From Candidatus Pacearchaeota archaeon (GTDB taxonomy: Archaea; Nanobdellota; Nanobdellia; Pacearchaeales; GW2011-AR1), in assembly GCA_027021195.1 (NCBI GenBank), contig JALUUW010000003.1, positions 4,843-68,842 of the forward strand: a stretch of DNA of 64,000 bases. Direction: 5' to 3'. Position 1 is the first letter of the stretch, and each line of letters starts with the position of its first letter. Below are positions 1 to 64,000 of the stretch, piece by piece. The notes beneath the pieces were generated by a model. That model had not been told where the DNA came from and did not search any database. It was given only the letters and a program-made list of their open reading frames with translations. The translations under genes and the position numbers were made by a program.

Positions 1-47
1 CTGAAACTATTGAACCTGGGAAGATAGAAATCGCTATCTTTAATGAT

Positions 48-587
48 TTGAAAGAGTTTACAAAAAAATATGAATTTGAAAATAATAAATCTCTTCCTTT
101 TTTTGTTGTAGGATTTGCTGGAAAGAACGGCAGAATTTTTATCTTGGATAAAAAACTTTTTCCAAAACAAGGACACAGAGAAGAAGAATTTGAAAGAGTC
201 GTTGTTCATGAATTATGCCATGTATTTATCAGGAGAATGCTACACCCCAAACATACTTTCATTTGGATAGAGGAAGGGCTATGTGAATTTTTGTCTTTTG
301 GAGATTATCCTTTAAAAATAAAAAAAATAGTGGATTTTAGAGAGATTGAAACTTCTGAAGGATGGAGAAAGCATAATGCCTATCAACAAGCAAAAGGTTT
401 TTTTAAATATTTATCTAAAAATTATGGGGATAAAAAAATAGTGGAATTTATTAAAAAAATTAAAGTTACTTCTGAGAGAAAGGCATTTAAAGAGGTGTTT
501 GGAAAAGAAATAAATGAAATCCAAGAAAAGTTCTTTAACACCTTGAAAAATGAAAAAACTCTATCATCCGGGAATTCCTTGCAATGA
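48..587 (+). CDS. Putative Zn-dependent peptidase-like protein (HExxH...E motif: VVVHELCHVF...EEG). It may begin upstream of the window.
   Basis: ORF-track translation contains HELCH with a downstream Glu (gluzincin-like pattern). It overlaps the start of the downstream rSAM gene by 38 nt, which is operon-like. Confidence 0.4.
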   Translation: MKEFTKKYEFENNKSLPFFVVGFAGKNGRIFILDKKLFPKQGHREEEFERVVVHELCHVFIRRMLHPKHTFIWIEEGLCEFLSFGDYPLKIKKIVDFREIETSEGWRKHNAYQQAKGFFKYLSKNYGDKKIVEFIKKIKVTSERKAFKEVFGKEINEIQEKFFNTLKNEKTLSSGNSLQ

Positions 588-1716
588 GAATATAGTTCAA
601 AAAGATTTAGAAAAGAGTCTTATTAATTTTAGAAATAAGCGTATAGAGATTGTTGAATGTAATGAAGGGTTTGGAGTTTTTGATAAAGACTGGTTTTGGG
701 CAACAAAAGAAGAGTTAGATTCTCTTAAGAAATGCCCAGATATCTCAATAAGGTATTTTTTAGATAATGAAAAGTTCAATCATGAAGGATGGTTTTTTTA
801 TAACCCAATAGAACTTGGTATAGAATTAACAAGAGAATGTAATCAGCTGTGTATTCATTGTTGGAATGAATCTTCTTCAAGGGATACTAAAATGCCTTTG
901 AAGAAGGCAAAAGAAATTATTCAGGAATTTAGAAAAGGAGGAGGACAGAAAATAAAGATATCTGGTGGAGAACCATTATCATATTCTTCTTTAGATGAAT
1001 TTTTATTTTTTTCAAAAGAAGTTGGGATAAAAAAAGTAGATATGACATCTAATGGAGTGTTAATGAATAGGGAAAAAGCAAAATTTTTATCTACTCATCT
1101 AACAAATATATGTATAAGTATTCATGGTTCTAAATCAGATATACATGACGATATAACTTACAATAAAGGAAGTTTTGTAAAATCTATTAAAGCAATAGAG
1201 CATCTTCAGGAAGAAGGGTTAAACCCCATAATTAATTATACTGTTATGCAGAAAAACAAAAAGGACATTGCAGACATGATTGAATTAGGGAAAATTCTTA
1301 ATGTTAACGGGATAAAATTCAGTTGTTTAAAAAAGATTGGAAGAGCGAGAAATTTAGAGGTAATTTCTAAAGAAGAGGTAAATACATTAAGAAATTTAAT
1401 ATATACTAAATCGAAAGAGCTTGGAATTGAGTTAGAGAAGAGTGAATTGTATCCTGCAGGATATGTTCAAGGCATTAGTCAATCAAAATTTTATGGATGT
1501 AATGGATTAAGAACCCAACTATATATCTCTTCAGAAGGCAACGTTTACCCATGTAGTTTAATAAATGAAAGTATTGGAAACATTTACCAAGATTCTTTAT
1601 TTAATTTATGGAGAAGTAAAAAAGCTCAGGAATTTAGAAGATTGGATAATTGTATTAAAAATGATTGCAAAATAATTAGGGATTGTGGGAGAAAGTGTAG
1701 GGCAAGTTTGAAGTAA
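550..1716 (+). CDS. Radical SAM enzyme with C-terminal SPASM-like Cys-rich domain and ~90-aa N-terminal extension
   Basis: CNQLCIHC (CX3CX2C) radical-SAM cluster motif. A GGEP-type SAM-binding segment is present (ISGGEPL). The C-terminus has multiple Cys (CNG...CSL...CIKNDCKIIRDCGRKC), typical of SPASM auxiliary-cluster domains. Confidence 0.8.
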   Translation: MKKLYHPGIPCNENIVQKDLEKSLINFRNKRIEIVECNEGFGVFDKDWFWATKEELDSLKKCPDISIRYFLDNEKFNHEGWFFYNPIELGIELTRECNQLCIHCWNESSSRDTKMPLKKAKEIIQEFRKGGGQKIKISGGEPLSYSSLDEFLFFSKEVGIKKVDMTSNGVLMNREKAKFLSTHLTNICISIHGSKSDIHDDITYNKGSFVKSIKAIEHLQEEGLNPIINYTVMQKNKKDIADMIELGKILNVNGIKFSCLKKIGRARNLEVISKEEVNTLRNLIYTKSKELGIELEKSELYPAGYVQGISQSKFYGCNGLRTQLYISSEGNVYPCSLINESIGNIYQDSLFNLWRSKKAQEFRRLDNCIKNDCKIIRDCGRKCRASLK

Positions 1717-1793
1717 CGAGGGAGAGTTAAATATAAAATATATTTTGACCATGGAAGAAAAATAGGGTATGGGAAGCTAAAAAAAGAGCAGAT

Positions 1794-2372
1794 ATGGAAG
1801 GTTATGAGAATATAAAATTTGTTAAAGCTGATATCAATTCCTTACCCTTTGACTCAGAAACGTTTGACGTTGTCATAGTAGGAAATGTCTTCTCTTTGAT
1901 AGAAAATAAAAAAATTGCATTAAAGGAATGCATGCGTGTTTCTAAAAAAAATGGATTTATTATTGTAATCCCTATGTATTACATAAAAGAACCTTCGAAG
2001 GAACTTATAAAGAGAGTTTCCAAAGCCCTTAAAGTCGACATTGCTCCTATGTATCGATCAGATTGGATAAATTTCTTCTCAATATCTGGATTAGAAATAT
2101 ATTGGTCAAAAGATTTCAAATTTGACCACATAGACAATAAAAAAATAATTTCCTTTTGTGAGGAGATTTTTAATAAAGAACATTTACGAAACTTGACTAA
2201 ATCGGCATATGAGAAACTATTTGAAGTTTATCAGAAATTTATGTTTCTATTTCGCGATAATTTATCTCATATGGGATATATCATACTTATTTTATCTAAA
2301 AGAAAGTTGTGGGAAGATCCAGAACTCTTTACATCCAGAGAAAATATCTCCCTTGGAAACTTTAGTCAATAG
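1794..2372 (+). pseudogene. Class I SAM-dependent methyltransferase fragment lacking the N-terminal SAM-binding motif I (likely truncated or remnant)
   Basis: The translation starts inside the MTase fold (NIKFVKADINSLPFDSETFDVVIVGNVF = post-motif II/III region). Upstream in frame there is a stop at 1746–1748, no ATG and no GxGxG motif. Only 78 nt separate it from the upstream gene. Confidence 0.4.
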
Positions 2373-2390
2373 AATAAAATATGGTAATTC

Positions 2391-3416
2391 TTATTTGATT
2401 CCTTTTTCTAAGAACTCAAAATTGTTTGTTTCTGAGTCAATTACAACTTTTGTACCAATAGGGATAGTTAGCTGAGGATCGGTATGACCTATATCCACTC
2501 CAAACAAAATGGGAAAATTATATTCTTTTGTTCTCTCCAGTAACTTCTTTTTTAGCATTTCTATATCTTCTTCATTATATCTAAAAGGTCTGCCAAAAAT
2601 TAGCCCTCTGATTTGTTTAAATACTCCTAAAATGTTTAACTGCTCCAGATACCAGTCAACATAAGGAAGGGGTTCCCCTTCATCAAATGTCTGACCTTCT
2701 GGCAATTCTAAAAATAGAATCTTATCTGTATGATCTGGCCAGTATTTTGTACCTGGCAAATGGACTATTGATGTGAGACATCCTCCTATAATTTTACCTT
2801 CTGCTTTTCCTCCTCGCAACCATTCAAAACCTTTATTTTCTTTCAATTTTCTTGGCCTTGTAAGATCCAACTTTTTACTCCAATCTAAGAATTCATCAGT
2901 CCAGCTTTCAGAAGGAGATACTTTTCCTATGGGTTCATCTGATGCTACTGCCTTATTAAAATAATCTAAAGTATATTTAAGAGGATGAGGGTATTCTCCA
3001 AATTGAGTTATAATACATGGTCCATAAAAAGTTATAAGATTGGATTGCGTATGGAGTGCATAGTGCAAGATAGAGATATCTGAATAACCACAGAATATCT
3101 TTGGATTTTGTTTTATTTTCTCAAAATCTAAATAATTTAGAGTATGGGTTGCTACTGTTCCTCCAATTAAAGATATAATTGCTTTTATATCTTTGTCAAG
3201 AAAAGCGTCCATTATGTCTTTAGCCCTTTCTTCTGCAGGAGCAGATTCCCATCCGTTAACTTTTCTTGCTGTAGGAAACTCTTTAATTTTATAACCCTCA
3301 GATTTTAGAAATTTAACCGCATTGTCAAGTCTATGGGGAAAGTTCAATCCAGACGATGGAGCGATTATTGCTATTGTATCTCCTTTTCCAAGTCGTGGAG
3401 GCTTAATTAGTTCCAT
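2391..3416 (-). CDS. LD-carboxypeptidase (peptidase S66, MccF-like)
   Basis: GDTIAIIAPSS N-terminal motif, GYSDIS Ser-nucleophile motif and a C-terminal His/Glu region. Length and architecture fit the S66 family. Confidence 0.7.
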   Translation of the reverse strand: MELIKPPRLGKGDTIAIIAPSSGLNFPHRLDNAVKFLKSEGYKIKEFPTARKVNGWESAPAEERAKDIMDAFLDKDIKAIISLIGGTVATHTLNYLDFEKIKQNPKIFCGYSDISILHYALHTQSNLITFYGPCIITQFGEYPHPLKYTLDYFNKAVASDEPIGKVSPSESWTDEFLDWSKKLDLTRPRKLKENKGFEWLRGGKAEGKIIGGCLTSIVHLPGTKYWPDHTDKILFLELPEGQTFDEGEPLPYVDWYLEQLNILGVFKQIRGLIFGRPFRYNEEDIEMLKKKLLERTKEYNFPILFGVDIGHTDPQLTIPIGTKVVIDSETNNFEFLEKGIK

Positions 3417-3623
3417 TAATTTTTAACAGAGGTAAAACTTTAAATATTTATTGGATTCCCTCTAACAACCCCTTCATTCAAAATAAAAGAAAAAGCCATT
3501 ACAGATATGACTATGATGCTAATTTGAATTAAGGACAAGCAAACCTTCGGCCCTTTTTTTGGGATGGGTTAATGAAAACAATGGCATTTATTCTTGTTTA
3601 TGGGTATTTACTAAGAATAATGG

Positions 3624-3839
3624 CTAAGGAAAACAGCCTAATTTTTCATGTGCTTTTATTAAAAAATCCCTGAAATCTTTTTTGCTTTCCCATACAGGAT
3701 TTAACTTGTTCCTGATTAAATCAAAATCTATCTTCTTTAATCTTCTAATCTCTGCTAATTCACTTATCATTCTTTCGTACTTTTCTTTTGATATTTTTGC
3801 CATTTCCATAATAGCTAAATGGGGCTGATATTTATACAA
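3624..3839 (-). CDS. Hypothetical small protein (71 aa), last gene of the minus-strand rSAM operon
   Basis: ORF-track ORF, tightly spaced (23 nt) after the upstream gene on the same strand. No recognisable motif. Confidence 0.3.
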   Translation of the reverse strand: MYKYQPHLAIMEMAKISKEKYERMISELAEIRRLKKIDFDLIRNKLNPVWESKKDFRDFLIKAHEKLGCFP

Positions 3840-3862
3840 TTTTCTAAATAAAACAGGGAATC

Positions 3863-4531
3863 TTATATCTTAATTCTTTTAACATATTCTATACATTCAT
3901 TAATTAGAGGAATTATATCTGGATTATGCTTCCACGTTTCCATTACTCTCTTTCTTAATTCTTTATGTTCAGCATAGCCTTTATCTTCAACAAACCATAG
4001 ATCTCTACACTCTAAATTTAAGATTGCAGTTAAAGACTCATTAACATACTCTATTTCTCTAAACCCTAGCTGATTTCTAATTAAAGGCAAATGTGTTTTT
4101 TCCATCTGTAAATGCATTAATTCATGTCCACATGTTCTTAAATTTTGCAACAGAGGTCTTCGAATTGAGACCATGAAAGAATCCTCCTCCACATTATAAG
4201 GACATCTTCCAGCAGTTGTAATATATGCATTAAATTCATTTGAATATATTTTGTGTTTGGTAATTTTTTCTAACCTTTCAAAAAACCTGTTATTTATTTT
4301 TCCCCAAGAGTTCTGCAATGTTTCTAAAAAGATGTCTAAATGGCCTGAAGAATATAATGGTTGAATATACTGTTCAATCTCTTCCCTACATTCTTCAAAT
4401 TTTCTATTTTTCCACCTCTGTAGGACTGACCCTCTTTCTAATTCATTCTCCCATGGATGCTCGTAGTTGCTAGTTTCCCATATATTCCAAAGGTCTTTTT
4501 CCTTATCAAACTTAAAAATTACTTTTGACAT
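3863..4531 (-). CDS. HExxH-motif protein, putative metallopeptidase (222 aa)
   Basis: RTCGHELMHLQ...REIEYVNE gives an HExxH plus downstream Glu. It has the same motif class as ORF 48..587. Confidence 0.4.
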   Translation of the reverse strand: MSKVIFKFDKEKDLWNIWETSNYEHPWENELERGSVLQRWKNRKFEECREEIEQYIQPLYSSGHLDIFLETLQNSWGKINNRFFERLEKITKHKIYSNEFNAYITTAGRCPYNVEEDSFMVSIRRPLLQNLRTCGHELMHLQMEKTHLPLIRNQLGFREIEYVNESLTAILNLECRDLWFVEDKGYAEHKELRKRVMETWKHNPDIIPLINECIEYVKRIKI

Positions 4532-4547
4532 ATTCTTTTTTTGAAGG

Positions 4548-5072
4548 TTAAGCTTTTTGTTTATTTTTTAATAGTAATAAAATAACATTATGTTTATGGG
4601 GGGGCAAATTATCATGCTCTTCAATGGGGGTCTCATACATTCCTTCCTTCATTATTTCCCAATCAGAATATAGGTTTTTTAATTGTTTTAATGAAGGATA
4701 AAACCTATTTTGTGCATTTCTTGCCATAGGGTCTTTATCTGAAAAACAGATGATAAAAGTATGTCCTTGCTCAGAGGTATGTGTTTGTATCTTTTTTAAA
4801 ATATTTTGTGCAGTTACCTTATCTAAAAAATGCAAAACTAACGAAGCAATTATTAAGTCATATTTCTCTTTGAATTCAAAATTTGTTATATCTTCATTAA
4901 AGAATTTAAAATTTTTCTGGGAGATTTCCATAGGTCTTTTATCTACTCCAAGAACTTTTACGCCTTGTTTGGCAAATCTGAGAGATTTATGCCCTTTCCC
5001 ACAACCCAGATCCAAAACATTTTGAGGCTGTAGTTCTTTAAGATATTCTTTGACTTTATCCCTTATTATCAT
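4548..5072 (-). CDS. Class I SAM-dependent methyltransferase
   Basis: Motif I VLDLGCGKG, motif II-like KVLGVD and motif III-like DLIIASLVLHF. Confidence 0.7.
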   Translation of the reverse strand: MIIRDKVKEYLKELQPQNVLDLGCGKGHKSLRFAKQGVKVLGVDKRPMEISQKNFKFFNEDITNFEFKEKYDLIIASLVLHFLDKVTAQNILKKIQTHTSEQGHTFIICFSDKDPMARNAQNRFYPSLKQLKNLYSDWEIMKEGMYETPIEEHDNLPPHKHNVILLLLKNKQKA

Positions 5073-5108
5073 TTATTAATTCTTTAAGTTTATTTTATTT
5101 AATTCTTT

Positions 5109-6170
5109 CTAATCTTGTGAGCTTCCCTGCACATATTCTTTAAAACACATAGGGTCTTTGGCCATATAATCTCCTGTTACTGCATAAGCAATTGCCCTAC
5201 ATCCTCTGCAGTGCACCACTTTATCACAAAGAGTATTCTCCCTCATTTTATTCAAATCTCTTAAATTTTGCATTACCTTGTTCTCTAAAATTAAATTACC
5301 TATTCCGTCACTTATGCGACCTATTTTAATAGGAAGTCTTCTACAAGGATAAACAGTTCCGTCCGATAATATTGAAAGCATTCTAAATCCTGCAGAACAC
5401 CCCCAAAGATATTTATTTTGCTCCTTTGCTGTTTTTATTACTTCGTTTTCTTTTTCCAATATTTGCCAAAGAACATCAGATTGAAGGACATTAATCTTAT
5501 CTCTATATTTTTCATTTAGTCTTTCAGTTTCTTTAACCATCTCGTAGATTTCTTTAGCATTAATAAATTCAGGATCTTTAATTCCTAAGTTTGAATCTGG
5601 ATTATAAGTTTTAAAACCCACTTTTTTAGCTCCTGCTAAAATTGCATTTTGGATAACATCCTCAAACTCTTTTTTATTAGACTGCATAAGAGTCATGGCT
5701 ACTGTAACATTTAAGCCTTCTTTTGAAGCATTTCTTATCCCTTCAATTGCCATATCATATGCAAAATCTTTTCTCCTAATTTTATTATGTGTGCGCTTAG
5801 ATCCATCAAGAGAAACTTGTATTGCTTCAACTTTTTGCTCCAAAAGTTCTCTAGCTTTTTTAGGAGTAATTAATGTGCCATTAGTTAACAAATTTGTTAT
5901 AACTTTTTTCTTACAAGCATATTCTAAAATTTCAAGATGATCTTCCCTCATTAAAGGATCTCCTCCCGAAATTGCGATTCTGGGTATCATCTCCCACCTT
6001 TTTGCTGTCTCTGCTAAATCATCTATCATTGATTTTACTTCATTTAAACTCATTAAATTATCATCTTGGATGTGGTCTACATTCCCTTCGTTGTTATGAT
6101 AACAATGGGAGCATTTAAGATTACAATCATTTGTGGAATCCCCTTGAATATATAAGTGTCTTTTAGCCAT
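5109..6170 (-). CDS. Radical SAM enzyme with C-terminal SPASM-like domain
   Basis: CNLKCSHC (CX3CX2C) near the N-terminus, ISGGDPL SAM-binding segment, and a C-terminal Cys-rich region (CSAG...CRRL...CDKVVHCRGC). Confidence 0.8.
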   Translation of the reverse strand: MAKRHLYIQGDSTNDCNLKCSHCYHNNEGNVDHIQDDNLMSLNEVKSMIDDLAETAKRWEMIPRIAISGGDPLMREDHLEILEYACKKKVITNLLTNGTLITPKKARELLEQKVEAIQVSLDGSKRTHNKIRRKDFAYDMAIEGIRNASKEGLNVTVAMTLMQSNKKEFEDVIQNAILAGAKKVGFKTYNPDSNLGIKDPEFINAKEIYEMVKETERLNEKYRDKINVLQSDVLWQILEKENEVIKTAKEQNKYLWGCSAGFRMLSILSDGTVYPCRRLPIKIGRISDGIGNLILENKVMQNLRDLNKMRENTLCDKVVHCRGCRAIAYAVTGDYMAKDPMCFKEYVQGSSQD

Positions 6171-6212
6171 TACAAATTAAGAGCAGTTTTTCTAAATCTA
6201 TTTGGAATTTTT

Positions 6213-6338
6213 TTATTCTAAAGAATAGACATCATCTGCGTAACATGCATCTGGACCACAAGCATCGCAAGGGTCACAGTGATAACGATCTTTCTCTTGA
6301 GACGCTTTATTAGTTATATAAGAACTAATATCTAACAT
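6213..6338 (-). CDS. Candidate RiPP precursor peptide, 41 aa, MLDISSYITNKASQEKDRYHCDPCDACGPDACYADDVYSLE (not in the supplied ORF track)
   Basis: I translated the minus strand by hand: ATG at 6338, TAA at 6213–6215. It carries 4 Cys in a 12-residue acidic core. It sits 42 nt upstream of, and on the same strand as, the rSAM/SPASM gene 5109..6170. Confidence 0.5.
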   Translation of the reverse strand: MLDISSYITNKASQEKDRYHCDPCDACGPDACYADDVYSLE

Positions 6339-6390
6339 ACCCTTAAGAAAAGCTTGTTCCTCAGCAGTTCTCTCCAGTTTATTTGTTTTT

Positions 6391-6400
6391 GCTATAAAAA
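6391..6400 (-). promoter_or_regulatory. TATA-like box (TTTTTATAGC on the minus strand) ~55 nt upstream of the small Cys-rich ORF
   Basis: AT-rich TTTATA element preceded by a purine-rich BRE-like stretch. Position relative to the ATG is compatible with a short 5' UTR. Confidence 0.25.
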
Positions 6401-6583
6401 GCCAACAACCTTAATATATTTAAATTTTATTGTAATGGATTTATTTTGTAGTGCCTAAGTAACTTAAAAAGTTATTTATTTGCAGATTTTTCAGAAGAAA
6501 CAACCTCAAACTCAGTTGAGCCTATATAATTTCCATCTACATTAAACACTGTTTTGCAAATCCCTAATTGTAATGATTTGTCA

Positions 6584-6615
6584 AAACAAAATCCTCTTCA
6601 TTTACATTTCTTGAA
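6584..6615. repeat. 32-nt exact copy of an internal coding segment of the giant gene 11026..14769 (second copy at 11601..11632)
   Basis: AAACAAAATCCTCTTCATTTACATTTCTTGAA is identical at both loci. At 11601–11632 it encodes NVNEEDFVYT on the minus strand. Confidence 0.8.
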
Positions 6616-6639
6616 AACAAATTGTTTCATTTAATCCAT

Positions 6640-6740
6640 ATACCCCGCAGCTCTGCTGCGGTTGGGAGCTTCACTTCAGAACGAGATGGGGCAGAAGTCA
6701 TGACTCCAGAATTAGCGGATGTGTCTTAACAGGAAGTCTT
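6640..6740. ncRNA. GC-rich structured patch, candidate small RNA (unclassified)
   Basis: Local GC is well above the window average. It contains the perfect hairpin GCAGC-TCT-GCTGC flanked by CCCC...GGGG. No ORF with a start codon spans it. Confidence 0.25.
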
Positions 6741-6801
6741 TCTCCTCTGGAAGAATACGTTCTTCTCTCAAAAACCCTTCCCTATCAGCTATTCTAAGGG
6801 T

Positions 6802-7386
6802 TCACTCAGATGTTCTGCTGATTTCATTCAGATATTCTGCTAATTGCCTCATATCATCAGGCTTCCCCTCTAATTCAGAATAATATTTATTGTCCATTTC
6901 AAAGTAAAACCTATTCACGAAATCAATAGTCTCTTTGTATTTGCTTATGCCTTTTTTCTCAACTAATTTATTAAAGCAGTCAATATATCTCATTAGGGCT
7001 TCAGTCAACTCCCTTGTTTCCTCGCTCTCCTTAAGCAGGGCTTTATCCATATTAGAATATGCTTTATCCAAAAATTCAATTACTTCTTTATAATTCTCAA
7101 CCCCTTTTTTTTCCACCAATTTGTAAAAAGCACACGCATATTCTGTTAAAGCCATAGTCAGGTCCCTGATTTCCGGGTCTTTGATTCTATGTATCTCTTT
7201 CTGGAATCTATCCATATCATCAAGTTCTTTTTCTATTGTCTCTTGGAAAGTTTGGTTTTTTATTTTTGACCGAAAAATGATTCCGTGTTCCACTAGACCT
7301 TTATGGAATCCTCTTAATCCTTTCAATATCTTTTCATTTAATTTAATTTTTTCTGCTTCTATCATTTTAATCTTACATAGTTCCAC
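6802..7386 (-). CDS. Hypothetical helical protein with an internal tandem repeat (~45-aa unit: LT.AL..Y...F.KLVEKKG...YKE.I.F...)
   Basis: Two clearly similar segments in the translation (LTMALTEYACAFYKLVEKKGVENYKEVIEF / LTEALMRYIDCFNKLVEKKGISKYKETIDF). Confidence 0.4.
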   Translation of the reverse strand: MELCKIKMIEAEKIKLNEKILKGLRGFHKGLVEHGIIFRSKIKNQTFQETIEKELDDMDRFQKEIHRIKDPEIRDLTMALTEYACAFYKLVEKKGVENYKEVIEFLDKAYSNMDKALLKESEETRELTEALMRYIDCFNKLVEKKGISKYKETIDFVNRFYFEMDNKYYSELEGKPDDMRQLAEYLNEISRTSE

Positions 7387-7438
7387 CTACCCTTATGCAT
7401 TAATAAAAAAGACAAAAAAAGAAATTATCTTTCAGGTC

Positions 7439-7564
7439 TTATTTCTTTTCAGATCCTTCAGTCATTTCTAAAACCTTCTCATTTGGCATAGAGGTTTCTA
7501 CAAGACCCAAATGGAAATTCTCAAGACCTTCCAACATTTCCCTGTTAAATCCACATAGGGGCAT
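7439..7564 (-). CDS. Small ORF (41 aa, MPLCGFNREMLEGLENFHLGLVETSMPNEKVLEMTEGSEKK) paralogous to residues ~18–40 of the adjacent protein 6802..7386
   Basis: Manual minus-strand translation. LEGLENFHLGLVE resembles LKGLRGFHKGLVE of the neighbouring gene. Confidence 0.25.
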   Translation of the reverse strand: MPLCGFNREMLEGLENFHLGLVETSMPNEKVLEMTEGSEKK

Positions 7565-7624
7565 TTTCTTTTCCTCCTAATTTAGTTAACTATAATATAT
7601 AATTACTTTATATAAACTATTCTA

Positions 7625-8668
7625 TTGGATAATTTTACAAAAAAGAAATATTTATATATTGGTACTTATTTTATGTATAAAATGATGAAATTGGATGTAT
7701 ATGACCGGAGAATTTTGGAGGTTTTAATAGAAAACTCCGAAGAGCAAATAAGCGCTATTGCCAAAAAGATAAGGCTCAGAAGAGAAAACGTTAACTATCG
7801 GATAAACCGCATGGTTAAATCAGGTCTGATAAAAGAATTTAACACAATCTTAAATGAAAGAGCGTTGGAGCTTTCCCACTATGTTGTTTTTGTAGAACTG
7901 ATTAAACTGGAAGAAAAAACAGAGCTGGAAATTATAGATTATCTCAGGAATAGCTCCTTTGTGAGCTGGATAGGAACTTCAGCAGGGAGATGGAGCCTGG
8001 TTTTTGATATAATAGCCTATGATAAAGGCTCAAATTTTGAAAAGATATTAACGGAGTTTCTCAAAAGATTTGGCGGAGATCATATTGAAAACTACGAGGT
8101 TTTGAGGCTGAATAAAAGAGATTATTTTGCATCAAAGTTAATTGGCAAAGAAAAATATTTCCATGAAAATGCTGAAAGCAAGGCCTCTCTTAAAAGATTG
8201 GACAATATAGATCTCAGAATACTTTCATTGCTAAACAAAAATTCAAGAAAAACTTTGGTAGAAATATCTTCTAAAATAGGCTTGACTCCAAATGGAGTTA
8301 ATAATAGGATTAAGGGCCTAATCAATAATGGCATTATAACAGGATATACGATTTCCATTAATTGGAAGAAATTAGGCTATGAGTGGTTCACAATACAAAT
8401 TAAGCTGCACAAGTATGGTGAAGAAGTATATGCCAAAATGGAATCTTTTTTCAGGAATCACAAGAAAGTGGTGTTTTACTACAGATATCTTGGAGGAAGC
8501 TGGGACTATGATATAGGGGTTTTGGTTCAGAATTCAGACGAATTAAGGGATTTTATCAATGAATTCAGGAGAAATCTTTCGGATGTTTCCAAAATCTCTG
8601 ATGTTTTTTTGACTCTTGAAGAAATAACAGGATATAAAATGCCTGAAGGGGTTTTTAATCCTTCTTAA
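7625..8668 (+). CDS. Lrp/AsnC-family transcriptional regulator with two tandem HTH_AsnC-like units
   Basis: LDVYDRRILEVLIENSEEQISAIAKKI and LDNIDLRILSLLNKNSRKTLVEISSKI are both Lrp-type HTH segments, each followed by a regulatory-domain-like region. Confidence 0.6.
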   Translation: MDNFTKKKYLYIGTYFMYKMMKLDVYDRRILEVLIENSEEQISAIAKKIRLRRENVNYRINRMVKSGLIKEFNTILNERALELSHYVVFVELIKLEEKTELEIIDYLRNSSFVSWIGTSAGRWSLVFDIIAYDKGSNFEKILTEFLKRFGGDHIENYEVLRLNKRDYFASKLIGKEKYFHENAESKASLKRLDNIDLRILSLLNKNSRKTLVEISSKIGLTPNGVNNRIKGLINNGIITGYTISINWKKLGYEWFTIQIKLHKYGEEVYAKMESFFRNHKKVVFYYRYLGGSWDYDIGVLVQNSDELRDFINEFRRNLSDVSKISDVFLTLEEITGYKMPEGVFNPS

Positions 8669-8689
8669 TTCGGCAACGAGATTATGCCC

Positions 8690-10177
8690 TCAGCTGTTAT
8701 ACCCCTCAACTCCGATAAAATTTGTTGAGCCTCCGCAGTCTCCAAGAGAGATACATGCATTATTCATCTCTTTCTTCCATGACTCTGAAAGGCACTCACA
8801 GTTTTTCACGCACTTTTCCTTTCCAGTCAGCCCTTTTTCAAATACTACTGTGCATTGAGTGTCTGCTATAGAGCATAAAGATTCAGCCTCAGTGTCCTCT
8901 TCCCAAAAATTAAATCCAGGGGCATTTTCAGGAACGCATCCTATTGAAGACCATTTGCAGTCTCTCCTGTCTTTATTCTCGCAGTCTTTTTTGGTTGTTT
9001 GAGAGGAGCAGTCCTGCCATTTATTTACTCTGCATGCAGCTGTCTTAAATCCGTCAATGTCGTCCTGGACACAGACTTCCTGCCTGAAATCCGCGCACGG
9101 CTCTATGCTTACCTCTCCGTTATAACACACCAGCCTGAAATGCCTGCTTCCAGGAAGGCTTTTGTCTGTCCCGCTTGCATCTGCGCACCATGTTTCCCCA
9201 TGCTTATATTTTTTTCCAAGATAATTGCAGCTTAAGTCTCTGCAGATGTTGTCTCCGTAAGTTGGCTTTACTCTGTCCTTTCCTCTTTCATAGGATTTGC
9301 AGGTGCTTCCCAAAAAATAATCGCAGTTGCCGCACCCGGATGATCCGGCATTTCCGTCTGCTGAACTAAATCCGCAGCTCTTTTCCTTTCCATAAGCCTT
9401 TGTCCAGTAGTTTTTGTCTTTTATTTTTGAGGCATCATAAATATTCGCAGGATTTCCGCAGCTGTCAACAAAGAAGACTTCATCTCTTCCTTCAATGCAC
9501 GTTGTTCTTTCTGAGGGTCCGCAGTTTGTTGCAAGCTCTTCTGCAGAGCATAAAAGCCCCTCGTAAAACTCTACATTGGAATCAGGAGAGCTCGCTTCCA
9601 TTTTTCGGCACTCTCTTTTTGTTATGAACTTGCATGTTCTTGCCATCTCTTCAGGATCCTCAAACACACATGCTCCTTTGACATCTGAAGTAGCAGAAGC
9701 AATGCATTCTATCTCGCTTCCTATGTTTGTCCTGAAGTCAGTTTCGAGCCCGTAAAGGGACGAAAGCCTTTTGCATCTCGTCTGCGTTACAAAAGCAGCC
9801 TGGTCTCCTATCAGGCAGCACCCAAGAGAGCATTGGGGGATTTCATCCATCTTCCCTTCGTTCCATACCCCTCCTGAATCCTCGCATACTTTTTGAGGAG
9901 TGTTTTCCATGCAGGTTCCCTCCTGGCTGTCTATGCAGGTTCCAAGCTTGCAATAAGAGGTCGCCTCGCAGGAAGTCGGGACTTTTCTGTATGAGCTGTC
10001 GCATTTATCCTGAGGAGCGTTCTGGCACCATGCATTGTTTACTGTTTTTTCGCAGCAGTATGAAACCTCTCCGACAGCTGAGACAATTGCAATATATGCT
10101 ATGACTGCCAAAAAAATCAGCGCAACTCCTGCTGCTAACCCTTTTTCAAAAACATTATTTGTCTTGTTTCTTCCCAT
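8690..10177 (-). CDS. Secreted Cys-rich protein (495 aa), N-terminal signal anchor. It is a paralog of the N-terminal half of the 1247-aa protein.
   Basis: N-terminal hydrophobic helix and ~50 Cys. It shares colinear blocks with 11026..14769 (e.g. CSLGCCLIGDQAAFVTQTRCKRLSS vs CQKGCCVLGDNAQFVTEKRCEKLSS, and C-terminal CISLGDCG). Confidence 0.6.
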   Translation of the reverse strand: MGRNKTNNVFEKGLAAGVALIFLAVIAYIAIVSAVGEVSYCCEKTVNNAWCQNAPQDKCDSSYRKVPTSCEATSYCKLGTCIDSQEGTCMENTPQKVCEDSGGVWNEGKMDEIPQCSLGCCLIGDQAAFVTQTRCKRLSSLYGLETDFRTNIGSEIECIASATSDVKGACVFEDPEEMARTCKFITKRECRKMEASSPDSNVEFYEGLLCSAEELATNCGPSERTTCIEGRDEVFFVDSCGNPANIYDASKIKDKNYWTKAYGKEKSCGFSSADGNAGSSGCGNCDYFLGSTCKSYERGKDRVKPTYGDNICRDLSCNYLGKKYKHGETWCADASGTDKSLPGSRHFRLVCYNGEVSIEPCADFRQEVCVQDDIDGFKTAACRVNKWQDCSSQTTKKDCENKDRRDCKWSSIGCVPENAPGFNFWEEDTEAESLCSIADTQCTVVFEKGLTGKEKCVKNCECLSESWKKEMNNACISLGDCGGSTNFIGVEGYNS

Positions 10178-10178
10178 T

Positions 10179-10967
10179 TTACACTAAAACTTCATCAACT
10201 CCGTATCCAGGAGGCCATGCAAGGCTTCTTGAAGCAAACTGGAATTTATTTCCGCTGTTGAGGTCTGTTAAAATATAGATTGTAGTGCCGTCGGATTGTT
10301 TTTTCTTCTCAACTTTCAAATCACGGTAATAGTTCATGTAGGTTGTTGTTTCAGCATCTCCGTATCTTGTTTCCCATGCAATTATGCTGTTTGCAATACT
10401 TAATAGTTCATAAAGATTATTGTTCAGGACTACTCTTAAATTGTCATAGCTTTCTGAAGATTCTTTTGTGAGAGTTAAGGAGTTGCTGAATGTAGCGACA
10501 ATTCTTTTTGGAAGCAGCTCAACATCAGGCTCTCCCTGCTTTAAGCTTACTTTATACCCTCTTTTCTCATAACTCTCTTTCATGGAATCAAAGCACTCTT
10601 TTGCCTTTCCTCTTATGTCTTTTTTTATCTCAGACTCAATGTGCTTTTTCAGCATTGGCTGCTGCACCACGCATGTTTTGTAGTACTCCTCAGTGTAGCA
10701 AAGATATTCTACTTTTTCATCATTATACAAAAAATAGTGTTCTGGCTTCAGGCTGCCACCCTGCATTGAAAGCCTTTCAACAGAATTTTTAATATCCTCT
10801 TCCATGCAGTTTTGAATAAATGCAGACGGATTCATGCTCTCGAGCCACAAATTAGACCCTATCTTTGGATAAAACAAGTAAGATAAAACACCTATAATCA
10901 CAATCATTATTGCAATTATGATGAAAATCGTCACTTGCCCCTTTCTTTTCCATGATATTTCCCGCAT
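10179..10967 (-). CDS. N-terminally TM-anchored protein (262 aa), paralog of 14771..15601
   Basis: Motifs shared with 14771..15601: QVTIFII (TM), SMQGG, YLCYT, PML, CFD. It lies 2 nt upstream of the Cys-rich gene. Confidence 0.5.
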   Translation of the reverse strand: MREISWKRKGQVTIFIIIAIMIVIIGVLSYLFYPKIGSNLWLESMNPSAFIQNCMEEDIKNSVERLSMQGGSLKPEHYFLYNDEKVEYLCYTEEYYKTCVVQQPMLKKHIESEIKKDIRGKAKECFDSMKESYEKRGYKVSLKQGEPDVELLPKRIVATFSNSLTLTKESSESYDNLRVVLNNNLYELLSIANSIIAWETRYGDAETTTYMNYYRDLKVEKKKQSDGTTIYILTDLNSGNKFQFASRSLAWPPGYGVDEVLV

Positions 10968-11025
10968 TTTTATTTAAAGGAAATCTGATTTATAAATGTT
11001 GATAGTTTTTAATGTTTTTAATAAA

Positions 11026-14000
11026 TTAAATTGATTCCGGCCTTAATATAATTGCACAGCCAGGATTTGTATTTCCTCCAAGATCTTCGCATTTGATGTA
11101 ATGCCTCTTTCCAGACTCCCACTCGCTGGTATGGGTTCTTGAAAATACATCTGTCATAGGCTTTGCATCCTCTCCTCGAATGTCAAATCCGCATCCATTA
11201 AAACTGTAATAGCATTTTGCATCTTCGTCTGTTATTACCTTTAACTCTCCCTCGCTGTAAGCCCTTACTATTTTTGGAGCTTCAGTGTCAAGCTCTAAAG
11301 TGAATACTGCATTTCCATAAGCAGTATTTCCTGCATCGTCTTCGCACTTTACATAAATATTGTAGTCTCCTTTCATCATAGTGTTGAAGTTCTGCTTATG
11401 CCTCCTGGAGAAGCTCTCAAAAAACAGAGTCATGTCATCATATCCTGAGAAACTGTAATAACAGGAAGACTTTCCATTCCTCGCCCCTCCGGAAGTCTCA
11501 ACTTCAAGGTCTACTGAGATTGGCTCGAACCATCTCTTGATTTTTCCCTGAGGGGTTATTGAGGTTATGTTAAGATTTGTCTCTGAAACATAGAGTGTAT
11601 AAACAAAATCCTCTTCATTTACATTTCTTGAAGTGTTCTCTGGAGGAAGCCATGGCTGGTCTTTGCACCTGATGTAAAAATTGTTTTCTCCTTCTGCAAG
11701 CCCTTTAAGAGTGGTGCTGCACTGCCATCCCAACAGCTCCCTCTCTGTTATTCCTGTTTTGCAATCCATTGAATTGCTCATTTCCTCATAGCTTTTTCCG
11801 CTTTCAGTGCTGTACCTGCATTCAGCAGGCTCACTTAGGTAAATCTGAAGAGGCGTTTCTGTAACATTATATTTCAGGAAACTTTCATCCTCTGGAACTG
11901 CAACTGTTCTTGAATGGTCTACAGCAGTTGTGTCTGGCCCTGAGTTAATGCAGAAATTCACCGTATACTCGTCAATATTGTAGTTTCCATGATAGTCCTT
12001 GCACTTAACATACATATTCATGTTTCCAAACATCTCTCTTATGTCTCCTGCAACATCATAGACGCTTAAGCTGTCCAGGCTTGGCATTGAAAATGAAAAA
12101 GTGTGGTTGAGAGTGAATGCATTTTGCTCAACAGGGTATCCTCTCATTTCGTCATATTCTGTTTTCTGGAAATCAAACTTGCACTGCGCAAATTCATCTG
12201 TTTTTAGGCTGAAGCTGACAGGAGTGAATTCAGGGATGCAGTTTCCGTTTTCCCTTCTTATCTCAACTCTTTTTGCATCTTCGTTATTGAACTTGTAGCC
12301 CTCGTCAATATCTCCTGCAGAAATTACAGGAGGATTGCTTTCATAAGGGATGCTCTCGCAGACAGGGTTTTCTGTTTCTTCATTAAGGATTCTGCATGCC
12401 TGCCCAAGGCTCTCGCATCTGTATCTTGTGCAAGGCATTCCTTTTTCAGCAAGCTCGTTGCATCTTTTGCAATTCTCTCCTCCTGCAGGAGCCTGCCATG
12501 GCATGCATGTAAACTCAACAACCCTTTCTTTTGTCTTTCCCCATCCAACAACTATGACATATACCATTATTATTACTGCTGCTGCCAGTGCGTATGTTCC
12601 AAAATTCAATCCCCATTTGAGCCATCCGACCTTCATTAGGCCAAGTATTCCTCCTGCAACCCCTCCTGCTACTGTCAGGACTGTTGCTGCATTTCCAGAC
12701 CTTCCCAAAGACTGGGCAATAAATGCTCCTGCAACTGTTCCTATTGCAAACCCTGCTGCTGCCCATGCGAATGCTCCTATGGATGTATATGTGGTAGAAA
12801 CAACTGCTTCAGATCCTGCAAAAATTGTCTTTGTTCCCAATAATGATGTTGTTGTTTCATAAGCTCCATAAGTGTAGGTGGTAGTTCCTATTCCCAAATG
12901 GCTAATGGCCATAATCAAGGTTCCAGCTCCTCCTGAAACTTCTCCAAGCTGCTTTATTACAGCCTGTATTTTATCCTCTTTAGGCTTTTTGCCAGAATTA
13001 CCGCTTATTGAAGAGATGTAATCATCAATTTCCTGGGGCTTTACATACTGGCCTTCTACAGGATCTGCATAATCCTTATATCTTTCCCATGAAACACTTG
13101 GAGACCGCGTTACTTTAATGTTATCGCTTCCCTCTCCAATATAATTGATATAGCTTCCGCAATCTCCGAGGCTGATGCAAAGGTCATTCATCTGCTCTGC
13201 AAAAACTCCTTTCTCGCAATTGCAGTTCTCAATGCACTCCCACTTTCCTCTTGAGTTTTTTTGGTATATGACAGTGCATTTTTGATTTGCCATTGCGCAT
13301 ATGCTGTCTGCAATAGAGCTTTCCCTTTGCCTGAACCCTCTTGGATATCTTCCAACGCAGACATCAAAGCTGAACCCGTCATCAATATTAATGTTTTTAA
13401 TCATGCAGTGCTTGTTTTTATTGCATTTTTCAGCCATGTTTCCCTGTGAATTGTAATCAAGGCACTTTGTAGCTTCGTTCACAACGCATGAGGCTACTGA
13501 AAAGCTTTTTCCGTTTTCCTCTATTTCTGATTCTGTGCAAAGCCCCCCTCTATAGTCACTGCATCCCTCTGTCTTTACTTCTCCATCAATACATATTTTT
13601 CTCCAGTGCCTGCTTCCTGCAGGATCTTTCCCTTCTCCTATATAAGAGTCATAAGCACACCAGCTCTCCCCGTTCTTTCTCTCTTTTCCGCCTGTCTCAG
13701 GAGATGCAGGGCAGTTTTTGTTTTTGCATATATAATCTCCGTCTTTTGCTTTTTTTCCTCCTGCCTCGTCTGAAGGCGCGCACATGCTTCCAAGGAAATA
13801 ATTGCAGTTTCCGCACTCTTCTGACTGAATATTGTCTGAATCAGGGTTGCAGCTTTCCTGTTTGCTTAACACCTTTCCGTTATTCCACGAAAAATCCCTG
13901 TCTGAGGAATAGATGTTTTCCCTGTTTCCGCAGGAATCAATCCAGTAAATCTCGTCTTTTCCCTCAATGCAGCTTATGCTTGCCTGCCTTTCACATTCAA

Positions 14001-14769
14001 CCCCCATTTCTTTAAATTCCGGATTTGAACATAGATGGTCTTTGTAAAAGTCTCCCTGAATGCTGAGGCATCTTGATTCTGTTGTAAATTCGCATCTGCC
14101 TCCTTCAAGGATGCATGCCCCTTCAAACTGGCTTGCAGAAAGAGCAAGGCATTCAAATTCTGTTTCAAGGTCTCTAAAGTCTTTTTTAAACCCGTAAAAA
14201 GATGAAAGTTTTTCACACCTTTTTTCTGTAACAAACTGCGCATTATCTCCCAAAACACAGCATCCTTTCTGGCATTCGCTTACTAAACATGATTCTTCAT
14301 TTTTCCATATTCCTCCTCCAGACTCGCATTTTTTTCTGGTGGATTTTGTTGTGCATAGCCCCTCATCTTCGTCAATGCAGCATCCTATCTTGCAGTCAGC
14401 AACTTCATCGCATTTTGTCGGAAGAGGATTGTCGCAGCTTTCAGTATCAAAAAACCCGACATCCTGGCATATTGCTCCGCTTTTTGTAACAGGGCAGCAT
14501 TTCCATGACTCTTCTTCTGCAGAAACAATTCCTATCTGTTTTATTGATAAAAATCCCACTAAGAGGCTTGCTCCTGCAGCAATGAGATTCCCAAGACTGT
14601 CTTTTCCTTTATCTCTTTTTATTATAATGGAGCTGCTGTCAGGCTGGCTGCTCATTCCTATAACATAGCTGGTTGCAGGACTCATATTAACCAGAAGGAA
14701 AATCTGGAACATAACAACAGCTAGCAAGCTTAGTTCTGTTTTTCTTTCCCTGATTTTTATTGACTTCAT
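11026..14769 (-). CDS. Giant secreted/membrane Cys-rich protein (1247 aa). It has a signal peptide, an N-terminal Cys-rich region, a central Gly/Ala/Thr-rich multi-TM segment and a C-terminal region with four repeated beta-rich domains.
   Basis: Signal-like N-terminus. Hydrophobic stretch ~aa 610–745. C-terminal repeats YVKCKDYHGN / YIRCKDQPW / YVKCEDDAGN / YIKCEDLGGN. Confidence 0.6.
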   Translation of the reverse strand: MKSIKIRERKTELSLLAVVMFQIFLLVNMSPATSYVIGMSSQPDSSSIIIKRDKGKDSLGNLIAAGASLLVGFLSIKQIGIVSAEEESWKCCPVTKSGAICQDVGFFDTESCDNPLPTKCDEVADCKIGCCIDEDEGLCTTKSTRKKCESGGGIWKNEESCLVSECQKGCCVLGDNAQFVTEKRCEKLSSFYGFKKDFRDLETEFECLALSASQFEGACILEGGRCEFTTESRCLSIQGDFYKDHLCSNPEFKEMGVECERQASISCIEGKDEIYWIDSCGNRENIYSSDRDFSWNNGKVLSKQESCNPDSDNIQSEECGNCNYFLGSMCAPSDEAGGKKAKDGDYICKNKNCPASPETGGKERKNGESWCAYDSYIGEGKDPAGSRHWRKICIDGEVKTEGCSDYRGGLCTESEIEENGKSFSVASCVVNEATKCLDYNSQGNMAEKCNKNKHCMIKNINIDDGFSFDVCVGRYPRGFRQRESSIADSICAMANQKCTVIYQKNSRGKWECIENCNCEKGVFAEQMNDLCISLGDCGSYINYIGEGSDNIKVTRSPSVSWERYKDYADPVEGQYVKPQEIDDYISSISGNSGKKPKEDKIQAVIKQLGEVSGGAGTLIMAISHLGIGTTTYTYGAYETTTSLLGTKTIFAGSEAVVSTTYTSIGAFAWAAAGFAIGTVAGAFIAQSLGRSGNAATVLTVAGGVAGGILGLMKVGWLKWGLNFGTYALAAAVIIMVYVIVVGWGKTKERVVEFTCMPWQAPAGGENCKRCNELAEKGMPCTRYRCESLGQACRILNEETENPVCESIPYESNPPVISAGDIDEGYKFNNEDAKRVEIRRENGNCIPEFTPVSFSLKTDEFAQCKFDFQKTEYDEMRGYPVEQNAFTLNHTFSFSMPSLDSLSVYDVAGDIREMFGNMNMYVKCKDYHGNYNIDEYTVNFCINSGPDTTAVDHSRTVAVPEDESFLKYNVTETPLQIYLSEPAECRYSTESGKSYEEMSNSMDCKTGITERELLGWQCSTTLKGLAEGENNFYIRCKDQPWLPPENTSRNVNEEDFVYTLYVSETNLNITSITPQGKIKRWFEPISVDLEVETSGGARNGKSSCYYSFSGYDDMTLFFESFSRRHKQNFNTMMKGDYNIYVKCEDDAGNTAYGNAVFTLELDTEAPKIVRAYSEGELKVITDEDAKCYYSFNGCGFDIRGEDAKPMTDVFSRTHTSEWESGKRHYIKCEDLGGNTNPGCAIILRPESI
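11601..11632. repeat. Second copy of the 32-nt exact repeat (inside the CDS 11026..14769)
   Basis: Identical to 6584..6615. Confidence 0.8.
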
Positions 14770-14770
14770 T

Positions 14771-15601
14771 TTAAAGCCCAGGAGGTATTATGCAGCTTCT
14801 CACTGCAAACCTGAATTTTTCTTTGCTGTTTTCATGCCTGACAGTATAGATTGTTTCTAAATCGCTTGTCTTGAATCTGTCTATATTGAATTGGGGATTA
14901 ATAATCATAAAGCCAAGATAGTCAAAATTGCAGAACCTTGCCTCTTGACTCAAAATCTCCTGCACAACAGCTGCAATATCATAAAATCTGCTTGGAATAT
15001 TCGCTTCAAGGTTTTCTTTTTTTGAGCTCTCCTCTGTTCTTGTAAGAGTAATCTCGCTGTCTGTTTTAATAATCACTCTCTTTGAGATTAAGTCAACTTC
15101 AAATCCCCTGTAATCCATGCTGACTTCATAATTCTGTTTTTCAAGATTGTTTTTTAATTCATCAAAACATACTTCCATGTCCTCTGCAATATAATTTTTT
15201 ATTTCTTTTTTTAGATGGCTCATCAGCATTGGCTCGTGATTTATGCAGGGAACATAATAATTTTGAGTATAGCATAAATAAGAGATATTTACAGGGTCTT
15301 CACCTTCAAACCTGAAGGTTTTGTAGAGCTCTGGTTCAATATATCCTCCCTGCATGGAGATTGTGCCAATAGCTTCCTTGACCTTGCCTTCAATACACGA
15401 GCTTAAAAAAGCTTCAGGATTTTTTTCAGGGCTCTTTCCTGTTTTTATAGGAGCTTCTCCCCTAAAGAATAAAAACGATGAAATTGCAACAACAACAATC
15501 ATGCCTGCAATTATGAAAATAGTAACCTGCGAGCGTTTTGCCTTTGGAAAAGCCCTTTTATTAAACAGCAGGCCTAAGGCACGAGTTCCTCTTTTTTTCA
15601 T
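14771..15601 (-). CDS. N-terminally TM-anchored protein (276 aa), paralog of 10179..10967. First gene of the four-gene minus-strand operon.
   Basis: Shared motifs with 10179..10967. It ends 1 nt before the start of the giant gene. Confidence 0.5.
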   Translation of the reverse strand: MKKRGTRALGLLFNKRAFPKAKRSQVTIFIIAGMIVVVAISSFLFFRGEAPIKTGKSPEKNPEAFLSSCIEGKVKEAIGTISMQGGYIEPELYKTFRFEGEDPVNISYLCYTQNYYVPCINHEPMLMSHLKKEIKNYIAEDMEVCFDELKNNLEKQNYEVSMDYRGFEVDLISKRVIIKTDSEITLTRTEESSKKENLEANIPSRFYDIAAVVQEILSQEARFCNFDYLGFMIINPQFNIDRFKTSDLETIYTVRHENSKEKFRFAVRSCIIPPGL

Positions 15602-15706
15602 ATTTACTTAAATATTTTGCTGCTTATAAATCTTGTTGGATATGCTGTCTTTGTCTTCTGTCCAGACTCTCCCCTGTTATTTTCCGGATATTGATTTCCC
15701 TTCAAG

Positions 15707-16447
15707 CTAATCCTCTGTCTCAACTCTTGGAGCAAGAATAAAATTAAGTTCAAGATGCTCTGTTTTAATATCCATTCTCAGAGGATGGTCATTTGCGAAT
15801 TTCAGTGTGGTTTTCTCAGAAAGCTTTGACCCTTTCATAAACTTCTGAAGATATTCCAGACTGTATTTTGCCTTGCAGTTTTCTGCTTCTATTTTTGCCT
15901 CGTCTCCTGAAAATTCAGACTTTGCTGAGTTTATTCCTTTAGCTTCTATTATAAACTTTCCATCTTCAATTATGAATGAGCATGCGTCAGCCACAACAGC
16001 GCAGTCTTCAATAGAAGCAATCAAATCTCCTGAATCCATGTCAACTCTTGAGCTGAATTCTAAGTTAGGCATTTCTTTATCCTCGCTTTCAACATCAATA
16101 AGGCCTAAGGTGAAGCCCCTCTTAATCTTGTCCTGAATCTCTATGCTCAATAAGTTCTCCTTTTTTTCCAGAACTAAAGAGCTTCCGGAACCGCATCTTT
16201 TCAGAATTTTTTTCAGGCTGTCTAAATTAATGCCCAAAACCTCTTTTCCAGTTTCAAACTGGGAAAAAGCACTTTTTGGAAGCCTGAAACTAACCATTGC
16301 AACATTTGCAGGATCCATTGCCGTAATGCTCATCCCGAATTCACCTATCTTAATTCTTACCTCTGTAACCAACTCGGAAATTATATCAACAGCTTTTGAT
16401 AATAATGCAGGGTCTTCAAGTTTTACTAGCATTTTAGCTTCTATCAA
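15707..16447 (-). CDS. pcn: DNA polymerase sliding clamp PCNA
   Basis: 246 aa. The N-terminal MIEAKMLV...ALLSKAVDIISELV...VRIKIGEFGMSITAMDPANVAMV is typical of archaeal PCNA. Two-domain length. Confidence 0.85.
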   Translation of the reverse strand: MIEAKMLVKLEDPALLSKAVDIISELVTEVRIKIGEFGMSITAMDPANVAMVSFRLPKSAFSQFETGKEVLGINLDSLKKILKRCGSGSSLVLEKKENLLSIEIQDKIKRGFTLGLIDVESEDKEMPNLEFSSRVDMDSGDLIASIEDCAVVADACSFIIEDGKFIIEAKGINSAKSEFSGDEAKIEAENCKAKYSLEYLQKFMKGSKLSEKTTLKFANDHPLRMDIKTEHLELNFILAPRVETED

Positions 16448-16588
16448 AGTACGGCTTGTTTTTTAAGTATTATTGTAATTAAGGATAAGGTATTTATTTA
16501 AACTTTGCCCACTCTTTCATAAGATGTTAAGTGAGCTCAGATTATTTTTTACAGAAGGAAGATTATTGAGCTAATTAAGAGATATAAA

Positions 16589-18202
16589 ATGCAGGAAAAT
16601 CTCAAAAATTCATCAGGGGAGCAAAGCTTCAAAGAGCAGAGGATAAGGAAGATAACTCATTTGTATTACTCAAGGCCGGACATACAGAAAGCAATTTTTG
16701 AATTCTCCAAAAACAGGGAAATTTCACCAAGATATTTTGAAGGCTTCGGCAAAAGGCCTGACAGCTTCCAGTATAAAGGAGATATATTTGAGCTTGTAAA
16801 AAAAGGAGCGACATCCTTTCATTGCTCAGAGGAATTGTGGCAGGACCCTCTTAAAATAACCACTGGAATGACAGAATCCCAGTCAAATGAGCTAAGAATC
16901 GGCTGGGACTTATTAATTGATATTGACTGCAAGTGGTTTGATTATTCCAAGCTGGCGGCAAAAGCAATAATTGGAGTTTTGAAAGATAATGGAATTAAAA
17001 ATCTGGGATTGAAGTTCTCAGGAAGCAAAGGATGGCACATCTTAATTCCCTGGAAATCTTTTCCAAAAGAAATAAATGGGGTCAGTTCATCAAATCTTTT
17101 TCCAGAGCTTCCAAGAAAAATTATAAATTATATAAGATTCCAGTCAGAAAAAAAACTAAAGGAGATGCTTCCTGAAGATTTTGAGGAGCAGTTTAAAGGA
17201 GTGAATATTAAGAGAGGGATAAAATGCAACAGGTGCAGTGAAATTGCCAGCCAGTATGTTTATGCTGTTTTTTCCTGCAGAAAGTGCGGAAGAAAAGAAT
17301 ACAAAAAATTCCATTCAAAAGGCCAGATGAAAAAATACAGCTGTCCTGAATGCGGGGCTGAATTTAAAATAGAGAGCCAACTTACCTATCATGAGTGCCA
17401 TCAGTGCAGGATAAATTCAAAATATAACCCAGATGATTTCTCGCAAACAATACAGGAGGATTTGTTTGATTTAATGGGGCTGGATATTATTCTGGTTTCT
17501 CCAAGGCACTTGTTCAGGATGCCTTATTCCCTCCACGAGAAAACAGCACTTGCAAGTGTAGTAATTGATGAGCAGGATATTGACGGTTTTCAGTTAAAAG
17601 ATGCCAGCCCTATGAAAATCTCTTCAGAAAAAATAAAAAATTTTTCCCCTGTCTCAGCAGAAGAAGCTGAAGCTGAAGCTCTTGTGAGAGAGGCTCTTGA
17701 CTGGACAAAAGACCTTCAGATTGCAAGAGGGGAAACAGAAGAAAAAATAACGGGAAAATATGCAGAGTACAAGCCGGTTAAGCTTGACAATCTTTCAGAG
17801 CAGAATTTTCCGCCATGCATAAAAAATATTCTAAAAGGAATTTCAGACGGAAAAAAGAGGGCTTTGTTTGCTTTAATAAATCTTTTCAGAAGCGTAGGAA
17901 TGGACAAGGAAAAAATGGAGAATGAAATTTATGAGTGGAACAAAAAAAACAATCCGCCGTTAAAAGAAGGGTATATTAAATCCCAGCTTTCATGGGCTTA
18001 CAGAAAAAAGCCAATAATGCCCCCTAACTGCAAGGAATTTTATCAGGGAATTGCAGCATGCCAGCCAGATGATTTGTGCCTCAACAAAGGAATAAAGAAT
18101 CCAGTTAATTATGTTGTAAGAAGAAGCATTTCAAAAAGAAAAGGGCATAGAAAGTCCAGGACAAATGGAAACAGTAAGGATAATTTTAAAAAGAAGAATT
18201 GA
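16589..18202 (+). CDS. priS: DNA primase catalytic subunit PriS fused to a PriL-CTD-like Fe-S domain, with an inserted Zn-ribbon
   Basis: AEP motifs LLIDIDCK and FSGSKGWHIL. A CxxC...CxxC insert (CNRCSE...CRKCG, CPECG...CHQC). The C-terminal segment has four Cys (FPPC...PPNC...AAC...DLC) resembling the PriL Fe-S domain. Confidence 0.65.
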   Translation: MQENLKNSSGEQSFKEQRIRKITHLYYSRPDIQKAIFEFSKNREISPRYFEGFGKRPDSFQYKGDIFELVKKGATSFHCSEELWQDPLKITTGMTESQSNELRIGWDLLIDIDCKWFDYSKLAAKAIIGVLKDNGIKNLGLKFSGSKGWHILIPWKSFPKEINGVSSSNLFPELPRKIINYIRFQSEKKLKEMLPEDFEEQFKGVNIKRGIKCNRCSEIASQYVYAVFSCRKCGRKEYKKFHSKGQMKKYSCPECGAEFKIESQLTYHECHQCRINSKYNPDDFSQTIQEDLFDLMGLDIILVSPRHLFRMPYSLHEKTALASVVIDEQDIDGFQLKDASPMKISSEKIKNFSPVSAEEAEAEALVREALDWTKDLQIARGETEEKITGKYAEYKPVKLDNLSEQNFPPCIKNILKGISDGKKRALFALINLFRSVGMDKEKMENEIYEWNKKNNPPLKEGYIKSQLSWAYRKKPIMPPNCKEFYQGIAACQPDDLCLNKGIKNPVNYVVRRSISKRKGHRKSRTNGNSKDNFKKKN

Positions 18203-20064
18203 CTCTATCAGACATGGGAAAAAGAGTTCAAGCGTCATGTCTTTTAGTGATATCTCTGCTTTTTGTAATTCTATCAGCATCTTTTATGGCTGCAGAAGGC
18301 AACTCAACAAGTTCTGATGCGGACAAAATCAATAAAGCATATGGGTGTCTTGAAGATAAAGTAAAGGGAAAATGCCCCTCTCTTTCTCTGGAAGAGAGAA
18401 TTTTCTCTCTATTAGCTATAGGAGAGTGTAAAGAAGAGCTTCTTTCTAATTCAAAAGACGAGGAGTGCTGGCCAAAATCTGATTGCAAGGTTAAGCCTAC
18501 AGCTCAGGCTATTCTGGCCCTTAACGGAGCAAACAAAGATACAAGCAGGGCAGAAGAGTGGCTTTTATCTCAGAATTCCACTCCTTCTGAAATTGACTGG
18601 TTTCTGCAGATTGAAAGCGCAGAAGCCACAACATGTAATGTGGATTACTCAGGAAATTCTTATCAAGTATCTATTGACGCTGAAAAAAAACTGAGCTCTA
18701 ATGCAGGAAGTTGCCTCAGTCTTTATGGAGGGGATTACTGGTTTAGAATCTCTCCTTCATGCTATGATAACGAATTCGCAATTTCATGCGACAAGCCTTT
18801 TCTTACAACGCTTTTGTTTAAGAAAAAAACCTCTTCAACAATTCATGTCTCTCAAAAAACAAACTCTGCTGCATCAGAAGGGACAACAATAGAGAAGGTT
18901 GGCTCTCTTTGCTTTTCAAAAGGAGGCTCCTGTGATTATGAGGGGAGCTTATGGGCTGCTTTGGCACTAAACTCACTGGGTAAAGATGTTTCATCATTTA
19001 TGCCTTACCTTATAACAATGGCTGATGAGAATGGCAAGTATCTTCCGGAGTCTTTTTCCTATATTCTGACAGGATATGAGGATTTTCGCAATGAATTGCT
19101 CTTAAAACAAAAAAGCAACAAGTACTGGATGGAATCAGGGGACAAGTTTTATGATACTGCTCTTGCATTGTATCCGTTGCAGTATGAAACTCCTGAAGAA
19201 AAGACAAATGCAGTAAACTGGCTTTTGGAATCCCAGGACAATGAAGGGTGCTGGGAAGGCAACATAAGAAATACTGCTTTTATTCTTTATTCTGTCTGGC
19301 CAAAAGACTTTGCTGTTGATGAGGAGGATGAAAGAGTTGATTGCGAGAGTGCAGGATATTATTGCATGTCTGAGATAAACTGTGAAGGAGAGGTTCTTCC
19401 GGACTATTCCTGCTCAGGAGTTTTTAAGTGCTGCGACACCCCTATCCCTCTGGAAACCTGTGAAGAAATGGGCGGACAGGTCTGCAACTCAAATCAGGCA
19501 TGCGTTGAAGGAAGAGTTGAAGACTCTCCAGACCTTGATTTTGGAGAGGCTTGCTGCCTGGGTGGCTTTTGCGAAGACTCTGCCCCCGTTGAAGAAGAAG
19601 TGTCAGAATGCGAGTCATACGGAGGGGTGTGCAGAACAAACGGGTGTTTTGATGATGAAGAGGAATCTTCCTATTCCTGTGACTTCACTACTGACTCCTG
19701 CTGCACTGTAAAAATTTCTCCTAAAAAAAGCTATTGGTATGTCTGGGTGCTGTTGTTTTTAATAGGGCTTGTAGCTATTGGCATAGTTTTCAGGGATAAA
19801 TTGAGGCCTTATTGGTTTAGGCTGAAGTCAAAGTTTAAAGGCAAAGGCTCTGGAACTGGAAGCCCTGCTCCAAGAAGGCCAGGGTTCCCTCCTCCGTCTT
19901 CAAGAATTCCTTTAAGAAGGAGAATTATGCCAAGAAGAATAATTCCTCCGCAGCAGACTCCTCAAAATATTCCAAGACAATTTCGCCCTTCTGTTCAAAA
20001 GAAACAAAAATCAAGCAAGGAGCTTGATGAAGTTCTTAAAAAGCTCAGGGAAATGGGAAATTGA
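18199..20064 (+). CDS. Secreted Cys-rich surface protein (621 aa) with a C-terminal TM anchor and a Pro/Arg-rich cytoplasmic tail
   Basis: N-terminal signal-like helix. Three C-terminal copies of a C-x6-8-C-x5-C...CC module. TM YWYVWVLLFLIGLVAIGIVF followed by PRRPGFPPPSSRIPLRRRIMPRRIIPPQQ. Confidence 0.55.
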   Translation: MTLSDMGKRVQASCLLVISLLFVILSASFMAAEGNSTSSDADKINKAYGCLEDKVKGKCPSLSLEERIFSLLAIGECKEELLSNSKDEECWPKSDCKVKPTAQAILALNGANKDTSRAEEWLLSQNSTPSEIDWFLQIESAEATTCNVDYSGNSYQVSIDAEKKLSSNAGSCLSLYGGDYWFRISPSCYDNEFAISCDKPFLTTLLFKKKTSSTIHVSQKTNSAASEGTTIEKVGSLCFSKGGSCDYEGSLWAALALNSLGKDVSSFMPYLITMADENGKYLPESFSYILTGYEDFRNELLLKQKSNKYWMESGDKFYDTALALYPLQYETPEEKTNAVNWLLESQDNEGCWEGNIRNTAFILYSVWPKDFAVDEEDERVDCESAGYYCMSEINCEGEVLPDYSCSGVFKCCDTPIPLETCEEMGGQVCNSNQACVEGRVEDSPDLDFGEACCLGGFCEDSAPVEEEVSECESYGGVCRTNGCFDDEEESSYSCDFTTDSCCTVKISPKKSYWYVWVLLFLIGLVAIGIVFRDKLRPYWFRLKSKFKGKGSGTGSPAPRRPGFPPPSSRIPLRRRIMPRRIIPPQQTPQNIPRQFRPSVQKKQKSSKELDEVLKKLREMGN

Positions 20065-20443
20065 TGGGGTATATAACAAGATAAGGATGATTGCGGGCTT
20101 TATGATAAAGCAAAAATTTTCCAGATAATGCAAATACTCTGCAATTATATTTAGAAACAATGAAAAGATTTGGCGAGGAGATGATGTTTTTCGCAACATA
20201 GGTATTGGAACTGTTTGCTCTTCTTGTGGAAATCATTATGAATTTGATTTTTACCATGATAAGAAGATGTTAGAAAGACTTGCTGAAGGTCCGGAACAAG
20301 AATTGCGTTGAATGTTTTGTTCAGGATGGCTCTATCCGCTTAGCTATGAGGAAGGGTATCTGCCTATATCACTGACAGAATTATGCATTCGTGTTCTTTC
20401 TAAATAAAAAAACTTTATTAACCATATATTTCTTTACATACTT

Positions 20444-21775
20444 ATGAAAAAAAGCATAATTATTCTTGCAGTTTTATTACTGGCAATTCAATTTGCCTCA
20501 GCAGTTGAGTTTGACATGAAATCAGAATTCAGTCAGGGAGAAACAATTATTGCCAGAGTTTCTGGAAATTTCATAGACCCTGTTCTCAGGGAAAACATAC
20601 ATTTTTACAGGGGCAATGTGCCGACTTCAATAATCTATGATGTTGCAAGAATAAGCGGAGAGTTTTACATTTATGCTATTCTCTCTGGAAAAAAAGAGGG
20701 AAATTATTCAATAGTGATAGAGAATGCAAAATACATGAAAGGCTCTCAGGTAGTTGAAGATGCAATAACAAAAAACTTCTCAATAACCAACAGTACAGCA
20801 GATTTTTCAGTAGATCCCGGGTTTATTATAACAAAAGGGAAATTTTTTGTGCAGGTTCAGAATCTGAAGGATTATAAAATAAATGTCAATGCAAAAATAC
20901 TTGCAGATTCAGGAAACAATGGCGGAGGGCTTTTTGATTCTTTGTTTGGAAACAATGGTGAAACAAATGTTTATGAGAAATCAGTTGCTCTGAAATCTGG
21001 CGAGATTAAAAAGATTGATTTTGAATTGGCAAATCTAACTGGCTCAGAACTGACAACTCTTGAAGTAAGCAGTGAAAATCTAAAATACAGCATCCCTCTT
21101 TATATTATAACGAATATGACTGGCGAGGAAGGGGAAAAAGAAAAGGGGATTAAACTTAAATTTGATCCTTCTGAATTAAATGTATCAATCCCTACTTCTT
21201 CAAACACTACAAGAATCATCTATCTGCGAAATTCCGGAGAAGTGGCAATAGAGAATATTTCTTTATCAGTGTCTGATTCCCTGAAGGATTATCTTTCTCT
21301 TTCAGCATATGATATTAATGGGCTTGAGGGGAACTCAAGTGTAAAAATAGAGGTTTATCTTTCTTCAGGAGATATAGAAAGAACTTTTGAAGGGCAGATA
21401 ACTGCAAAAGCTCCTTCAGCAGCTGAAGGAAATGACGTCTATGCTTATGCTGCTGTTTTTTTGAATTTTGTAAAAGGGTTTAAGCCTTTGGACAATGAAA
21501 CAGGAGAGATAAACTATGGAAAAGAAAATACCTGTTCGGAAATGAATGGTGAAATCTGCGCTGAAAATATGGAGTGTTACGGAGACCTAAAATATGCTTT
21601 AGATGGTGTTTGTTGTTTGGGAAGCTGCAGGGAGCTTAAGGAGAGCCCTACAGGAAAAATAATCGGATGGTTAATAATAGTTCTTGTTGCAGTCTTCCTT
21701 ATATGGTTTTTCCGGTTTAAATACAAGGAGGCAAAAAAAGAAGTAAATCTTTTGAAAATTGCCAAGAGAAAGTGA
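20444..21775 (+). CDS. Secreted protein (443 aa) with a signal peptide, one Cys-rich module and a C-terminal TM anchor
   Basis: Signal peptide MKKSIIILAVLLLAIQFASA. CSEMNGEICAENMECYGD...GVCCLGSC module similar to those in 18199..20064. C-terminal TM IIGWLIIVLVAVFLIWFF. Confidence 0.55.
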   Translation: MKKSIIILAVLLLAIQFASAVEFDMKSEFSQGETIIARVSGNFIDPVLRENIHFYRGNVPTSIIYDVARISGEFYIYAILSGKKEGNYSIVIENAKYMKGSQVVEDAITKNFSITNSTADFSVDPGFIITKGKFFVQVQNLKDYKINVNAKILADSGNNGGGLFDSLFGNNGETNVYEKSVALKSGEIKKIDFELANLTGSELTTLEVSSENLKYSIPLYIITNMTGEEGEKEKGIKLKFDPSELNVSIPTSSNTTRIIYLRNSGEVAIENISLSVSDSLKDYLSLSAYDINGLEGNSSVKIEVYLSSGDIERTFEGQITAKAPSAAEGNDVYAYAAVFLNFVKGFKPLDNETGEINYGKENTCSEMNGEICAENMECYGDLKYALDGVCCLGSCRELKESPTGKIIGWLIIVLVAVFLIWFFRFKYKEAKKEVNLLKIAKRK

Positions 21776-21778
21776 TTT

Positions 21779-22315
21779 TTACCTCCCTCCTTTTTTCCTT
21801 ACACCTTTCTTCTTTTTGGATTTTTTCTTTGTATTTTCAGCTTTCTTTTCTGAGGCTGTTTTTTTATCTCCAATAACTTCCCTCAGTTTTTTCTCAAGAA
21901 TGTTTCTTTCTACCTGCATTACTCTTGCAATTTCATCATATCCGTGGAGCCTTCTTGTAAGTTCATTAAGAATATCATTCCACCCGTTGTTTGTAAGCGC
22001 AATTAGCTCAGGGGATACAATTTCAATGTGGGCTGGCATATACTTGAAAAGAATTATTGCAAGGTTTAGTATGTCTTCAACCTCAATCTCAACTTCTGCA
22101 AAATTAGTATAAAATTCTTTTTGATCTTTCATTAATTTTGGCTCGTTTATCTTTTTGCTCACAACACTGACCCCTTTTTCACCATCAATCTGGCTTATAA
22201 TGTTGTTCAGCGTCTCAGTAAGATGTTCCGGAGGCCTTCCAATAACTTCGATTATAATTGCTGCTGTAATTCCTTTTGTTTCATACTTTTCTCTTTCTTC
22301 TTTACTCAAACCCAT
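21779..22315 (-). CDS. Hypothetical protein (178 aa) with a Lys-rich C-terminal tail
   Basis: ORF-track ORF. No motif recognised. Confidence 0.35.
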   Translation of the reverse strand: MGLSKEEREKYETKGITAAIIIEVIGRPPEHLTETLNNIISQIDGEKGVSVVSKKINEPKLMKDQKEFYTNFAEVEIEVEDILNLAIILFKYMPAHIEIVSPELIALTNNGWNDILNELTRRLHGYDEIARVMQVERNILEKKLREVIGDKKTASEKKAENTKKKSKKKKGVRKKGGR

Positions 22316-23048
22316 TTTTTCTAAATTCCTTGTCTTTCATTTTCAATGCAAACAAGACTGCAAGCAAAATACAGAAGGCTATAAGGCCGTAAATTCCATA
22401 TCTGCCTTTTCTCAAACCTTCGTTGGAATCTCTGGTTTTTATACTTTTGGTATTAAGTTTTATCACTTCTGGAGAGTCGGAAGAGATTTTTTCCAGAGAG
22501 TCTTTTTTTGTCTCGCTGGTTTTTGTTTCTTCACGAATTTCAGGCAAGGGGCTTCTTTTTTTATTCTCATCCTCATTCTTTTGAGTGCCTCTTTTTTCCC
22601 TGCCTTCTTCTTTTGCTGTTCCGGCATCTTTTTCACATTCATTTTCTCTTCCTTTTGTTTCCTCTGAAAACCCCCATTCTTCATTGCAGAACCGCCATGT
22701 TAATGCGCTATTTTCAGAATCTTCAAGTAAATCAGTTTCATCAATAATGCTGTTTCCTTTGTATAAAAAGACTTTCTCATCAGAGTTGTCAAGCCATTGC
22801 TTGCTGAAGCCATAAACATAGTATCCTGAAAAAACACTGCCTGAATTAAACAATATCTCATCTCCGTCATTATTCAAAAGCCTGTACCCGCCGAGGTCAA
22901 CTTCTTCTTCACTGTAAAGCTCAATCCATTCATTGCCTGCATCTTTTCCAGGAGGATTTAACTCAACCTCTGTTATTCTGATAGCTGAGGCAAGAGAGGT
23001 AATTATTAATGCAATAATTATCGCAAAGAAGAGTTTTCTTCCAGCCAT
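22302..23048 (-). CDS. Lamin-tail-domain (LTD)-like secreted protein with a C-terminal TM anchor
   Basis: Signal peptide, then IRITEVELNPPGKDAGNEWIELYS (LTD-type NPPG motif). C-terminal hydrophobic helix. Confidence 0.55.
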   Translation of the reverse strand: MAGRKLFFAIIIALIITSLASAIRITEVELNPPGKDAGNEWIELYSEEEVDLGGYRLLNNDGDEILFNSGSVFSGYYVYGFSKQWLDNSDEKVFLYKGNSIIDETDLLEDSENSALTWRFCNEEWGFSEETKGRENECEKDAGTAKEEGREKRGTQKNEDENKKRSPLPEIREETKTSETKKDSLEKISSDSPEVIKLNTKSIKTRDSNEGLRKGRYGIYGLIAFCILLAVLFALKMKDKEFRKNGFE

Positions 23049-23098
23049 TAAAATAAGAGCTAAAAGATTGTTTTAAATTTTATTGCATTCAGCCACAC

Positions 23099-23497
23099 TT
23101 AACAGAAAAACTGCGCAAACTTCTTTCCTTTTTTTCTCGCATCCTCAAGGCTAATGACAAAATTTTTCCCAGAGTCTCTCAGGCTTTTAGGATGGATAAA
23201 CAGCCATCCCTCTCTGTTGAATCTTAAGGCTATTACTGGCTTTAGCTTGAAAATTTCAGAGAATACTATGAAGTTGCTTATCTGTTCCTTGGATATATAC
23301 TTGACAGGCTTTTTGCTTGATTTCACCTCTATACAGTATTTTTTCCCTTTTTTTCCTGCAATTAAATCGCAGTCAGCATTCTCCATTGCTCCTGATCCTG
23401 CAACTCTGACAGCCCTGTAATTATTATCAATAAACATCTGAAACAGTTCGCGTTCAGCCTTGCTTCCCTTGGATTTGTTTTTTGGCATTTTTATCAC
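23099..23497 (-). CDS. hjc: Holliday junction resolvase Hjc
   Basis: KGSKAERELFQMF...RVAGSGAMENADCDLIAGKKGKKYCIEVKSS matches the Hjc catalytic core (ERE...SG...D...E.K). Confidence 0.7.
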   Translation of the reverse strand: MIKMPKNKSKGSKAERELFQMFIDNNYRAVRVAGSGAMENADCDLIAGKKGKKYCIEVKSSKKPVKYISKEQISNFIVFSEIFKLKPVIALRFNREGWLFIHPKSLRDSGKNFVISLEDARKKGKKFAQFFC

Positions 23498-23567
23498 CTC
23501 ACATAAAATTAATAAGAAAAAAAGTTTTTAAAATTTCTCTAAACAAAAGCCAATAAGCCTTGTTTTA

Positions 23568-23753
23568 TCATAAATCCCTTGCCTGCAATGTTCTGCGGCC
23601 ATTTGCCTTTGCCCTTTTTATTGCCTCTACCAAAATCTCCTCAACTTTTCTTTCCAAAGCTGTTTCAACTTCATCAGCAACACTTGAAACCGCATTTTCC
23701 TTGTCAAGCTCTTTTACAGCTTTTCTTATATTGCTTTTTACAATTAATGCCAT
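23568..23753 (-). CDS. Small histone-fold-like DNA-binding protein (61 aa)
   Basis: C-terminal AIKRAKANGRRTLQARDL resembles the histone-fold helix-3 region (HAGRKTV.AEDI). Confidence 0.4.
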   Translation of the reverse strand: MALIVKSNIRKAVKELDKENAVSSVADEVETALERKVEEILVEAIKRAKANGRRTLQARDL

Positions 23754-23874
23754 TTTTTCAGTTTCTTTTTTTAGTGCAACACAATTTATTTGATTTAATC
23801 AAAGTTTCTATTTCAACAATGCTTAGCTTTTTATAATTTTCTTTATCAAAAGACTTCTTTTTTTAATTCACTTT

Positions 23875-25359
23875 TTACTTCTTTTCTCTTCCTTCTTCAG
23901 GCTTCATCAAAGGAAATATGACGCACTCTCTTATAGGCCTTCCCATTAAAAATGAAAACAATCTTTCTGATACTCCAAATCCGCATGTTGGAGGCATCCC
24001 GTATTTCAGGGCTTCAACAAAGTCTATGTCATGTTCATGAGCTTCTTCATATCCTTTATTCTTCATCTCCATTTGTTTTTTGAATCTTTGCTCCTGGTCA
24101 AAAGGATCGTTCAATTCACTGTATCCGTTTCCCATTTCTGTTCCTGCAAGAATAACCTGAAACTGCTCTACCTTTTTTGAGTCTTCTGCTTTTCTTTTTG
24201 CCAGAGGAGAGACCTCAACAGGCTGGTTAATCAAAAACCCCGGCCCTGAGATTTTCTTTCTGCAGTACTTCCATAGGCTGTCAACAAGGCTCCATTTCTC
24301 CCCGTCTTTTGTATGTTCTACGCCAAGCTCTTTTAGCTTTTTTTCAATATCTCTTTTGGTTGCAGAATAAATATCAATTCCTGTATATTTTTTTATTGTC
24401 TTTTCATAATCATAGATTTCCCATTTTTTTCCCAAGTCAACTTTATGCCCATGAGCCTCGAACTTTAAACTTCCGAGAGTTTCCTTTGCAACCTTTTGGT
24501 ACATTTCCTGAACAAGCTTCATTCCGTCTTCATAATTTGCATATGCCCAGTAGAATTCCATTTGAGTGTAGTCCTGAAGATGCTCTGCATCCATTCCTTC
24601 ATTTCTGAACTGCCTTCCTATTTCAAATGTTTTTTCATACCCTGCGACCATCAGCCTTTTTTGCCACAACTCCCCCATAGAAATTCTAAGATAGACATCC
24701 ATATTAAGAGCATTATGATGTGTTTTAAAAGGTGTTGCTGCAGCGCCTCCCGCGCTTATTTCTAAAACAGGAGTTTCCACCTCCAGAAACCCTTTTTCTA
24801 AAAGAAAATCTCTTATGGTTTTCCAGAACCTTGCCTTTTTTATAAAGAGCTCTTTTACTTCAGGATTCATAAGAATGTCAAGATATCTCTTTCTCAGCCT
24901 TTCCTCTTCATCCCTGAGGCCGTGCCATTTCTCAGGAAGCGGAAGGACAGACTTGCTCAGGAGTTCCAGTTTTTTAACTATGATAGAAAGCTCCCCTCTT
25001 TTTGTTCTCATAATGATTCCTTCCACTCCTACAAAATCTCCTGCATCAATATATCTCTTAAACAGTTCAAATGTATCCTTTGGAGTTTCCTTATCCTGCA
25101 GAACAATCTGTATCCTCCCGGATGAATCCTGCAGAGAGGCAAAAGAGATTTTCCCCAAATCACGTTTAACCATAATCCTTCCTGCTGTTTTTACCCTGTC
25201 CTTTGTCTTTGAATCATTCTTCAGTTTTTTATGCTTCTCCTGCAATTCTGCAAAACACTGTTTTTTCTCAAACCTGTTTGGGTAAGGATTAATTCCTTTC
25301 TTTTTGAGCTCAGAAAGCTTTCTTATTCTTTCACTTATTATTTGCTCTTCACGTCCCAT
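23875..25359 (-). CDS. lysS: Lysyl-tRNA synthetase, class II
   Basis: N-terminal OB anticodon-binding region, class II motifs 1–3 (e.g. FLEVETPVL, GGAAATPF, GFGVSERL). 494 aa. Confidence 0.9.
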   Translation of the reverse strand: MGREEQIISERIRKLSELKKKGINPYPNRFEKKQCFAELQEKHKKLKNDSKTKDRVKTAGRIMVKRDLGKISFASLQDSSGRIQIVLQDKETPKDTFELFKRYIDAGDFVGVEGIIMRTKRGELSIIVKKLELLSKSVLPLPEKWHGLRDEEERLRKRYLDILMNPEVKELFIKKARFWKTIRDFLLEKGFLEVETPVLEISAGGAAATPFKTHHNALNMDVYLRISMGELWQKRLMVAGYEKTFEIGRQFRNEGMDAEHLQDYTQMEFYWAYANYEDGMKLVQEMYQKVAKETLGSLKFEAHGHKVDLGKKWEIYDYEKTIKKYTGIDIYSATKRDIEKKLKELGVEHTKDGEKWSLVDSLWKYCRKKISGPGFLINQPVEVSPLAKRKAEDSKKVEQFQVILAGTEMGNGYSELNDPFDQEQRFKKQMEMKNKGYEEAHEHDIDFVEALKYGMPPTCGFGVSERLFSFLMGRPIRECVIFPLMKPEEGREKK

Positions 25360-25381
25360 GTCCTCTAAAAATAAATCTTGT

Positions 25382-25921
25382 TTAAATATGTTTTTGAAGC
25401 TCTTTTAAAGCAACCTTCAGCCAATAAGAATAATTGCCGGGGTTTTCTTTAATGTCTTTTTTTAATTCTTTCATAGAAATCCATTTGTAATCTTTAACTT
25501 CAATAGGATTCGGAGATATCTTCTGGCTTTCATTGATTTTTCCTATAAAAACACAGTCATATTCATGCTCAATCAGCCCGTTGTCAAACTCTGTTTTATA
25601 AGTAAAACAGAATAATCTTTTAAGTTTGCAGCTAAATCCCATCTCTTCAATAAGTCTTCTATTGGCTGCATCATAATCGCTTTCACCAGGCCTTGGATGG
25701 CTGCAGCAGGTGTTTGACCAAAGCCCGCCTGAATGGTATTTTGCTTTTGCCCTTTTCTGCAGCAGCAGCTCATCCTTTGAATTAAAAACAAAAATTGAAA
25801 AAGCCCTGTGAAGCTTCCCTTCCTTATGAGCCTTTATTTTTTCCTCTTCCCCGATTTTCCTGTTGTTTTCATCAACAAGTATTACTTTTTCTTTAGCTTG
25901 ATTTTTCATTGTTTTTTCCAT
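25382..25921 (-). CDS. idi: Isopentenyl-diphosphate delta-isomerase type 1 (Nudix fold)
   Basis: LHRAFSIFVFNSKDELLLQKRAKAK..GLWSNTCCSHP and a downstream E..E Nudix-like segment. Confidence 0.6.
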   Translation of the reverse strand: MEKTMKNQAKEKVILVDENNRKIGEEEKIKAHKEGKLHRAFSIFVFNSKDELLLQKRAKAKYHSGGLWSNTCCSHPRPGESDYDAANRRLIEEMGFSCKLKRLFCFTYKTEFDNGLIEHEYDCVFIGKINESQKISPNPIEVKDYKWISMKELKKDIKENPGNYSYWLKVALKELQKHI

Positions 25922-25968
25922 TATCCATCAATGATAATTCTTTTGTTTCGCAGCTATTAAAAATTGTT

Positions 25969-26394
25969 TCATTTTTTCCAGTACCTTTTAAATCCGTGGC
26001 TGTCCAGCTCTTTGTTTAAAAGCTCATCAGCCATCTGCTGGAATTTGTCCCATCTGCTTACATGCTTGTAGGCTATTTCTTTAAAGTTCTCCTGAAGCTT
26101 CTGGACTTTTAGAAATAATGGAAGCAATTTTGGGTCTCTGACTCTGTACTCTCCTAAAAGCTGCTTGACTATTAATTCTGAATCCAAAAAACACATTACC
26201 TTTTCCCTAGTATGCTTTGAAGCGAGCTGCAATGCTTTAATTAATGCCTCATATTCAGCCATATTGTTTGTGACTCTTCTTCCTATAAACTGGCTGTATC
26301 TGGTAAGTATCTCTTCATCTCTTCTTACTATAACTCCTATTGCACCAGGCCCTGGATTGCCTCTTGCCCCTCCGTCTGAATTTGTGTATATCAT
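25969..26394 (-). CDS. rnhA: Ribonuclease HI-like protein
   Basis: DGGARGNPGPGAIG (DEDD first Asp region), TNNMAEYEALIKAL. Confidence 0.6.
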   Translation of the reverse strand: MIYTNSDGGARGNPGPGAIGVIVRRDEEILTRYSQFIGRRVTNNMAEYEALIKALQLASKHTREKVMCFLDSELIVKQLLGEYRVRDPKLLPLFLKVQKLQENFKEIAYKHVSRWDKFQQMADELLNKELDSHGFKRYWKK

Positions 26395-26427
26395 TTTATT
26401 TTTGCCATATATTTGGTTTTATCTGAT

Positions 26428-26703
26428 TCATATATGCAAAACCTTAAAGGCCTTAAATCCCTGAAATCTCTCAGGCTTAATCTGAACATTTTTTATCTGC
26501 GCATGGCGAGGGCCTTTTTTGCACAACTCAATCATCTTATTTACATCATTAACATCTCCTTCAAGAAAAACTTCAACTCTTCCGTCTTCTAAATTTCTTG
26601 TAAATCCTTTAACATTGTATCTTTCAGCATTTTCCTTTACAAATGCCCTAAAGAAGACTCCCTGAACAGTCCCGCTGATGTATAATCTTACAGACTTTTT
26701 CAT
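26428..26703 (-). CDS. acyP: Acylphosphatase
   Basis: VQGVFFR signature, GFTRNLEDGRVEV, 91 aa. Confidence 0.8.
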   Translation of the reverse strand: MKKSVRLYISGTVQGVFFRAFVKENAERYNVKGFTRNLEDGRVEVFLEGDVNDVNKMIELCKKGPRHAQIKNVQIKPERFQGFKAFKVLHI

Positions 26704-26788
26704 AATAAAGGATATTGGCTTTGGTTTATTAATTTTGTTAAAATTATATGAAAGCAGAAATAATTATAAACTGGCTCTGGCAGGTTTT

Positions 26789-27433
26789 TTTATGGATCTG
26801 TTTGAGCAAATAAAAGAAGAAGTAAGATACTTTTTTGAAGAGTCTAAAGGAAGCCATGATTGGGAGCATGTTGAAAGAGTCTATAATCTTGCACTTCATA
26901 TAGGGCAAAAAGAAAATGCGGATTTGGAGATTTTGAAGCTTGCTGTAATCTTGCACGATATTGGAAGAGCTGAGCAGGATAATTCTAAGGGAAAAATATG
27001 TCATGCAGAAATTGGGGCGGCACTTGCCAGACAGCTGTTGGAAAAATATGGATTGGAAAAAGAGAAGATTGACAAGATAGTTCACTGCATTGAAACTCAC
27101 AGATTCAGGAACAGCAAGGAGCCTAAGTCAAAAGAGGCCAAGATACTCTTTGATGCAGATAAATTAGATTCAATAGGGGCTGTTGGAGTAGGAAGGGCAT
27201 TTTTATTTGCAGGAGAGCATGGAAACAAGCTCCATAATTCTAAAGGAATAGATGTTGAAAAGACAGATGCTTATACGAGAGAAGATACTGCTTACAGGGA
27301 ATTTATAGTTAAGCTTAGGAAAATTAAAGACAAGATGCTTACACAAGAAGGAAAAAGAATTGCTGAAGAGAGGCACAAATTTATGGAGGAATTTTTTGAG
27401 AGGCTGAATAAGGAGGTTGAAGGGGAATTGTGA
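26789..27433 (+). CDS. HD-domain phosphohydrolase
   Basis: HDWEHVERV...AVILHDIGR (H...HD motif). I moved the start to the internal Met (MDLFEQIK) because the track ORF would overlap the convergent acylphosphatase gene. Confidence 0.65.
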   Translation, partial: FMDLFEQIKEEVRYFFEESKGSHDWEHVERVYNLALHIGQKENADLEILKLAVILHDIGRAEQDNSKGKICHAEIGAALARQLLEKYGLEKEKIDKIVHCIETHRFRNSKEPKSKEAKILFDADKLDSIGAVGVGRAFLFAGEHGNKLHNSKGIDVEKTDAYTREDTAYREFIVKLRKIKDKMLTQEGKRIAEERHKFMEEFFERLNKEVEGEL

Positions 27434-27446
27434 TTTTTTGTTTTAA

Positions 27447-28043
27447 CTAAATTCCTCTCCTGTCCAGCTCGTTGTTCACAATGGCAACTGTCTGGCTGGC
27501 AAAATACATCTTAGGGCCAATGGAGATTTTCTTTGCAATTTTTTTCAGCCTTTTAAGCTCTTTGATAGGAAGCCCTTCGTGGTCCCCTAAAACAAAAACA
27601 CTTTCTTCAGGAATTTTTGCCTTTCTTATGTCTTCTCCCTTTCTGTCAAGAATGAATATTTCATTTCCATCCTCATAGAGCCCCTCAACAACTTTCAGAA
27701 AGCTCTTTTTCTCTATAAAGCATCCGGAAAGAGCTTCTGTTTTTTTGCCTTCCCTGTACTTGTAAAGGATTTTTTTAATTAAATTCCCTATGTCTTTCTT
27801 GCTTATGTCAAGCTCAGGAGTTACCTGCATTTCAATGTGTTTTGGAGCATCAGGAGGGCCGTAAAATACCAAGTGCATCTTAACATCCTTTCTGAATCCA
27901 TGGGAAAGAAAAAAAGCAGAGATGATTGTGTGTATTGCAATGTCCATTCTACCTGCTTTCATCAGGTTTCCTTTTCCTTTTTCTCCTGAAAGGGCCTTTC
28001 CAGATGTCGCTGCTTTGCTTGAAAAATATATGAAGTGCCTCAT
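27447..28043 (-). CDS. trmY: SPOUT-class methyltransferase, TrmY-like (tRNA pseudouridine54 N1-methyltransferase family)
   Basis: GRMDIAIHTIISAFFLSH and VFVLGDHEGLP motifs, ~200 aa. Adjacent to cbf5. Confidence 0.5.
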   Translation of the reverse strand: MRHFIYFSSKAATSGKALSGEKGKGNLMKAGRMDIAIHTIISAFFLSHGFRKDVKMHLVFYGPPDAPKHIEMQVTPELDISKKDIGNLIKKILYKYREGKKTEALSGCFIEKKSFLKVVEGLYEDGNEIFILDRKGEDIRKAKIPEESVFVLGDHEGLPIKELKRLKKIAKKISIGPKMYFASQTVAIVNNELDRRGI

Positions 28044-28054
28044 GAAAAAATTAA

Positions 28055-28996
28055 TCAGGCATTCTTTTTAAAATTATACAGTGGCTGCAGAACAAATTCC
28101 GGCTTTGCAAAAATTTCATCTCTGTTTTTATCATAAGTGTTGATTACTTTATACATTCCGATAAACCTTTCTCCTGAAAAAACACATATAATTCTTCCTT
28201 TTTCAATCTCTTCCCCTTCATCCATCAAATCTTTAGTAAAAATTGGCTTTCCTGTTAAAAGCCTTTTAATCTCTTTTTCTTTGACCCGCACAACTGGATA
28301 AACTTCAGACACTATTTCAGCAGGGACTATAATGTCTTTCAATGGCTTTTCACTGCCTTTCCTGTATTCTTCAACAGCTTTTTCAAAATCATACAAATTT
28401 ACAGATGGATACTTGCAATTCTTGTTTCTGTATTCTGAGAAAATTCCTGCCCTTATCCTCCTTAATTCAAGCATGTGTGCTCCTATTCCAAGCTCTTTCC
28501 CCAAATCATCAATCAATTTCCTTATGTAAGTTCCTCCCTCGCACTCAACATGAAACAAAATATCTTTTCCATCTTCGCTTTTTTCAAGCAGCTCAAATTT
28601 TTTTATCTCTCTTTCTCTGAATTGCCTTTTAACTCTTGATTTCACAGGAGGCATCTGCATAATCCTGCCAATGAATTTTTCCCTTATTGTCTCTTTAATT
28701 TTTTCCATAGGAGTATCCTCATGAATTCTCATTATCCCAACATACTCTTTATCCTCTCCCAAAAAAAATCCAGTCAGCTTGCATGCTCTGTTTAATGCAA
28801 TGGGCAAAACTCCTGTAACTTTTGGGTCAAGTGTTCCAAAATGGCTTGTTTTCCTGATTCCAAAATCCTTCAAGGCTTTCCTGACAAAATCAGAAATATT
28901 GAATGATGTAGGTCCTGAAGGCTTGTCAATGTTTATAATCCCGAATTCCAAAAGCTCTTGAATGCTTTTCTTCACTTTTAGTTTTTCAATATCCAT
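28055..28996 (-). CDS. cbf5: H/ACA RNP pseudouridine synthase Cbf5 (TruB family with PUA domain)
   Basis: IINIDKPSGPTSF, GTLDPKVTGVLPIAL (catalytic Asp), C-terminal PUA-like segment. Confidence 0.8.
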   Translation of the reverse strand: MDIEKLKVKKSIQELLEFGIINIDKPSGPTSFNISDFVRKALKDFGIRKTSHFGTLDPKVTGVLPIALNRACKLTGFFLGEDKEYVGIMRIHEDTPMEKIKETIREKFIGRIMQMPPVKSRVKRQFREREIKKFELLEKSEDGKDILFHVECEGGTYIRKLIDDLGKELGIGAHMLELRRIRAGIFSEYRNKNCKYPSVNLYDFEKAVEEYRKGSEKPLKDIIVPAEIVSEVYPVVRVKEKEIKRLLTGKPIFTKDLMDEGEEIEKGRIICVFSGERFIGMYKVINTYDKNRDEIFAKPEFVLQPLYNFKKNA

Positions 28997-29145
28997 AATA
29001 TCTCCTGTTAAATGCCTTTAAAAAGCATTAATTTACTACTGAAATATCTTTGCAACCTTTCTTTAAGAAATCTTCTGATTTTTATAATATTTCTGCAAGA
29101 GCCTGTTATGAAAATCTTTATAAAGTTTGTAATTCTTAATAAAAA

Positions 29146-29724
29146 ATGCTTGATAGGGATATTTCCCAAGGCCAAGGTGTTTTTGAGGTCAGAGGGGATT
29201 ACAGCATAAAATTCCCAATGGGGAAAGAGGAGAGGGAGATTATATCAGGAGATTATGCAGTATATTTCTATAATCAGATTTTAAATGCAGAAACTCCTTC
29301 TGAATGTTCTTTTTTTAGAATAGTGTTTGACGGGCTTAGATTTGAGGAACAACAAAGCCTGATACGCATTCATGAATGGTGTATGGGTGAAAAAGCAAAT
29401 CACTATATAGGGTATGGAAATGCTGCTCTTGATTTGTATGAAAGAATGGGAGTTGATGTAGGGAACTACATTGAGATAATAAAAAGGCTTGAGGATAAAA
29501 AATATGGTCATTGCAATGAGTGCGGATACCTGTTTGATGAAGAGTTTAAAAAAGAGAACAGGATAGGCTTTATTACGAAAAATCCGGGCAGAATATTTAA
29601 GCCATTTAACATATCTTCCAGCTATTGCGACGACTGCCTTGAAGAGGTTAGAGATAAAAATAAGAGGCTGAAGATAGCTGAAAGATTAAGCCATGATTTT
29701 AGGATTTTTACCACCCTTTTATGA
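29146..29724 (+). CDS. Hypothetical Zn-ribbon protein
   Basis: HCNECG...CDDC pair of CxxC. Confidence 0.3.
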   Translation: MLDRDISQGQGVFEVRGDYSIKFPMGKEEREIISGDYAVYFYNQILNAETPSECSFFRIVFDGLRFEEQQSLIRIHEWCMGEKANHYIGYGNAALDLYERMGVDVGNYIEIIKRLEDKKYGHCNECGYLFDEEFKKENRIGFITKNPGRIFKPFNISSSYCDDCLEEVRDKNKRLKIAERLSHDFRIFTTLL

Positions 29725-29745
29725 TTTCGGATTATAATTTAAGTT

Positions 29746-30390
29746 CTACTTCTTTAAGGCCTTTCTAAATTCATGCTTTGGCTTTTTTGCCTTCTCTTGA
29801 ACCTGATGTTTTGCTTTTTTATGAGCTTCTTTTTCAAGTTGCTTTCCTTCTTCAACAACTGAGGCCTTTTTTTCTTCCTCCTCTTTTTTTTCTTCTTTTG
29901 CCTCTTCCTTGATTCTTTTTTCTTCAGCCTCTTTTGCAGCTGCTTTTTTCTTTTCAGCAACTTCTGATGCAAGCTTCTCTCTTTTTTCTTCCCTTAATCT
30001 CTTAAACTTTAATTTTTCAGGAAGCTCAGCAAGCTCTGCAACAACTGTATCGCTTCCTGATTCTTTAACTGCTTTAACTCTTACTTTTACAGGAGGCTTT
30101 CTTATTCCTCTGCTCCAGACAAATTCATTCAGGTATTTGTCAATCTTGACTTTTCCCAAATCCCCGTCTCTTATTTTCATATGCCTTACTAAGAACTCTT
30201 TGATTGTTTTTACTGCTTTGTTTGCTTTTTTATATCTTGGAACAGCTTCAAGCTTTTTCCGAAGAGGAATAACATATTCTCTTTCAATGCCTTTTGGATT
30301 CTCTTTTTTTGATTTATTATCTCCAGAGGCTCCTTGCTTTTGAGGGCTTTCTTTTCCTTTGGTTTCTCTTGTTTCAGTTTTTTCTGTCAT
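29746..30390 (-). CDS. rpl31e: Ribosomal protein L31e with N- and C-terminal Lys/Glu-rich extensions
   Basis: EREYVIPLRKKL...RYKKANKAVKTIKEFLVRHMK...VKIDKYLNEFVWSRGIRKPPVKVRV matches the L31e core. Flanked by low-complexity K/E-rich tails. Confidence 0.65.
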   Translation of the reverse strand: MTEKTETRETKGKESPQKQGASGDNKSKKENPKGIEREYVIPLRKKLEAVPRYKKANKAVKTIKEFLVRHMKIRDGDLGKVKIDKYLNEFVWSRGIRKPPVKVRVKAVKESGSDTVVAELAELPEKLKFKRLREEKREKLASEVAEKKKAAAKEAEEKRIKEEAKEEKKEEEEKKASVVEEGKQLEKEAHKKAKHQVQEKAKKPKHEFRKALKK

Positions 30391-30400
30391 ATTATGGAAT

Positions 30401-30604
30401 TTAGCCGAAATGAGATTTTCTCTGTTTTCTTGGCTTGATATGCAATTTAGTTCTTCTCCATGAGCGCCTGTGTTTTGTTATGGCTGAAGGATGAATTCTT
30501 TTTCCCATTCCAAACTTTTTCAGGACAACCCACACAGGAGCCCACTTAGTCTGCCTTCCTTTTTTTGCAAGCTGCGCTTTTTTTTGCGGATTTTTTATTG
30601 GCAT
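30401..30604 (-). CDS. rpl39e: Ribosomal protein L39e
   Basis: KKAQLAKKGRQTKWAPVWVVLKK...RRSWRRTKL, 67 aa. Confidence 0.75.
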   Translation of the reverse strand: MPIKNPQKKAQLAKKGRQTKWAPVWVVLKKFGMGKRIHPSAITKHRRSWRRTKLHIKPRKQRKSHFG

Positions 30605-30609
30605 TTTCC

Positions 30610-30861
30610 TTATCTACTCTCCTTTGCTTTAAATTTTCTCAGAATATTGTTCTTTTTTCCACACAAGATTTCTGCAGGGACAAATTCTTTTCCAGATTTT
30701 AGCAAAGCGTATACTCTTGTTTCTCCACCCCTTTGAGATATTAAAAAATCTCTCCTGTCTTCTTTGCAAGTGAATTTTTCTAACTTTCCTTCTTTAATCT
30801 CCCAAGGATAAGCTATTCGGTAAATTGTTCCTGAATACTTTCTTCCTGAATAATCCATCAT
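30610..30861 (-). CDS. Conserved small hypothetical protein between rps19e and rpl39e
   Basis: ORF-track ORF in the conserved S19e–L39e–L31e gene string. No motif assigned. Confidence 0.3.
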   Translation of the reverse strand: MMDYSGRKYSGTIYRIAYPWEIKEGKLEKFTCKEDRRDFLISQRGGETRVYALLKSGKEFVPAEILCGKKNNILRKFKAKESR

Positions 30862-31280
30862 TTTATTCCCTCCAAAAACTCTTTTCCTTTTTGAGTAAGC
30901 TTCCTTCCGGGCTTTCTTCCCTTTACTCCTTTGACAGCCTTTACAATCTCTGTAAAACCTGCCTTGTCTGATTGCTGAAGAATCGTCCTGATTATCTTTC
31001 CTCCGGCCTTTCTGAATTCTTCTGGCTTAAACCCTCTGTTTTTTTTGCTTCCATACTTTGTCCTGAGTCTGTTGACTCCTACACTGTTTTTTTTGTAAAT
31101 CTGCCTTAAAATGCTTGCAGCCCTCTTGTACCAAAAGTCAGGGTCATCTATTGGTCTTTCCTTTGCTGGCCCTGACTTGACAAATTCAGCCCACTCCGGC
31201 TGCTTAAATTCATCAACTTTCTTCAGCGCTTCAGCTAATTTTTTGTTGTATTCACTGGCATCAATGTCATAAACTCCCAT
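30858..31280 (-). CDS. rps19e: Ribosomal protein S19e
   Basis: PEWAEFVKSGPAKERPIDDPDFWYKRAASILRQIY...SGKIIRTILQQ. Confidence 0.8.
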   Translation of the reverse strand: MGVYDIDASEYNKKLAEALKKVDEFKQPEWAEFVKSGPAKERPIDDPDFWYKRAASILRQIYKKNSVGVNRLRTKYGSKKNRGFKPEEFRKAGGKIIRTILQQSDKAGFTEIVKAVKGVKGRKPGRKLTQKGKEFLEGIK

Positions 31281-31478
31281 TTTATGTTTTCTTTGTCTGA
31301 AATTTAGCCACGCTTTGCAGCGTTAGATAAGTCTCCTTTTTTGGAGACCACTCAGCTAAAAATTATCAACAAAGTTAGTTTATAAATCTATCTGAAACAC
31401 CTGATTGGATGATGAAGTTTTTAAAAAGCCAACTCCTTAATTAATATCATGACTGGATAAAAAAAGACCATATAAAAA

Positions 31479-32957
31479 ATGCCACAAAATAAAACCAGAA
31501 GCTTCAAAACAAAAACAAAGAATTTTCAAATAAGCACTGCTATAGACTATCCTTCTGGAAAGTTTCATCTTGGCCACGCCTATGAAAAAATATGCACTGA
31601 CACTTTTGCAAGATGGAAGAGGCTAAAGGGGTATAATGTGCATTTTAGCACCGGAACTGATTGTCATGGATTAAAGATAGAGAGGATAGCAAAAAAACAT
31701 GGCAAAACACCTCTTGAATTTGTTAATGAAATATCAGGGGGATTTAAGGATCTGTCAAAATCACTCAATGTCTCTTATGATGATTTTATTATGACGACTG
31801 AAGAAAGGCACAAGAAGGTTGTAGCAAAGATACTAAATGGCCTGAAAAATAAAGGAGAAATTTACAAAGGGTATTACGAAGGGCTTTATTGTGTTGAATG
31901 TGAAACATATTATACTGAAAAAGATGCAGAAAATATGTGCTGCCCAATACATAAAAATGCTCTGGAAAAGATAAAAGAAGAAAGTTATTTCTTTAAATTA
32001 AGCAAATATCAGAACAGGCTCATTAAGGCAATTAAAGACAGAAATCTGGTTTGGCCTGAAAAGAAGAAAAAAGAGATTTTGAACAGGCTAAAAGAGCCTC
32101 TAAAAGATTTGAGCATTAGCAGAGAAAATGTATCCTGGGGAATTCCCCTCCCTTTTGATAAAAATAAAACCGCTTTTGTCTGGGTTGAAGCTCTGATGAA
32201 TTATCTGACAACTGTTGATTATCCTAATAAGATGTTCAGGGATTTTTGGCCGGCAACCCATTTTATCGGCCCTGACATTGTGTGGCATCATACAGTAATA
32301 TGGTATTCGCTGCTAATGGCTTTAGAGTTAGAGCTGCCAAGAGTGGTTGTTCACGGATTTATAAATCTTAAAGGAGAAAAACTAAGCAAGGCAAGAGGCA
32401 TTACAATTGACCCTCTGGAACTATCAGAAAAGTTTTCTTCAGACAGCCTAAGGTATTTTTTAATGAGAAATATCCCCTTTGGCCAGGATGGAGATTTTTC
32501 AGAAAAAGCATTAATTGACAGGCATAACAACGAGCTGGCAGACAAGCTTGGCAACCTTGTTTCAAGAGTTTCAGGCTTAATTGAGAAAACAGGAATTGAG
32601 AAGACTCAAAACACTATTGCAGGAAAATTAAACATTGAAAAAATTGAAAAGCTGTTTGAGAGTTATGAGTTTGACAAGGTGCTGAATGAAATTTTTGCCT
32701 TTATTGACATATGCAACGAGTATATTCAGGAAAAAAAGCCGTGGGAGACAAAAGATGTTAAAGTTTTATATGAGGTTGCTGACAGCATTAAAGCAGTAGC
32801 AATTCTTCTTTGGCCTTTTATTCCTTCATCATGCGAGAGAATTGCAGAGCAGTTCGGGTTTGAAGTGGGAGAAAGGACTTTTGATAAAATTAAAGAGCCT
32901 TTAAAAATAAGCAAGATTAAAAAAAGAGAGATACTTTTTAAGAAAAGTAGCATTTAG
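31479..32957 (+). CDS. metG: Methionyl-tRNA synthetase catalytic core. It ends at an in-frame TAG.
   Basis: HIGH-type motif (SGKFHLGHAYE), Zn knuckle (CVECETYY...CCPIH), KMSKS-type motif (KLSKARG). Confidence 0.9.
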   Translation: MPQNKTRSFKTKTKNFQISTAIDYPSGKFHLGHAYEKICTDTFARWKRLKGYNVHFSTGTDCHGLKIERIAKKHGKTPLEFVNEISGGFKDLSKSLNVSYDDFIMTTEERHKKVVAKILNGLKNKGEIYKGYYEGLYCVECETYYTEKDAENMCCPIHKNALEKIKEESYFFKLSKYQNRLIKAIKDRNLVWPEKKKKEILNRLKEPLKDLSISRENVSWGIPLPFDKNKTAFVWVEALMNYLTTVDYPNKMFRDFWPATHFIGPDIVWHHTVIWYSLLMALELELPRVVVHGFINLKGEKLSKARGITIDPLELSEKFSSDSLRYFLMRNIPFGQDGDFSEKALIDRHNNELADKLGNLVSRVSGLIEKTGIEKTQNTIAGKLNIEKIEKLFESYEFDKVLNEIFAFIDICNEYIQEKKPWETKDVKVLYEVADSIKAVAILLWPFIPSSCERIAEQFGFEVGERTFDKIKEPLKISKIKKREILFKKSSI

Positions 32958-32960
32958 AAA

Positions 32961-33308
32961 ATGGAGGGAATATTAAGCTTCAGCGACTGGCAAAAGCTTG
33001 ACTTAAGAGTAGGGCAGATTGTTGAAGTTGAAGATATCCAAGGGGCTGACAGGCTTTACAAGCTTACAATTGATTTGGGAGAGGAATTGGGAAAAAGAAT
33101 TGTCTGCGCAGGATTAAAAGAGCATTATTCTAAAGAAGAGCTAAAAGATAAAAAAGTAATTCTCTTTGTCAACCTGGCTCCAAGAAAACTAAAAGGAATT
33201 GAAAGCAGAGGGATGATTCTTGCTGCTGTTTCTGAATCAGGAGGCAGAAAAAAAGTATGTTTGCTTCAGCCAGACAAAGACATTGAAGCTGGGAGCAAAG
33301 TAAGTTAA
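32961..33308 (+). CDS. Trbp111/EMAP-like tRNA-binding domain (MetRS C-terminal domain), separate ORF in the same frame as metG
   Basis: LDLRVGQIVEVEDIQGADRLYKLTIDLGEE...RIVCAGLKEHY...KVILFVNLAPRKLKGIESRGMIL is an OB-fold tRNA-binding domain. Its ATG lies 4 nt after the metG TAG. Confidence 0.75.
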   Translation: MEGILSFSDWQKLDLRVGQIVEVEDIQGADRLYKLTIDLGEELGKRIVCAGLKEHYSKEELKDKKVILFVNLAPRKLKGIESRGMILAAVSESGGRKKVCLLQPDKDIEAGSKVS

Positions 33309-33358
33309 ACATATATTTCGTAATCTATATATTGAAAAGTATATATTATTGTTTCTAT

Positions 33359-34135
33359 TTAAGCCTTTAAGCCTAATTTTTTAAGAACTCTTTCAATCAT
33401 CCTCTCTCTGTCTTTGTTTGAATCATATTCCACTTCAAGAATTCTTGCAGCAATTTCTTTATATGCGCGGGAAGGCTTGCTCTTTGGATGAGTATGAACA
33501 ATTGCATCTTTCATGTTCAAAGATTCCTGCACAGTTATGTCCTCTGGAATCATTCCAAGGATTGGGGCCTCAAGCATCTCCTTAACAACTTCAGGATGCA
33601 TTTCTGTATGGTTTTTCCTTACTCTCGTGACAATAACCCCAAGGACAGGTTTTTTCATTTGTTCTGCAAGTTTTATTGTCTTTAGAGCGTCAGTTATTGC
33701 AGGCATCTCCGGGTTTGTTACAACTATCAGCTCATCTGCAATCTCTATTGAAGGCAGAACTTCGCTTCCAAGGCCTGCAGCGCTGTCAACAATTATGTAT
33801 TCAGAAATTTTCAGGAAGTCTTTTCTGAATCCCTTTATTTTCTCTGGCTTTGTCCTTCTTAATTCTTTTATTGACAGGGAGGAAGGAAGCACTTTCATCC
33901 CTGACTCATGCTCGTAAATTGCTTCAAATACGTCTGCTTTTCCAGAGAGAACCTGGTTTAAAGTTATAGGGACTTCAGGAGACCCAAGATGAATTCCTAC
34001 ATTCGGAGTTGTAAGATTTCCGTCAATTATAAGAACATCCTTTCCAAAATGATTCATTGCTGCCCCAAGATTTATTGCAGTAGTTGTCTTTCCAACCCCT
34101 CCTTTTCCAGATGTAATAACAATTATCTTTCTCAT
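33359..34135 (-). CDS. minD: MinD/ParA-family ATPase
   Basis: Deviant Walker A SGKGGVGKTT, 258 aa. Confidence 0.8.
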   Translation of the reverse strand: MRKIIVITSGKGGVGKTTTAINLGAAMNHFGKDVLIIDGNLTTPNVGIHLGSPEVPITLNQVLSGKADVFEAIYEHESGMKVLPSSLSIKELRRTKPEKIKGFRKDFLKISEYIIVDSAAGLGSEVLPSIEIADELIVVTNPEMPAITDALKTIKLAEQMKKPVLGVIVTRVRKNHTEMHPEVVKEMLEAPILGMIPEDITVQESLNMKDAIVHTHPKSKPSRAYKEIAARILEVEYDSNKDRERMIERVLKKLGLKA

Positions 34136-34189
34136 TTTTAATTATCTCTGAAATATCTGTTTGAATCGCAGATAAAGAAGCTTAACTTC

Positions 34190-34630
34190 TTATCGTAAAA
34201 GAAATTGTTTTGTAGTGCTTATAAACTTTTCCAACATGTCGGCATATTCCTTTAAACGCTCAAGATTGATATTAATCTCCTTCCCCCTGTAAAAAACCTT
34301 TAGTGTGACATTTTTTCTGAATTCACCGATTCTTTCCTTCCTTAAGTCCTCAACTTTTCTGAACATCTCATAAGCATCCATTACTGCCAGGAAGTTCTTG
34401 TCATTTCTAAACAGTTTTCTGACCTCTTCTATTTTTTTTAAAGGATTTGACGGCACTGAAGATATCTTTTTCTTTTTTTTGGCATGCTTTAGTATTTCAT
34501 CTATGCTTCTCTCAATCATTCTCCTCCATCTCAGGAGAAGATTCATTATCACATCGCAGGTTTTTGTATATTTCAGGCTTACATACAATAGATGGTCTGC
34601 GCTTATTTTTTCCTGAATAATCTCTTCCAT
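34190..34630 (-). CDS. Hypothetical protein
   Basis: ORF-track ORF only. Confidence 0.3.
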   Translation of the reverse strand: MEEIIQEKISADHLLYVSLKYTKTCDVIMNLLLRWRRMIERSIDEILKHAKKKKKISSVPSNPLKKIEEVRKLFRNDKNFLAVMDAYEMFRKVEDLRKERIGEFRKNVTLKVFYRGKEININLERLKEYADMLEKFISTTKQFLLR

Positions 34631-34735
34631 TATCGAACTCCTATAAAATCACCAATTAGAAGTATCTTTTACATATACACAAGGCTTTTTATATTTTTCT
34701 CAAAAATGAAATTTTCTTAATCTTGCCCTTAAATG

Positions 34736-35074
34736 CTATTTGCTTAGGTTCAAGATAGCTTCAGCGAGGTCATTTGTCTTTTCAAGAGCCTCTCTCGCTT
34801 CTTCATCAGTGCATCCTGTTTTTTCCATTACTGTTTTCACGTCTTCTTCTGAAATTCCTGGTTCAGCAGTTTCTTCTCTAACCTCTCCTGCAATTTGGAA
34901 TGTCTCCTGTCCCTGTATCTCTATTTTTGTCACAGAAGGATTTTCAATTATTATCTTTCCACTGCCTGAAGAATCAGCTTTTTCAATTACAACTCTTGAA
35001 GCCGGAATCTCCTCCTGAGACATTCCCATTTGCTTCATCAATGCCTGCATCTTTTTAGGGTTTAGGTTGAACAT
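34736..35074 (-). CDS. nac: Nascent polypeptide-associated complex protein (NAC alpha homolog with C-terminal UBA)
   Basis: MFNLNPKKMQALMKQMGM...VIEKADS...IIIENPSV... NAC domain. The C-terminal DVKTVMEKTGCTDEEAREALEKTNDLAEAI is UBA-like. Confidence 0.7.
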   Translation of the reverse strand: MFNLNPKKMQALMKQMGMSQEEIPASRVVIEKADSSGSGKIIIENPSVTKIEIQGQETFQIAGEVREETAEPGISEEDVKTVMEKTGCTDEEAREALEKTNDLAEAILNLSK

Positions 35075-35178
35075 TTTATGTATCCTCTAAAATGTATCAT
35101 GTTGTTATTATTTATACTTTTCTATATCTAATATTAAGAATATAAAAGGATGGAAGAGTTATTTGCTCAGGAATTATT

Positions 35179-35340
35179 TCAGTAAATCAATCCTAAAAAA
35201 ATTCTGAAAGCAACAATAAGTCCTATGAATACAATTACATGAATTGGCTTTAAATTGAATCTGCTTGCATACTCCTCATTGAATCTCATCAATCCCCCAA
35301 ATCCTCCTGGAAGATTTACTGAGTTTCCTGCTTGTGCCAT
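35179..35340 (-). CDS. secG: Preprotein translocase subunit Sec61beta/SecG (53 aa; not in the supplied ORF track)
   Basis: Manual translation: MAQAGNSVNLPGGFGGLMRFNEEYASRFNLKPIHVIVFIGLIVAFRIFLGLIY. GLMRFxEE plus a single C-terminal TM is the archaeal Sec-beta signature. Confidence 0.6.
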   Translation of the reverse strand: MAQAGNSVNLPGGFGGLMRFNEEYASRFNLKPIHVIVFIGLIVAFRIFLGLIY

Positions 35341-35391
35341 GCTTTTCTGAATAAGGGATACTTTTTAAAAGTTTCCTGACTGCCCTTACCT

Positions 35392-37776
35392 ATGCCAAAA
35401 AACAAAATTGACATTAAGAAAACAGAAGATAAATGGAAGTCTTTTTGGGAGAAAGAAGGAATTTATAAGTTTGAAGGAAAGAAAAGAAAAAAAATCTACA
35501 GCATAGACACTCCTCCGCCTTATGTTTCAGGGGACATGCACATCGGCCATGCTTTCTCATATTCCCAGCAGGATTTTATTGCAAGATTCAGAAGAATGCT
35601 TCACATGAAGGATGGAGAGGTTTTTTACCCTTTTGGAACAGACGACAATGGATTGCCTACTGAAAGGTTTGTAGAAAAAAAGAATAGAATAAAAAGCAAA
35701 AGCATTTCAAGGGCCGAATTTATTGAGTTGTGCTTAAAAACACTGAAAGAGATAACTCCTGATTTTATTCAAGACTGGAAAGACCTGGGAATATCATGCG
35801 ATTACAGTCTTTACTACTCAACTATTGACAAACACTCGCAGAAAATATCGCAGAAGTCATTTATTGAGCTGTTTAAGCAGGGAGATATATACAGAAAGGA
35901 GTTTCCGACTTTATGGTGTACTGAATGCCAGACTACAATTGCTCAGGCAGAGCTTGAAGACATGGAAAAAGACAGCCTGTTTTCAACACTCAAATTTAAA
36001 GCAGATGGAAAAGACCTGCTGATTGCAACAACAAGGCCTGAGATGCTGAGAGCGTGTGTTGCTGTTTTTGTGAACCCAAAAGATACGAGATACAAAAGCC
36101 TTATAGGAAAAAAGGCAAAAGTTCCTTTATTTAATCATGAAGTTCCTATAATTGAGGATGAGTCAGCAGACATTGAAAAAGGGACAGGAGTCTTAATGAT
36201 TTGCTCCTACGGAGACAAGTTTGATGTTGAGGCAATTAACAGGCATGGCCTTAATCCAAAGATAATTCTGGGTAAAAACGGAACCATGAGCATTGAAGGT
36301 CATGAAAAGTATAATAGCTTAAGAGTAAAAGAGGCAAGAAAAAAAATTCTTGAAGATTTAAGAGAAAATGGCCTGATTGAAGAGCAGAAGCAAATCTCGC
36401 ATGTCGTGAATGTTCATGACAAGTGCGGAACTGAGATAGAGTTTGTTCCGACAGAGCAGTGGTTTATTAAAATTCTGGACAAAAAGAAAGAGCTTGTAAA
36501 GCAGGGAAAAAAGATTAACTGGCATCCTGAATTTATGTTTAAGAGGTATGAAAACTGGGTTAATGGCCTGGAGTGGGACTGGAGCATTTCAAGAGAGAGG
36601 CATTTCGGAGTTCCTATTCCTGTCTGGATTTGCAGGAAATGCAATGAAATTATTCTTCCTGAAGAAAAAGAGCTTCCAGTTGACCCTCTGCAAGAAAGAA
36701 AAAAATGCTCAAAATGCAATGAGCTTGCAGAAGGGGAAGAAAGGGTTTTAGACACCTGGGCAACCTCGTCATTAACTCCGCAGATTGCTTCCTCTCTGCC
36801 GGCTGTTAAAAAAACTGCAGAAGTAAAAATGCCTTTTTCATTAAGGCCCCAGGCTCATGACATAATAAGGACATGGGCATTTTATACTATTGTTAAATCA
36901 TATTTGCATGAAAAAGAGATTCCGTGGAAGGACATTATAATTTCAGGGTTTGTGACACACAAAGGAGAAAAAATGTCAAAAAGCAAAGGAACAGGAATCA
37001 GGCCAAGGCAACTCATGGAAACATACGGGACAGATGCATTAAGGTTCTGGGCTGCTGGCTCAAAACTCGGAGAGGACATGGACTATCATGAAAAGGATTT
37101 AATAACAGGAAAAAAATTCATAACAAAACTGGTTAATGCATCAAGGTTTGTTTTTATGAATCTTGAAGACTATTCCTCTGGAAAGAGGAAGCCGAAAAAA
37201 CTTGAAAAGCTTGATGAGTTATTCCTGAATAGGCTGAACGCTCTTATAAAGAGCTCTACAGAAAATTTTAAGAGATATGAATATTCAAAAGCAAAATCAG
37301 AAACAGAGCAGTTTTTCTGGCATGTTTTTTGCGATAATTATCTGGAGATAGTTAAAAAAAGAATCTACAATGAGAAAGGAGACAAAAAAATCTCAGCGCA
37401 ATACACTCTTTACACTTCCCTTCTTACAATCCTGAAGCTAATTGCACCTATAATGCCGTTTATCACAGAGGAAATTTACCAGACTTACTTTAAAAAATCA
37501 GAAAAAGAAAAAAGCATTCATATTTCTAAGTGGCCTGAGGAGATTAAAATACCAAAGCTAAGCAAGAAAGAAGAGGGAATTTTTGATATAATGATTGAAA
37601 TCATTGCCAAAGTAAGGCATGAAAAATCCATTGCAAAAAAATCCATGAACTCTGAGATAGTTTTAACCTTAGAGAGAGATTTTTTAGAGAAGTTAGAAGA
37701 AGTCATTGATGACTTAAAGGCTGTTGCAAACGCGAAAGAAATCAGGGAAGGAAAATTCAGTGTTGAGTTTGTTTAA
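35392..37776 (+). CDS. valS: Class I aminoacyl-tRNA synthetase, most consistent with valyl-tRNA synthetase
   Basis: PPPYVSGDMHIGHA (HIGH), TTRPEML...AVFVNPKD, KMSKSKG. 794 aa. Confidence 0.7.
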   Translation: MPKNKIDIKKTEDKWKSFWEKEGIYKFEGKKRKKIYSIDTPPPYVSGDMHIGHAFSYSQQDFIARFRRMLHMKDGEVFYPFGTDDNGLPTERFVEKKNRIKSKSISRAEFIELCLKTLKEITPDFIQDWKDLGISCDYSLYYSTIDKHSQKISQKSFIELFKQGDIYRKEFPTLWCTECQTTIAQAELEDMEKDSLFSTLKFKADGKDLLIATTRPEMLRACVAVFVNPKDTRYKSLIGKKAKVPLFNHEVPIIEDESADIEKGTGVLMICSYGDKFDVEAINRHGLNPKIILGKNGTMSIEGHEKYNSLRVKEARKKILEDLRENGLIEEQKQISHVVNVHDKCGTEIEFVPTEQWFIKILDKKKELVKQGKKINWHPEFMFKRYENWVNGLEWDWSISRERHFGVPIPVWICRKCNEIILPEEKELPVDPLQERKKCSKCNELAEGEERVLDTWATSSLTPQIASSLPAVKKTAEVKMPFSLRPQAHDIIRTWAFYTIVKSYLHEKEIPWKDIIISGFVTHKGEKMSKSKGTGIRPRQLMETYGTDALRFWAAGSKLGEDMDYHEKDLITGKKFITKLVNASRFVFMNLEDYSSGKRKPKKLEKLDELFLNRLNALIKSSTENFKRYEYSKAKSETEQFFWHVFCDNYLEIVKKRIYNEKGDKKISAQYTLYTSLLTILKLIAPIMPFITEEIYQTYFKKSEKEKSIHISKWPEEIKIPKLSKKEEGIFDIMIEIIAKVRHEKSIAKKSMNSEIVLTLERDFLEKLEEVIDDLKAVANAKEIREGKFSVEFV

Positions 37777-37841
37777 TCAATCCAATACGGCTTTGAACCT
37801 GTCATACTCAGTTTTATAAACATCTTTTTTCTTTTTAAAAT

Positions 37842-38930
37842 ATGACACAATTAACTAAAGCAGAACTTGAAGAAATTTTGGAAGAATTAGGAAAACACCG
37901 AGGAAGGGCAACAGAGCTTATCACAGTTTACATACCTTCAGGCCAGAATATTTATACTGTTTCAGACCAGCTTGAAGCAGAAAAATCAACTGCAAAAAAC
38001 ATAAAATCCACTTCAACACGAAAAAATGTAATTAATGCTTTGGAAAAGATAACAAGATACCTCAAAACCATGAAAAAGACTCCTGAGAACGGCCTTGCTG
38101 TTTTTTGCGGCAATGTAAGCAAGGTTGAAGGGCAGGAGGATCTGAAATTATGGGGTATTGAGCCTCCAATGCCCTTGAAAGTAAGAATGTACAGATGCGA
38201 CAAGGAATTTGTTCTTGAGCCTTTAAGAGAGCAGCTTGAAGTCTCAGAGGTTTTTGGCCTGCTTGTTATGGACAGAAAAGAGGCAACTATAGGCATGCTT
38301 GAAGGAAAAAGAATAGAGGTTTTGCAGCACATGACTTCAGGAATTCCAAGCAAAGTAAGGGCAGGAGGCCAGTCAAGCCAGAGGTTCCACAGAATTACTG
38401 AAGGATTAACAAAAGAATTTTACAAGAGAATTGCTGATGAGATGAAAAAGGTTTTTTTCGATATGCCGAAACTTAAGGGAATTCTTGTAGGAGGCCCTAT
38501 TCCTACAAAAGACGAGTTTCTTGACAATAAATATCTGGCCACAAAGCTTCAGGAAAAAGTGATAGGAAGAGTGGATATTGGAGATGCTGATGAATCAGGG
38601 CTAAAAGAGATTGTTGCAAAATCTCATGATATTTTGGAGAATCAGGAGATAATTCATGAAAAAAAGGTTCTTGAAAAGTTTTTTGAGACTCTTGGAGAAA
38701 AGCCTGATTTTGCTCTTTATAAAGAAGAAGATGTCAGAAAGGCTCTTGAATACGGAGCTGTAGATGTATTAATATTGTCAAAAGACCTTGATAAAAAACT
38801 CTCAAAAGAGCTGAAAAAAATGGCAGAGAGTATTTCATCAGAGGTTGAGGTTGTCTCCACAGAAACAGAAGAAGGAAAGCAGTTCAATAATCTCTCTGGA
38901 ATAGGGGCTTTGCTGAGGTTTAAGGTTTAA
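37842..38930 (+). CDS. prf1: Peptide chain release factor aRF1
   Basis: NIKS motif (KNIKSTSTR) and GGQ motif (RAGGQSSQRF). Confidence 0.85.
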   Translation: MTQLTKAELEEILEELGKHRGRATELITVYIPSGQNIYTVSDQLEAEKSTAKNIKSTSTRKNVINALEKITRYLKTMKKTPENGLAVFCGNVSKVEGQEDLKLWGIEPPMPLKVRMYRCDKEFVLEPLREQLEVSEVFGLLVMDRKEATIGMLEGKRIEVLQHMTSGIPSKVRAGGQSSQRFHRITEGLTKEFYKRIADEMKKVFFDMPKLKGILVGGPIPTKDEFLDNKYLATKLQEKVIGRVDIGDADESGLKEIVAKSHDILENQEIIHEKKVLEKFFETLGEKPDFALYKEEDVRKALEYGAVDVLILSKDLDKKLSKELKKMAESISSEVEVVSTETEEGKQFNNLSGIGALLRFKV

Positions 38931-39051
38931 CAGTTTTTCAGGGTATTTTTGGGATGATTGCAAGAATATCTGGATTTGCTCCTGACTAAATTAACTGATT
39001 ATAACTAATTTTAAACACAATCTTTAAAATCCCATCCCATTTATTATAAAA

Positions 39052-39603
39052 ATGGAAATAAGCAGCAAGACAGCAGAGGAAATTGATGAGGCAAAAGAAA
39101 AAGAGGATCTGAAAAAGCTTGAAGCAGTCTTTTTTGTTTCAGGAAGATTTCTGAATATGCAGGAGCTGATATCCTTGACAGACTTAAATCCAATAATAAT
39201 CAGGGAGCTGATAGAAAAGCTTCAGGAAAAGTATGACAATGGAGATTCTGCAATTGAAATTGTTGAAAAAAATAATCTTTGGAAGATGGATGTAAGAAAA
39301 GAATACTCTTACATAATTAACAGATTAGCTACAGGCTCCTCAGAGTTTTCAAAAGCAGAGCAGGAAACTCTTGCAATTATTGCCTATAAACAGCCAGTTA
39401 AGCAATCAGTAATAATTAAAATAAGAGGAAATAAGGCTTATGACCACATAAAAAAATTTGTTGAGCTTGGGCTTTTAAAAAAGAAAAAATCAGGGCATAC
39501 TCATGAGCTGAGCTTAAGCGATGAATTTTATGATTACTTTAATCTGGAGGACAGGAAAAGCTTTGCGGAGAATCTCTCCGGCAATGAATCTTCAAGAGAA
39601 TAA
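39052..39603 (+). CDS. scpB: Segregation and condensation protein B (ScpB)-like
   Basis: LEAVFFVSG..L...EL and ETLAIIAYKQPVKQSVIIKIRG...HIKKFVELGLL...DEFYDYFNL match the ScpB tandem wHTH pattern. Confidence 0.65.
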   Translation: MEISSKTAEEIDEAKEKEDLKKLEAVFFVSGRFLNMQELISLTDLNPIIIRELIEKLQEKYDNGDSAIEIVEKNNLWKMDVRKEYSYIINRLATGSSEFSKAEQETLAIIAYKQPVKQSVIIKIRGNKAYDHIKKFVELGLLKKKKSGHTHELSLSDEFYDYFNLEDRKSFAENLSGNESSRE

Positions 39604-39604
39604 A

Positions 39605-40834
39605 ATGGAATCTCTGACTGTTATTTATCTTGCTTATACCTTTATTGCGCTTTATTTTTTAGTCTTATTTATCTTGATTTATATTCCAAACAGAAAGAAT
39701 CTCTTTTTTTATCCAAATCCGGACAGGAATTATTCTTTAAGCATTGTTGTTCCGTGCTACAATGAAGAAGAGAACATAGAGGGGACTATCCGGGCTTTGC
39801 TGGATTCAGATTATAAAGGCCTTAAAAAAGTAATTGTTGTGGATGACTGCAGCACTGACCGCTCTTATGACATAATAAAAAAGCTGTCAAAAAAATATCC
39901 TAAAGTTCTTGCCCTGAAAACTCCAAAAAATACAGGCAAGGCAAGCGGAGCAAAGAATTACGGAGCAAAGTTTGTGACTACTGAGCTGATAGGATTTACA
40001 GATGCGGACTCATACCCAAAAAAGGATGCAATAACAAAGATGGTTGGTTTTTTTAATGATAAAAATGTAGGGGCAGTTACTGCAAGGGTTCTTGTAAAAA
40101 AAAGGGATAATTTTATAGAGAGGCTGCAGTCAATAGAGTATAAGATAATCTCTTTCTCAAGAAAGCTTTTGGGATTTATAGGGGCAATATATGTAACTCC
40201 TGGCCCTCTGGCCATCTACAGAAGAAGCGCCTTTAATGAAATTAACGGGTTTGATGAAAAAAACATGACAGAGGATATAGAGATAACATGGCATCTTATC
40301 TCAAAAAAATACAGGGTGGAGATGAGCCTCTTATCAAGAGTTTACACAGTTGCTCCTGATAATTTTAAGGCATGGTTTAGGCAGAGAGTAAGATGGAATA
40401 TTGGAGGGATACAGACAATAAATAAGTATAAGAAAACATTTTTTAAGGTTGGAATGCTTGGAAGCTTCATTCTGCCTTTTTTTGTCTTCTCATGGATGCT
40501 TGGAATTTTTGGAATTTTAATCTTGTTTTACAGGATTGTTAGGAGGGCTGTTGTCCAGTATCTTTCAACAACTTACTCTGTGAAGGCCCAGACAGCAATT
40601 TTTACATTCAGGGAACTGAACCTTACTCCAAGCATTCTTGTTTTTTTTGGAATAGCAATGTTTATCCTAAGTTTCTCTTTTACATTGCTTGCCCTTCTCC
40701 ACTCAAGAGAAAAAGAATTTAAAAAGCATAAATTGCTTGATATTCTGGCTTATATGTTTGTATATTTGCTAAGTTATCCAGTAATCCTGATAACATCAAT
40801 ATATAAATTTTTTAAAGGGAAACACTCTTGGTAA
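39605..40834 (+). CDS. Family 2 glycosyltransferase, membrane-bound
   Basis: SIVVPCYNEE, VVDDCSTD, DADSYP (DxD), QRVRWNIG (QxxRW), multiple TM helices. Start placed at MESLTV. Confidence 0.7.
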   Translation: MESLTVIYLAYTFIALYFLVLFILIYIPNRKNLFFYPNPDRNYSLSIVVPCYNEEENIEGTIRALLDSDYKGLKKVIVVDDCSTDRSYDIIKKLSKKYPKVLALKTPKNTGKASGAKNYGAKFVTTELIGFTDADSYPKKDAITKMVGFFNDKNVGAVTARVLVKKRDNFIERLQSIEYKIISFSRKLLGFIGAIYVTPGPLAIYRRSAFNEINGFDEKNMTEDIEITWHLISKKYRVEMSLLSRVYTVAPDNFKAWFRQRVRWNIGGIQTINKYKKTFFKVGMLGSFILPFFVFSWMLGIFGILILFYRIVRRAVVQYLSTTYSVKAQTAIFTFRELNLTPSILVFFGIAMFILSFSFTLLALLHSREKEFKKHKLLDILAYMFVYLLSYPVILITSIYKFFKGKHSW

Positions 40835-41493
40835 AAATGGCTGGAAATCCAAAGAACGTTTTTTTGCAGGCTTTTTTTTTAACTGCAGTTATATTTGTTT
40901 TTGGGCTTCTTCTCGGAGTTGCTTTTGAGGCATCTAGGATCGATAAGGTAAATGAGTATTACGCAAGATCAGAAATATCCTTAATAGATGCAGTTGCTCT
41001 GAACAGCCTGACTGACCTCTTTGATTCCAGCTGCGAATATCTAGTGGACGCAAATATTGATTTTGCAAACAGGATTTATGAGGAAGCCAAGCTTCTTGAC
41101 AGATATGAGGATGCTGGGAAAATTGATGACAATATTAAATTGGCTCATAAGAGGTATGACCTCTTGAGGACTTTTTTATGGATAAATGTGATAAAAACAA
41201 GGGAGAAGTGCAGCGAAGAGTTCTCTTCAGTCGTATATCTTTATGAATACGAGTCAAAAGATCTCGCAAAAAGAGCGACTCAGAATGTATGGTCAAAAGT
41301 CTTGTTTGACTTAAAGAAGGAAATGGGGAATGACATAATCCTTCTATCAATAGCTGCGAACAATAATATTGATTCTCTTGATTCTCTGAAAAGGAAATTT
41401 GGAATATCAAGGCTTCCGGCTGTTATTATAAATGAGAAATATGTAATACAGGAGCTTTCTTCTGTTGAAAGCTTGAAGAGATATCTTGTTTGA
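40828..41493 (+). CDS. Hypothetical membrane-anchored protein
   Basis: N-terminal TM helix. No motif. Confidence 0.3.
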   Translation: MVKMAGNPKNVFLQAFFLTAVIFVFGLLLGVAFEASRIDKVNEYYARSEISLIDAVALNSLTDLFDSSCEYLVDANIDFANRIYEEAKLLDRYEDAGKIDDNIKLAHKRYDLLRTFLWINVIKTREKCSEEFSSVVYLYEYESKDLAKRATQNVWSKVLFDLKKEMGNDIILLSIAANNNIDSLDSLKRKFGISRLPAVIINEKYVIQELSSVESLKRYLV

Positions 41494-42365
41494 TTTTGTA
41501 TAGAAATATTAAAAAACAGGGTCAGCTCCATTGGTTTATGGAAGAGTGCTTTAGCTGCGGAGTTTCTGAAAAAAAGACGCTTTTGTCTGACGCAATTTCA
41601 GAGAAGGGAATAGTAAAGATATGCAGGAAATGCTCCTTTAAAGAAGAGGTCCTGATTATTAAAAAACCTTCTTTTGACTTTGAAGAGCCTGAAAAAAGAG
41701 GGAGTGTTTATGAAAGGGTTTCAAAAATTGCAGGAATTGACCCTGAAAAAACAAAAGAGCCTGAAAAGAACCCTGAACTTGAAAAACAAGAAGATTCTCT
41801 TAAAAAAATTGTTGAAAAGAACTTTAGTATGAGTGTTGGTGGGCAAAGCAGTTTTACAAAGAAAGGGGAGGGCTTGATTGATAATTTTCACTGGGTTATT
41901 ATGAGGGGAAGAAGGGCAAAACACTTGACTAAAAAACAGCTTGCAGAAGCAATTGCAGAGCCGGAACTGGCTGTAAATCTTGCAGAAAAAGGGATTCTTC
42001 CTGAAAACAGCTCGAAAATCATTGCCAAGCTGGAGAATTATCTTGGGATAAGAATCAGAAAAAAAGGAATTAACGGGAATCAAGGAATGTTTGATGCTTC
42101 AAAGGCAGGAGATGATTTATTGCAGAAAAAAGAGATAACTGAAATCGATTTTGACCCCCTTATTTCCCGAAATTTAACAATAGCAGACTTGAGGGAGATG
42201 AAAAAGAAAAAAGAGGAAGAGATGCTTGGAAAGGACAATGGTAACTTTCAGAAAAAAGAATCTGAAACAACTGACAGCATAAACAAGAGCCATGAAAAAA
42301 GAGAATTGTCTCAGAATGAGATTAATGACCTGATTTTTGGGAAAAAGAAAACACAAGCTTTATAA
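41490..42365 (+). CDS. Zn-ribbon plus Xre-type HTH protein (MBF1-like architecture)
   Basis: CFSCG...CRKCS ribbon, followed by an HTH-like segment HLTKKQLAEAIAEPELAVNLAEKG. Confidence 0.35.
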   Translation: MILYRNIKKQGQLHWFMEECFSCGVSEKKTLLSDAISEKGIVKICRKCSFKEEVLIIKKPSFDFEEPEKRGSVYERVSKIAGIDPEKTKEPEKNPELEKQEDSLKKIVEKNFSMSVGGQSSFTKKGEGLIDNFHWVIMRGRRAKHLTKKQLAEAIAEPELAVNLAEKGILPENSSKIIAKLENYLGIRIRKKGINGNQGMFDASKAGDDLLQKKEITEIDFDPLISRNLTIADLREMKKKKEEEMLGKDNGNFQKKESETTDSINKSHEKRELSQNEINDLIFGKKKTQAL

Positions 42366-42387
42366 ATAAACTTTTATCCATTTTAAT

Positions 42388-42651
42388 ATGGATATCAATA
42401 TTCTTAAAAGCTCAAAAGATGAAATTGAAGTCGAGGTTGAAAGCCTGACAATTGCTGAAATTTTAAGGGTTTACCTTAATAAGGATTCTTCAGTCTCATT
42501 TGCTGCATGGAAAAGGGAGCACCCCACTAAGAAGCCGGTCCTTGCAGTTAAAACAAAAGGAAAAACACCCAAAAAAGCAATAAGTGATGCAGTTGCCGCA
42601 ATAACCAGGGACTTGGAGAAAATCGAGGGTGATTTTAAAAAACTAAAATAA
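42388..42651 (+). CDS. rpoL: DNA-directed RNA polymerase subunit L (Rpo11)
   Basis: 87 aa. EIEVEVES.TIAEIL...L..D..V.FAAWKREHPTKKPVLAVKTKG fits the Rpo11 pattern. Confidence 0.65.
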   Translation: MDINILKSSKDEIEVEVESLTIAEILRVYLNKDSSVSFAAWKREHPTKKPVLAVKTKGKTPKKAISDAVAAITRDLEKIEGDFKKLK

Positions 42652-42705
42652 TTCTTAAAAAGCTTATTCAGGCATTTTTACAGCAATTTATATAAATTGC
42701 CTTAA

Positions 42706-43449
42706 ATGTTCTTTAGCATGGCTAATAACAGAATATCTGCAGGAAGCTTTGACCTGAACAAGTGGCTCCATGGAGGTTATGAAAAAGATATAATTACAAT
42801 GATTGCAGGGCCTCCCGGATGCGGTAAAACAAACATGGCTGTTCTTGCTGCCTGCAGCCAGGCGAAAAAAGGAAACAAAGTTATTTTTATTGATACAGAA
42901 GGAGGGTTTTCAACAGAGAGGGTGAAGCAGATTGTTGGAGAGGGCTATGAAAGCATTCTGGGAAATATTCTTCTCCTCGAACCTTCAAATTTTGAGGAGC
43001 AGAAAAAGTGTTTTGTAAATCTTCTGAAAAGGCTCAAAAAAAACCATATAGGGCTTATAATTGTTGATGGCATGGCAATGCTTTACAGGCTTGAGCTTGG
43101 AGATGCGGCTAAGTCAAAAGACGGCTCCAAAATAAAAGGAGTGAATAAAGAGGTGGCAAAGCAGATGCAGATTCTCGCTGAAATCTCAAGAAAACAGAAG
43201 ATTCCAGTCATAATAACAAATCAGGTTTACAAAGAATTTCTTTCAGAAGATGATTTAAAAAAAGGGGTTAAGCCAGAGGCAAATATTGTCGGAGGGGATT
43301 TGTTTAAGTATTGGAGCAAGTGTATAATTGAGCTGAAAAATGAAAGGGGAAGGAGAAAGGCAATTCTTCATAAGCATAGAAGCCTTCCGAGGAAAGAGAT
43401 TGGGTTTGAAATAAAAGACAGGGGAATTTTTAAAAGAGGCTGGCTGTAA
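42706..43449 (+). CDS. radB: DNA repair and recombination protein RadB
   Basis: Walker A GPPGCGKTN, IDTEGGFS, short RecA core without the N-terminal HhH domain. Confidence 0.7.
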   Translation: MFFSMANNRISAGSFDLNKWLHGGYEKDIITMIAGPPGCGKTNMAVLAACSQAKKGNKVIFIDTEGGFSTERVKQIVGEGYESILGNILLLEPSNFEEQKKCFVNLLKRLKKNHIGLIIVDGMAMLYRLELGDAAKSKDGSKIKGVNKEVAKQMQILAEISRKQKIPVIITNQVYKEFLSEDDLKKGVKPEANIVGGDLFKYWSKCIIELKNERGRRKAILHKHRSLPRKEIGFEIKDRGIFKRGWL

Positions 43450-43549
43450 TTGCTCCGGATTATTGAATTCTGCAGCAAATAAATATTTAAAAACATAAAT
43501 GACTGAAGTCTTATTCAGTAAATATATGTGATTTTATTGAATAGCTGGC

Positions 43550-44200
43550 ATGGAAAGCAGATTATTGTCTCTTGAAGAAATAAGCAGAGATTATCCTTTT
43601 GTTATTCTGGATACAAGCGCCTTGCTTTATCCAATAGGAAGGAAAAGAATTCAGACGCTCAAAGACAAAATACACCTTTCCAGAGTTGAGAGAGATTCTG
43701 CGGTTTTCTTTAAAAAAAGCCTTCCGCAGTTAAATATTTATGTCACTGACCTTATTTTAAAAGAGTATTTCAGCGAGAAGAGGCGGCCCTGCAAAGGTAT
43801 GCCTTATTTTACAACAAGAAAAAAAGAAGTAATGAAGTTAAGGAGCATGAGGATGGATGCGCACAGAAAAAAGAGAAAATTAGCAGAAGCATTTGGCATA
43901 AACAACAGGGTTATCTCTGAGAGCTGTCTGAGTGAAGAGGAAAGGTCCAATTATGAAATTTTGCTGGAAGAGCATTCTTATTTCGAAGAAAAATACGGGC
44001 TCAGCTATCCTGATTTGGATTTTCTTGTTTTGGGATCAGCAATTTCGCAAAGCAGAGAGAGCGTATCTTTGATATCCAATGACAGCGGGATTATTAATGC
44101 ATGGAATGAGATGTTAAAAAAATATAAAAGCAGTCCGGAAAGGCTCGGCTTTTTCAGGAGAGAAAAGCTTAATGGATTTAGAAAGCTGAGAGTTACTTGA
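43550..44200 (+). CDS. Hypothetical protein (possible PIN-like N-terminus)
   Basis: FVILDTSALLYPIG near the N-terminus. Confidence 0.3.
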   Translation: MESRLLSLEEISRDYPFVILDTSALLYPIGRKRIQTLKDKIHLSRVERDSAVFFKKSLPQLNIYVTDLILKEYFSEKRRPCKGMPYFTTRKKEVMKLRSMRMDAHRKKRKLAEAFGINNRVISESCLSEEERSNYEILLEEHSYFEEKYGLSYPDLDFLVLGSAISQSRESVSLISNDSGIINAWNEMLKKYKSSPERLGFFRREKLNGFRKLRVT

Positions 44201-44317
44201 TAAAGAATAAAAATCCCTTTCTGCTATAGTTCTCTTTAGAAGCCATGCAGGGAATTCTGCAGGACAATTAAGTTCTTGCAACTATAAAAATATAAACTTC
44301 CATGCATCTGTCTTTTT

Positions 44318-45541
44318 ATGGATGGATTGGTTAAGGAAAAAATAAGGTTTGAGGCAATAAAAAAAATAGCTGAGACTGGTTTTAAATATCGGAGTTTGAA
44401 GAAGATATCAAATCTTGACACTAATTCTCCTCCAAGCGTTTTCATAGGCTCCAGGCTGAGATATCCTCTTGTGAATGTTGGGATTTTAAGCCCTCTTGAA
44501 AGAGATGAAAATTCCTGGATTTATGATGATGCAAAGTATTGGGCAGAAAATGATTTTAAAATCAATGATGTTCTTAAGTTTAGAAACAGCCTTGTAAATT
44601 CAAGATTCCAGTCAAAAGTCCATGGAAGCTCCAGCTTAAATAAGAGATTAGTCCTGATTGCACAGGAGATTGCCCTTGCTTCAAAGCCTGTTGATGTGGA
44701 AATTGAGCTGAGAAGAAGGCTGAATATTGACAGGAGAAGAGATAGAGTGACAATGCCTCAGGGATTCAAAGCCCCTTTAAAAAAAGCAAAAATAACCAGT
44801 AATGTAAAAATTCACAGAAAGGTTGACAAAGTAATAAATGATGAGATAAAGGCTTCTGAAGGAGTGAGATATCTTCATAAAAGCGGTTTCAGCGAGTATG
44901 CTTTGAGCAAGATTTTAAGTGTGGGTGTTCTCGGGCTGAAAAAAGATAAGAAGCTTGTTCCCACAAGATGGTCAATTACAGCCACTGACGATATTATTGG
45001 AAAAAGCCTTCTAAAAAAGATAAGGGATTATAAATGGATTGAGAATTATGAATTGTTTTTTGGAGAGTTTATGGGAAACCAATACATGATAATGCTTTTT
45101 CCGAATGTCTGGAGTTATGAGCTTTTTGAGCTTTACCTGCCTGGAAGCTCATGGAACCCCTCTCATGAAATAAAAGCCTCTACAGATTACGAGTCATACG
45201 CTGGAAGAAAAAGCTATGCTTTAGACACTGCCGGAGGGTATTATGCTGCAAGGCTTCCTGTTTTGGAGTATCTTGAGAAAATAAAAAGGCAGGCAAGCGC
45301 ATTAGTAATCAGAATTGAAACTCCAAGCTACTGGGCTGCTTTAGGGGTATGGGTGTGCAGAGAGGCATGCAGAAAGACTCTCAGATATAGGAAACTGGAG
45401 TTTGATAGTTTTGAAGAGGCAGTTAATAGCCTTCAAAACATCGGAAAAGCAAGATTCAATTTTGCCCCTTCAGGAATATTGAAGAAAAGCAGGCTGATAG
45501 AAGCTATAAAAACTCAAAAGAGCCTGAGAGAGTGGTTTTAA
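44318..45541 (+). CDS. Hypothetical protein (407 aa)
   Basis: ORF-track ORF. Confidence 0.3.
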   Translation: MDGLVKEKIRFEAIKKIAETGFKYRSLKKISNLDTNSPPSVFIGSRLRYPLVNVGILSPLERDENSWIYDDAKYWAENDFKINDVLKFRNSLVNSRFQSKVHGSSSLNKRLVLIAQEIALASKPVDVEIELRRRLNIDRRRDRVTMPQGFKAPLKKAKITSNVKIHRKVDKVINDEIKASEGVRYLHKSGFSEYALSKILSVGVLGLKKDKKLVPTRWSITATDDIIGKSLLKKIRDYKWIENYELFFGEFMGNQYMIMLFPNVWSYELFELYLPGSSWNPSHEIKASTDYESYAGRKSYALDTAGGYYAARLPVLEYLEKIKRQASALVIRIETPSYWAALGVWVCREACRKTLRYRKLEFDSFEEAVNSLQNIGKARFNFAPSGILKKSRLIEAIKTQKSLREWF

Positions 45542-45648
45542 TCCTCTGGGCTTAAAATGGCTCTGAGAAGATTATTTGGAGGAATGGAGGCTGGTTAGTT
45601 CTTCTTAAGAATATAAATCTTTATAAGAAATGTTAAAAAATAATCTCT

Positions 45649-46227
45649 ATGGAACAGAATAGAGCTATTAACAAAATCAAGTATGCAATTAAAAACAGGC
45701 TTCCGTCTTCTTTTGAATGCTACTCCCATGCCTGTAGCAACTATGCTATGTCAGAGATGATCGATCTTTCAGAGAAATCAATTTCTATGGTTATAAACTC
45801 CTATGACCCTGGACGCTATAATGATCCTTGCCTTATATACTCTTTTTTGAAATTTATAGATAAAACAGAAGGAAATGGAAGAATAAAGATAATCTTTGGA
45901 GAGGGGATTGGGAATATTGAAGAAAAAGGCCTTGTAGTAAGGATGAGAGCGCACTACAGAAGAAAAAACAAGGAAGATTCTCTGGAAGCCTACTCTCTTA
46001 GAGATAATGAGAAAGTAAGGTTTAGCAGATTTGCCCCCTCTCTTCTTTTCACAGCAGACTTAATGTCTCTTTGCGAGACTACAAAAAGAAATCTTTCTTC
46101 TGGAGAGGTGTTCTCTGTTTGGGCAAGCTTTAAGGGGTATGAGCCTGTTTTTTATATTGAGGGCCATCCTATCAGAGTGAGCAGTTTGATTAATCTTTAT
46201 TTAAATAATTCAGACAGGATTATCTAG
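45649..46227 (+). CDS. Hypothetical protein (192 aa)
   Basis: ORF-track ORF. Confidence 0.3.
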   Translation: MEQNRAINKIKYAIKNRLPSSFECYSHACSNYAMSEMIDLSEKSISMVINSYDPGRYNDPCLIYSFLKFIDKTEGNGRIKIIFGEGIGNIEEKGLVVRMRAHYRRKNKEDSLEAYSLRDNEKVRFSRFAPSLLFTADLMSLCETTKRNLSSGEVFSVWASFKGYEPVFYIEGHPIRVSSLINLYLNNSDRII

Positions 46228-46244
46228 TAGGATTTAAATTCAGT

Positions 46245-48653
46245 TTATTCTCCTTTCTCCTCTTTCTTCTTTCTGTATTCCTCCAGCCTTTCTTTGTTTG
46301 TCTCACATTCTGGATTAAAGCAGAAAGTCCATGGCCTTTTTCCTTTTCTTAGAGATATCAGCATTGGAAAATTGCATTTTTCGCAATTTTTTAAGGGAGT
46401 TGTTTTTTTTATTGTTCCGTTTGGTGGGAGAGAGTATGTTTTCGTGCATTCCGGATAGCTGTCACAGGCAATAAAATTTCTTTTAGTCTTTTTTGAGTAT
46501 GTTATTGCAAGGTTCCCCTTTCCGCATTCCGGACATGCGCAGAGAGTATTTTCTGCTTTTTGCTGCTCTCTTAATTTGATGTTTGCCTGCAAAAGTTCTT
46601 TTCCTATTTCTTTCTCATTTTTTTCAAACTGCTTTGCTATTTTTGTTATGGCCTCTTTTGCCTCGCTGATTATTCTCTTTTCATGCTCCATAAACCCCTC
46701 TTTTTCTTCCTGAATCTTATCCATTTCTTTTTCAAAGTGCCTTGTCAGCTCTTCATCTATTATTATTGGAGAGTATTTTTCCAGAGTTTCAATTAAAGAG
46801 ATTCCAAGCGGTGTTGCCTCTATGCTTTTCTCTTTTATGTAATTTCTTTCATAAAGAGTCTCCAGGATTGAGCTTCTTGTTGCTTTGGTTCCGAGATTTC
46901 TTTTTTCCAGTTCAGAAACAATTGATGCCGGAGAATACCTTTTAGGAGGCTGCGTTTCTTTTTCCTCTATCCTTGAGTCTGTTATTTTCACCTCCCCTTT
47001 CATGTCAGGAATTTCATTTTCTTTCATTTTAACAGGATAGATTTCCATCCATGCTTTTTTTCTGACTGATAATCCTTTTGCTGAAAATTTTAATTCATCA
47101 ACACTTGCTGTAATCTTCTTGTTGTCTATTATTGCATCTTCGCAGAAAAGAGAGAGAAATCTTTTTACAATCAGGTTGTAAATTTTTTCTTCGTCTCCTG
47201 AGAGTATTATGGAGTCATTTTGTCCTGTTGGGTATATTGAAGGGTGCGCAGGGTCTGTTTTCTTTCCTTCTACTGGCTTTTCCCTTTTTATGAGGTGTTC
47301 TGCATTATATTTTTTGGCAAGCCTTTTAAGAATCTCTCTGTATCCTATGGAATCAGGAAGCTTCTGGCTTGAAGTTCTTGGATAGGATATGAGGCCTGAA
47401 AGATAGAGGGATTGGGCTGCCCTCAGAGTGTTTGAAGGAGTAATTCCGTGAAGCTTGTATGCTTCTGTCTGAAGGGTTGTTAAATTGAAAGGCGGTGAAG
47501 GAGGGATTATCTGTTCTGTTTTTTTTGTTTCTGCAGTTGCGGTTTTTCCAATGAGATTCTCAAATTTTTTAAGTTCCTTTTTCTCAAAAATATCTTTGTT
47601 ATGCTTCAGCTCCAGGCTGTTTTTTCCGTCATTTGCTTCAATAAAAACCTGCCAGTATGGCGTTGGCTTGAATGACTGGATTTCTCTTTCTTTTTGGACT
47701 ATCAGGTTCAATGCAGGGCCCTGCACGCGCCCTATAGACATAATCCTGAATTTTCCTGTTGTTTTAATTGCATTCATCAGTGCTCTTGAAAGATTTATAC
47801 CGTAAAACCAGTCCAGATAATGCCTTGTCTCTCCTGCAATTGCCTGCCCCCAGTTCACGCTTGAGGATTTTTCCTCGTATGCTTTGTTCAGCTCTTTTTC
47901 TGTCAGTGTGGAGAATTTCATTCTTTTTGCATCCTTCTGGTTGCAGATAAATCTTACAACATTCAGCCCAATGAGCTCCCCTTCAATGTCGTAATCTGTT
48001 GCAACTGTAATGCTTCCGGCATTTTTTGCAAGTTTCAGAAGAGTGTCATGATATCTCTTTGTAAAATCATTCTTTCTAGCCATATAATTTGGGATCCAGC
48101 TTATATCAAAAACAGGAACTTCTGATCCAGGAGTGTTCTGTTTAAGAGTGAATAAATGGCCTACAGCGCATGCCACTATTATTTTTTTGCCGTCTCTCTC
48201 AACCTCATAGTATGGGACACTTCCGGAGTTTTTTTTAGTTGATTTTCCAAGTGCAGAGGATATTTTCAGGGCAGCCTGTGGCTTTTCAGTAATAATAAGC
48301 TCATATCCGTTTTTCTTTAATTCTGTTTTCGGGGGAGAGTACTTCTCCATGCTTTTTGCTTTTTTCTTTCTTGCCTGTTTCTTTTTTTTCCCGACTTTTA
48401 TTACTTTTTCAAGAGACTTTCTGTCAGGCTTGAGATACTCTTTTTCAACCGCTCCCTTCAATATCTCCTCTTTTGGAAGAGGGTCTTTTATCGGTATTTC
48501 AACAGACTTTTTTGCAAGGTCGTGCTCACTAAGAACTATTTTCTTTTCTGCTTTCTCAATTTTCTCAGTAGCATATTCAACATCACTCTTATCTACTGGG
48601 AAATAACTTTCAGCTACTTTCTCTTCATGTGTTTTTCTTGGTTTTCTTGGCAT
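46245..48653 (-). CDS. topA: DNA topoisomerase type IA, with C-terminal Zn-ribbons and a Lys-rich N-terminal extension
   Basis: Toprim (LIITEKPQAALKISSALG, VATDYDIEGELIG), topo-IA core, C-terminal CACPECG...CDSYPEC and CEKC...C. Confidence 0.8.
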   Translation of the reverse strand: MPRKPRKTHEEKVAESYFPVDKSDVEYATEKIEKAEKKIVLSEHDLAKKSVEIPIKDPLPKEEILKGAVEKEYLKPDRKSLEKVIKVGKKKKQARKKKAKSMEKYSPPKTELKKNGYELIITEKPQAALKISSALGKSTKKNSGSVPYYEVERDGKKIIVACAVGHLFTLKQNTPGSEVPVFDISWIPNYMARKNDFTKRYHDTLLKLAKNAGSITVATDYDIEGELIGLNVVRFICNQKDAKRMKFSTLTEKELNKAYEEKSSSVNWGQAIAGETRHYLDWFYGINLSRALMNAIKTTGKFRIMSIGRVQGPALNLIVQKEREIQSFKPTPYWQVFIEANDGKNSLELKHNKDIFEKKELKKFENLIGKTATAETKKTEQIIPPSPPFNLTTLQTEAYKLHGITPSNTLRAAQSLYLSGLISYPRTSSQKLPDSIGYREILKRLAKKYNAEHLIKREKPVEGKKTDPAHPSIYPTGQNDSIILSGDEEKIYNLIVKRFLSLFCEDAIIDNKKITASVDELKFSAKGLSVRKKAWMEIYPVKMKENEIPDMKGEVKITDSRIEEKETQPPKRYSPASIVSELEKRNLGTKATRSSILETLYERNYIKEKSIEATPLGISLIETLEKYSPIIIDEELTRHFEKEMDKIQEEKEGFMEHEKRIISEAKEAITKIAKQFEKNEKEIGKELLQANIKLREQQKAENTLCACPECGKGNLAITYSKKTKRNFIACDSYPECTKTYSLPPNGTIKKTTPLKNCEKCNFPMLISLRKGKRPWTFCFNPECETNKERLEEYRKKKEEKGE

Positions 48654-48703
48654 TTTCTATAAATCATATAAACATAGTGTAGAAAAAGGGTTTTTATAGG
48701 TTT

Positions 48704-49543
48704 TTAAAAAATCTTATTCATCTCCTGAAGCCTTTTTCCCGAGCCTATTGAGCTGTTGAACATTTTCCAGAATATTCTCGTCATCCACTCTGTCCATTCC
48801 CTGTTTTTGATTGTATAGAACACAAAGAGCCTTTTATTCAGCTCTTTTTCTTTTCCTGTCGGCTCTTTCATTTCCTTCATGTTAAAGAGCTTATTGTCTA
48901 TTATTGTGGCTCTTAATGGCTGTTCTCTGTGCCTTATTTCCACTAATTCTTTTCCATGCTTGAAATTTAAAGACAGCATTTTTTCTATGTTCTTCTTGCC
49001 TGCTAAATCAACCCTGCAGACGACCTTAATGCTTATTCCATTTTTCACAAGCCTGTCAAGAATATCAAAGATGTCTGTTTTTCTGTCTTTGTAATTTATA
49101 AGCGAAAGGTTTCCTGAAAAAAACAGGATTTGCTTTTTTGCGCTTAACAGGATGTCTTTAAACTCCTTTAGCCTTCCTGATTTCATCTCGCTTTCCCCCT
49201 TTTTCATCCATGCCTCCTTGTCTTTGTCCGCGACATGCTGAAAAATGTCAAATGCAGAAAAGTCCCCCTTGTTTTTGCCCTGCATTATCTGCTCCTCCAG
49301 CTTCTCCTGAAAAACAGAGTGGTTCGCCTTTTCTACTGAAGCCCAGTAAACGATTTTCAGTGCTCCGCGAGTCCCTTCCCTGAAGGTTCTTGTTGCCAGT
49401 GTTCCGAATTCTTTTTCAATTTCCTGAACATACCTGTCAGCAGTTCTCCAGTTTTTTCCCAGGTGCTTGGCTATCTCCTGTATGCTTCTTGGCTTTGAAT
49501 AGGCAAAATCCTCTATTTTTTTTATTGTTTTAGTGTCAAGCAT
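48704..49543 (-). CDS. Hypothetical protein with an N-terminal HTH-like segment
   Basis: SIQEIAKHLGKNWRTADRYVQEIE. Confidence 0.3.
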   Translation of the reverse strand: MLDTKTIKKIEDFAYSKPRSIQEIAKHLGKNWRTADRYVQEIEKEFGTLATRTFREGTRGALKIVYWASVEKANHSVFQEKLEEQIMQGKNKGDFSAFDIFQHVADKDKEAWMKKGESEMKSGRLKEFKDILLSAKKQILFFSGNLSLINYKDRKTDIFDILDRLVKNGISIKVVCRVDLAGKKNIEKMLSLNFKHGKELVEIRHREQPLRATIIDNKLFNMKEMKEPTGKEKELNKRLFVFYTIKNREWTEWMTRIFWKMFNSSIGSGKRLQEMNKIF

Positions 49544-49648
49544 AGTGTTTCAACCATTTTGTGATATTTAAGCATTTCTACAATATACAACACTTTTGAC
49601 AAAATATGTACAGTAAAATGTATCTAATCTGCAAGTCTTTGTTAGAAT

Positions 49649-50224
49649 ATGAGAAAATACGTCTTGACAGGAGGGCCGTGCTCTGGAAAAACAACACTTA
49701 TTAATGAACTTAGAAAAAACGGCTTTTCTGTTTTAGATGAAACTGCAAGAGAGGTGTTAAGCTCTGCCCTAATCTCTGATAAGGTTATTAATAATAAAGA
49801 GAATTATGAAAAACTGGAGATTGAGATATTTCAAAGGCAGCTGAAAAAGGAAAGCAGCCTTTGCAAAAAAACCTTGCTTTATTTTCTTGACAGAGGAACT
49901 ATTGACTGCCTTGCTTATTCAGAGGTGTTTCTTGGATATGTTCCTGAAGAAATTGCAATCCACACTCATTCCGGAAGGTATGACAAAGTCTTTGCTTTAG
50001 AAAGATTGCCTTTTGTTAATGACGGAGTAAGAGTTGAGGGCACAGAAGAGGAAGCTAAAAAAATTCACGATTTTCTGATTAAGACCTATCTTGATTACGG
50101 ATATGAGCTGATACATGTTCCTGTTATGTCAGTAGAAGAAAGGATGGAATTTATTCTAAGATGCATTAAATCATGCTGTCTCAATAGATATCCTTCCCAA
50201 CAAGGATGTTTATCTGGAGATTGA
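49649..50224 (+). CDS. P-loop NTPase (AAA_28/NadR-kinase-like)
   Basis: Walker A GGPCSGKTT at residue 8. Confidence 0.55.
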   Translation: MRKYVLTGGPCSGKTTLINELRKNGFSVLDETAREVLSSALISDKVINNKENYEKLEIEIFQRQLKKESSLCKKTLLYFLDRGTIDCLAYSEVFLGYVPEEIAIHTHSGRYDKVFALERLPFVNDGVRVEGTEEEAKKIHDFLIKTYLDYGYELIHVPVMSVEERMEFILRCIKSCCLNRYPSQQGCLSGD

Positions 50225-50316
50225 AGGAGACAAAAAATCAATCTTAAAGTGCCTGAGGGATTTTGGGCTGAAGCTTGAGGATATTGAAAAAAGGCCCTAT
50301 CAGGAGATAATCAAAA

Positions 50317-51624
50317 ATGCATAAAAACATAATAAGAATAAAAAAGGAAAAGAGCAATTACCTGATTTTCAGCTCTGAAGGAATGCTCCTCTCCCTGACT
50401 CGGGAGGAATTTGAGGCTTTTGAAAAACACGGAAAAAAGAAAAAAATCAATCCTGAATATAAGGAAATACTTTCAAGGCTTGCATCTTATGGCATTCTGG
50501 AATTTGAGGATTTTAAGCCAGATGATGAAAGAAAGACTTATGACCTGTCTCTTTTAAGGCACAACTCTTCTGAGCCTCTTTATCCTGCTCCTGTTCTTGC
50601 TCATTTGTCTGTAACCAATAAATGCAATATGTCCTGCGAGTATTGCTCTGTCAGGGAACTGCACTGCTCTAATGCTGAAAAAGAACTGACAACAGAGCAA
50701 TGGAAAAAAATAATTTCCGGGCTTGCAGAATGGGGTGTTTTTCAGATAGGGTTCACAGGAGGAGAGCCGACACTGAGAAAGGATTTGCCTGAGCTTGCAA
50801 ACCATGTTCATGAAAAAGGATGCGTATTTAACCTGACAACAAACGGCTGGCTTTTAGATGAAAAGCTTGTTAGCAAGCTTGCAGAATCAGGAATGAAGCA
50901 GTGCCAGGTTTCCTTAGACTCCCACATTAAAGAGACTCATGAAAAGCTGAGGGGAAAAGGCTCTTATGAGAGAGCCATAAAATCCATAAGGCTGTTAAAG
51001 GACAAGGGAGTTGCTGTTGGAATAGACTGCGTTGTTTCTAGAAATAATATCGGCTCAATTCCTGAATTTATAAAGTGGATTGAAAAAGAAGGGATTCCTT
51101 ATCTGACTTTAATAAAGCTGAAAAAAGGGGATTTAAGCAGAGAGTATTATAATTACCTAATGCCTGATTACCATGCATATTCTAGATTGATAAAAGATAT
51201 ATGCTGCAGGGAAAAAAACAAAAACCCCAATATAACTCTTGACTGCGGAAGCGTTTCAAACCTTCAGGCAGTTGCTGATAAAAATAAATTTCATAATCTT
51301 CCTGTTGCAGGATGCCCTTTAGGCCATCATTTAATATGCATCTCTCCTTCTGGAAATATTTTCAGCTGCGCTGCCCTTCTTGATAAAAGGCTTTGTCTTG
51401 GAAATGCCTTAAAAGATGATATTAAGGAAGTCTGGGAAAACAATTCTCTTTTAAGGGAATTTAGATTAATAAAACAAAAAATCTCAGGAAAGTGCAGGAA
51501 TTGCGAAAGGCTTGACATATGCAGGGGAGGGTGCAGGGGAATTTCTTATTCAATAAACAATGGGTTGTTTGGCTCTGACTCAACATGTAAATTTCAGGAG
51601 GTGAAAAATGGAAATACGGGTTGA
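50317..51624 (+). CDS. Radical SAM enzyme with C-terminal SPASM-like domain and ~95-aa N-terminal extension
   Basis: CNMSCEYC (CX3CX2C), FTGGEPTL, C-terminal CPLGHHLICISPSG..FSCAALL...CRNCERLDICRGGCRG. Confidence 0.8.
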   Translation: MHKNIIRIKKEKSNYLIFSSEGMLLSLTREEFEAFEKHGKKKKINPEYKEILSRLASYGILEFEDFKPDDERKTYDLSLLRHNSSEPLYPAPVLAHLSVTNKCNMSCEYCSVRELHCSNAEKELTTEQWKKIISGLAEWGVFQIGFTGGEPTLRKDLPELANHVHEKGCVFNLTTNGWLLDEKLVSKLAESGMKQCQVSLDSHIKETHEKLRGKGSYERAIKSIRLLKDKGVAVGIDCVVSRNNIGSIPEFIKWIEKEGIPYLTLIKLKKGDLSREYYNYLMPDYHAYSRLIKDICCREKNKNPNITLDCGSVSNLQAVADKNKFHNLPVAGCPLGHHLICISPSGNIFSCAALLDKRLCLGNALKDDIKEVWENNSLLREFRLIKQKISGKCRNCERLDICRGGCRGISYSINNGLFGSDSTCKFQEVKNGNTG

Positions 51625-51719
51625 CAAGCTTCAGGGCGGGCATTATGCTTTTTTAAGCGAGCTGCCTCATCTTGCAGAAAAGAGCAAACAGCTTTCTGAA
51701 AAGCTTGCTTTTGAAAAAA

Positions 51720-51842
51720 ATGAAAAGAAGCTTATTTGAGGTGGCATGGGAAATAACAGATGGGTGCAATCTTGAGTGCATCCACTGTTACAACCCCCAA
51801 AAAAAGAAGATATTTTTTAGGCCAGTTAAAGACCTTTGTTGA
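51720..51842 (+). pseudogene. Radical SAM N-terminal remnant (40-aa ORF MKRSLFEVAWEITDGCNLECIHCYNPQKKKIFFRPVKDLC)
   Basis: Manual translation. It contains a canonical CNLECIHC rSAM motif but stops after 40 codons. It abuts the end of the convergent gene 51855..52475. Confidence 0.4.
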
Positions 51843-51854
51843 ATAACCCATAAA

Positions 51855-52475
51855 TCAAATGTCAAAAATCTTCTCTTTTCTTGAGACATTAATGATTTTT
51901 GTTTTTCCCATTTTTTCCTCAATCCCTTCAGCCTCATGAATGTGCGCGCTGATTAAGATGTCTGGCTTGAATTCTTTTACTGCCTTTTTTATTGCCTTGC
52001 TTCCTTTAAATCCTGAGAATTCCGCCTTGCTTCCATTGTGATGCATATGGGTTACCATAATTTTTTTATTGACTTTTTTAAGGGCATTGTTTCCTTTTTT
52101 CAGAGCATCAAAAATCTCTTTTTCTGTTGTATTAAACTCCAGTGCCCCTCCTGCCCCGAAAATACCCACTTTGTCTTTTACAAAAGAGTATCCATGAATG
52201 TTCTTGGTGTTTGGATACATTTCTGCAAGAAAATCCACTGTAGCAATAGATTCGTGGTTTCCATGAAGCAATAAAACCGGTTTTTCTGCTTTTGTGAAAG
52301 GGCCTACAATGTTTTTTACTGAGCTTTCTGCCAGAGTCAGGTCTCCTGCAAGTATTACTAAGTCAACATTTTCTTTTTTTGCCTTTTCAGCCAGCTTTTT
52401 CACTAGCCCAGTGTCTCCATGAATGTCTCCAACTGCAAGTATTCTTGTTTTTTTTCTGTTTCCTGGATGTTTCAT
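51855..52475 (-). CDS. Calcineurin-like metallophosphoesterase
   Basis: GDIHGD, GDLT, GNHE motifs. Confidence 0.75.
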   Translation of the reverse strand: MKHPGNRKKTRILAVGDIHGDTGLVKKLAEKAKKENVDLVILAGDLTLAESSVKNIVGPFTKAEKPVLLLHGNHESIATVDFLAEMYPNTKNIHGYSFVKDKVGIFGAGGALEFNTTEKEIFDALKKGNNALKKVNKKIMVTHMHHNGSKAEFSGFKGSKAIKKAVKEFKPDILISAHIHEAEGIEEKMGKTKIINVSRKEKIFDI

Positions 52476-52643
52476 GATATTAAATTAAAATTTTGATTAA
52501 TAAAGATTATTAATTTATTTTTTGGCTATTTTATAGAAGGTATTATTTTTTAAATGTTTTGGCAGATATATCCTTCCCAAAAGATTTAAAAGGACTATAC
52601 TGTCTGGATATATACATTAAACTATACATATCCGAGTATCAAA

Positions 52644-52910
52644 ATGAAAGACAATTTTGATATCTTTTTCAGGAGAAAGCCAGCTCTGATGCTGGTATCT
52701 CTTAAAAAGAATACAAGGATGAGGTATGGTAGTGTTTTGGCTAAGGAAGTTGACTGCACCTACAGCCATGCAGTGAAGATTTTGCAGACACTTGAAGACC
52801 TTAAGTTAGTTGTTTTTGAAAAAAAGGGGCGGATAAAAATTATACAGCTAACGAAGAAGGGAAGAGAAGTTGCAGATGCAATTGAAAACATTCAAAAGCT
52901 GATTAAATGA
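52644..52910 (+). CDS. Small winged-helix DNA-binding protein
   Basis: 88 aa, an HTH-like segment followed by a beta-hairpin wing-like KKGRIKIIQLTKKGRE. Confidence 0.35.
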   Translation: MKDNFDIFFRRKPALMLVSLKKNTRMRYGSVLAKEVDCTYSHAVKILQTLEDLKLVVFEKKGRIKIIQLTKKGREVADAIENIQKLIK

Positions 52911-53052
52911 AAGCTTTTGGCTACCACGCCCCTGAAAGAGCCTTATGGGCAGAAGACAATAGCAGGCAGTATTTAGTTTAGGATTAGCCTGGATGCTTTA
53001 AGATATTTTTTATCCTATGCAATGCTTTTCTGTGTTTGGGATTTTATAAGCA

Positions 53053-53127
53053 TGGCCCTGGAGGGATTTGAACCCCCGACACCCAGATTAAGAGTCTGGT
53101 GCTCTAACCAGGCTGAGCTACAGAGCC
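53053..53127 (-). tRNA. tRNA-Lys (anticodon CTT), CCA not encoded
   Basis: The minus-strand sequence GGCTCTGTAGCTCAGCCTGGTTAGAGCACCAGACTCTTAATCTGGGTGTCGGGGGTTCAAATCCCTCCAGGGCCA folds as a cloverleaf with a 7-bp acceptor stem, a D-arm, the anticodon loop CUCUUAA and a T-loop TTCAAAT. Confidence 0.85.
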
Positions 53128-53169
53128 ATAATTCAATATCAGAGAAGAAGTTTAAAAATCTTTACTAGC

Positions 53170-53475
53170 TTACCTGTATTCTCTCCATGTATGCTCGCAT
53201 TTTACGCATTTGAAGAATTTTGTTTCCGCCTCGTCTCCTGAACGCGTCTGAACTGTCCAGAAGTATGCCTTTCCATTACCGCATTTTTTGCATATTTCAT
53301 CAATAATTGGAAAAACCTCTGTTCCTTTTTTAAGGACAGCCACGCCTTTTTTTTCCTCTATCTTTTCAGATGTCTTTATTTTTACTTTCTCTTTTGCAGA
53401 ATAACTGCATCTTGGACATCCGTCTTTCTTTCTTTTTTGCACAAGAACAGCACCGCATTTTGGACAAAATTCCAT
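53170..53475 (-). CDS. tfs: Transcription factor S (TFS) / RNAP subunit M
   Basis: N-terminal CPKCG...CPRC and C-terminal CKKCG...QTRSGDE...FFKCVKCEHTWRE ribbon with an acidic hairpin. Confidence 0.8.
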   Translation of the reverse strand: MEFCPKCGAVLVQKRKKDGCPRCSYSAKEKVKIKTSEKIEEKKGVAVLKKGTEVFPIIDEICKKCGNGKAYFWTVQTRSGDEAETKFFKCVKCEHTWREYR

Positions 53476-53550
53476 TTTGACTTCTGATTAATAACCAAAT
53501 TCTTTTAAAAATCTTTCTTTCCTGGTTTTTCACAGGCAAATGGTAAAACA

Positions 53551-54189
53551 TCAATTTTCTTTGCAGAATCCCCTCTCGCTCGGAGGCTTTCCAATCTCAA
53601 AGAACACCAGCTTCCCCCATCCTATATAAGGAGCAATCCTGAATGCAGCCTTTCCGACGAGCTGCTCTTCTTTTATGCTTTTTTCAAAAGTTAGCTGCCC
53701 TCTGTTGTTGTCTCCCATTGTTGAGAAAATTTTTTCCCCTTTTTCATTTCTGATGCTGATTATTCGATGTATAACAGGATTTCTCTGTCCTGCACTGAAT
53801 ATGACTACATCTCCGATTTTCAGCCTGTCAGGATCTGCTTTTGTTATAAACAAGATATCTCCTTTGTTAAATCCGTTTTTAAATATAAACTCCTCAAACT
53901 CCTCTTTTTCAATATTAAATTTGGAATACTTTGCTTCATGCCTCTCCCACCATTCATCATAATTGGAGAGGAGATTTCCCTGATGATACATGCTGCATGA
54001 TTCAACAATTGCCAGAGGAAGCGCAGTTCCTGTTGCCAGGCTCAGAAGAGGAAAAAAGATGAACTTTATGAATATAAAAAGAAATGCAATTGAAAAAATC
54101 CACCCTTTAAAGCTGTCATCTTTCCACAGCAGAAACCAGAATTTTTTCCACAATTTAAAAGCACTCTTTTTTACGGCATTTTGGCCCAT
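53551..54189 (-). CDS. Signal peptidase I (archaeal Sec11/S26B type)
   Basis: N-terminal TM, catalytic-Ser region (VESCSMYH), GDVVIF....VIHRII...GDNN motif block. Confidence 0.6.
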   Translation of the reverse strand: MGQNAVKKSAFKLWKKFWFLLWKDDSFKGWIFSIAFLFIFIKFIFFPLLSLATGTALPLAIVESCSMYHQGNLLSNYDEWWERHEAKYSKFNIEKEEFEEFIFKNGFNKGDILFITKADPDRLKIGDVVIFSAGQRNPVIHRIISIRNEKGEKIFSTMGDNNRGQLTFEKSIKEEQLVGKAAFRIAPYIGWGKLVFFEIGKPPSERGFCKEN

Positions 54190-54451
54190 GTAAACAAGTA
54201 ATTGCAGAGAGTTTATAAGTGTTTCATGTTTTTACGCATTATGCCAATTTATTTTTTCATGAATTTAATCATTTTTTATTTTTTTATCTGCTCTGGCTTT
54301 TGCCTCTCCGGACAGGGCAGAAAAACCGCAAAGTTTAAATAGTATACATGTATGTGTATATACATAAAGGTATATACTTTTTGTATAACCTTCTTTCACC
54401 CCTCTTTAAGACCGTGTCATTCCGGCACGGTTCATTTTAAAAGTCAAAAAA

Positions 54452-54829
54452 ATGAAAATGGCAGACATATTTGAGAACACAATACTTTGCAAAAAATGTG
54501 ATGCAGAAATGGAGAAAGTAAAACTAATGAAAAACGGATTTCTAATGCGGGCAGTGGCTTGTCCGGAATGCAATGAAAAGATTATGCATCCGGTTGATGA
54601 GCAAGAGTACCATAGGTTTATAAATTTGAAAAATAAAGAGTTTAGAGTTAAGATGAGGCTTGTTGGAAACAGTTATGCAGTATCAATTCCTAAAGAAATT
54701 GTTTCATTCATGGAAGAGCAGAAAAAAATTATGGATGATATGGTGAGGTTATGCTTTGAAGATGTTGGAAGGCTGTCTCTCAGTTTCGGAGATTTTGAAG
54801 AATTAAAAATTAACAGGAGAAAAAAATGA
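54452..54829 (+). CDS. Hypothetical Zn-ribbon protein
   Basis: CKKCD...CPECN. Confidence 0.3.
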   Translation: MKMADIFENTILCKKCDAEMEKVKLMKNGFLMRAVACPECNEKIMHPVDEQEYHRFINLKNKEFRVKMRLVGNSYAVSIPKEIVSFMEEQKKIMDDMVRLCFEDVGRLSLSFGDFEELKINRRKK

Positions 54830-55107
54830 AAAACATCTGGCTTGTTGTAGATAATACCGGAAAGAAACTGGCTTACTCGCCTATTAGGCTGGCTCCTAAA
54901 TTGAGGATTGCCAGTAATCCTGAAACTAATCAGGAGTATGATGATGCAAAAGATGGTGAAGTTGGAGAATTTGAGAGATGTGTTTCATGCTGGAATCCTA
55001 CAGATATTAAAAAAAACACTCCTATAGATAAAAGGCCTTTTTATGTTGAAGGGGTGGGGCAATTAGACAGAGAATGCTTTATGGAGGTTTATGGAATTAG
55101 AAAATGA
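54826..55107 (+). CDS. Hypothetical small protein
   Basis: ORF-track ORF, translationally coupled to its neighbours (4-nt overlaps). Confidence 0.3.
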   Translation: MKNIWLVVDNTGKKLAYSPIRLAPKLRIASNPETNQEYDDAKDGEVGEFERCVSCWNPTDIKKNTPIDKRPFYVEGVGQLDRECFMEVYGIRK

Positions 55108-57398
55108 CAAAAGAAAAGCAAATTCAGCTGAAAGTGGTTGAGGCGCTGCAGGATGATGCCTACAAAGGGATAGCAAGGATAGACAGCGAGGTAATGAGAG
55201 AGCTTGACATAAGGAGAGGGGATGTTATTAAGATAAAAGGAAATAAAGAAACAGTTGCAATTGCCGACAGGGCATACCCTGCAGACATGGGAGAGAATAT
55301 TATAAGGATAGACGGGATTATGAGGAGAAATGCAAAGACAGGAATCGGAGATATTGTAACAATATCAAAGGCAGAAGTAAGAGAGGCAAAAAAGATAATG
55401 ATTGCACCTGCACAAAAAGGGATTCTGGTTCAGGGAGATTCTGAAAGTTTGAGAGGGGGCCTTTTAGGCAGGGCTGTAATGAAAGGAGACATTGTTGTTT
55501 TGGGAGGAGTCCAGAGAAGAAGAGATCTTCTCTCAGATGATTTTGGCGAGATTAATGACATGATTGGAGACATGCTTGGAAATATGGGATTTGGAAATCT
55601 TGGAGGAGGTGTTACGCAAATAAGGTTCCTTGTTGTCAACACAACCCCAAATCAGCCAGTTATTGTTACTGAAAATACTGAAGTGGCTCTTAGCCCTAAA
55701 GCAGTAGAGGTAAGCGACGAGAAAATCCCTGAGATTACTTATGAAGATATTGGAGGATTGAGTGAGGAGATAAAGAAAATAAGGGAAATGGTTGAGATTC
55801 CCTTGAAGCACCCTGAGATTTTCAATAAATTGGGGGTAGAGCCTCCTAAAGGAGTGCTGCTTCACGGGCCTCCAGGAACAGGAAAAACCCTTTTGGCAAA
55901 GGCAGTTGCCAATGAATCAGATGCAAATTTTATTCTTCTTAACGGGCCTGAGATTATGAGTAAGTTTTACGGAGAAAGCGAAAAGAAAATAAGAGATATT
56001 TTTGAGGAAGCAGAAAAAACAGCTCCGACAATCATTTTTATTGATGAGATTGATGCCATTGCTCCAAAAAGAGAAGAGGTTATGGGAGAGGTGGAGAGAA
56101 GAGTTGTAAGCCAGATTTTAACAATGATGGACGGACTTAAGTCAAGAGGAAAGGTGATAGTCATTGGCGCTACTAACAGGATTAATGCAATTGACCCTGC
56201 TTTGAGGCGCCCAGGTCGTTTTGACAGGGAAGTTGAGATTAATGTTCCGAGCAAAAAAGGAAGAAATTCTATCCTAAAGATTCATACAAGAGGGATGCCG
56301 TTGGCAAAAAATGTTAATCTTGGGGAAATAGCTTCTCTGACTCATGGTTTTGTTGGTGCTGATTTGGAGTCTTTAAGCAAGGAAGCTGCTATGAATGTTT
56401 TAAGAAAACATCTCCACAAAATAAAGCTTGATGATGAAGAGATTCCTCCGGAGATTCTGGAAAAAATGATTGTCAGGCAGGAAGATTTCATGGAGGCATT
56501 AAAAGTTGTGAGGCCTTCAGCCATGAGAGAGGTGTTGGTTGAAACTCCTAATGTAGGCTGGGATGCTGTCGGAGGCCTGGATAAAATCAAACAGGAGTTA
56601 AAGGAGGCTGTTGAATGGCCTTTAAAATATCCTGGAAGCTTTAAGAGAATGGGTATCAGGCCTTCAAGAGGGATTTTGCTTTACGGTCCTCCAGGAACAG
56701 GAAAAACTCTTTTGGCAAAGGCCGTTGCCAAAGAATCAGAGGCAAATTTCATTCAGGTTAAAGGGCCTTCACTATTGAGCATGTGGGTCGGAAAAAGCGA
56801 AGAGGGAGTTAGAAAGATATTTGAAAGGGCAAGGCAGGTAGCTCCTTGCGTTGTGTTTTTTGACGAGATTGATGCTCTTGCAGGAAAAAGAGGCCAGGAA
56901 ACAGGAACAAAGGTTACTGAAAGGGTTTTAAACCAGCTTCTTGCTGAAATGGATGGGTTGGAAGATCTGAATGATGTTCTTGTTATTGCTGCAACAAACA
57001 GGCCTGATATGCTTGACCCTGCGCTTTTAAGGCCAGGAAGATTTGACAAAATCCTTCTTGTAAATGCTCCTGAAGAAGAAGGAAGGTATAAAATACTCCA
57101 GATACACACAAAAAATATGCCTCTGGCAAAAGGGGTTAAGATAAGAGATCTTGCAAAGACAACTGTGGGATATACAGGGGCTGATCTTGAGGCTCTGACA
57201 AGGGAGGCTGCATTGCTTTCATTAAGAGAATCTATTGACTCAAAGGAAGTCAAGAAAAAGCATTTTGACGAGGCATTGAAGAAAGTGAGACCCAGTGTAA
57301 GCAAGCCGACAATTGAAGTTTACAAGAAGATTGAAGATAATCTCCTTAAATCCGCAAAGTCTGCAGTTGCTTCTGTTGGAAGCAGCTATCTCGGATAA
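55104..57398 (+). CDS. cdc48: CDC48/VCP-type AAA+ ATPase (two AAA domains)
   Basis: N-domain plus two Walker A GPPGTGKT boxes and two arginine-finger/SRH regions. Confidence 0.85.
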
Positions 57399-57424
57399 TT
57401 AAATTAAGATGTTGAGAGATAAAA

Positions 57425-57808
57425 ATGAGCTTTTTCGATGAGGATCCGTTTGAGACAATTGTAAGGGAGTTTTTCGGCCATAGCCCTTCAAGAGAGAGGT
57501 ATAAGGAAGAGATTATTCATGGCGAAGAGGAAGACAGAGTTATTGACTTCGTAGAGCATAAAAATAAGACTTATCTTATTTTTGAACTTCCTGGATTTGA
57601 TGAAAAGGATATTTTTGTAAGTGTTAAGGACAGGAAATTGGAGATAAAAGTGAAAAAGAGAAATAAAGAAGGAATTCAGGCTTACCTGGTTCCGAGGCTG
57701 AGTCAGGAGGAGATTATCAGGAAACCTCTTCCAAAGTTTGTTGATCCAAAGACGTTTTCATATACTGTAAAAAATGGAGTTTTGGAGGTTGCTTTTAATA
57801 AAAAATGA
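57425..57808 (+). CDS. Hsp20/alpha-crystallin-family small heat-shock protein
   Basis: 127 aa, ACD-like YLIFELPGFDEKDIFVSVKDRKLEIKVKK. Confidence 0.7.
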   Translation: MSFFDEDPFETIVREFFGHSPSRERYKEEIIHGEEEDRVIDFVEHKNKTYLIFELPGFDEKDIFVSVKDRKLEIKVKKRNKEGIQAYLVPRLSQEEIIRKPLPKFVDPKTFSYTVKNGVLEVAFNKK

Positions 57809-59988
57809 CCAGAGAAAAAGAACCAAAAAAAATTGAACTTGAAGTTGCAGAGTCACTGCAGGAGGACATTGATAAAGGAATTGCAAGAATACCTTCTGAT
57901 TTTATGGATTCTTTAGGCATCTCTTCAGGAGATATTGTGGAGGTCAGGGGAAAAAGCGCCGCTGTTATCAAGGCAATGCGTTCCTTAAATGACAGTAGCC
58001 AGGATATAATAAGGCTTGATGGGTCTACAAGGTCAAATATCGGCGCTTCTATCGGGGATAAGATATCCTTGAGCCCAGTAAAGATTAGCGAGGCTAAATC
58101 CCTGACACTCTCTCCTCTTCAGGAAGTGAGGTTTAGCGACAATCCGACAGAATATTTCCATACAAAACTGCTCCATAAGCCTCTGAGTGCCGGGCAGAAG
58201 ACAATTATTGATGTTTTTGGAACAAGGCTTGAATATATGGTGTCAAAAACAAGTCCAAAAGGATATGTTATTGTTACCCCTGCAACAAAGATTATTGTTT
58301 CTGATGTTCCTTATTCAGGAGAGTTTAAGGCTACAGGAGTTTCATACGAGGATATTGGAGGATTGAAAAGCGAAGTTGAGCTTATCAGAGAGATGGTTGA
58401 ACTTCCAATGAAGCACCCAGAGGTTTTTCAGAAGCTTGGAGTGGGAGCTCCAAAAGGAGTGTTGCTTACAGGCCCTCCTGGAACAGGGAAAACCCTCTTG
58501 GCAAAGGCGGTTGCCAATGAAACAGACTCTATGTTTTATTCCATTGCAGGCCCTGAGATAATGTCGAAATTTTATGGGGAATCGGAGAAGCACATCCGAG
58601 ACATTTTTGAAAAAGCAGAGAAAACAGCTCCTTCAATCATTTTTATTGACGAGATTGACAGCATAGCTCCAAAAAGAAGCGAAGGGACAGATCAGACTGA
58701 AAAGAGAATTGTTGCACAGCTTCTTACATTAATGGACGGCCTTAAGTCAAGAGGGCAGGTTGTTGTCATGGCTGCTACAAACAGGCCCGATGATATTGAT
58801 CCTGCTTTGAGGCGCCCAGGCCGTTTTGACAGGGAACTAAGAATAAATCCTCCTGATGAAAAAGGAAGAAAGGAGATTCTTCAGATACACACAAGAGGAA
58901 TGCCTCTTGACAAGGATGTGGATTTTAATGAGCTTTCAAATAAGACTATTGGATATACTGGAGCGGACATAGAGGTTTTATGCAAGGAGGCTGCACTGAA
59001 ATCAATAAAGCCGTATTTCTCAGAGCTGAAGAATATTCAGGAGAAGGTTCCAACACAAATTCTGGACAAGATTAAAGTATCCAGAGAGCATTTTATTGAA
59101 GCTATAAAACACGTAGAGCCGTCAGCCATGAGAGAGGTTTTAATTAACAAGCCGAATGTCAGATGGGAAGATGTCGGAGGAATGGATAAAATAAAAGAAA
59201 AGCTAAGAGAGCTTGTAGAGCTTCCATTGATAAGGCCTGACTTGTATGCTAAAGCAGGAATAAAGCCTTCCAAAGGAGTGTTGCTTACAGGCCCTCCTGG
59301 AACAGGGAAAACCCTTCTGGCAAAGGCAGTTGCGACAGAAGCAAATGCAAATTTCATTTCAGTTAAGGGGCCAGAGCTTGTAAGCAAGTGGGTTGGTGAA
59401 AGTGAGAAGCATATTCGTGAGATATTCAAAAAAGCCCGCCAGGTTTCTCCGTCAATAATTTTTTTTGATGAGTTTGACAGCATCTCAAAATTAAGGGGAA
59501 GCTCAATGAGTGATTCAACAGAGAGAATTGTTAACCAGCTTTTAACAGAAATGGATGGGATAGAGGAGCTTGAGAATGTAATTGTTATTGCTGCAACAAA
59601 CAGGAAAGACCTGATAGACCCTGCGCTTTTAAGGCCCGGAAGGATTGATTCAATAATAGAGCTGGAAATCCCTGATAAAAAAACAAGAGAGGCGATTTTT
59701 AAAGTTCATACAAAAAATATGCCTTTGGAAAAATCATTGAAGCTTGACGAGTATGTGGAAAAAACAGAATCATGGACTGGAGCAGAAATTGAAGCTCTCT
59801 GCAGAAATGCAGGTGTGAATGCAATCAAAAGAATGTATAAAGAGAGAAAAAAATCTTCAGGAGAGCTGATAATCAGAAAAGAGGATTTTGACAAGTCCCT
59901 GAAAGAGACATCAGAGCAGATTAATAAGCCAATTAAGTCTGAGAAAAAAGAGCTAAAGAGCAAAGGAAAGAAAGAGTCAAAAAAATAA
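57805..59988 (+). CDS. cdc48: CDC48/VCP-type AAA+ ATPase, second paralog
   Basis: Same architecture as 55104..57398, two GPPGTGKT boxes. Confidence 0.85.
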   Translation: MTREKEPKKIELEVAESLQEDIDKGIARIPSDFMDSLGISSGDIVEVRGKSAAVIKAMRSLNDSSQDIIRLDGSTRSNIGASIGDKISLSPVKISEAKSLTLSPLQEVRFSDNPTEYFHTKLLHKPLSAGQKTIIDVFGTRLEYMVSKTSPKGYVIVTPATKIIVSDVPYSGEFKATGVSYEDIGGLKSEVELIREMVELPMKHPEVFQKLGVGAPKGVLLTGPPGTGKTLLAKAVANETDSMFYSIAGPEIMSKFYGESEKHIRDIFEKAEKTAPSIIFIDEIDSIAPKRSEGTDQTEKRIVAQLLTLMDGLKSRGQVVVMAATNRPDDIDPALRRPGRFDRELRINPPDEKGRKEILQIHTRGMPLDKDVDFNELSNKTIGYTGADIEVLCKEAALKSIKPYFSELKNIQEKVPTQILDKIKVSREHFIEAIKHVEPSAMREVLINKPNVRWEDVGGMDKIKEKLRELVELPLIRPDLYAKAGIKPSKGVLLTGPPGTGKTLLAKAVATEANANFISVKGPELVSKWVGESEKHIREIFKKARQVSPSIIFFDEFDSISKLRGSSMSDSTERIVNQLLTEMDGIEELENVIVIAATNRKDLIDPALLRPGRIDSIIELEIPDKKTREAIFKVHTKNMPLEKSLKLDEYVEKTESWTGAEIEALCRNAGVNAIKRMYKERKKSSGELIIRKEDFDKSLKETSEQINKPIKSEKKELKSKGKKESKK

Positions 59989-60083
59989 TTCTGCAAAGAG
60001 AATAAATGGCAAAGCCTGACTTGCTGCGTGGCAAGGGTTTCTGATAATGGGTTAGTTATCAGTGCTTACTCTGCAGGATGATT

Positions 60084-60980
60084 TTATCCCCTTGTCACAA
60101 TGATTTTTCCTTCTTCATCTATTAAAATAGTGTCTTCTGCCTGGCTGACCTTTCCTCCTGAACTCTCTACAAGCTGTGGAAAGTGGTGAAGATTTCCGTT
60201 TTGCTCCAGCTGCCTTAATGCAATCAGAGCCCCTGTTCCTGCTTTTTTTACAATCCATCTTGAGCAAAAAGGCATTGTCCTGTATTCTTCTTCAATTAGC
60301 TTCAGGACCTTTCTTGCAATAGGGCTTCTTATGTTTTTATTATTAATCAGAATGTAAATTCCTGAAGGATTTCCGTCATGCACTTTTCCGCTTCCAGGAG
60401 TTGCAAATGGCTCTATTGCATAAACGCCTTTTTGCAGAAGAATGTTTTTTTTATTGTCAATATTCGGGATTGTGAGCCCGGCATGAATTCTGTGCTGTTT
60501 TATTTCATGTCCTGATAAGTTCATTATTGGAGAAAATCCCAGAGATTCTATTGTTTCCTGAATTTTTTTTCCTATCTCTCTCACACTGATGCCTTCTTTG
60601 GCTGTTTTAACTGCGCTCTCAAGAGCTTTTTCAGAGGCCTCTATGAGCTTTTTGTTTTCCTCGCTTTCCTTTCCTCTTTCAAGGTCAAGGGAAAAAGCAG
60701 TATCAGTTATCCATCCGCCTATGTGGACTCCTATATCCACTTTCAATAATCCTCTTGCAAGAGTTTTTTCATCATGCGAAGGAGTGTAGTGCGCAGCAAT
60801 CTCATTAATGCTTAAACTTACTGGAAAAGCAGGCTCTCCTCCCAGCTCTCTTATTTTTTCTTCAATCTTCTCAGCTATTTCCAGAAGAGGAACACCTCTT
60901 TTAATAATTGTTTTTGCATACTCTTTGGCTTGGCAGGCAATTTTTCCAGCTTTGATGATTTTATCCTTATCCATGTCCAA
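60084..60980 (-). CDS. map: Methionine aminopeptidase type 2
   Basis: VDIGVHIGGWITDTAFS, HYTP, pita-bread core with an inserted helical subdomain. Confidence 0.8.
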   Translation of the reverse strand: MDMDKDKIIKAGKIACQAKEYAKTIIKRGVPLLEIAEKIEEKIRELGGEPAFPVSLSINEIAAHYTPSHDEKTLARGLLKVDIGVHIGGWITDTAFSLDLERGKESEENKKLIEASEKALESAVKTAKEGISVREIGKKIQETIESLGFSPIMNLSGHEIKQHRIHAGLTIPNIDNKKNILLQKGVYAIEPFATPGSGKVHDGNPSGIYILINNKNIRSPIARKVLKLIEEEYRTMPFCSRWIVKKAGTGALIALRQLEQNGNLHHFPQLVESSGGKVSQAEDTILIDEEGKIIVTRG

Positions 60981-61030
60981 AATTAGCCTGTTTATTTTAT
61001 AAATTAGCGTATAACAATAATTAAATATGT

Positions 61031-61321
61031 TTGTATTATTGGTATTTCATGGGTGAAAGCGAGAAACCCGCATATTATAGGTGGCTGAAAGAGCCTTATA
61101 AGGATTTTAAGGATTCAACAAGTAACTGGGAAGAATACTCTTATCACAGAGAGTTGTTATTCAGATGCATTAAGAATATTGTTCCAGAAGGAGAGCCTTT
61201 GAGAGAGCTTTATGATAAAGCCAAATCCAGTCTAAGGGAGAGATATGACCCAAAAAACCCTCATGTCAGGAGGTTTTTGAAAGACCTTGAGAGAGGGATA
61301 TTTGGAGAGGAAGAGGATTAA
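61031..61321 (+). CDS. Hypothetical protein
   Basis: ORF-track ORF. Confidence 0.3.
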   Translation: MYYWYFMGESEKPAYYRWLKEPYKDFKDSTSNWEEYSYHRELLFRCIKNIVPEGEPLRELYDKAKSSLRERYDPKNPHVRRFLKDLERGIFGEEED

Positions 61322-61340
61322 TTAAGATTTTTTATCCTGC

Positions 61341-61841
61341 TCAGTTTTTATCTTTTATTCTCCTGTTTTTTGGAATGAAGTTCGTTATTTTTTTCTCAGA
61401 GGCTTTTCCGCATCCAAGAAAATCGCCATTATATTTCATAACTAAAAAACCTTTTTTCCCTGTTTCAATCTGAAGCTCTTCTCCTCTCATCCATTTTTCC
61501 ATTTGTTCATGGCTTAATTCAAAAATATTTTTTGTTATCTGCTCTTTCAGGATTTGCGTTCCCTCAATGCTCAGCCTTACTTTGCTCTCTTCTTCTGCGC
61601 TTAAAACAAGCTTTGCAAAATAGACTCCAACCCTCTCAATCGAAATTGTTTTTTCAAGGCTTTTTATTTCACTCTCAGAAAAAGAGCCGGAAAAAAAGAA
61701 GAGCCTTTCTTTCCCTCTCTGAACAACTATCCCCGGAATATCTTTTACACCGAATTGCTGTTTTAGTTTTTTTAATATCTCTTGTTTTTCATCCCTGCTT
61801 AGGATTCTTAGTTTAGTGTATCCCTTTTTTTTCTGTTTCAT
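61341..61841 (-). CDS. Hypothetical protein (possible PUA-like RNA-binding protein)
   Basis: Overlaps the NSUN gene by 4 nt. C-terminal GFLVMKYNGDFLGCG. Confidence 0.3.
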   Translation of the reverse strand: MKQKKKGYTKLRILSRDEKQEILKKLKQQFGVKDIPGIVVQRGKERLFFFSGSFSESEIKSLEKTISIERVGVYFAKLVLSAEEESKVRLSIEGTQILKEQITKNIFELSHEQMEKWMRGEELQIETGKKGFLVMKYNGDFLGCGKASEKKITNFIPKNRRIKDKN

Positions 61842-62854
61842 TTTATTTTTTTTATCTTCACAAGGAAAAACCCTTCTGTGTCATTGTCATGAGGGTAAAT
61901 CCTGCACGAGTATTTAACTTCTTCAGCATACTCTTTTTCCTGCCACTTTCTTATTCCTTCGCGGGGCTTTATTGGCAGTGATATCTTCTCTATTTTTATT
62001 CTGCCTTTAAATTCATCTGAGTTCAGAATAAAGTCAACAACTTCTTCATTTTCTTCAGGAGAGTGCGTGCATGTTGAGTAAATCAGTTCTCCGCCTGTTT
62101 TTAAGATTTCTATTGCTGAAAAAACCAGCTGTTTTTGTATTCTTGAAAGGCTTTTTACTGTTTTTATATTCCACATAAGGCATGTCTTTGGATTGCTTCT
62201 TAATGTCCCCTCTCCAGAGCATGGAGCATCCACCAGAATCCTGTCAAATTTTAATTCAGGATTGTATTTTTTTATTTTTCTGCAAAAAGCAATCCCGTCT
62301 TTTCTGGTGATGATTGTATTTGTAACTCCGCATCTCTCAAGATTTGACGCCAGTATCTTTAATCTGGACATAGAAACCTCATTTGCAATTATTGTTCCTG
62401 TATTTTTCATTTTTGCAGCCATTTGCGTTGTTTTGCTTCCAGGAGCAGAACACAGATCAAGTATTGTTTCATTTTCCTTGGGATTCAAAGCAATAACCGG
62501 AAGCATGCTTGCAAGTTCCTGAATATAGTAATATCCGAGCAGATGCTCTAAAGCTCTCCCCAACTCTCCTGGAAGGAGGCCTCCCCTGTCCTCTGTGGAA
62601 TTTGCATCCTCCTCTCTATTAACAATCATCACTTCAGGATGGCTTTTCCATGGCTGAGTGATTTTCCAGCCTTTTTTTTCAAGCCTTTTTTTTAATCTTT
62701 CCGGAGAGATTTTTAAAGTATTGCATCTTATAGACTTTAGTTCAGGCTTTTTCAAAATCTCAAGATATTTCATGAAATCTTCCTTCTCCTCAAAAAGCAA
62801 CTTCATTCTTTCAACAAAAAGCGGCTTGAGCTCCATGGGCTTTCTTTGTTTCAT
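61838..62854 (-). CDS. NOL1/NOP2/Sun-family RNA cytosine-C5 methyltransferase
   Basis: DLCSAPGSKT (SAM motif I), DAPCSGEG (motif IV, catalytic Cys), TCTHSPEENE (motif VI Cys). Confidence 0.8.
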   Translation of the reverse strand: MKQRKPMELKPLFVERMKLLFEEKEDFMKYLEILKKPELKSIRCNTLKISPERLKKRLEKKGWKITQPWKSHPEVMIVNREEDANSTEDRGGLLPGELGRALEHLLGYYYIQELASMLPVIALNPKENETILDLCSAPGSKTTQMAAKMKNTGTIIANEVSMSRLKILASNLERCGVTNTIITRKDGIAFCRKIKKYNPELKFDRILVDAPCSGEGTLRSNPKTCLMWNIKTVKSLSRIQKQLVFSAIEILKTGGELIYSTCTHSPEENEEVVDFILNSDEFKGRIKIEKISLPIKPREGIRKWQEKEYAEEVKYSCRIYPHDNDTEGFFLVKIKKIK

Positions 62855-63132
62855 AAATAACTAATCAAAGAATTGCTTTTAATATTTTCCTTAGTTTATG
62901 CTCTGCCCGCAGTCCTTCAGACAATTTGCTGGAACTTTGTTACATCTAAATTTTTCTGATATTCGTTGAGAATTTTATAAAAGAGAAAGTTAATATACCT
63001 ATAAGAAGATTGAGCTCTTTCTCTCAAATGCAATCTGTTAAACAGGCACACGAGGGAAAGGAAGAAATACAAACGAAGAAGGGTAAAATAAGGCTTCTAA
63101 CCGCAGCAAAGTTGCATGGCATATGGATTAAA

Positions 63133-63471
63133 TCAATACCTAAATCTTCTTTCATAATCTTTATGGCTCATCCATTCAAGGATAATTGACAGTATTGTAA
63201 TTTCCCCATTAGCCACAGAATAAATCAATCGCCAACCTTTTGGCAAATCATATTTCCAGATATTATCAATTCCATATTTCTCAATGTAAGCTTTTGGAAT
63301 TAATCTTTTTTGTATCCTTATTCCACAAAAGGCGTTTTCCTCTAAATCTTCAAAAGCTCTACAAATCCATTTGTATAATTTTTGATCTTCTGTTTTTGAT
63401 TCTTTTAAAGCCTCAAAACTCTTCTGAATCTTCTCGTCAGCAAATTTGATTTCAGATTTCATTTTCTCCAA
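63133..63471 (-). CDS. RelE/ParE-like toxin-domain protein
   Basis: The C-terminal WKYDLPKGWRLIYSVANGEITILSIILEW...HKDYERRF resembles RelE/ParE. 13-nt overlap with the upstream small gene. Confidence 0.4.
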   Translation of the reverse strand: MEKMKSEIKFADEKIQKSFEALKESKTEDQKLYKWICRAFEDLEENAFCGIRIQKRLIPKAYIEKYGIDNIWKYDLPKGWRLIYSVANGEITILSIILEWMSHKDYERRFRY

Positions 63472-63743
63472 CTTAGATGAGGCTTAGACAGGTATTTTTT
63501 TACAAGTTCCGGATTCCAAATCCAGACAACCCATCCTTCTTTGTCTTGTGCTATTTTTCCAGACTCCAACAAATAGTCAAAAATTACACAGAAAGTTTGG
63601 TAAATCATTTTTTTAGGCAGTGCTTCCCAAAGAGATTTTTTCTTGTATTCCCCGGAATTTTCTCTAATAAACTCCTCTACCATCAGAATAGTATCTAATT
63701 GTGGATAGTGCAAAATATTTCTTTTTGATATTTCTTGTGGCAT
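63459..63743 (-). CDS. Small protein upstream of the RelE-like gene (possible antitoxin-position partner). Start placed at the internal Met.
   Basis: 94 aa from MPQEISKRN. The longer 154-aa track ORF runs into the flanking region. Confidence 0.3.
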   Translation of the reverse strand: MPQEISKRNILHYPQLDTILMVEEFIRENSGEYKKKSLWEALPKKMIYQTFCVIFDYLLESGKIAQDKEGWVVWIWNPELVKKYLSKPHLSWRK

Positions 63744-64000
63744 GGTTATACATACTTGTATAACTATTAAAATCTTTCGGTTTTCAAAAAATCCTTCTTT
63801 CTCCAAAAAAGAAACAAAAAACCCTTTCTCAGATATACTGGAACGTTTCACGTGCCAGCTTGCTCTCTTTTTTAGAATTTCATCCTTGCAACATGGCTGT
63901 TTATGCTCTGCCTGCAGGCTCAAAAGTCCCCAAGAGTCATCTGCCTTTTTCCTTCAATAATCTCTTTTATGTCCAGACCAAAAACCTGAAAAATGTTTTC

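What the first reader, a model, noticed from the sequence alone, without database searches (positions are those of the whole stretch)
8690..15601. Tandem duplication of a two-gene surface module (TM-anchored ~270-aa protein plus giant Cys-rich secreted protein)
Seen: four co-directional minus-strand genes with 1–58 nt gaps. Genes 14771..15601 and 10179..10967 are clear paralogs (QVTIFII, SMQGG, YLCYT, PML, CFD). Genes 11026..14769 and 8690..10177 are paralogs over ~480 aa (colinear Cys blocks, CISLGDCG near the end). The longer copy carries an extra multi-TM Gly/Ala/Thr-rich segment and a ~500-aa C-terminal repeat region. It sits beside the PCNA and primase genes, so this is core chromosome and not an obvious island. 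Inference: a lineage-specific cell-surface or host-attachment apparatus that diversified by duplication. Large Cys-rich extracellular proteins are typical of episymbiotic small archaea, but this family is not one I can name.
Basis: partly seen in the sequence, partly recalled or inferred. Interest (0 to 1): 0.7.

Follow-up and report, generated by a model that had tools for sequence, protein, structure and literature searches.

The report
Conserved DPANN archaeal cell-surface gene cluster
These four genes are two ancient sister copies of a cell-surface protein unit that hundreds of tiny Pacearchaeota/Woesearchaeota archaea keep next to their DNA-replication genes; no one has characterised it, and it may be how these cells contact partner cells.

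Summary
There are four co-directional minus-strand genes: S1 (276 aa), L1 (1247 aa), S2 (262 aa) and C2 (495 aa). S1/S2 are paralogs (35% identity, E 1e-45). L1 residues 50-545 and C2 are paralogs (37%, E 1e-88).

The duplication is old, not a recent lineage-specific expansion. In at least 294 loci from species-representative genomes, nearly all labelled Pace-/Woesearchaeota or Nanoarchaeota, the core order is PCNA | S2-C2-T2 plus four small prepilin-like genes. An optional S1-L1 unit occurs in 0, 1 or 2 copies. L1 is a fusion of C and T.

This window has S1-L1 and a truncated core. T2 and the four prepilin-like genes are missing.

S proteins and the four small proteins share a conserved [KR][GAS]-Q-hydrophobic N-terminus, which reads as an archaeal class III (prepilin-type) signal. 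C is a secreted domain with about 40 cysteines and no match among solved structures. T has glycine-zipper membrane helices followed by about four Ig-like domains.

S2 and C2 are almost as conserved as primase, so they are not fast-evolving adhesins.

S carries a weak MltG/YceG-like motif (Glu...Asp...PPG). That lead is inconclusive.

Best reading: a type-IV-filament-related envelope apparatus for cell or surface contact. No member has been characterised.

The parts
15624..15630 (-). TTTATAA, an archaeal TATA-box-like element 23-29 nt upstream of the S1 ATG. It suggests a leaderless S1-L1 transcript.
   Evidence: Read directly from the sequence. This is inference only, because the genome is AT-rich.
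14771..15601 (-). S1: a 276-aa protein. N-terminus is ...KAKRS|QVTIFIIAGMIVVVAISSFLFF (class III-signal-like; the site would lie between S24 and Q25). The ectodomain is alpha/beta with 6 Cys. It is the accessory paralog that pairs with the fused L1.
14777..14989 (-). Region of S1 (residues 205-275) carrying the MltG/YceG-like motifs QEILSQE221A ... KTSD247LETIY252 ... IPPGL.
   Evidence: The same spacing as in S2 and MltG was seen by inspection. Significance is inconclusive.
11026..14769 (-). L1: a 1247-aa fusion of a C-type Cys-rich domain with a T-type membrane and Ig-like region. Its start is 1 nt after the S1 stop (TAA-A-ATG).
13135..14517 (-). L1 residues 85-545: Cys-rich C domain, paralogous to C2. 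Of its 45 Cys, 37 are conserved in at least 85% of homologs.
   Evidence: The AF2 model is confident here (most 10-residue blocks have pLDDT 75-98). No solved structure matches it more strongly than the single Ig-domain hits do.
12790..13134 (-). L1 residues 546-660: linker, partly Gly/Thr-rich. Most of it is predicted disordered (pLDDT below 50 over about L1 588-664).
12547..12789 (-). L1 residues 661-741: three hydrophobic helices. Two are glycine-zipper-like (GxxxGxxxG) and one is a classical TM helix. They are followed by the conserved GWGKTKE sequence.
   Evidence: Pfam Glycine-zipper-2TM scores only E 0.19.
11029..12537 (-). L1 residues 745-1247: a small 7-Cys knot (C.PW.AP.GG..C..CN.....PC..Y.C.SLGQ.C) followed by about four Ig/FN3-like beta-sandwich domains, each with conserved Cys pairs.
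   Evidence: Pfam Big_13 scores 17.5 bits here, below the 27-bit cut-off, and 28.4 bits in the T2 ortholog of L001.
10989..10996 (-). TTTATAAA, a TATA-box-like element 22-29 nt upstream of the S2 ATG. This is the same distance as for S1 and suggests a second S2-C2 transcription unit.
   Evidence: Read directly from the sequence. Inference only.
10179..10967 (-). S2: a 262-aa protein. N-terminus is MREISWKRKG|QVTIFIIIAIMIVIIGVLSYLF (class III-signal-like; the site would lie between G10 and Q11). The ectodomain is alpha/beta with 4 invariant Cys. It is the core paralog that pairs with the split C2(+T2).
10206..10415 (-). S2 residues 185-254: MltG/YceG-like motif region, SIIAWE199T ... KQSD226GTTIY231 ... 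AWPPG254.
   Evidence: Statistically sub-threshold.
8690..10177 (-). C2: a 495-aa secreted Cys-rich protein with 43 Cys. It has a Sec-type signal with a conserved VSA site shortly before the first CC pair. Its start is 1 nt after the S2 stop (TAA-A-ATG). In this genome it is the last gene of the cluster.
7625..8668 (+). Convergent double Lrp/AsnC-type wHTH gene that ends 21 nt from the C2 stop. It marks the point where T2 and the four prepilin-like genes follow in relatives. It is a boundary, not a part of the apparatus.

Best explanation
The four genes are part of a conserved envelope gene cluster that, in these searches, was found almost only in Pacearchaeota/Woesearchaeota (GTDB Nanoarchaeota). 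I read it as encoding a membrane-anchored surface apparatus related to type IV filament systems.

The functional unit has three parts.

- S is a roughly 260-aa protein. Its N-terminus looks like an archaeal class III (prepilin-type) signal. After cleavage, the hydrophobic helix would hold S in the membrane or in a short pilus-like stack together with the four further prepilin-like proteins encoded downstream in relatives.
- C is a roughly 450-aa disulfide-rich domain exported through Sec.
- T has glycine-zipper membrane helices followed by a stalk of about four Ig-like domains.

C and T work together physically, because they are fused into one polypeptide in L1. Each S works with its own C/T, because the S type and the C/T type co-vary and the S and C genes are translationally coupled.

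The window carries the optional fused unit (S1-L1) plus a truncated core unit (S2-C2). L1 is then the only T-type protein seen in this window.

The most likely role is contact with another cell or a surface, possibly a walled bacterial partner.

Shown: gene structure, paralogy, synteny, conservation, signal motifs and domain folds. Inferred: prepilin processing, physical assembly and the contact function.
For: Paralogy and coordinates.

Family size and taxonomy: 1863 homolog clusters for C2 and 1784 for S2, named Pacearchaeota/Nanoarchaeota where named at all. At least 294 confirmed loci in species-representative genomes. 4361 representatives at 50% identity for the S profile.

Synteny: PCNA | [S1-L1] x 0-2 | S2 C2 T2 pil164 pil323 pil174 pil162. 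The extra unit is present 0, 1 or 2 times in 26, 26 and 3 loci. T2 plus the pilin-like genes are present in 42 of 46 loci with enough flank. T2 is missing only where an L1 is present.

Rosetta-stone and co-variation evidence: S1-type goes with a fused L1 in 29 of 34 cases and S2-type with a split C2 in 82 of 82. Both S->C junctions read TAA-A-ATG.

Class III-like N-termini: the consensus KRGQVTIFIII has Q11, T13, I14 and F15 at 90% or more. [KR][GAS]Q sits directly before the hydrophobic stretch in S1, S2, pil164, pil174 and pil162. pil323 shows mainly K-G plus a hydrophobic residue, and the crude scan found no motif in 20 of its 46 sequences. A basic residue at -2 and the importance of positions -2, -1 and +1 are the documented archaeal SPase III features (PMC3387779; PMC6098224).

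Structure: the AF2 S2 model has pLDDT 83.6, with a protruding N-terminal helix (9-39) and a globular alpha/beta head. The L1 model has pLDDT 83.9, with three helices followed by beta-sandwich domains that match Ig/FN3/cadherin-type adhesion ectodomains.

Extracytoplasmic chemistry: 58 of the 66 Cys in L1 residues 48-1247 are conserved, and a Sec-type VSA site is conserved.

Published context: Castelle et al. 2021 describe a module of 51 families, mostly of unknown function, specific to Pace-/Woesearchaeota (PMC8204110).
Against: No curated pilin or class III model (Pfam, NCBIfam) matches S or the four small proteins.

No type IV filament ATPase, platform protein or prepilin peptidase is encoded in the window. 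None is annotated in the 10-kb flanks of the two relatives examined.

The window lacks the four small prepilin-like genes altogether.

Topology is unresolved. Three spans, plus K/R enrichment after the third helix, would place the Cys-rich Ig stalk in the cytoplasm.

High conservation fits a housekeeping structural role at least as well as host recognition.

No expression, localisation or interaction data exist.
Confidence: 0.5

Rival explanations
1. A housekeeping envelope scaffold, such as an S-layer anchor or cell-wall-like complex, needed for cell integrity or division. On this reading it has no role in partner recognition, and the N-termini of S are simple signal anchors.
For: S2 and C2 are nearly as conserved as primase in the same genomes. 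The cluster holds a fixed position beside PCNA and primase in about 55 loci. A weak S-layer-like protein lies just downstream in L001. T resembles a membrane-anchored stalk of beta-sandwich domains.
Against: A plain anchor does not explain the conserved [KR][GAS]Q motif shared by most members of five unrelated families in one cluster. The copy number of the S1-L1 unit varies from 0 to 2, and T2 and the pilin-like genes have been lost in this genome. Both are unusual for an essential scaffold.
Confidence: 0.2
2. S is a divergent MltG/YceG-type glycan-strand cleaving enzyme, membrane-anchored like bacterial MltG. The S-C-T unit would then be a peptidoglycan-cutting or -binding complex aimed at bacterial cell walls.
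For: Three independent MltG models give the same weak, co-located hit. Pfam YceG is hit by 16 of 80 members (best E 1.1e-4), always S ~170-240 against profile 144-203. NCBIfam TIGR00247 gives E 0.009. JGI names one homolog YceG.

hhalign against four solved MltGs aligns S2 189-240 to EcMltG 208-259 without a gap, P 0.016. In that alignment EcMltG E218 (catalytic; the E218Q variant is inactive, PMC8135044) falls on S2 E199, conserved in 169 of 176 sequences. EcMltG D245 (Asp in 95% of YceG proteins, bioRxiv 10.1101/2021.03.06.434200) falls on S2 D226, which is D or E in 152 of 176. GLPPG falls on AWPPG.

A 4-sequence MltG HMM searched against 2837 ORFs of all loci hits only S proteins at E<1. 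All 55 hits lie on the catalytic segment, not the TM helix.

Context: Pace-/Woesearchaeota often carry murein-lytic proteins (PMC8204110, PMC9723730) and muramoyltetrapeptide carboxypeptidase (PMC11537232). The latter is present in this window at 2391..3416.
Confidence: 0.15
3. One reading: a recent, lineage-specific tandem duplication of a two-gene adhesin module that is diversifying for host attachment.
For: The paralogous pairs are tandem. The copy number of the S1-L1 unit varies among genomes. S1/L1 orthologs are more divergent than S2/C2 orthologs.
Against: The two paralog lineages are separate across the 80-plus loci compared. Orthologs are more alike than paralogs within this genome. 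The core copy is conserved at housekeeping level. The module has three parts and sits inside a larger conserved cluster.
Confidence: 0.05
4. A competence-like pseudopilus for DNA or nucleotide uptake. It would have five prepilin-like subunits, as in bacterial ComG systems, and would sit next to replication genes in organisms thought to scavenge nucleotides.
For: There are five prepilin-like families per cluster. The cluster is adjacent to PCNA and primase. Nucleotide scavenging has been proposed for Pacearchaeota (PMC8204110).
Against: No ComEA/ComEC-like or nuclease domain was found in any cluster protein scanned. C and T have no counterpart in competence systems. Adjacency to replication genes may simply reflect conserved gene order in small genomes.
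Confidence: 0.05
5. Envelope or fusion proteins left by an integrated virus or mobile element.
For: Only weak sub-threshold Pfam hits to viral envelope families (Baculo_VP91_N, WSS_VP, Chordopox_A13L). These fall on TM or short segments.
Against: Nothing above chance in PHROGs (best E 0.08). No tblastn match in 50,697 phage records. No relative on 2.9 million IMG/VR contigs. The chromosomal position is fixed beside PCNA and primase across hundreds of species.
Confidence: 0.02

Closest known systems
[quoted passage not shown]
   Same: The N-termini have a basic residue at -2, G/A/S at -1, usually Q at +1, and then a hydrophobic helix. Several different such proteins are encoded side by side. 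Three of them are pilin-sized (about 160-175 aa). Larger non-filament proteins carrying class III signals have a precedent in the bindosome sugar-binding proteins (PMC3387779).
   Different: No curated pilin or class III model is matched. No ATPase, platform or peptidase gene lies beside the cluster. The S head is an alpha/beta fold with no PDB match, not a pilin beta-sandwich. C and T have no counterpart in described archaeal systems.
Bacterial minor-pilin plus large adhesin operons (Pseudomonas FimU-PilVWXE + PilY1; the T2SS GspHIJK tip complex). This comparison rests on my own knowledge.
   Same: Four to five different pilin-like proteins of graded size (about 160-320 aa) are encoded together with a protein of more than 1000 aa with an adhesin-like build. 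This suggests a priming or tip complex and not a major fibre subunit.
   Different: No sequence or fold similarity was found or tested for PilY1, GspK or the minor pilins. T has its own membrane helices. The large protein here is a Cys-rich domain plus an Ig-like stalk, not a beta-propeller.
MltG/YceG endolytic murein transglycosylases (PF02618; PDB 2R1F, 4IIW)
   Same: Both have an N-terminal membrane helix followed by an extracytoplasmic domain. Motifs are colinear and equally spaced, with a conserved Glu (EcMltG E218 = S2 E199), a conserved Asp (D245 = D226) and a PPG.
Bacterial Ig-like domain adhesins (Big_13 and similar; tandem Ig/FN3/cadherin ectodomains)
   Same: The C-terminal ~430 aa of L1 and T2 fold as about four tandem beta-sandwich domains. 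The best matches are cell-adhesion ectodomains and bacterial adhesin stalks (e.g. GhpA, SiiE).
   Different: The domains carry conserved Cys pairs. They are preceded by a unique 7-Cys knot and glycine-zipper helices. L1 itself scores below the Big_13 cut-off.
Module 98 of Castelle et al. 2021 (PMC8204110): 51 protein families specific to Pacearchaeota and Woesearchaeota, mostly of unknown function
   Same: Same taxonomic restriction, same 'hypothetical' status, and same suggested link to symbiosis and bacterial cell walls.
   Different: That study treats the families in bulk. I could not map S, C or T to its family numbers. The gene cluster, its three-part unit, the C-T fusion and the prepilin-like signals are not described there, as far as I read the paper.

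Membership tests
Archaeal class III signal peptide / type IV pilin-like proteins | Processing site before the hydrophobic core: basic residue at -2, G/A/S at -1, then a hydrophobic H-domain of about 20 aa | tested here: met
   S2 has K9-G10|Q11VTIFIIIAIMIV and S1 has R23-S24|Q25VTIFIIAGMIV. The family consensus is KRGQVTIFIII, with Q11, T13, I14 and F15 at 90% or more. The same motif appears in most members of four further families of the cluster in relatives. The criteria come from PMC3387779.
Archaeal class III signal peptide / type IV pilin-like proteins | Match to curated N-terminal pilin or class III models (Pfam, NCBIfam) | tested here: not met
   No such family appears at E up to 1 for S1 or S2, or for the four small proteins and the S orthologs of L001.
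Archaeal class III signal peptide / type IV pilin-like proteins | A prepilin peptidase and a PilB/PilC-type ATPase and platform encoded in the genome | not testable with these tools
   None is present in the 64-kb window or in the 10-kb flanks of L001 and L003. The rest of the genome is not available.
Archaeal class III signal peptide / type IV pilin-like proteins | Pilin architecture: a protruding N-terminal helix carrying a globular head | tested here: inconclusive
YceG/MltG (PF02618) | Score above the Pfam gathering threshold (32.4 bits) | tested here: not met
   Scores are 12.9-16.3 bits in the members examined. 16 of 80 members hit at E up to 1, best 1.1e-4. The window's S1 and S2 themselves do not hit.
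YceG/MltG (PF02618) | Catalytic Glu (EcMltG E218) and the conserved neighbouring Asp (D245) | tested here: inconclusive
   Under the ungapped hhalign alignment these fall on S2 E199 (169 of 176) and D226 (D or E in 152 of 176). The alignment itself is not significant (P 0.016-0.088).
YceG/MltG (PF02618) | YceG fold as in 2R1F/4IIW, including the LysM-like subdomain | tested here: not met
Bacterial Ig-like domain (Big_13, PF19077) / Ig-like fold | Pfam score above 27 bits, or a beta-sandwich fold | tested here: met
Glycine zipper 2TM domain (PF05433) | Pfam score above 24.2 bits | tested here: not met
   12.1 bits, E 0.19 on L1 673-710. GxxxG repeats are visible by eye.
Virus or mobile-element envelope proteins | Homologs in viral genomes or viral protein families | tested here: not met
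   PHROGs gives nothing above chance (best E 0.08). No phage tblastn match. No relative on IMG/VR contigs.

The most novel reading that the evidence does not exclude
S is a prepilin-like subunit whose head carries a working MltG-type active site (Glu199/Asp226). Together with the disulfide-rich C head, the T base and the four small pilin-like proteins, it would build a short pilus-like device. That device would cut glycan strands of a bacterial partner's peptidoglycan at the contact site. It would be an archaeal organelle for breaching bacterial cell walls, and it would point to bacteria as hosts of Pace-/Woesearchaeota.
Probability: 0.1. Interest if true: 0.85.

Novelty: new variant of a known kind. 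Interest (0 to 1): 0.55.

Why it matters
Pacearchaeota and Woesearchaeota are among the most widespread uncultured archaea. Their hosts, and how they attach to them, are unknown.

This cluster is one of the few large, near-universal, lineage-specific sets of envelope genes in the group. Two of its domains are confidently modelled yet match no solved structure.

Knowing that the unit is S + C + T, that C and T are physically linked, and that five proteins carry prepilin-type signals gives concrete targets. These can be used for co-folding, antibody or cryo-ET labelling in enrichments, and enzymatic tests.

If the MltG-like site is real, it would give direct molecular support to the idea that these archaea live on bacteria.

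Tried and rejected
1. Curated family searches (Pfam, NCBIfam, PHROGs) on all four proteins gave nothing above cut-off.
2. Profile searches of the S, C/L1/T, pil174 and pil323 alignments against all PDB sequences gave nothing.
5. Viral origin is rejected.
6. I searched the window for T2 or the four small pilin-like genes with tblastn and with HMMs built from 39-53 orthologs. They are absent.
7. I looked beyond the window ends and found only radical-SAM genes on one side and DNA polymerase B on the other.
8. The representative-library search with the S profile gave family size only. The best 150 hits are all S-like, so it could not test the MltG link.
9. Enlarging the S alignment to strengthen the MltG signal weakened it instead.
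10. The member-wise Pfam scan of C2 homologs gave only a spurious coronavirus NSP4 hit. This serves as a warning control for the YceG hits.
11. Literature searches found no description of this cluster.
12. The positive-inside analysis did not resolve the topology of T.

Full report
**Observation.** The region 8690..15601 holds four co-directional minus-strand ORFs exactly as described. They are S1 (14771..15601, 276 aa), L1 (11026..14769, 1247 aa), S2 (10179..10967, 262 aa) and C2 (8690..10177, 495 aa). S1 and S2 align at 35% identity over 215 residues, E 1e-45. L1 residues 50-545 align with C2 at 37% identity over 519 columns, E 1e-88. A tblastn of all four proteins against the window finds no further copies. 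Both S->C junctions read TAA-A-ATG. Each S gene has a TTTATAA(A) box starting 29 nt upstream of its ATG. This suggests two leaderless, translationally coupled transcription units, which is an inference. PCNA and a fused PriS-PriL primase lie immediately upstream. The same arrangement, including the C2 end, recurs in two independent assemblies.

**Organism and family size.** Homologs number 1863 clusters at 90% identity for C2 and 1784 for S2. The best hits are 60-74% identical. Nearly all are unnamed. Where a source gives a name, it is Pacearchaeota, Nanoarchaeota, Diapherotrites or plain 'archaeon'. A scan of one genome per GTDB species confirmed at least 294 loci. Nearly all are labelled Pacearchaeota, Woesearchaeota or Nanoarchaeota. 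A profile of S finds 4361 representatives at 50% identity with E up to 1e-3, of which 532 have E up to 1e-30. The window is therefore core chromosome of a DPANN archaeon from the Pace-/Woesearchaeota group.

**The real unit and cluster.** In relatives the cluster is longer. On one side lie p443(-), a 600-aa Cys-rich membrane protein(-) and primase(-). On the other side the order is PCNA(+), sometimes a 61-65-aa wHTH gene, then [S1-L1] in 0-2 copies, then S2, C2 and T2, then four small proteins of about 164, 323, 174 and 162 aa.

T2 (about 710 aa) is the paralog of the C-terminal half of L1, at 34% identity. So L1 is a fusion of a C-type and a T-type protein, and the functional unit is S + C + T.

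Among loci that contain both PCNA and S2, 26 have no S1-L1 unit, 26 have one and 3 have two. Among 46 loci with at least 6 kb of sequence after C2, 42 have T2 plus the small genes. T2 is missing only where an L1 is present.

The window has S1-L1 and S2-C2, but no T2 and none of the four small genes. This was tested with tblastn and with HMMs built from 39-53 orthologs. Instead, a convergent Lrp/AsnC-type gene and a lower-GC stretch follow.

**Age of the duplication.** S1-type proteins go with a fused L1 in 29 of 34 cases. S2-type proteins go with a split C2 in 82 of 82 cases. Mean identity is 43% for S1-S1, 51% for S2-S2 and 32% for S1-S2. In 112 of 118 sequences the nearest neighbour is of the same type. 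The duplication therefore predates the divergence of these genomes.

Against the window's proteins, median identity in the same 48 genomes is PCNA 71%, primase 64%, S2 60% and C2 51%. This is housekeeping-level conservation. It is not what a diversifying adhesin would show.

**Anatomy of T.** After a largely disordered linker come three helices (L1 661-687, 692-713 and 721-741). Two are glycine-zipper-like. Next is a conserved 7-Cys knot, then about four beta-sandwich domains with conserved Cys pairs. These match Ig/FN3/cadherin ectodomains and bacterial adhesin stalks. Big_13 passes its cut-off in the L001 T2 ortholog.

The topology is unresolved. Three spans, plus the K/R-rich segment after the third helix (2.43 K+R per 15 aa), would put the Cys-rich stalk inside the cell. 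That conflicts with its chemistry.

**A lead: an MltG-like motif in S.** Three independent MltG/YceG models give the same weak, co-located signal:
- Pfam YceG is hit by 16 of 80 members, best E 1.1e-4, at 13-16 bits against a cut-off of 32.4.
- NCBIfam TIGR00247 gives E 0.009.
- JGI names one homolog YceG.

hhalign of 118 S sequences against four solved MltGs aligns S2 189-240 with EcMltG 208-259 without a gap, at P 0.016 and probability 2.9%. In that alignment the catalytic E218 (the E218Q variant is inactive; PMC8135044) falls on S2 E199. D245 (Asp in 95% of YceG proteins; bioRxiv 10.1101/2021.03.06.434200) falls on D226. GLPPG falls on AWPPG. These residues are conserved in both S types. 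An HMM of the four MltGs, searched against 2837 ORFs from all loci, hits only S proteins at E<1. All 55 hits lie on the catalytic segment.

Several results argue against the lead:
- The signal weakens with a more diverse S profile, to P 0.088.
- S lacks the last ~55 residues of the domain and no LysM-like subdomain was detected.
- The same kind of scan gives a clearly spurious hit of similar strength for C2, to coronavirus NSP4_N in 54 of 85 members, best E 8.8e-5.

I rate this lead inconclusive. The context makes it worth testing. Pace-/Woesearchaeota are reported to carry murein-lytic proteins (PMC8204110, PMC9723730) and muramoyltetrapeptide carboxypeptidase (PMC11537232). An S66 LD-carboxypeptidase is encoded in this window at 2391..3416.

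**Mechanism (best reading, confidence 0.5).** The cluster encodes a type-IV-filament-related envelope apparatus. S and the four small proteins would be processed at the G/A/S|Q site and held together through their N-terminal helices. C would be exported and dock onto S and T. T would provide the membrane base and an Ig-like stalk.

The C-T fusion in L1 and the strict pairing of S type with C/T type argue for physical association. This is an inference. No type IV filament machinery is encoded nearby, so this step cannot be tested here.

Rival readings are:
- a housekeeping envelope scaffold (0.2);
- an MltG-like peptidoglycan-cutting complex (0.15);
- a competence-like pseudopilus (0.05);
- a viral origin (0.02; contradicted).

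**Comparison with what is known, and novelty.** I found no paper describing this cluster. Castelle et al. 2021 note a module of 51 families, mostly of unknown function, specific to these two lineages. S, C and T probably belong to it, although I could not map them to its family numbers.

I file the cluster as a new variant of a known kind: a type-IV-filament-like surface system with Ig-stalk adhesin features. It has two domains with no match among solved structures. Membership in the pilin, YceG and glycine-zipper families is not established.

**Verdict.** Interest is 0.55. This is a large, conserved and entirely uncharacterised envelope system in a major uncultured archaeal group. It now has a defined unit and testable hypotheses, but no functional evidence yet.

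Noticed in passing
window 18199..20064 (+) and 20444..21775 (+): There is a 621-aa protein with 31 Cys, a signal peptide, a C-terminal TM helix and a Pro/Arg-rich tail. Next to it is a 443-aa signal-bearing protein. Both keep their place beside primase in 27-39 related loci (median 47% and 40% identity). They may belong to the same envelope system, on the other side of the primase/PCNA pair.
   Followed up: partly
window 1..8600: This stretch has lower GC (29-33%, against 37-43% in the cluster). It occupies the place where T2 and the pilin-like genes lie in relatives. It encodes a double Lrp/AsnC wHTH protein, two radical-SAM/SPASM enzymes (550..1716, 5109..6170), with another just beyond the window start and a third at 50317..51624, a BSP/MA-type peptidase and three methyltransferases. 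It could be an inserted peptide-modification island.
   Followed up: partly
window 2391..3416 (-): An LD-carboxypeptidase (Peptidase_S66 N- and C-domains, E 1e-35 and 4e-29) in an archaeon. This enzyme trims murein tetrapeptides and is reported as common in Pacearchaeota (PMC11537232). It fits scavenging of bacterial cell-wall peptides.
   Followed up: partly
window 16589..18202 (+): The primase is a PriS-PriL fusion of 537 aa. It carries an extra segment (about residues 186-300) with several CxxC pairs and a weak CpXC hit. The tblastn alignment shows this segment is absent from the 433-aa ortholog in L001.
   Followed up: partly
L001 9028..9225 and L003 1907..2092: In relatives, a 61-65-aa winged-helix/HTH-like protein is encoded just upstream of S1 (between PCNA and S1 in L001). 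It overlaps the S1 start and could be a dedicated regulator. The window has only 105 bp there and no such gene.
   Followed up: partly
L016, L025, L075 (also L022): Some genomes carry two S1-L1 units in tandem before S2, so the copy number of the fused unit is 0-2. In two loci that have an L1 (L043 and L022), T2 is missing from its usual place.
   Followed up: partly
protein P0119 (confirmed): One C2 homolog (585 aa) carries an added plastocyanin/azurin-type copper-binding domain (PF00127, E 2e-11). It is the only recognisable domain fused to any C-family member seen.
   Followed up: no
window 22302..23048 (-): A 248-aa signal-bearing protein with a sub-threshold lamin-tail-domain hit (LTD, 28.8 bits against a 34.3 cut-off). 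It is one more predicted surface protein near the cluster.
   Followed up: no
S-family profile A1: The S profile finds 4361 representatives at E up to 1e-3, but only 1264 at 1e-10 and 532 at 1e-30. Only the best 150 hits are listed, so this large tail of distant relatives could not be inspected. It might link S to a known family.
   Followed up: no
L001 21328..23669: In L001 a large protein (over 780 aa) with a weak S_layer_C hit (23.5 bits against a 23.9 cut-off) lies just after the last pilin-like gene. A small HVO_A0114-type wHTH gene sits between them on the opposite strand.
   Followed up: no

What the first reader, a model, noticed from the sequence alone, without database searches (positions are those of the whole stretch)
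32940..32975. In-frame TAG separates the MetRS core from its Trbp111-like tRNA-binding domain
Seen: metG (31479..32957) and the tRNA-binding-domain ORF (32961..33308) are in the same reading frame. They are separated only by TAG at 32955–32957 plus one Lys codon, and an ATG follows immediately. Elsewhere in the window TAA, TGA and TAG all terminate genes, so global TAG reassignment is not indicated. Inference: a recently split gene giving two polypeptides (a free-standing Trbp111-like domain is known in other taxa). Alternatively this is low-level TAG readthrough producing both a short and a long MetRS, or a sequencing error in a fused gene.
Basis: seen in the sequence. Interest (0 to 1): 0.55.

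Follow-up and report, generated by a model that had tools for sequence, protein, structure and literature searches.

The report
Split MetRS: ordinary two-gene operon
The stop codon between the methionyl-tRNA synthetase core and its tRNA-binding domain is a normal gene boundary in a long-established, already annotated two-gene arrangement (MetRS alpha plus "subunit beta") that is common in these small DPANN archaea, and the shared reading frame is a coincidence.

Summary
ORF1 (31479..32957, 492 aa, MetRS core) ends in TAG at 32955-32957. AAA follows, then the ATG at 32961 opens a 115-aa tRNA_bind/Trbp111-like ORF in the same frame.

The interpretation needs changing. This is not a recent split, a readthrough site or a sequencing error.
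- All 120 best homologues of ORF2 are free-standing proteins of 109-140 aa. They share the same N-terminus, and NCBI already names several "methionine--tRNA ligase subunit beta".
- ORF1 ends where dozens of short MetRS homologues end (…ILFKKI-stop).
- The 20-30 aa linker found in every fused relative aligned is missing here.
- In related loci the beta gene overlaps metG out of frame (ATGA, TAATG), is separated from it by inserted genes, lies on the opposite strand, or is absent from the fetched stretch.
- The window is the only in-frame case among 10 distinct tight junctions, no more than the 1-in-3 chance expectation.
- TAG ends 7 other ORFs in the window, each followed by another stop within 0-21 codons.
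- A weak hairpin downstream of the TAG is not conserved.

Most likely mechanism (inferred): one alpha-beta transcript, with beta started at its own ATG, possibly by termination-reinitiation. Low interest; already known.

The parts
31479..32957 (+). metG alpha: MetRS catalytic core plus anticodon-binding domain, 492 aa, stop TAG. It carries HLGH at residues 30-33, KLSKA at 301-305 and a Zn knuckle at C138/C141/C155/H158.
   Evidence: One search gives the ORF. Pfam PF09334 at 3e-100 and PF08264. TIGR00398 metG 435.8 bits against a cutoff of 336; the motif residues are invariant across 20 homologues; the C-terminus ...ILFKKSSI* lies where short homologues end (...ILFKKI*).
32955..32957 (+). TAG stop codon of metG alpha, a genuine terminator.
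   Evidence: One search shows the sequence. TAG ends 8 of 62 ORFs; the 7 other TAG stops are followed by a further stop within 0-21 codons; an ENA assembly contig carries identical sequence.
32958..32960 (+). 3-nt spacer (AAA) between the two genes. This compact operon junction is the reason the genes happen to share a frame.
   Evidence: Relatives have equivalent compact junctions in other frames: ATGA (L004, L012, L029), TAATG (L022, L114), TAA-A-ATG (L006, L095 family), TGA-TAAA-ATG (L093). Other same-strand gene pairs in the window overlap by 4 nt, for example 54826/54829, 55104/55107 and 57805/57808.
32961..33308 (+). metG beta: free-standing Trbp111-like tRNA-binding OB-fold protein, 115 aa, ATG start, TAA stop.
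   Evidence: PF01588 full length. TIGR00399 'methionine--tRNA ligase subunit beta' 118 bits against a cutoff of 116.65; the top 120 homologues are all free-standing (109-140 aa, 64-77% identity); the N-terminus MEGI..FSDW.KLDLRVG is conserved. P. abyssi MetRS C-domain 1mkh at 4e-27, Trbp111 1pyb at 5e-24.
33359..34135 (-). Convergent MinD/ParA-type ATPase gene. It is not part of the system but serves as the conserved synteny marker downstream of beta.
   Evidence: CbiA/ParA Pfam hits. The same neighbour follows beta in L002, L114, L115, L116, L117 and L118.

Best explanation
The locus is a two-gene metG operon of a DPANN archaeon (Pacearchaeota/Nanoarchaeota-like). The first gene, alpha, encodes a complete MetRS core of 492 aa. 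The second, beta, encodes a free-standing 115-aa Trbp111-type OB-fold tRNA-binding protein. The TAG is the real stop of alpha and the ATG three bases later is the real start of beta. The split is old or recurrent in this group, not a fresh nonsense mutation, because the inter-domain linker of fused MetRS has been lost and both termini match those of many split homologues. The shared frame is an accident of a 3-nt spacer.

Inferred steps: both genes are transcribed from the promoter upstream of metG. Ribosomes terminating at TAG reinitiate at the adjacent ATG (translational coupling), or beta is initiated independently. No GGAG-type Shine-Dalgarno motif lies in the 25 nt before the ATG, and the same is true of most genes in the window.

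From what is known of Trbp111 and MetRS C-domains (PMC11286949, PMC7175363), beta should form a homodimer that binds tRNA and assists aminoacylation in trans, while alpha should work as a monomeric synthetase.
For: - Domains: ORF1 is a full MetRS core and ORF2 a full tRNA_bind domain that passes the NCBIfam 'subunit beta' cutoff.
- Homologues of ORF2: the 120 best are all stand-alone proteins of 109-140 aa. 108 of them are 111-115 aa, 100 start 9-10 residues before the W/F-x-K-L-D-L-R motif as the window's does, and eight carry NCBI's name 'methionine--tRNA ligase subunit beta'.
- End of ORF1: short MetRS homologues (464-492 aa, 62-75% identity) stop at ...ILFKKI, where ORF1 stops. Every fused relative aligned has an extra 20-30 aa K/E-rich linker before ...IEGI..M...F.DW.KLDLRV, and the window lacks it.
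- Arrangements among 112 fetched loci: 27 fused; 11 tight same-strand junctions, none in frame (ATGA, TAATG, TAA-A-ATG, overlaps); 15 with beta 170-1361 nt downstream; 11 with beta on the opposite strand.
- Loci holding four of the closest beta relatives (71-77% identity) keep the order metG, beta, MinD(-). L114 has a TAATG overlap out of frame. L113, L116 and L117 have one or two ORFs inserted between alpha and beta. In L002 beta is inverted.
- An NJ tree places the window's alpha among short (split) forms.
- TAG is an ordinary stop in the window.
- Gene callers in public collections already call two genes here, and the ENA contig is identical over 7,479 bp.
Against: Nothing here measures expression. 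Co-transcription, coupling and the absence of readthrough are inferred.

A predicted hairpin starts about 17 nt after the TAG (about 32975-33030) and folds better than shuffles (z = -2.35, 4 of 200 shuffles), so a local stimulatory structure cannot be excluded for this one genome.

No direct evidence shows that alpha and beta associate or that beta acts on tRNA-Met.

The NJ tree has no support values. Fused forms are interspersed among split ones, so the number and timing of fission events are unresolved.

Alpha and beta similarities are discordant between relatives.
Confidence: 0.9

Rival explanations
1. Leaky or programmed TAG readthrough: most ribosomes stop, but a fraction decode TAG and make a 608-aa alpha-beta fusion, giving both short and long MetRS from one mRNA.
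For: The two ORFs are in frame with one codon between the stop and the ATG. A hairpin is predicted about 17 nt downstream with z = -2.35. Fused MetRS is the functional form in many relatives.
Against: None of the other 9 distinct tight junctions in relatives is in frame. Beta is inverted or separated by other genes in close relatives. The hairpin is not conserved: across 66 homologous segments the mean z is 0.09 and only 2 fall below -2, including the window itself. A readthrough product would lack the 20-30 aa linker present in every fused relative aligned. Beta has its own conserved ATG start. No suppressor tRNA lies in the window. The other TAG stops are backed by nearby stops.
Confidence: 0.04
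2. Recent fission: a fused metG in this lineage lately acquired a nonsense mutation, and the downstream domain is now expressed from a fortuitous ATG or is on its way to being lost.
For: The genes are adjacent and in frame. Fused forms exist at 65-70% core identity (P0002, P0003).
Against: A fresh nonsense mutation would leave the linker in place, and it is absent. The stop and start positions coincide with those of large split families. The window's beta is closer to free-standing betas (up to 77%) than to any fused C-domain (69% or less). The nearest alphas (70.4-75%) all lack the C-domain. Beta is intact and conserved.
Confidence: 0.04
3. Sequencing or assembly error, or a pseudogene: the true gene is fused and the TAG is an artefact.
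For: The source is a metagenome-assembled sequence and read-level data were not available.
Against: An ENA assembly contig (ERZ27262676 k141_85451, 14 kb) matches the window over 7,479 bp with 0 mismatches, TAG included. The exact 492-aa and 115-aa proteins are on record in NCBI, JGI, Logan and ENA. The missing linker and the conserved termini cannot come from a single-base error.
Confidence: 0.01
4. TAG is decoded as an amino acid (pyrrolysine or a reassigned codon) in this organism.
For: None beyond the in-frame TAG itself.
Against: TAG ends 8 of 62 ORFs. After the 7 other TAG stops the frame closes again within 0-21 codons, and one is a tandem TAG TAG. ORF1 ends at the position where homologues end with TAA or TGA. 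No tRNA-CUA lies in the window.
Confidence: 0.005

Closest known systems
'Methionine--tRNA ligase subunit beta' (NCBIfam TIGR00399, metG_C_term) of Pacearchaeota/Nanoarchaeota MAGs
   Same: Free-standing protein of about 113 aa with full-length PF01588, 64-77% identical to ORF2 and sharing the MEGI..FSDW.KLDLRVG N-terminus. It is encoded next to or near a short metG, with MinD downstream.
   Different: Nothing essential differs. The window's junction has a 3-nt spacer, so the genes are in frame, where relatives have overlaps, 1-4 nt spacers or inserted genes.
Trbp111 of Aquifex aeolicus (PDB 1pyb, 8vtz) and other free-standing Trbp proteins (E. coli YgjH 3ers, Aeropyrum pernix Trbp)
   Same: Stand-alone OB-fold of about 111 aa. 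ORF2 aligns over residues 4-115 to Trbp111 residues 6-111 at E = 5e-24. These proteins are described as dimeric, binding the tRNA 3' end and enhancing aminoacylation in trans (PMC11286949, PMC7175363).
   Different: Dimerisation and tRNA binding were not tested for ORF2. ORF2 is more similar to archaeal MetRS C-domains (1mkh, 4e-27).
Fused archaeal MetRS with a C-terminal Trbp-like domain (Pyrococcus abyssi 1rqg/1mkh; Nanoarchaeum equitans MetRS-C 5h34)
   Same: The same two modules in the same order. ORF2 aligns to the C-domain of 1rqg (residues 617-721) at 1.5e-25. Many DPANN relatives are fused.
   Different: Here there are two polypeptides, and the 20-30 aa linker of the fused relatives is absent.
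Split aminoacyl-tRNA synthetase genes of Nanoarchaeota (e.g. N. equitans AlaRS alpha/beta, PMC11392972)
   Same: An aaRS of a reduced-genome DPANN archaeon encoded as two genes.
   Different: The N. equitans AlaRS genes encode separate alpha and beta subunits that were assayed together for alanylation. Here the catalytic core is intact and only an accessory domain is separate.

Membership tests
MetRS (class I aaRS), short/core form | tRNA-synt_1g catalytic domain with HIGH and KMSKS signatures, plus the anticodon-binding domain | tested here: met
   PF09334 at 3e-100, PF08264 at 2.7e-10, TIGR00398 at 435.8 bits against a cutoff of 336. HLGH at 30-33 and KLSKA at 301-305 are invariant in the alignment.
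MetRS subunit beta / Trbp111-like free-standing tRNA-binding protein | Full-length PF01588 OB-fold domain scoring above the curated family cutoff | tested here: met
   PF01588 94.3 bits against a cutoff of 27, profile positions 1-96 of 96. TIGR00399 118 bits against a cutoff of 116.65, which is a narrow pass.
MetRS subunit beta / Trbp111-like free-standing tRNA-binding protein | Encoded as an independent gene of about 110 aa with its own start, not only as a domain | tested here: met
   ATG at 32961. All 120 best homologues are 109-140 aa and free-standing, with the same N-terminus. In relatives the gene is inverted or separated from metG.
MetRS subunit beta / Trbp111-like free-standing tRNA-binding protein | Homodimer that binds tRNA (3' CCA end) and stimulates aminoacylation | not testable with these tools
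   Only sequence similarity through the C-terminal dimer-interface region of 1pyb and 1mkh is available. The function is taken from PMC11286949.
Programmed stop-codon readthrough | In-frame arrangement of the two ORFs conserved among relatives | tested here: not met
   None of the other 9 distinct tight junctions is in frame. Many relatives have beta inverted or distant.
Programmed stop-codon readthrough | Conserved stimulatory context or RNA structure 3' of the stop | tested here: not met
   The window's hairpin has z = -2.35. Across 66 homologous segments the mean z is 0.09 and 2 fall below -2, about the chance rate.
Programmed stop-codon readthrough | Detectable extended protein | not testable with these tools
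   Needs proteomics or a reporter assay.
TAG recoding (pyrrolysine or codon reassignment) | TAG avoided as a terminator and found in frame inside conserved genes | tested here: not met
   TAG ends 8 of 62 ORFs, and a further stop follows within 0-21 codons for the 7 others.
TAG recoding (pyrrolysine or codon reassignment) | tRNA-CUA and pylS/pylBCD genes present | tested here: inconclusive
   The only tRNA in the 64-kb window is tRNA-Lys(CTT). The rest of the genome was not available.

The most novel reading that the evidence does not exclude
In this one lineage the 3-nt in-frame spacer lets a small fraction of ribosomes read through TAG. The result would be a minor alpha-beta fusion with an unusually short tether, which would dimerise through beta. 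One mRNA would then yield monomeric MetRS, free beta dimer and a little tethered enzyme. The local hairpin at about 32975-33030 might help.
Probability: 0.04. Interest if true: 0.45.

Novelty: already known. Interest (0 to 1): 0.1.

Why it matters
It matters little beyond correct annotation. The locus should be annotated as two genes, metG and metG subunit beta, not as a pseudogene, a recoding site or a frameshifted fusion.

The survey does show that in Pacearchaeota/Woesearchaeota/Nanoarchaeota-type DPANN archaea the MetRS accessory domain occurs in every arrangement: fused, overlapping, adjacent, interrupted, inverted and distant. That makes the group a convenient natural series for studying gene fission and fusion, and for asking whether the Trbp-like domain works equally well in cis and in trans. 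This is a modest evolutionary point, not a new mechanism.

Tried and rejected
1. Readthrough signal. I folded 32940-33060 and found a hairpin with z = -2.35. I then folded the codon-equivalent 121-nt segment of 66 homologous beta or C-domain regions. The mean z was 0.09, so the structure is not conserved and I rejected it as a signal.
2. Global TAG reassignment. Rejected on stop usage and on the short distance to the next stop after the other TAG stops.
3. Suppressor tRNA in the window. None found; the only tRNA is tRNA-Lys(CTT).
4. Recombinant alpha. The loci with the closest beta have alphas only 49-51% identical, and the loci with the closest alpha have betas only 55-63% identical. I looked for a breakpoint in 60-aa bins and found no sharp one, so this remains unexplained.
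5. Literature. The archaeal fusion/fission survey PMC11237513 does not mention MetRS. The Trbp111 structure paper PMC305853 is not held. A call with a malformed search term failed.
6. The genome-contig scan with the single protein found only relatives at 57% identity or less. The metagenome scan with an alignment was needed to reach relatives at 60-74%.
7. I did not run a structure prediction, because sequence matches to solved Trbp and MetRS-C structures were already unambiguous.

Full report
**Observation**

The sequence is as described. ORF1 runs 31479..32957 on the + strand (492 aa) and ends ...AAG AAA AGT AGC ATT TAG. The next codon is AAA, and ATG at 32961 opens a 115-aa ORF that ends with TAA at 33306-33308. 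The offset 32961-31479 is 1482, a multiple of three, so the ORFs share a frame. Pfam assigns ORF1 to tRNA-synt_1g (3e-100) with the anticodon-binding domain. It assigns ORF2 to tRNA_bind PF01588 over the whole profile. NCBIfam places ORF1 on positions 2-510 and ORF2 on positions 543-648 of the 648-position fused MetRS model PRK12267. ORF2 also passes the curated cutoff of TIGR00399, 'methionine--tRNA ligase subunit beta' (118 against 116.65 bits). Among 62 long non-overlapping ORFs in the window, the stops are TAA 29, TGA 25 and TAG 8.

**Organism and public status**

The window has about 36% G+C and carries archaeal ribosomal protein genes (L31e, S19e), NAC and TruB next to metG. Its MetRS homologues come from Pacearchaeota, Woesearchaeota and Nanoarchaeota MAGs. 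The exact 492-aa and 115-aa proteins are already in NCBI, JGI, Logan and ENA collections as two separate gene calls. An ENA contig (ERZ27262676 k141_85451, 14 kb) is identical to window 28479-35957 with no mismatch, TAG included.

**Is TAG a stop here?**

Yes. The seven other TAG-terminated ORFs are followed by a further stop within 0-21 codons, and one is a tandem TAG TAG. Only metG has a long open frame behind its TAG. The only tRNA in the window is tRNA-Lys(CTT).

**Gene boundaries compared with homologues**

I searched with the concatenated alpha+beta sequence. It returned two classes of MetRS: short forms of 464-492 aa without PF01588 (62-75% identical to ORF1) and fused forms of about 590-640 aa with PF01588.

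In an alignment of the junction region, the short forms end at ...ILFKKI-stop, exactly where ORF1 ends (...ILFKKSSI-stop). Every fused form aligned continues with a 20-30 aa K/E-rich linker before ...IEGI..M...F.DW.KLDLRV. The window has no such linker. Between the alpha tail and the beta start there is only the stop and one Lys codon. A single-base error or a fresh nonsense mutation in a fused gene would have left the linker in place.

I then searched with ORF2 alone. All 120 best hits are free-standing proteins of 109-140 aa (108 of them 111-115 aa), 64-77% identical. NCBI names eight of them 'methionine--tRNA ligase subunit beta' in Pacearchaeota, Nanoarchaeota and Nanoarchaeia. Their N-termini read M(x)EGI(V/I)xFSDWEKLDLRVG. 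100 of the 120 begin 9-10 residues before the W/F-x-K motif, as ORF2 does. By contrast, the C-domains of fused relatives are at most 69% identical to ORF2. The ATG at 32961 is therefore the conserved start of an established stand-alone protein family.

**Arrangements in related loci**

I fetched 29 loci from species-representative genomes and 80 from metagenomes. With the three loci already fetched for P0001, P0005 and P0010, that made 112. Each was classified by tblastn with ORF1 and ORF2.

| Arrangement | Loci |
|---|---|
| Fused | 27 |
| Beta directly after alpha on the same strand | 11 |
| Beta 170-1361 nt downstream on the same strand | 15 |
| Beta on the opposite strand | 11 |
| No beta in the fetched stretch (often short), or unclassifiable | remainder |

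The tight junctions are typical compact operon junctions:
- ATGA overlaps: L004, L012, L029.
- TAATG: L022.
- TAA-A-ATG: L006 and the L095/96/100/101 family.
- TGA-TAAA-ATG: L093.
- A 14-nt overlap: L008.

None of them is in frame.

Contigs carrying four of the closest beta proteins (71-77% identity) keep the window's gene order metG, then beta, then MinD on the opposite strand.
- L114 has ...ILFNKIE TAATG GAAGGA..., a 1-nt overlap that is out of frame.
- L113 has a 180-aa ORF between alpha and beta.
- L116 has two ORFs between them.
- L117 has a 103-aa ORF on the other strand between them.
- In L002, the locus with the closest alpha (75%), beta itself is inverted.

Counting distinct tight junctions, the window is the only in-frame one of ten, no more than the one-in-three chance expectation. 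Beta is evidently expressed as its own gene across the group. An NJ tree of the core domains, without support values, places the window's alpha among short forms. A few fused forms are interspersed and an outer clade is all fused. Fission is therefore old or recurrent, not specific to this genome.

**Readthrough signals**

A hairpin is predicted at about 32975-33030, some 17 nt after the TAG, with z = -2.35 against dinucleotide shuffles. I folded the codon-equivalent segment of 66 homologues. The mean z was 0.09 and two segments fell below -2, the window being one of them, which is the chance rate. No readthrough-type feature is conserved.

**Mechanism**

Shown: there are two intact, conserved genes with a 3-nt spacer, and TAG is an ordinary stop.

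Inferred: the two genes are co-transcribed from the region upstream of metG, and beta is translated from its own ATG. Initiation is probably by termination-reinitiation coupling. No GGAG-like motif precedes the ATG, which is also true of most genes in the window. Other same-strand pairs in the window overlap by 4 nt: 54826/54829, 55104/55107 and 57805/57808.

From the literature: free-standing Trbp111-type proteins are stable dimers that bind tRNA, recently shown to bind through the 3' CCA end, and they enhance aminoacylation. The same fold fused to MetRS is suggested to mediate dimerisation of certain MetRS proteins (PMC11286949, PMC7175363). ORF2 matches the P. abyssi MetRS C-domain (1mkh, 4e-27), N. 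equitans MetRS-C (5h34, 3e-25) and Trbp111 (1pyb, 5e-24; 8vtz). Alpha should therefore act as a monomeric MetRS and beta as a trans-acting tRNA-binding dimer. Whether they associate is unknown.

**Comparison and novelty**

This is a member of an already named and annotated family, MetRS alpha with 'subunit beta'. Nothing about the junction requires recoding. Split aaRS genes are also familiar in Nanoarchaeota (AlaRS alpha/beta, PMC11392972).

**Residual uncertainty**

No read-level or expression data were available, so low-level readthrough in this one genome cannot be excluded. I put it at about 4%.

Noticed in passing
window 31479-33308 compared with L002, L003, L113, L114, L116, L117: Alpha and beta similarities are discordant. 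Loci with the closest beta (70-77% identity) have alphas only 49-51% identical to the window's, with the canonical N-terminus FYVTTPIYY..PHIGHAY. Loci with the closest alpha (73-75%, the unusual FQISTAIDYPS..FHLGHAYEK type) have betas only 55-63% identical. No sharp breakpoint shows in 60-aa bins. This could be rate heterogeneity or in-situ replacement of alpha.
   Followed up: partly
L002 2015-2995, L003 2043-3014; proteins P0012, P0014, P0017, P0021, P0035, P0064: In close relatives a ~325-aa ORF with LAGLIDADG_3 or HTH-type Pfam hits lies directly upstream of metG or overlaps its start. Several database MetRS proteins of 789-866 aa carry this ~320-370 aa region as an N-terminal extension. 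The window lacks it; S19e lies upstream on the other strand.
   Followed up: no
window 8690-21775: This block holds seven large ORFs (262-1247 aa, both strands) with no Pfam hit at 1e-5. Its G+C is raised (0.37-0.43) against 0.29-0.33 in the first 8 kb and about 0.36 elsewhere. It may encode lineage-specific surface proteins or be a foreign segment.
   Followed up: no
L047 2515-2682 (protein P0038, 536 aa): An otherwise fused MetRS relative has an in-frame TAA inside the tRNA-binding domain (...EDIAGADKLY*LQVDIGSEV...), and the homologous sequence continues in frame after it. The contig ends shortly after. This could be a pseudogene, a sequencing error or something else.
   Followed up: no
L028 3494-3600: The beta gene after metG looks degraded. 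MTNISFNEWQKL is followed by loss of the DLRVG segment and a frame change before ...DHPNADKLYVLKVDVG.
   Followed up: no
window 45649-46227 (+): This ORF ends with a tandem TAG TAG.
   Followed up: no
window 35392-37776 (+): A second class I aaRS gene (794 aa; tRNA-synt_1 plus Anticodon_1, of the Val/Ile/Leu type) lies 2 kb downstream of the metG operon. The neighbourhood is rich in translation genes: TruB, L31e, S19e and NAC.
   Followed up: no
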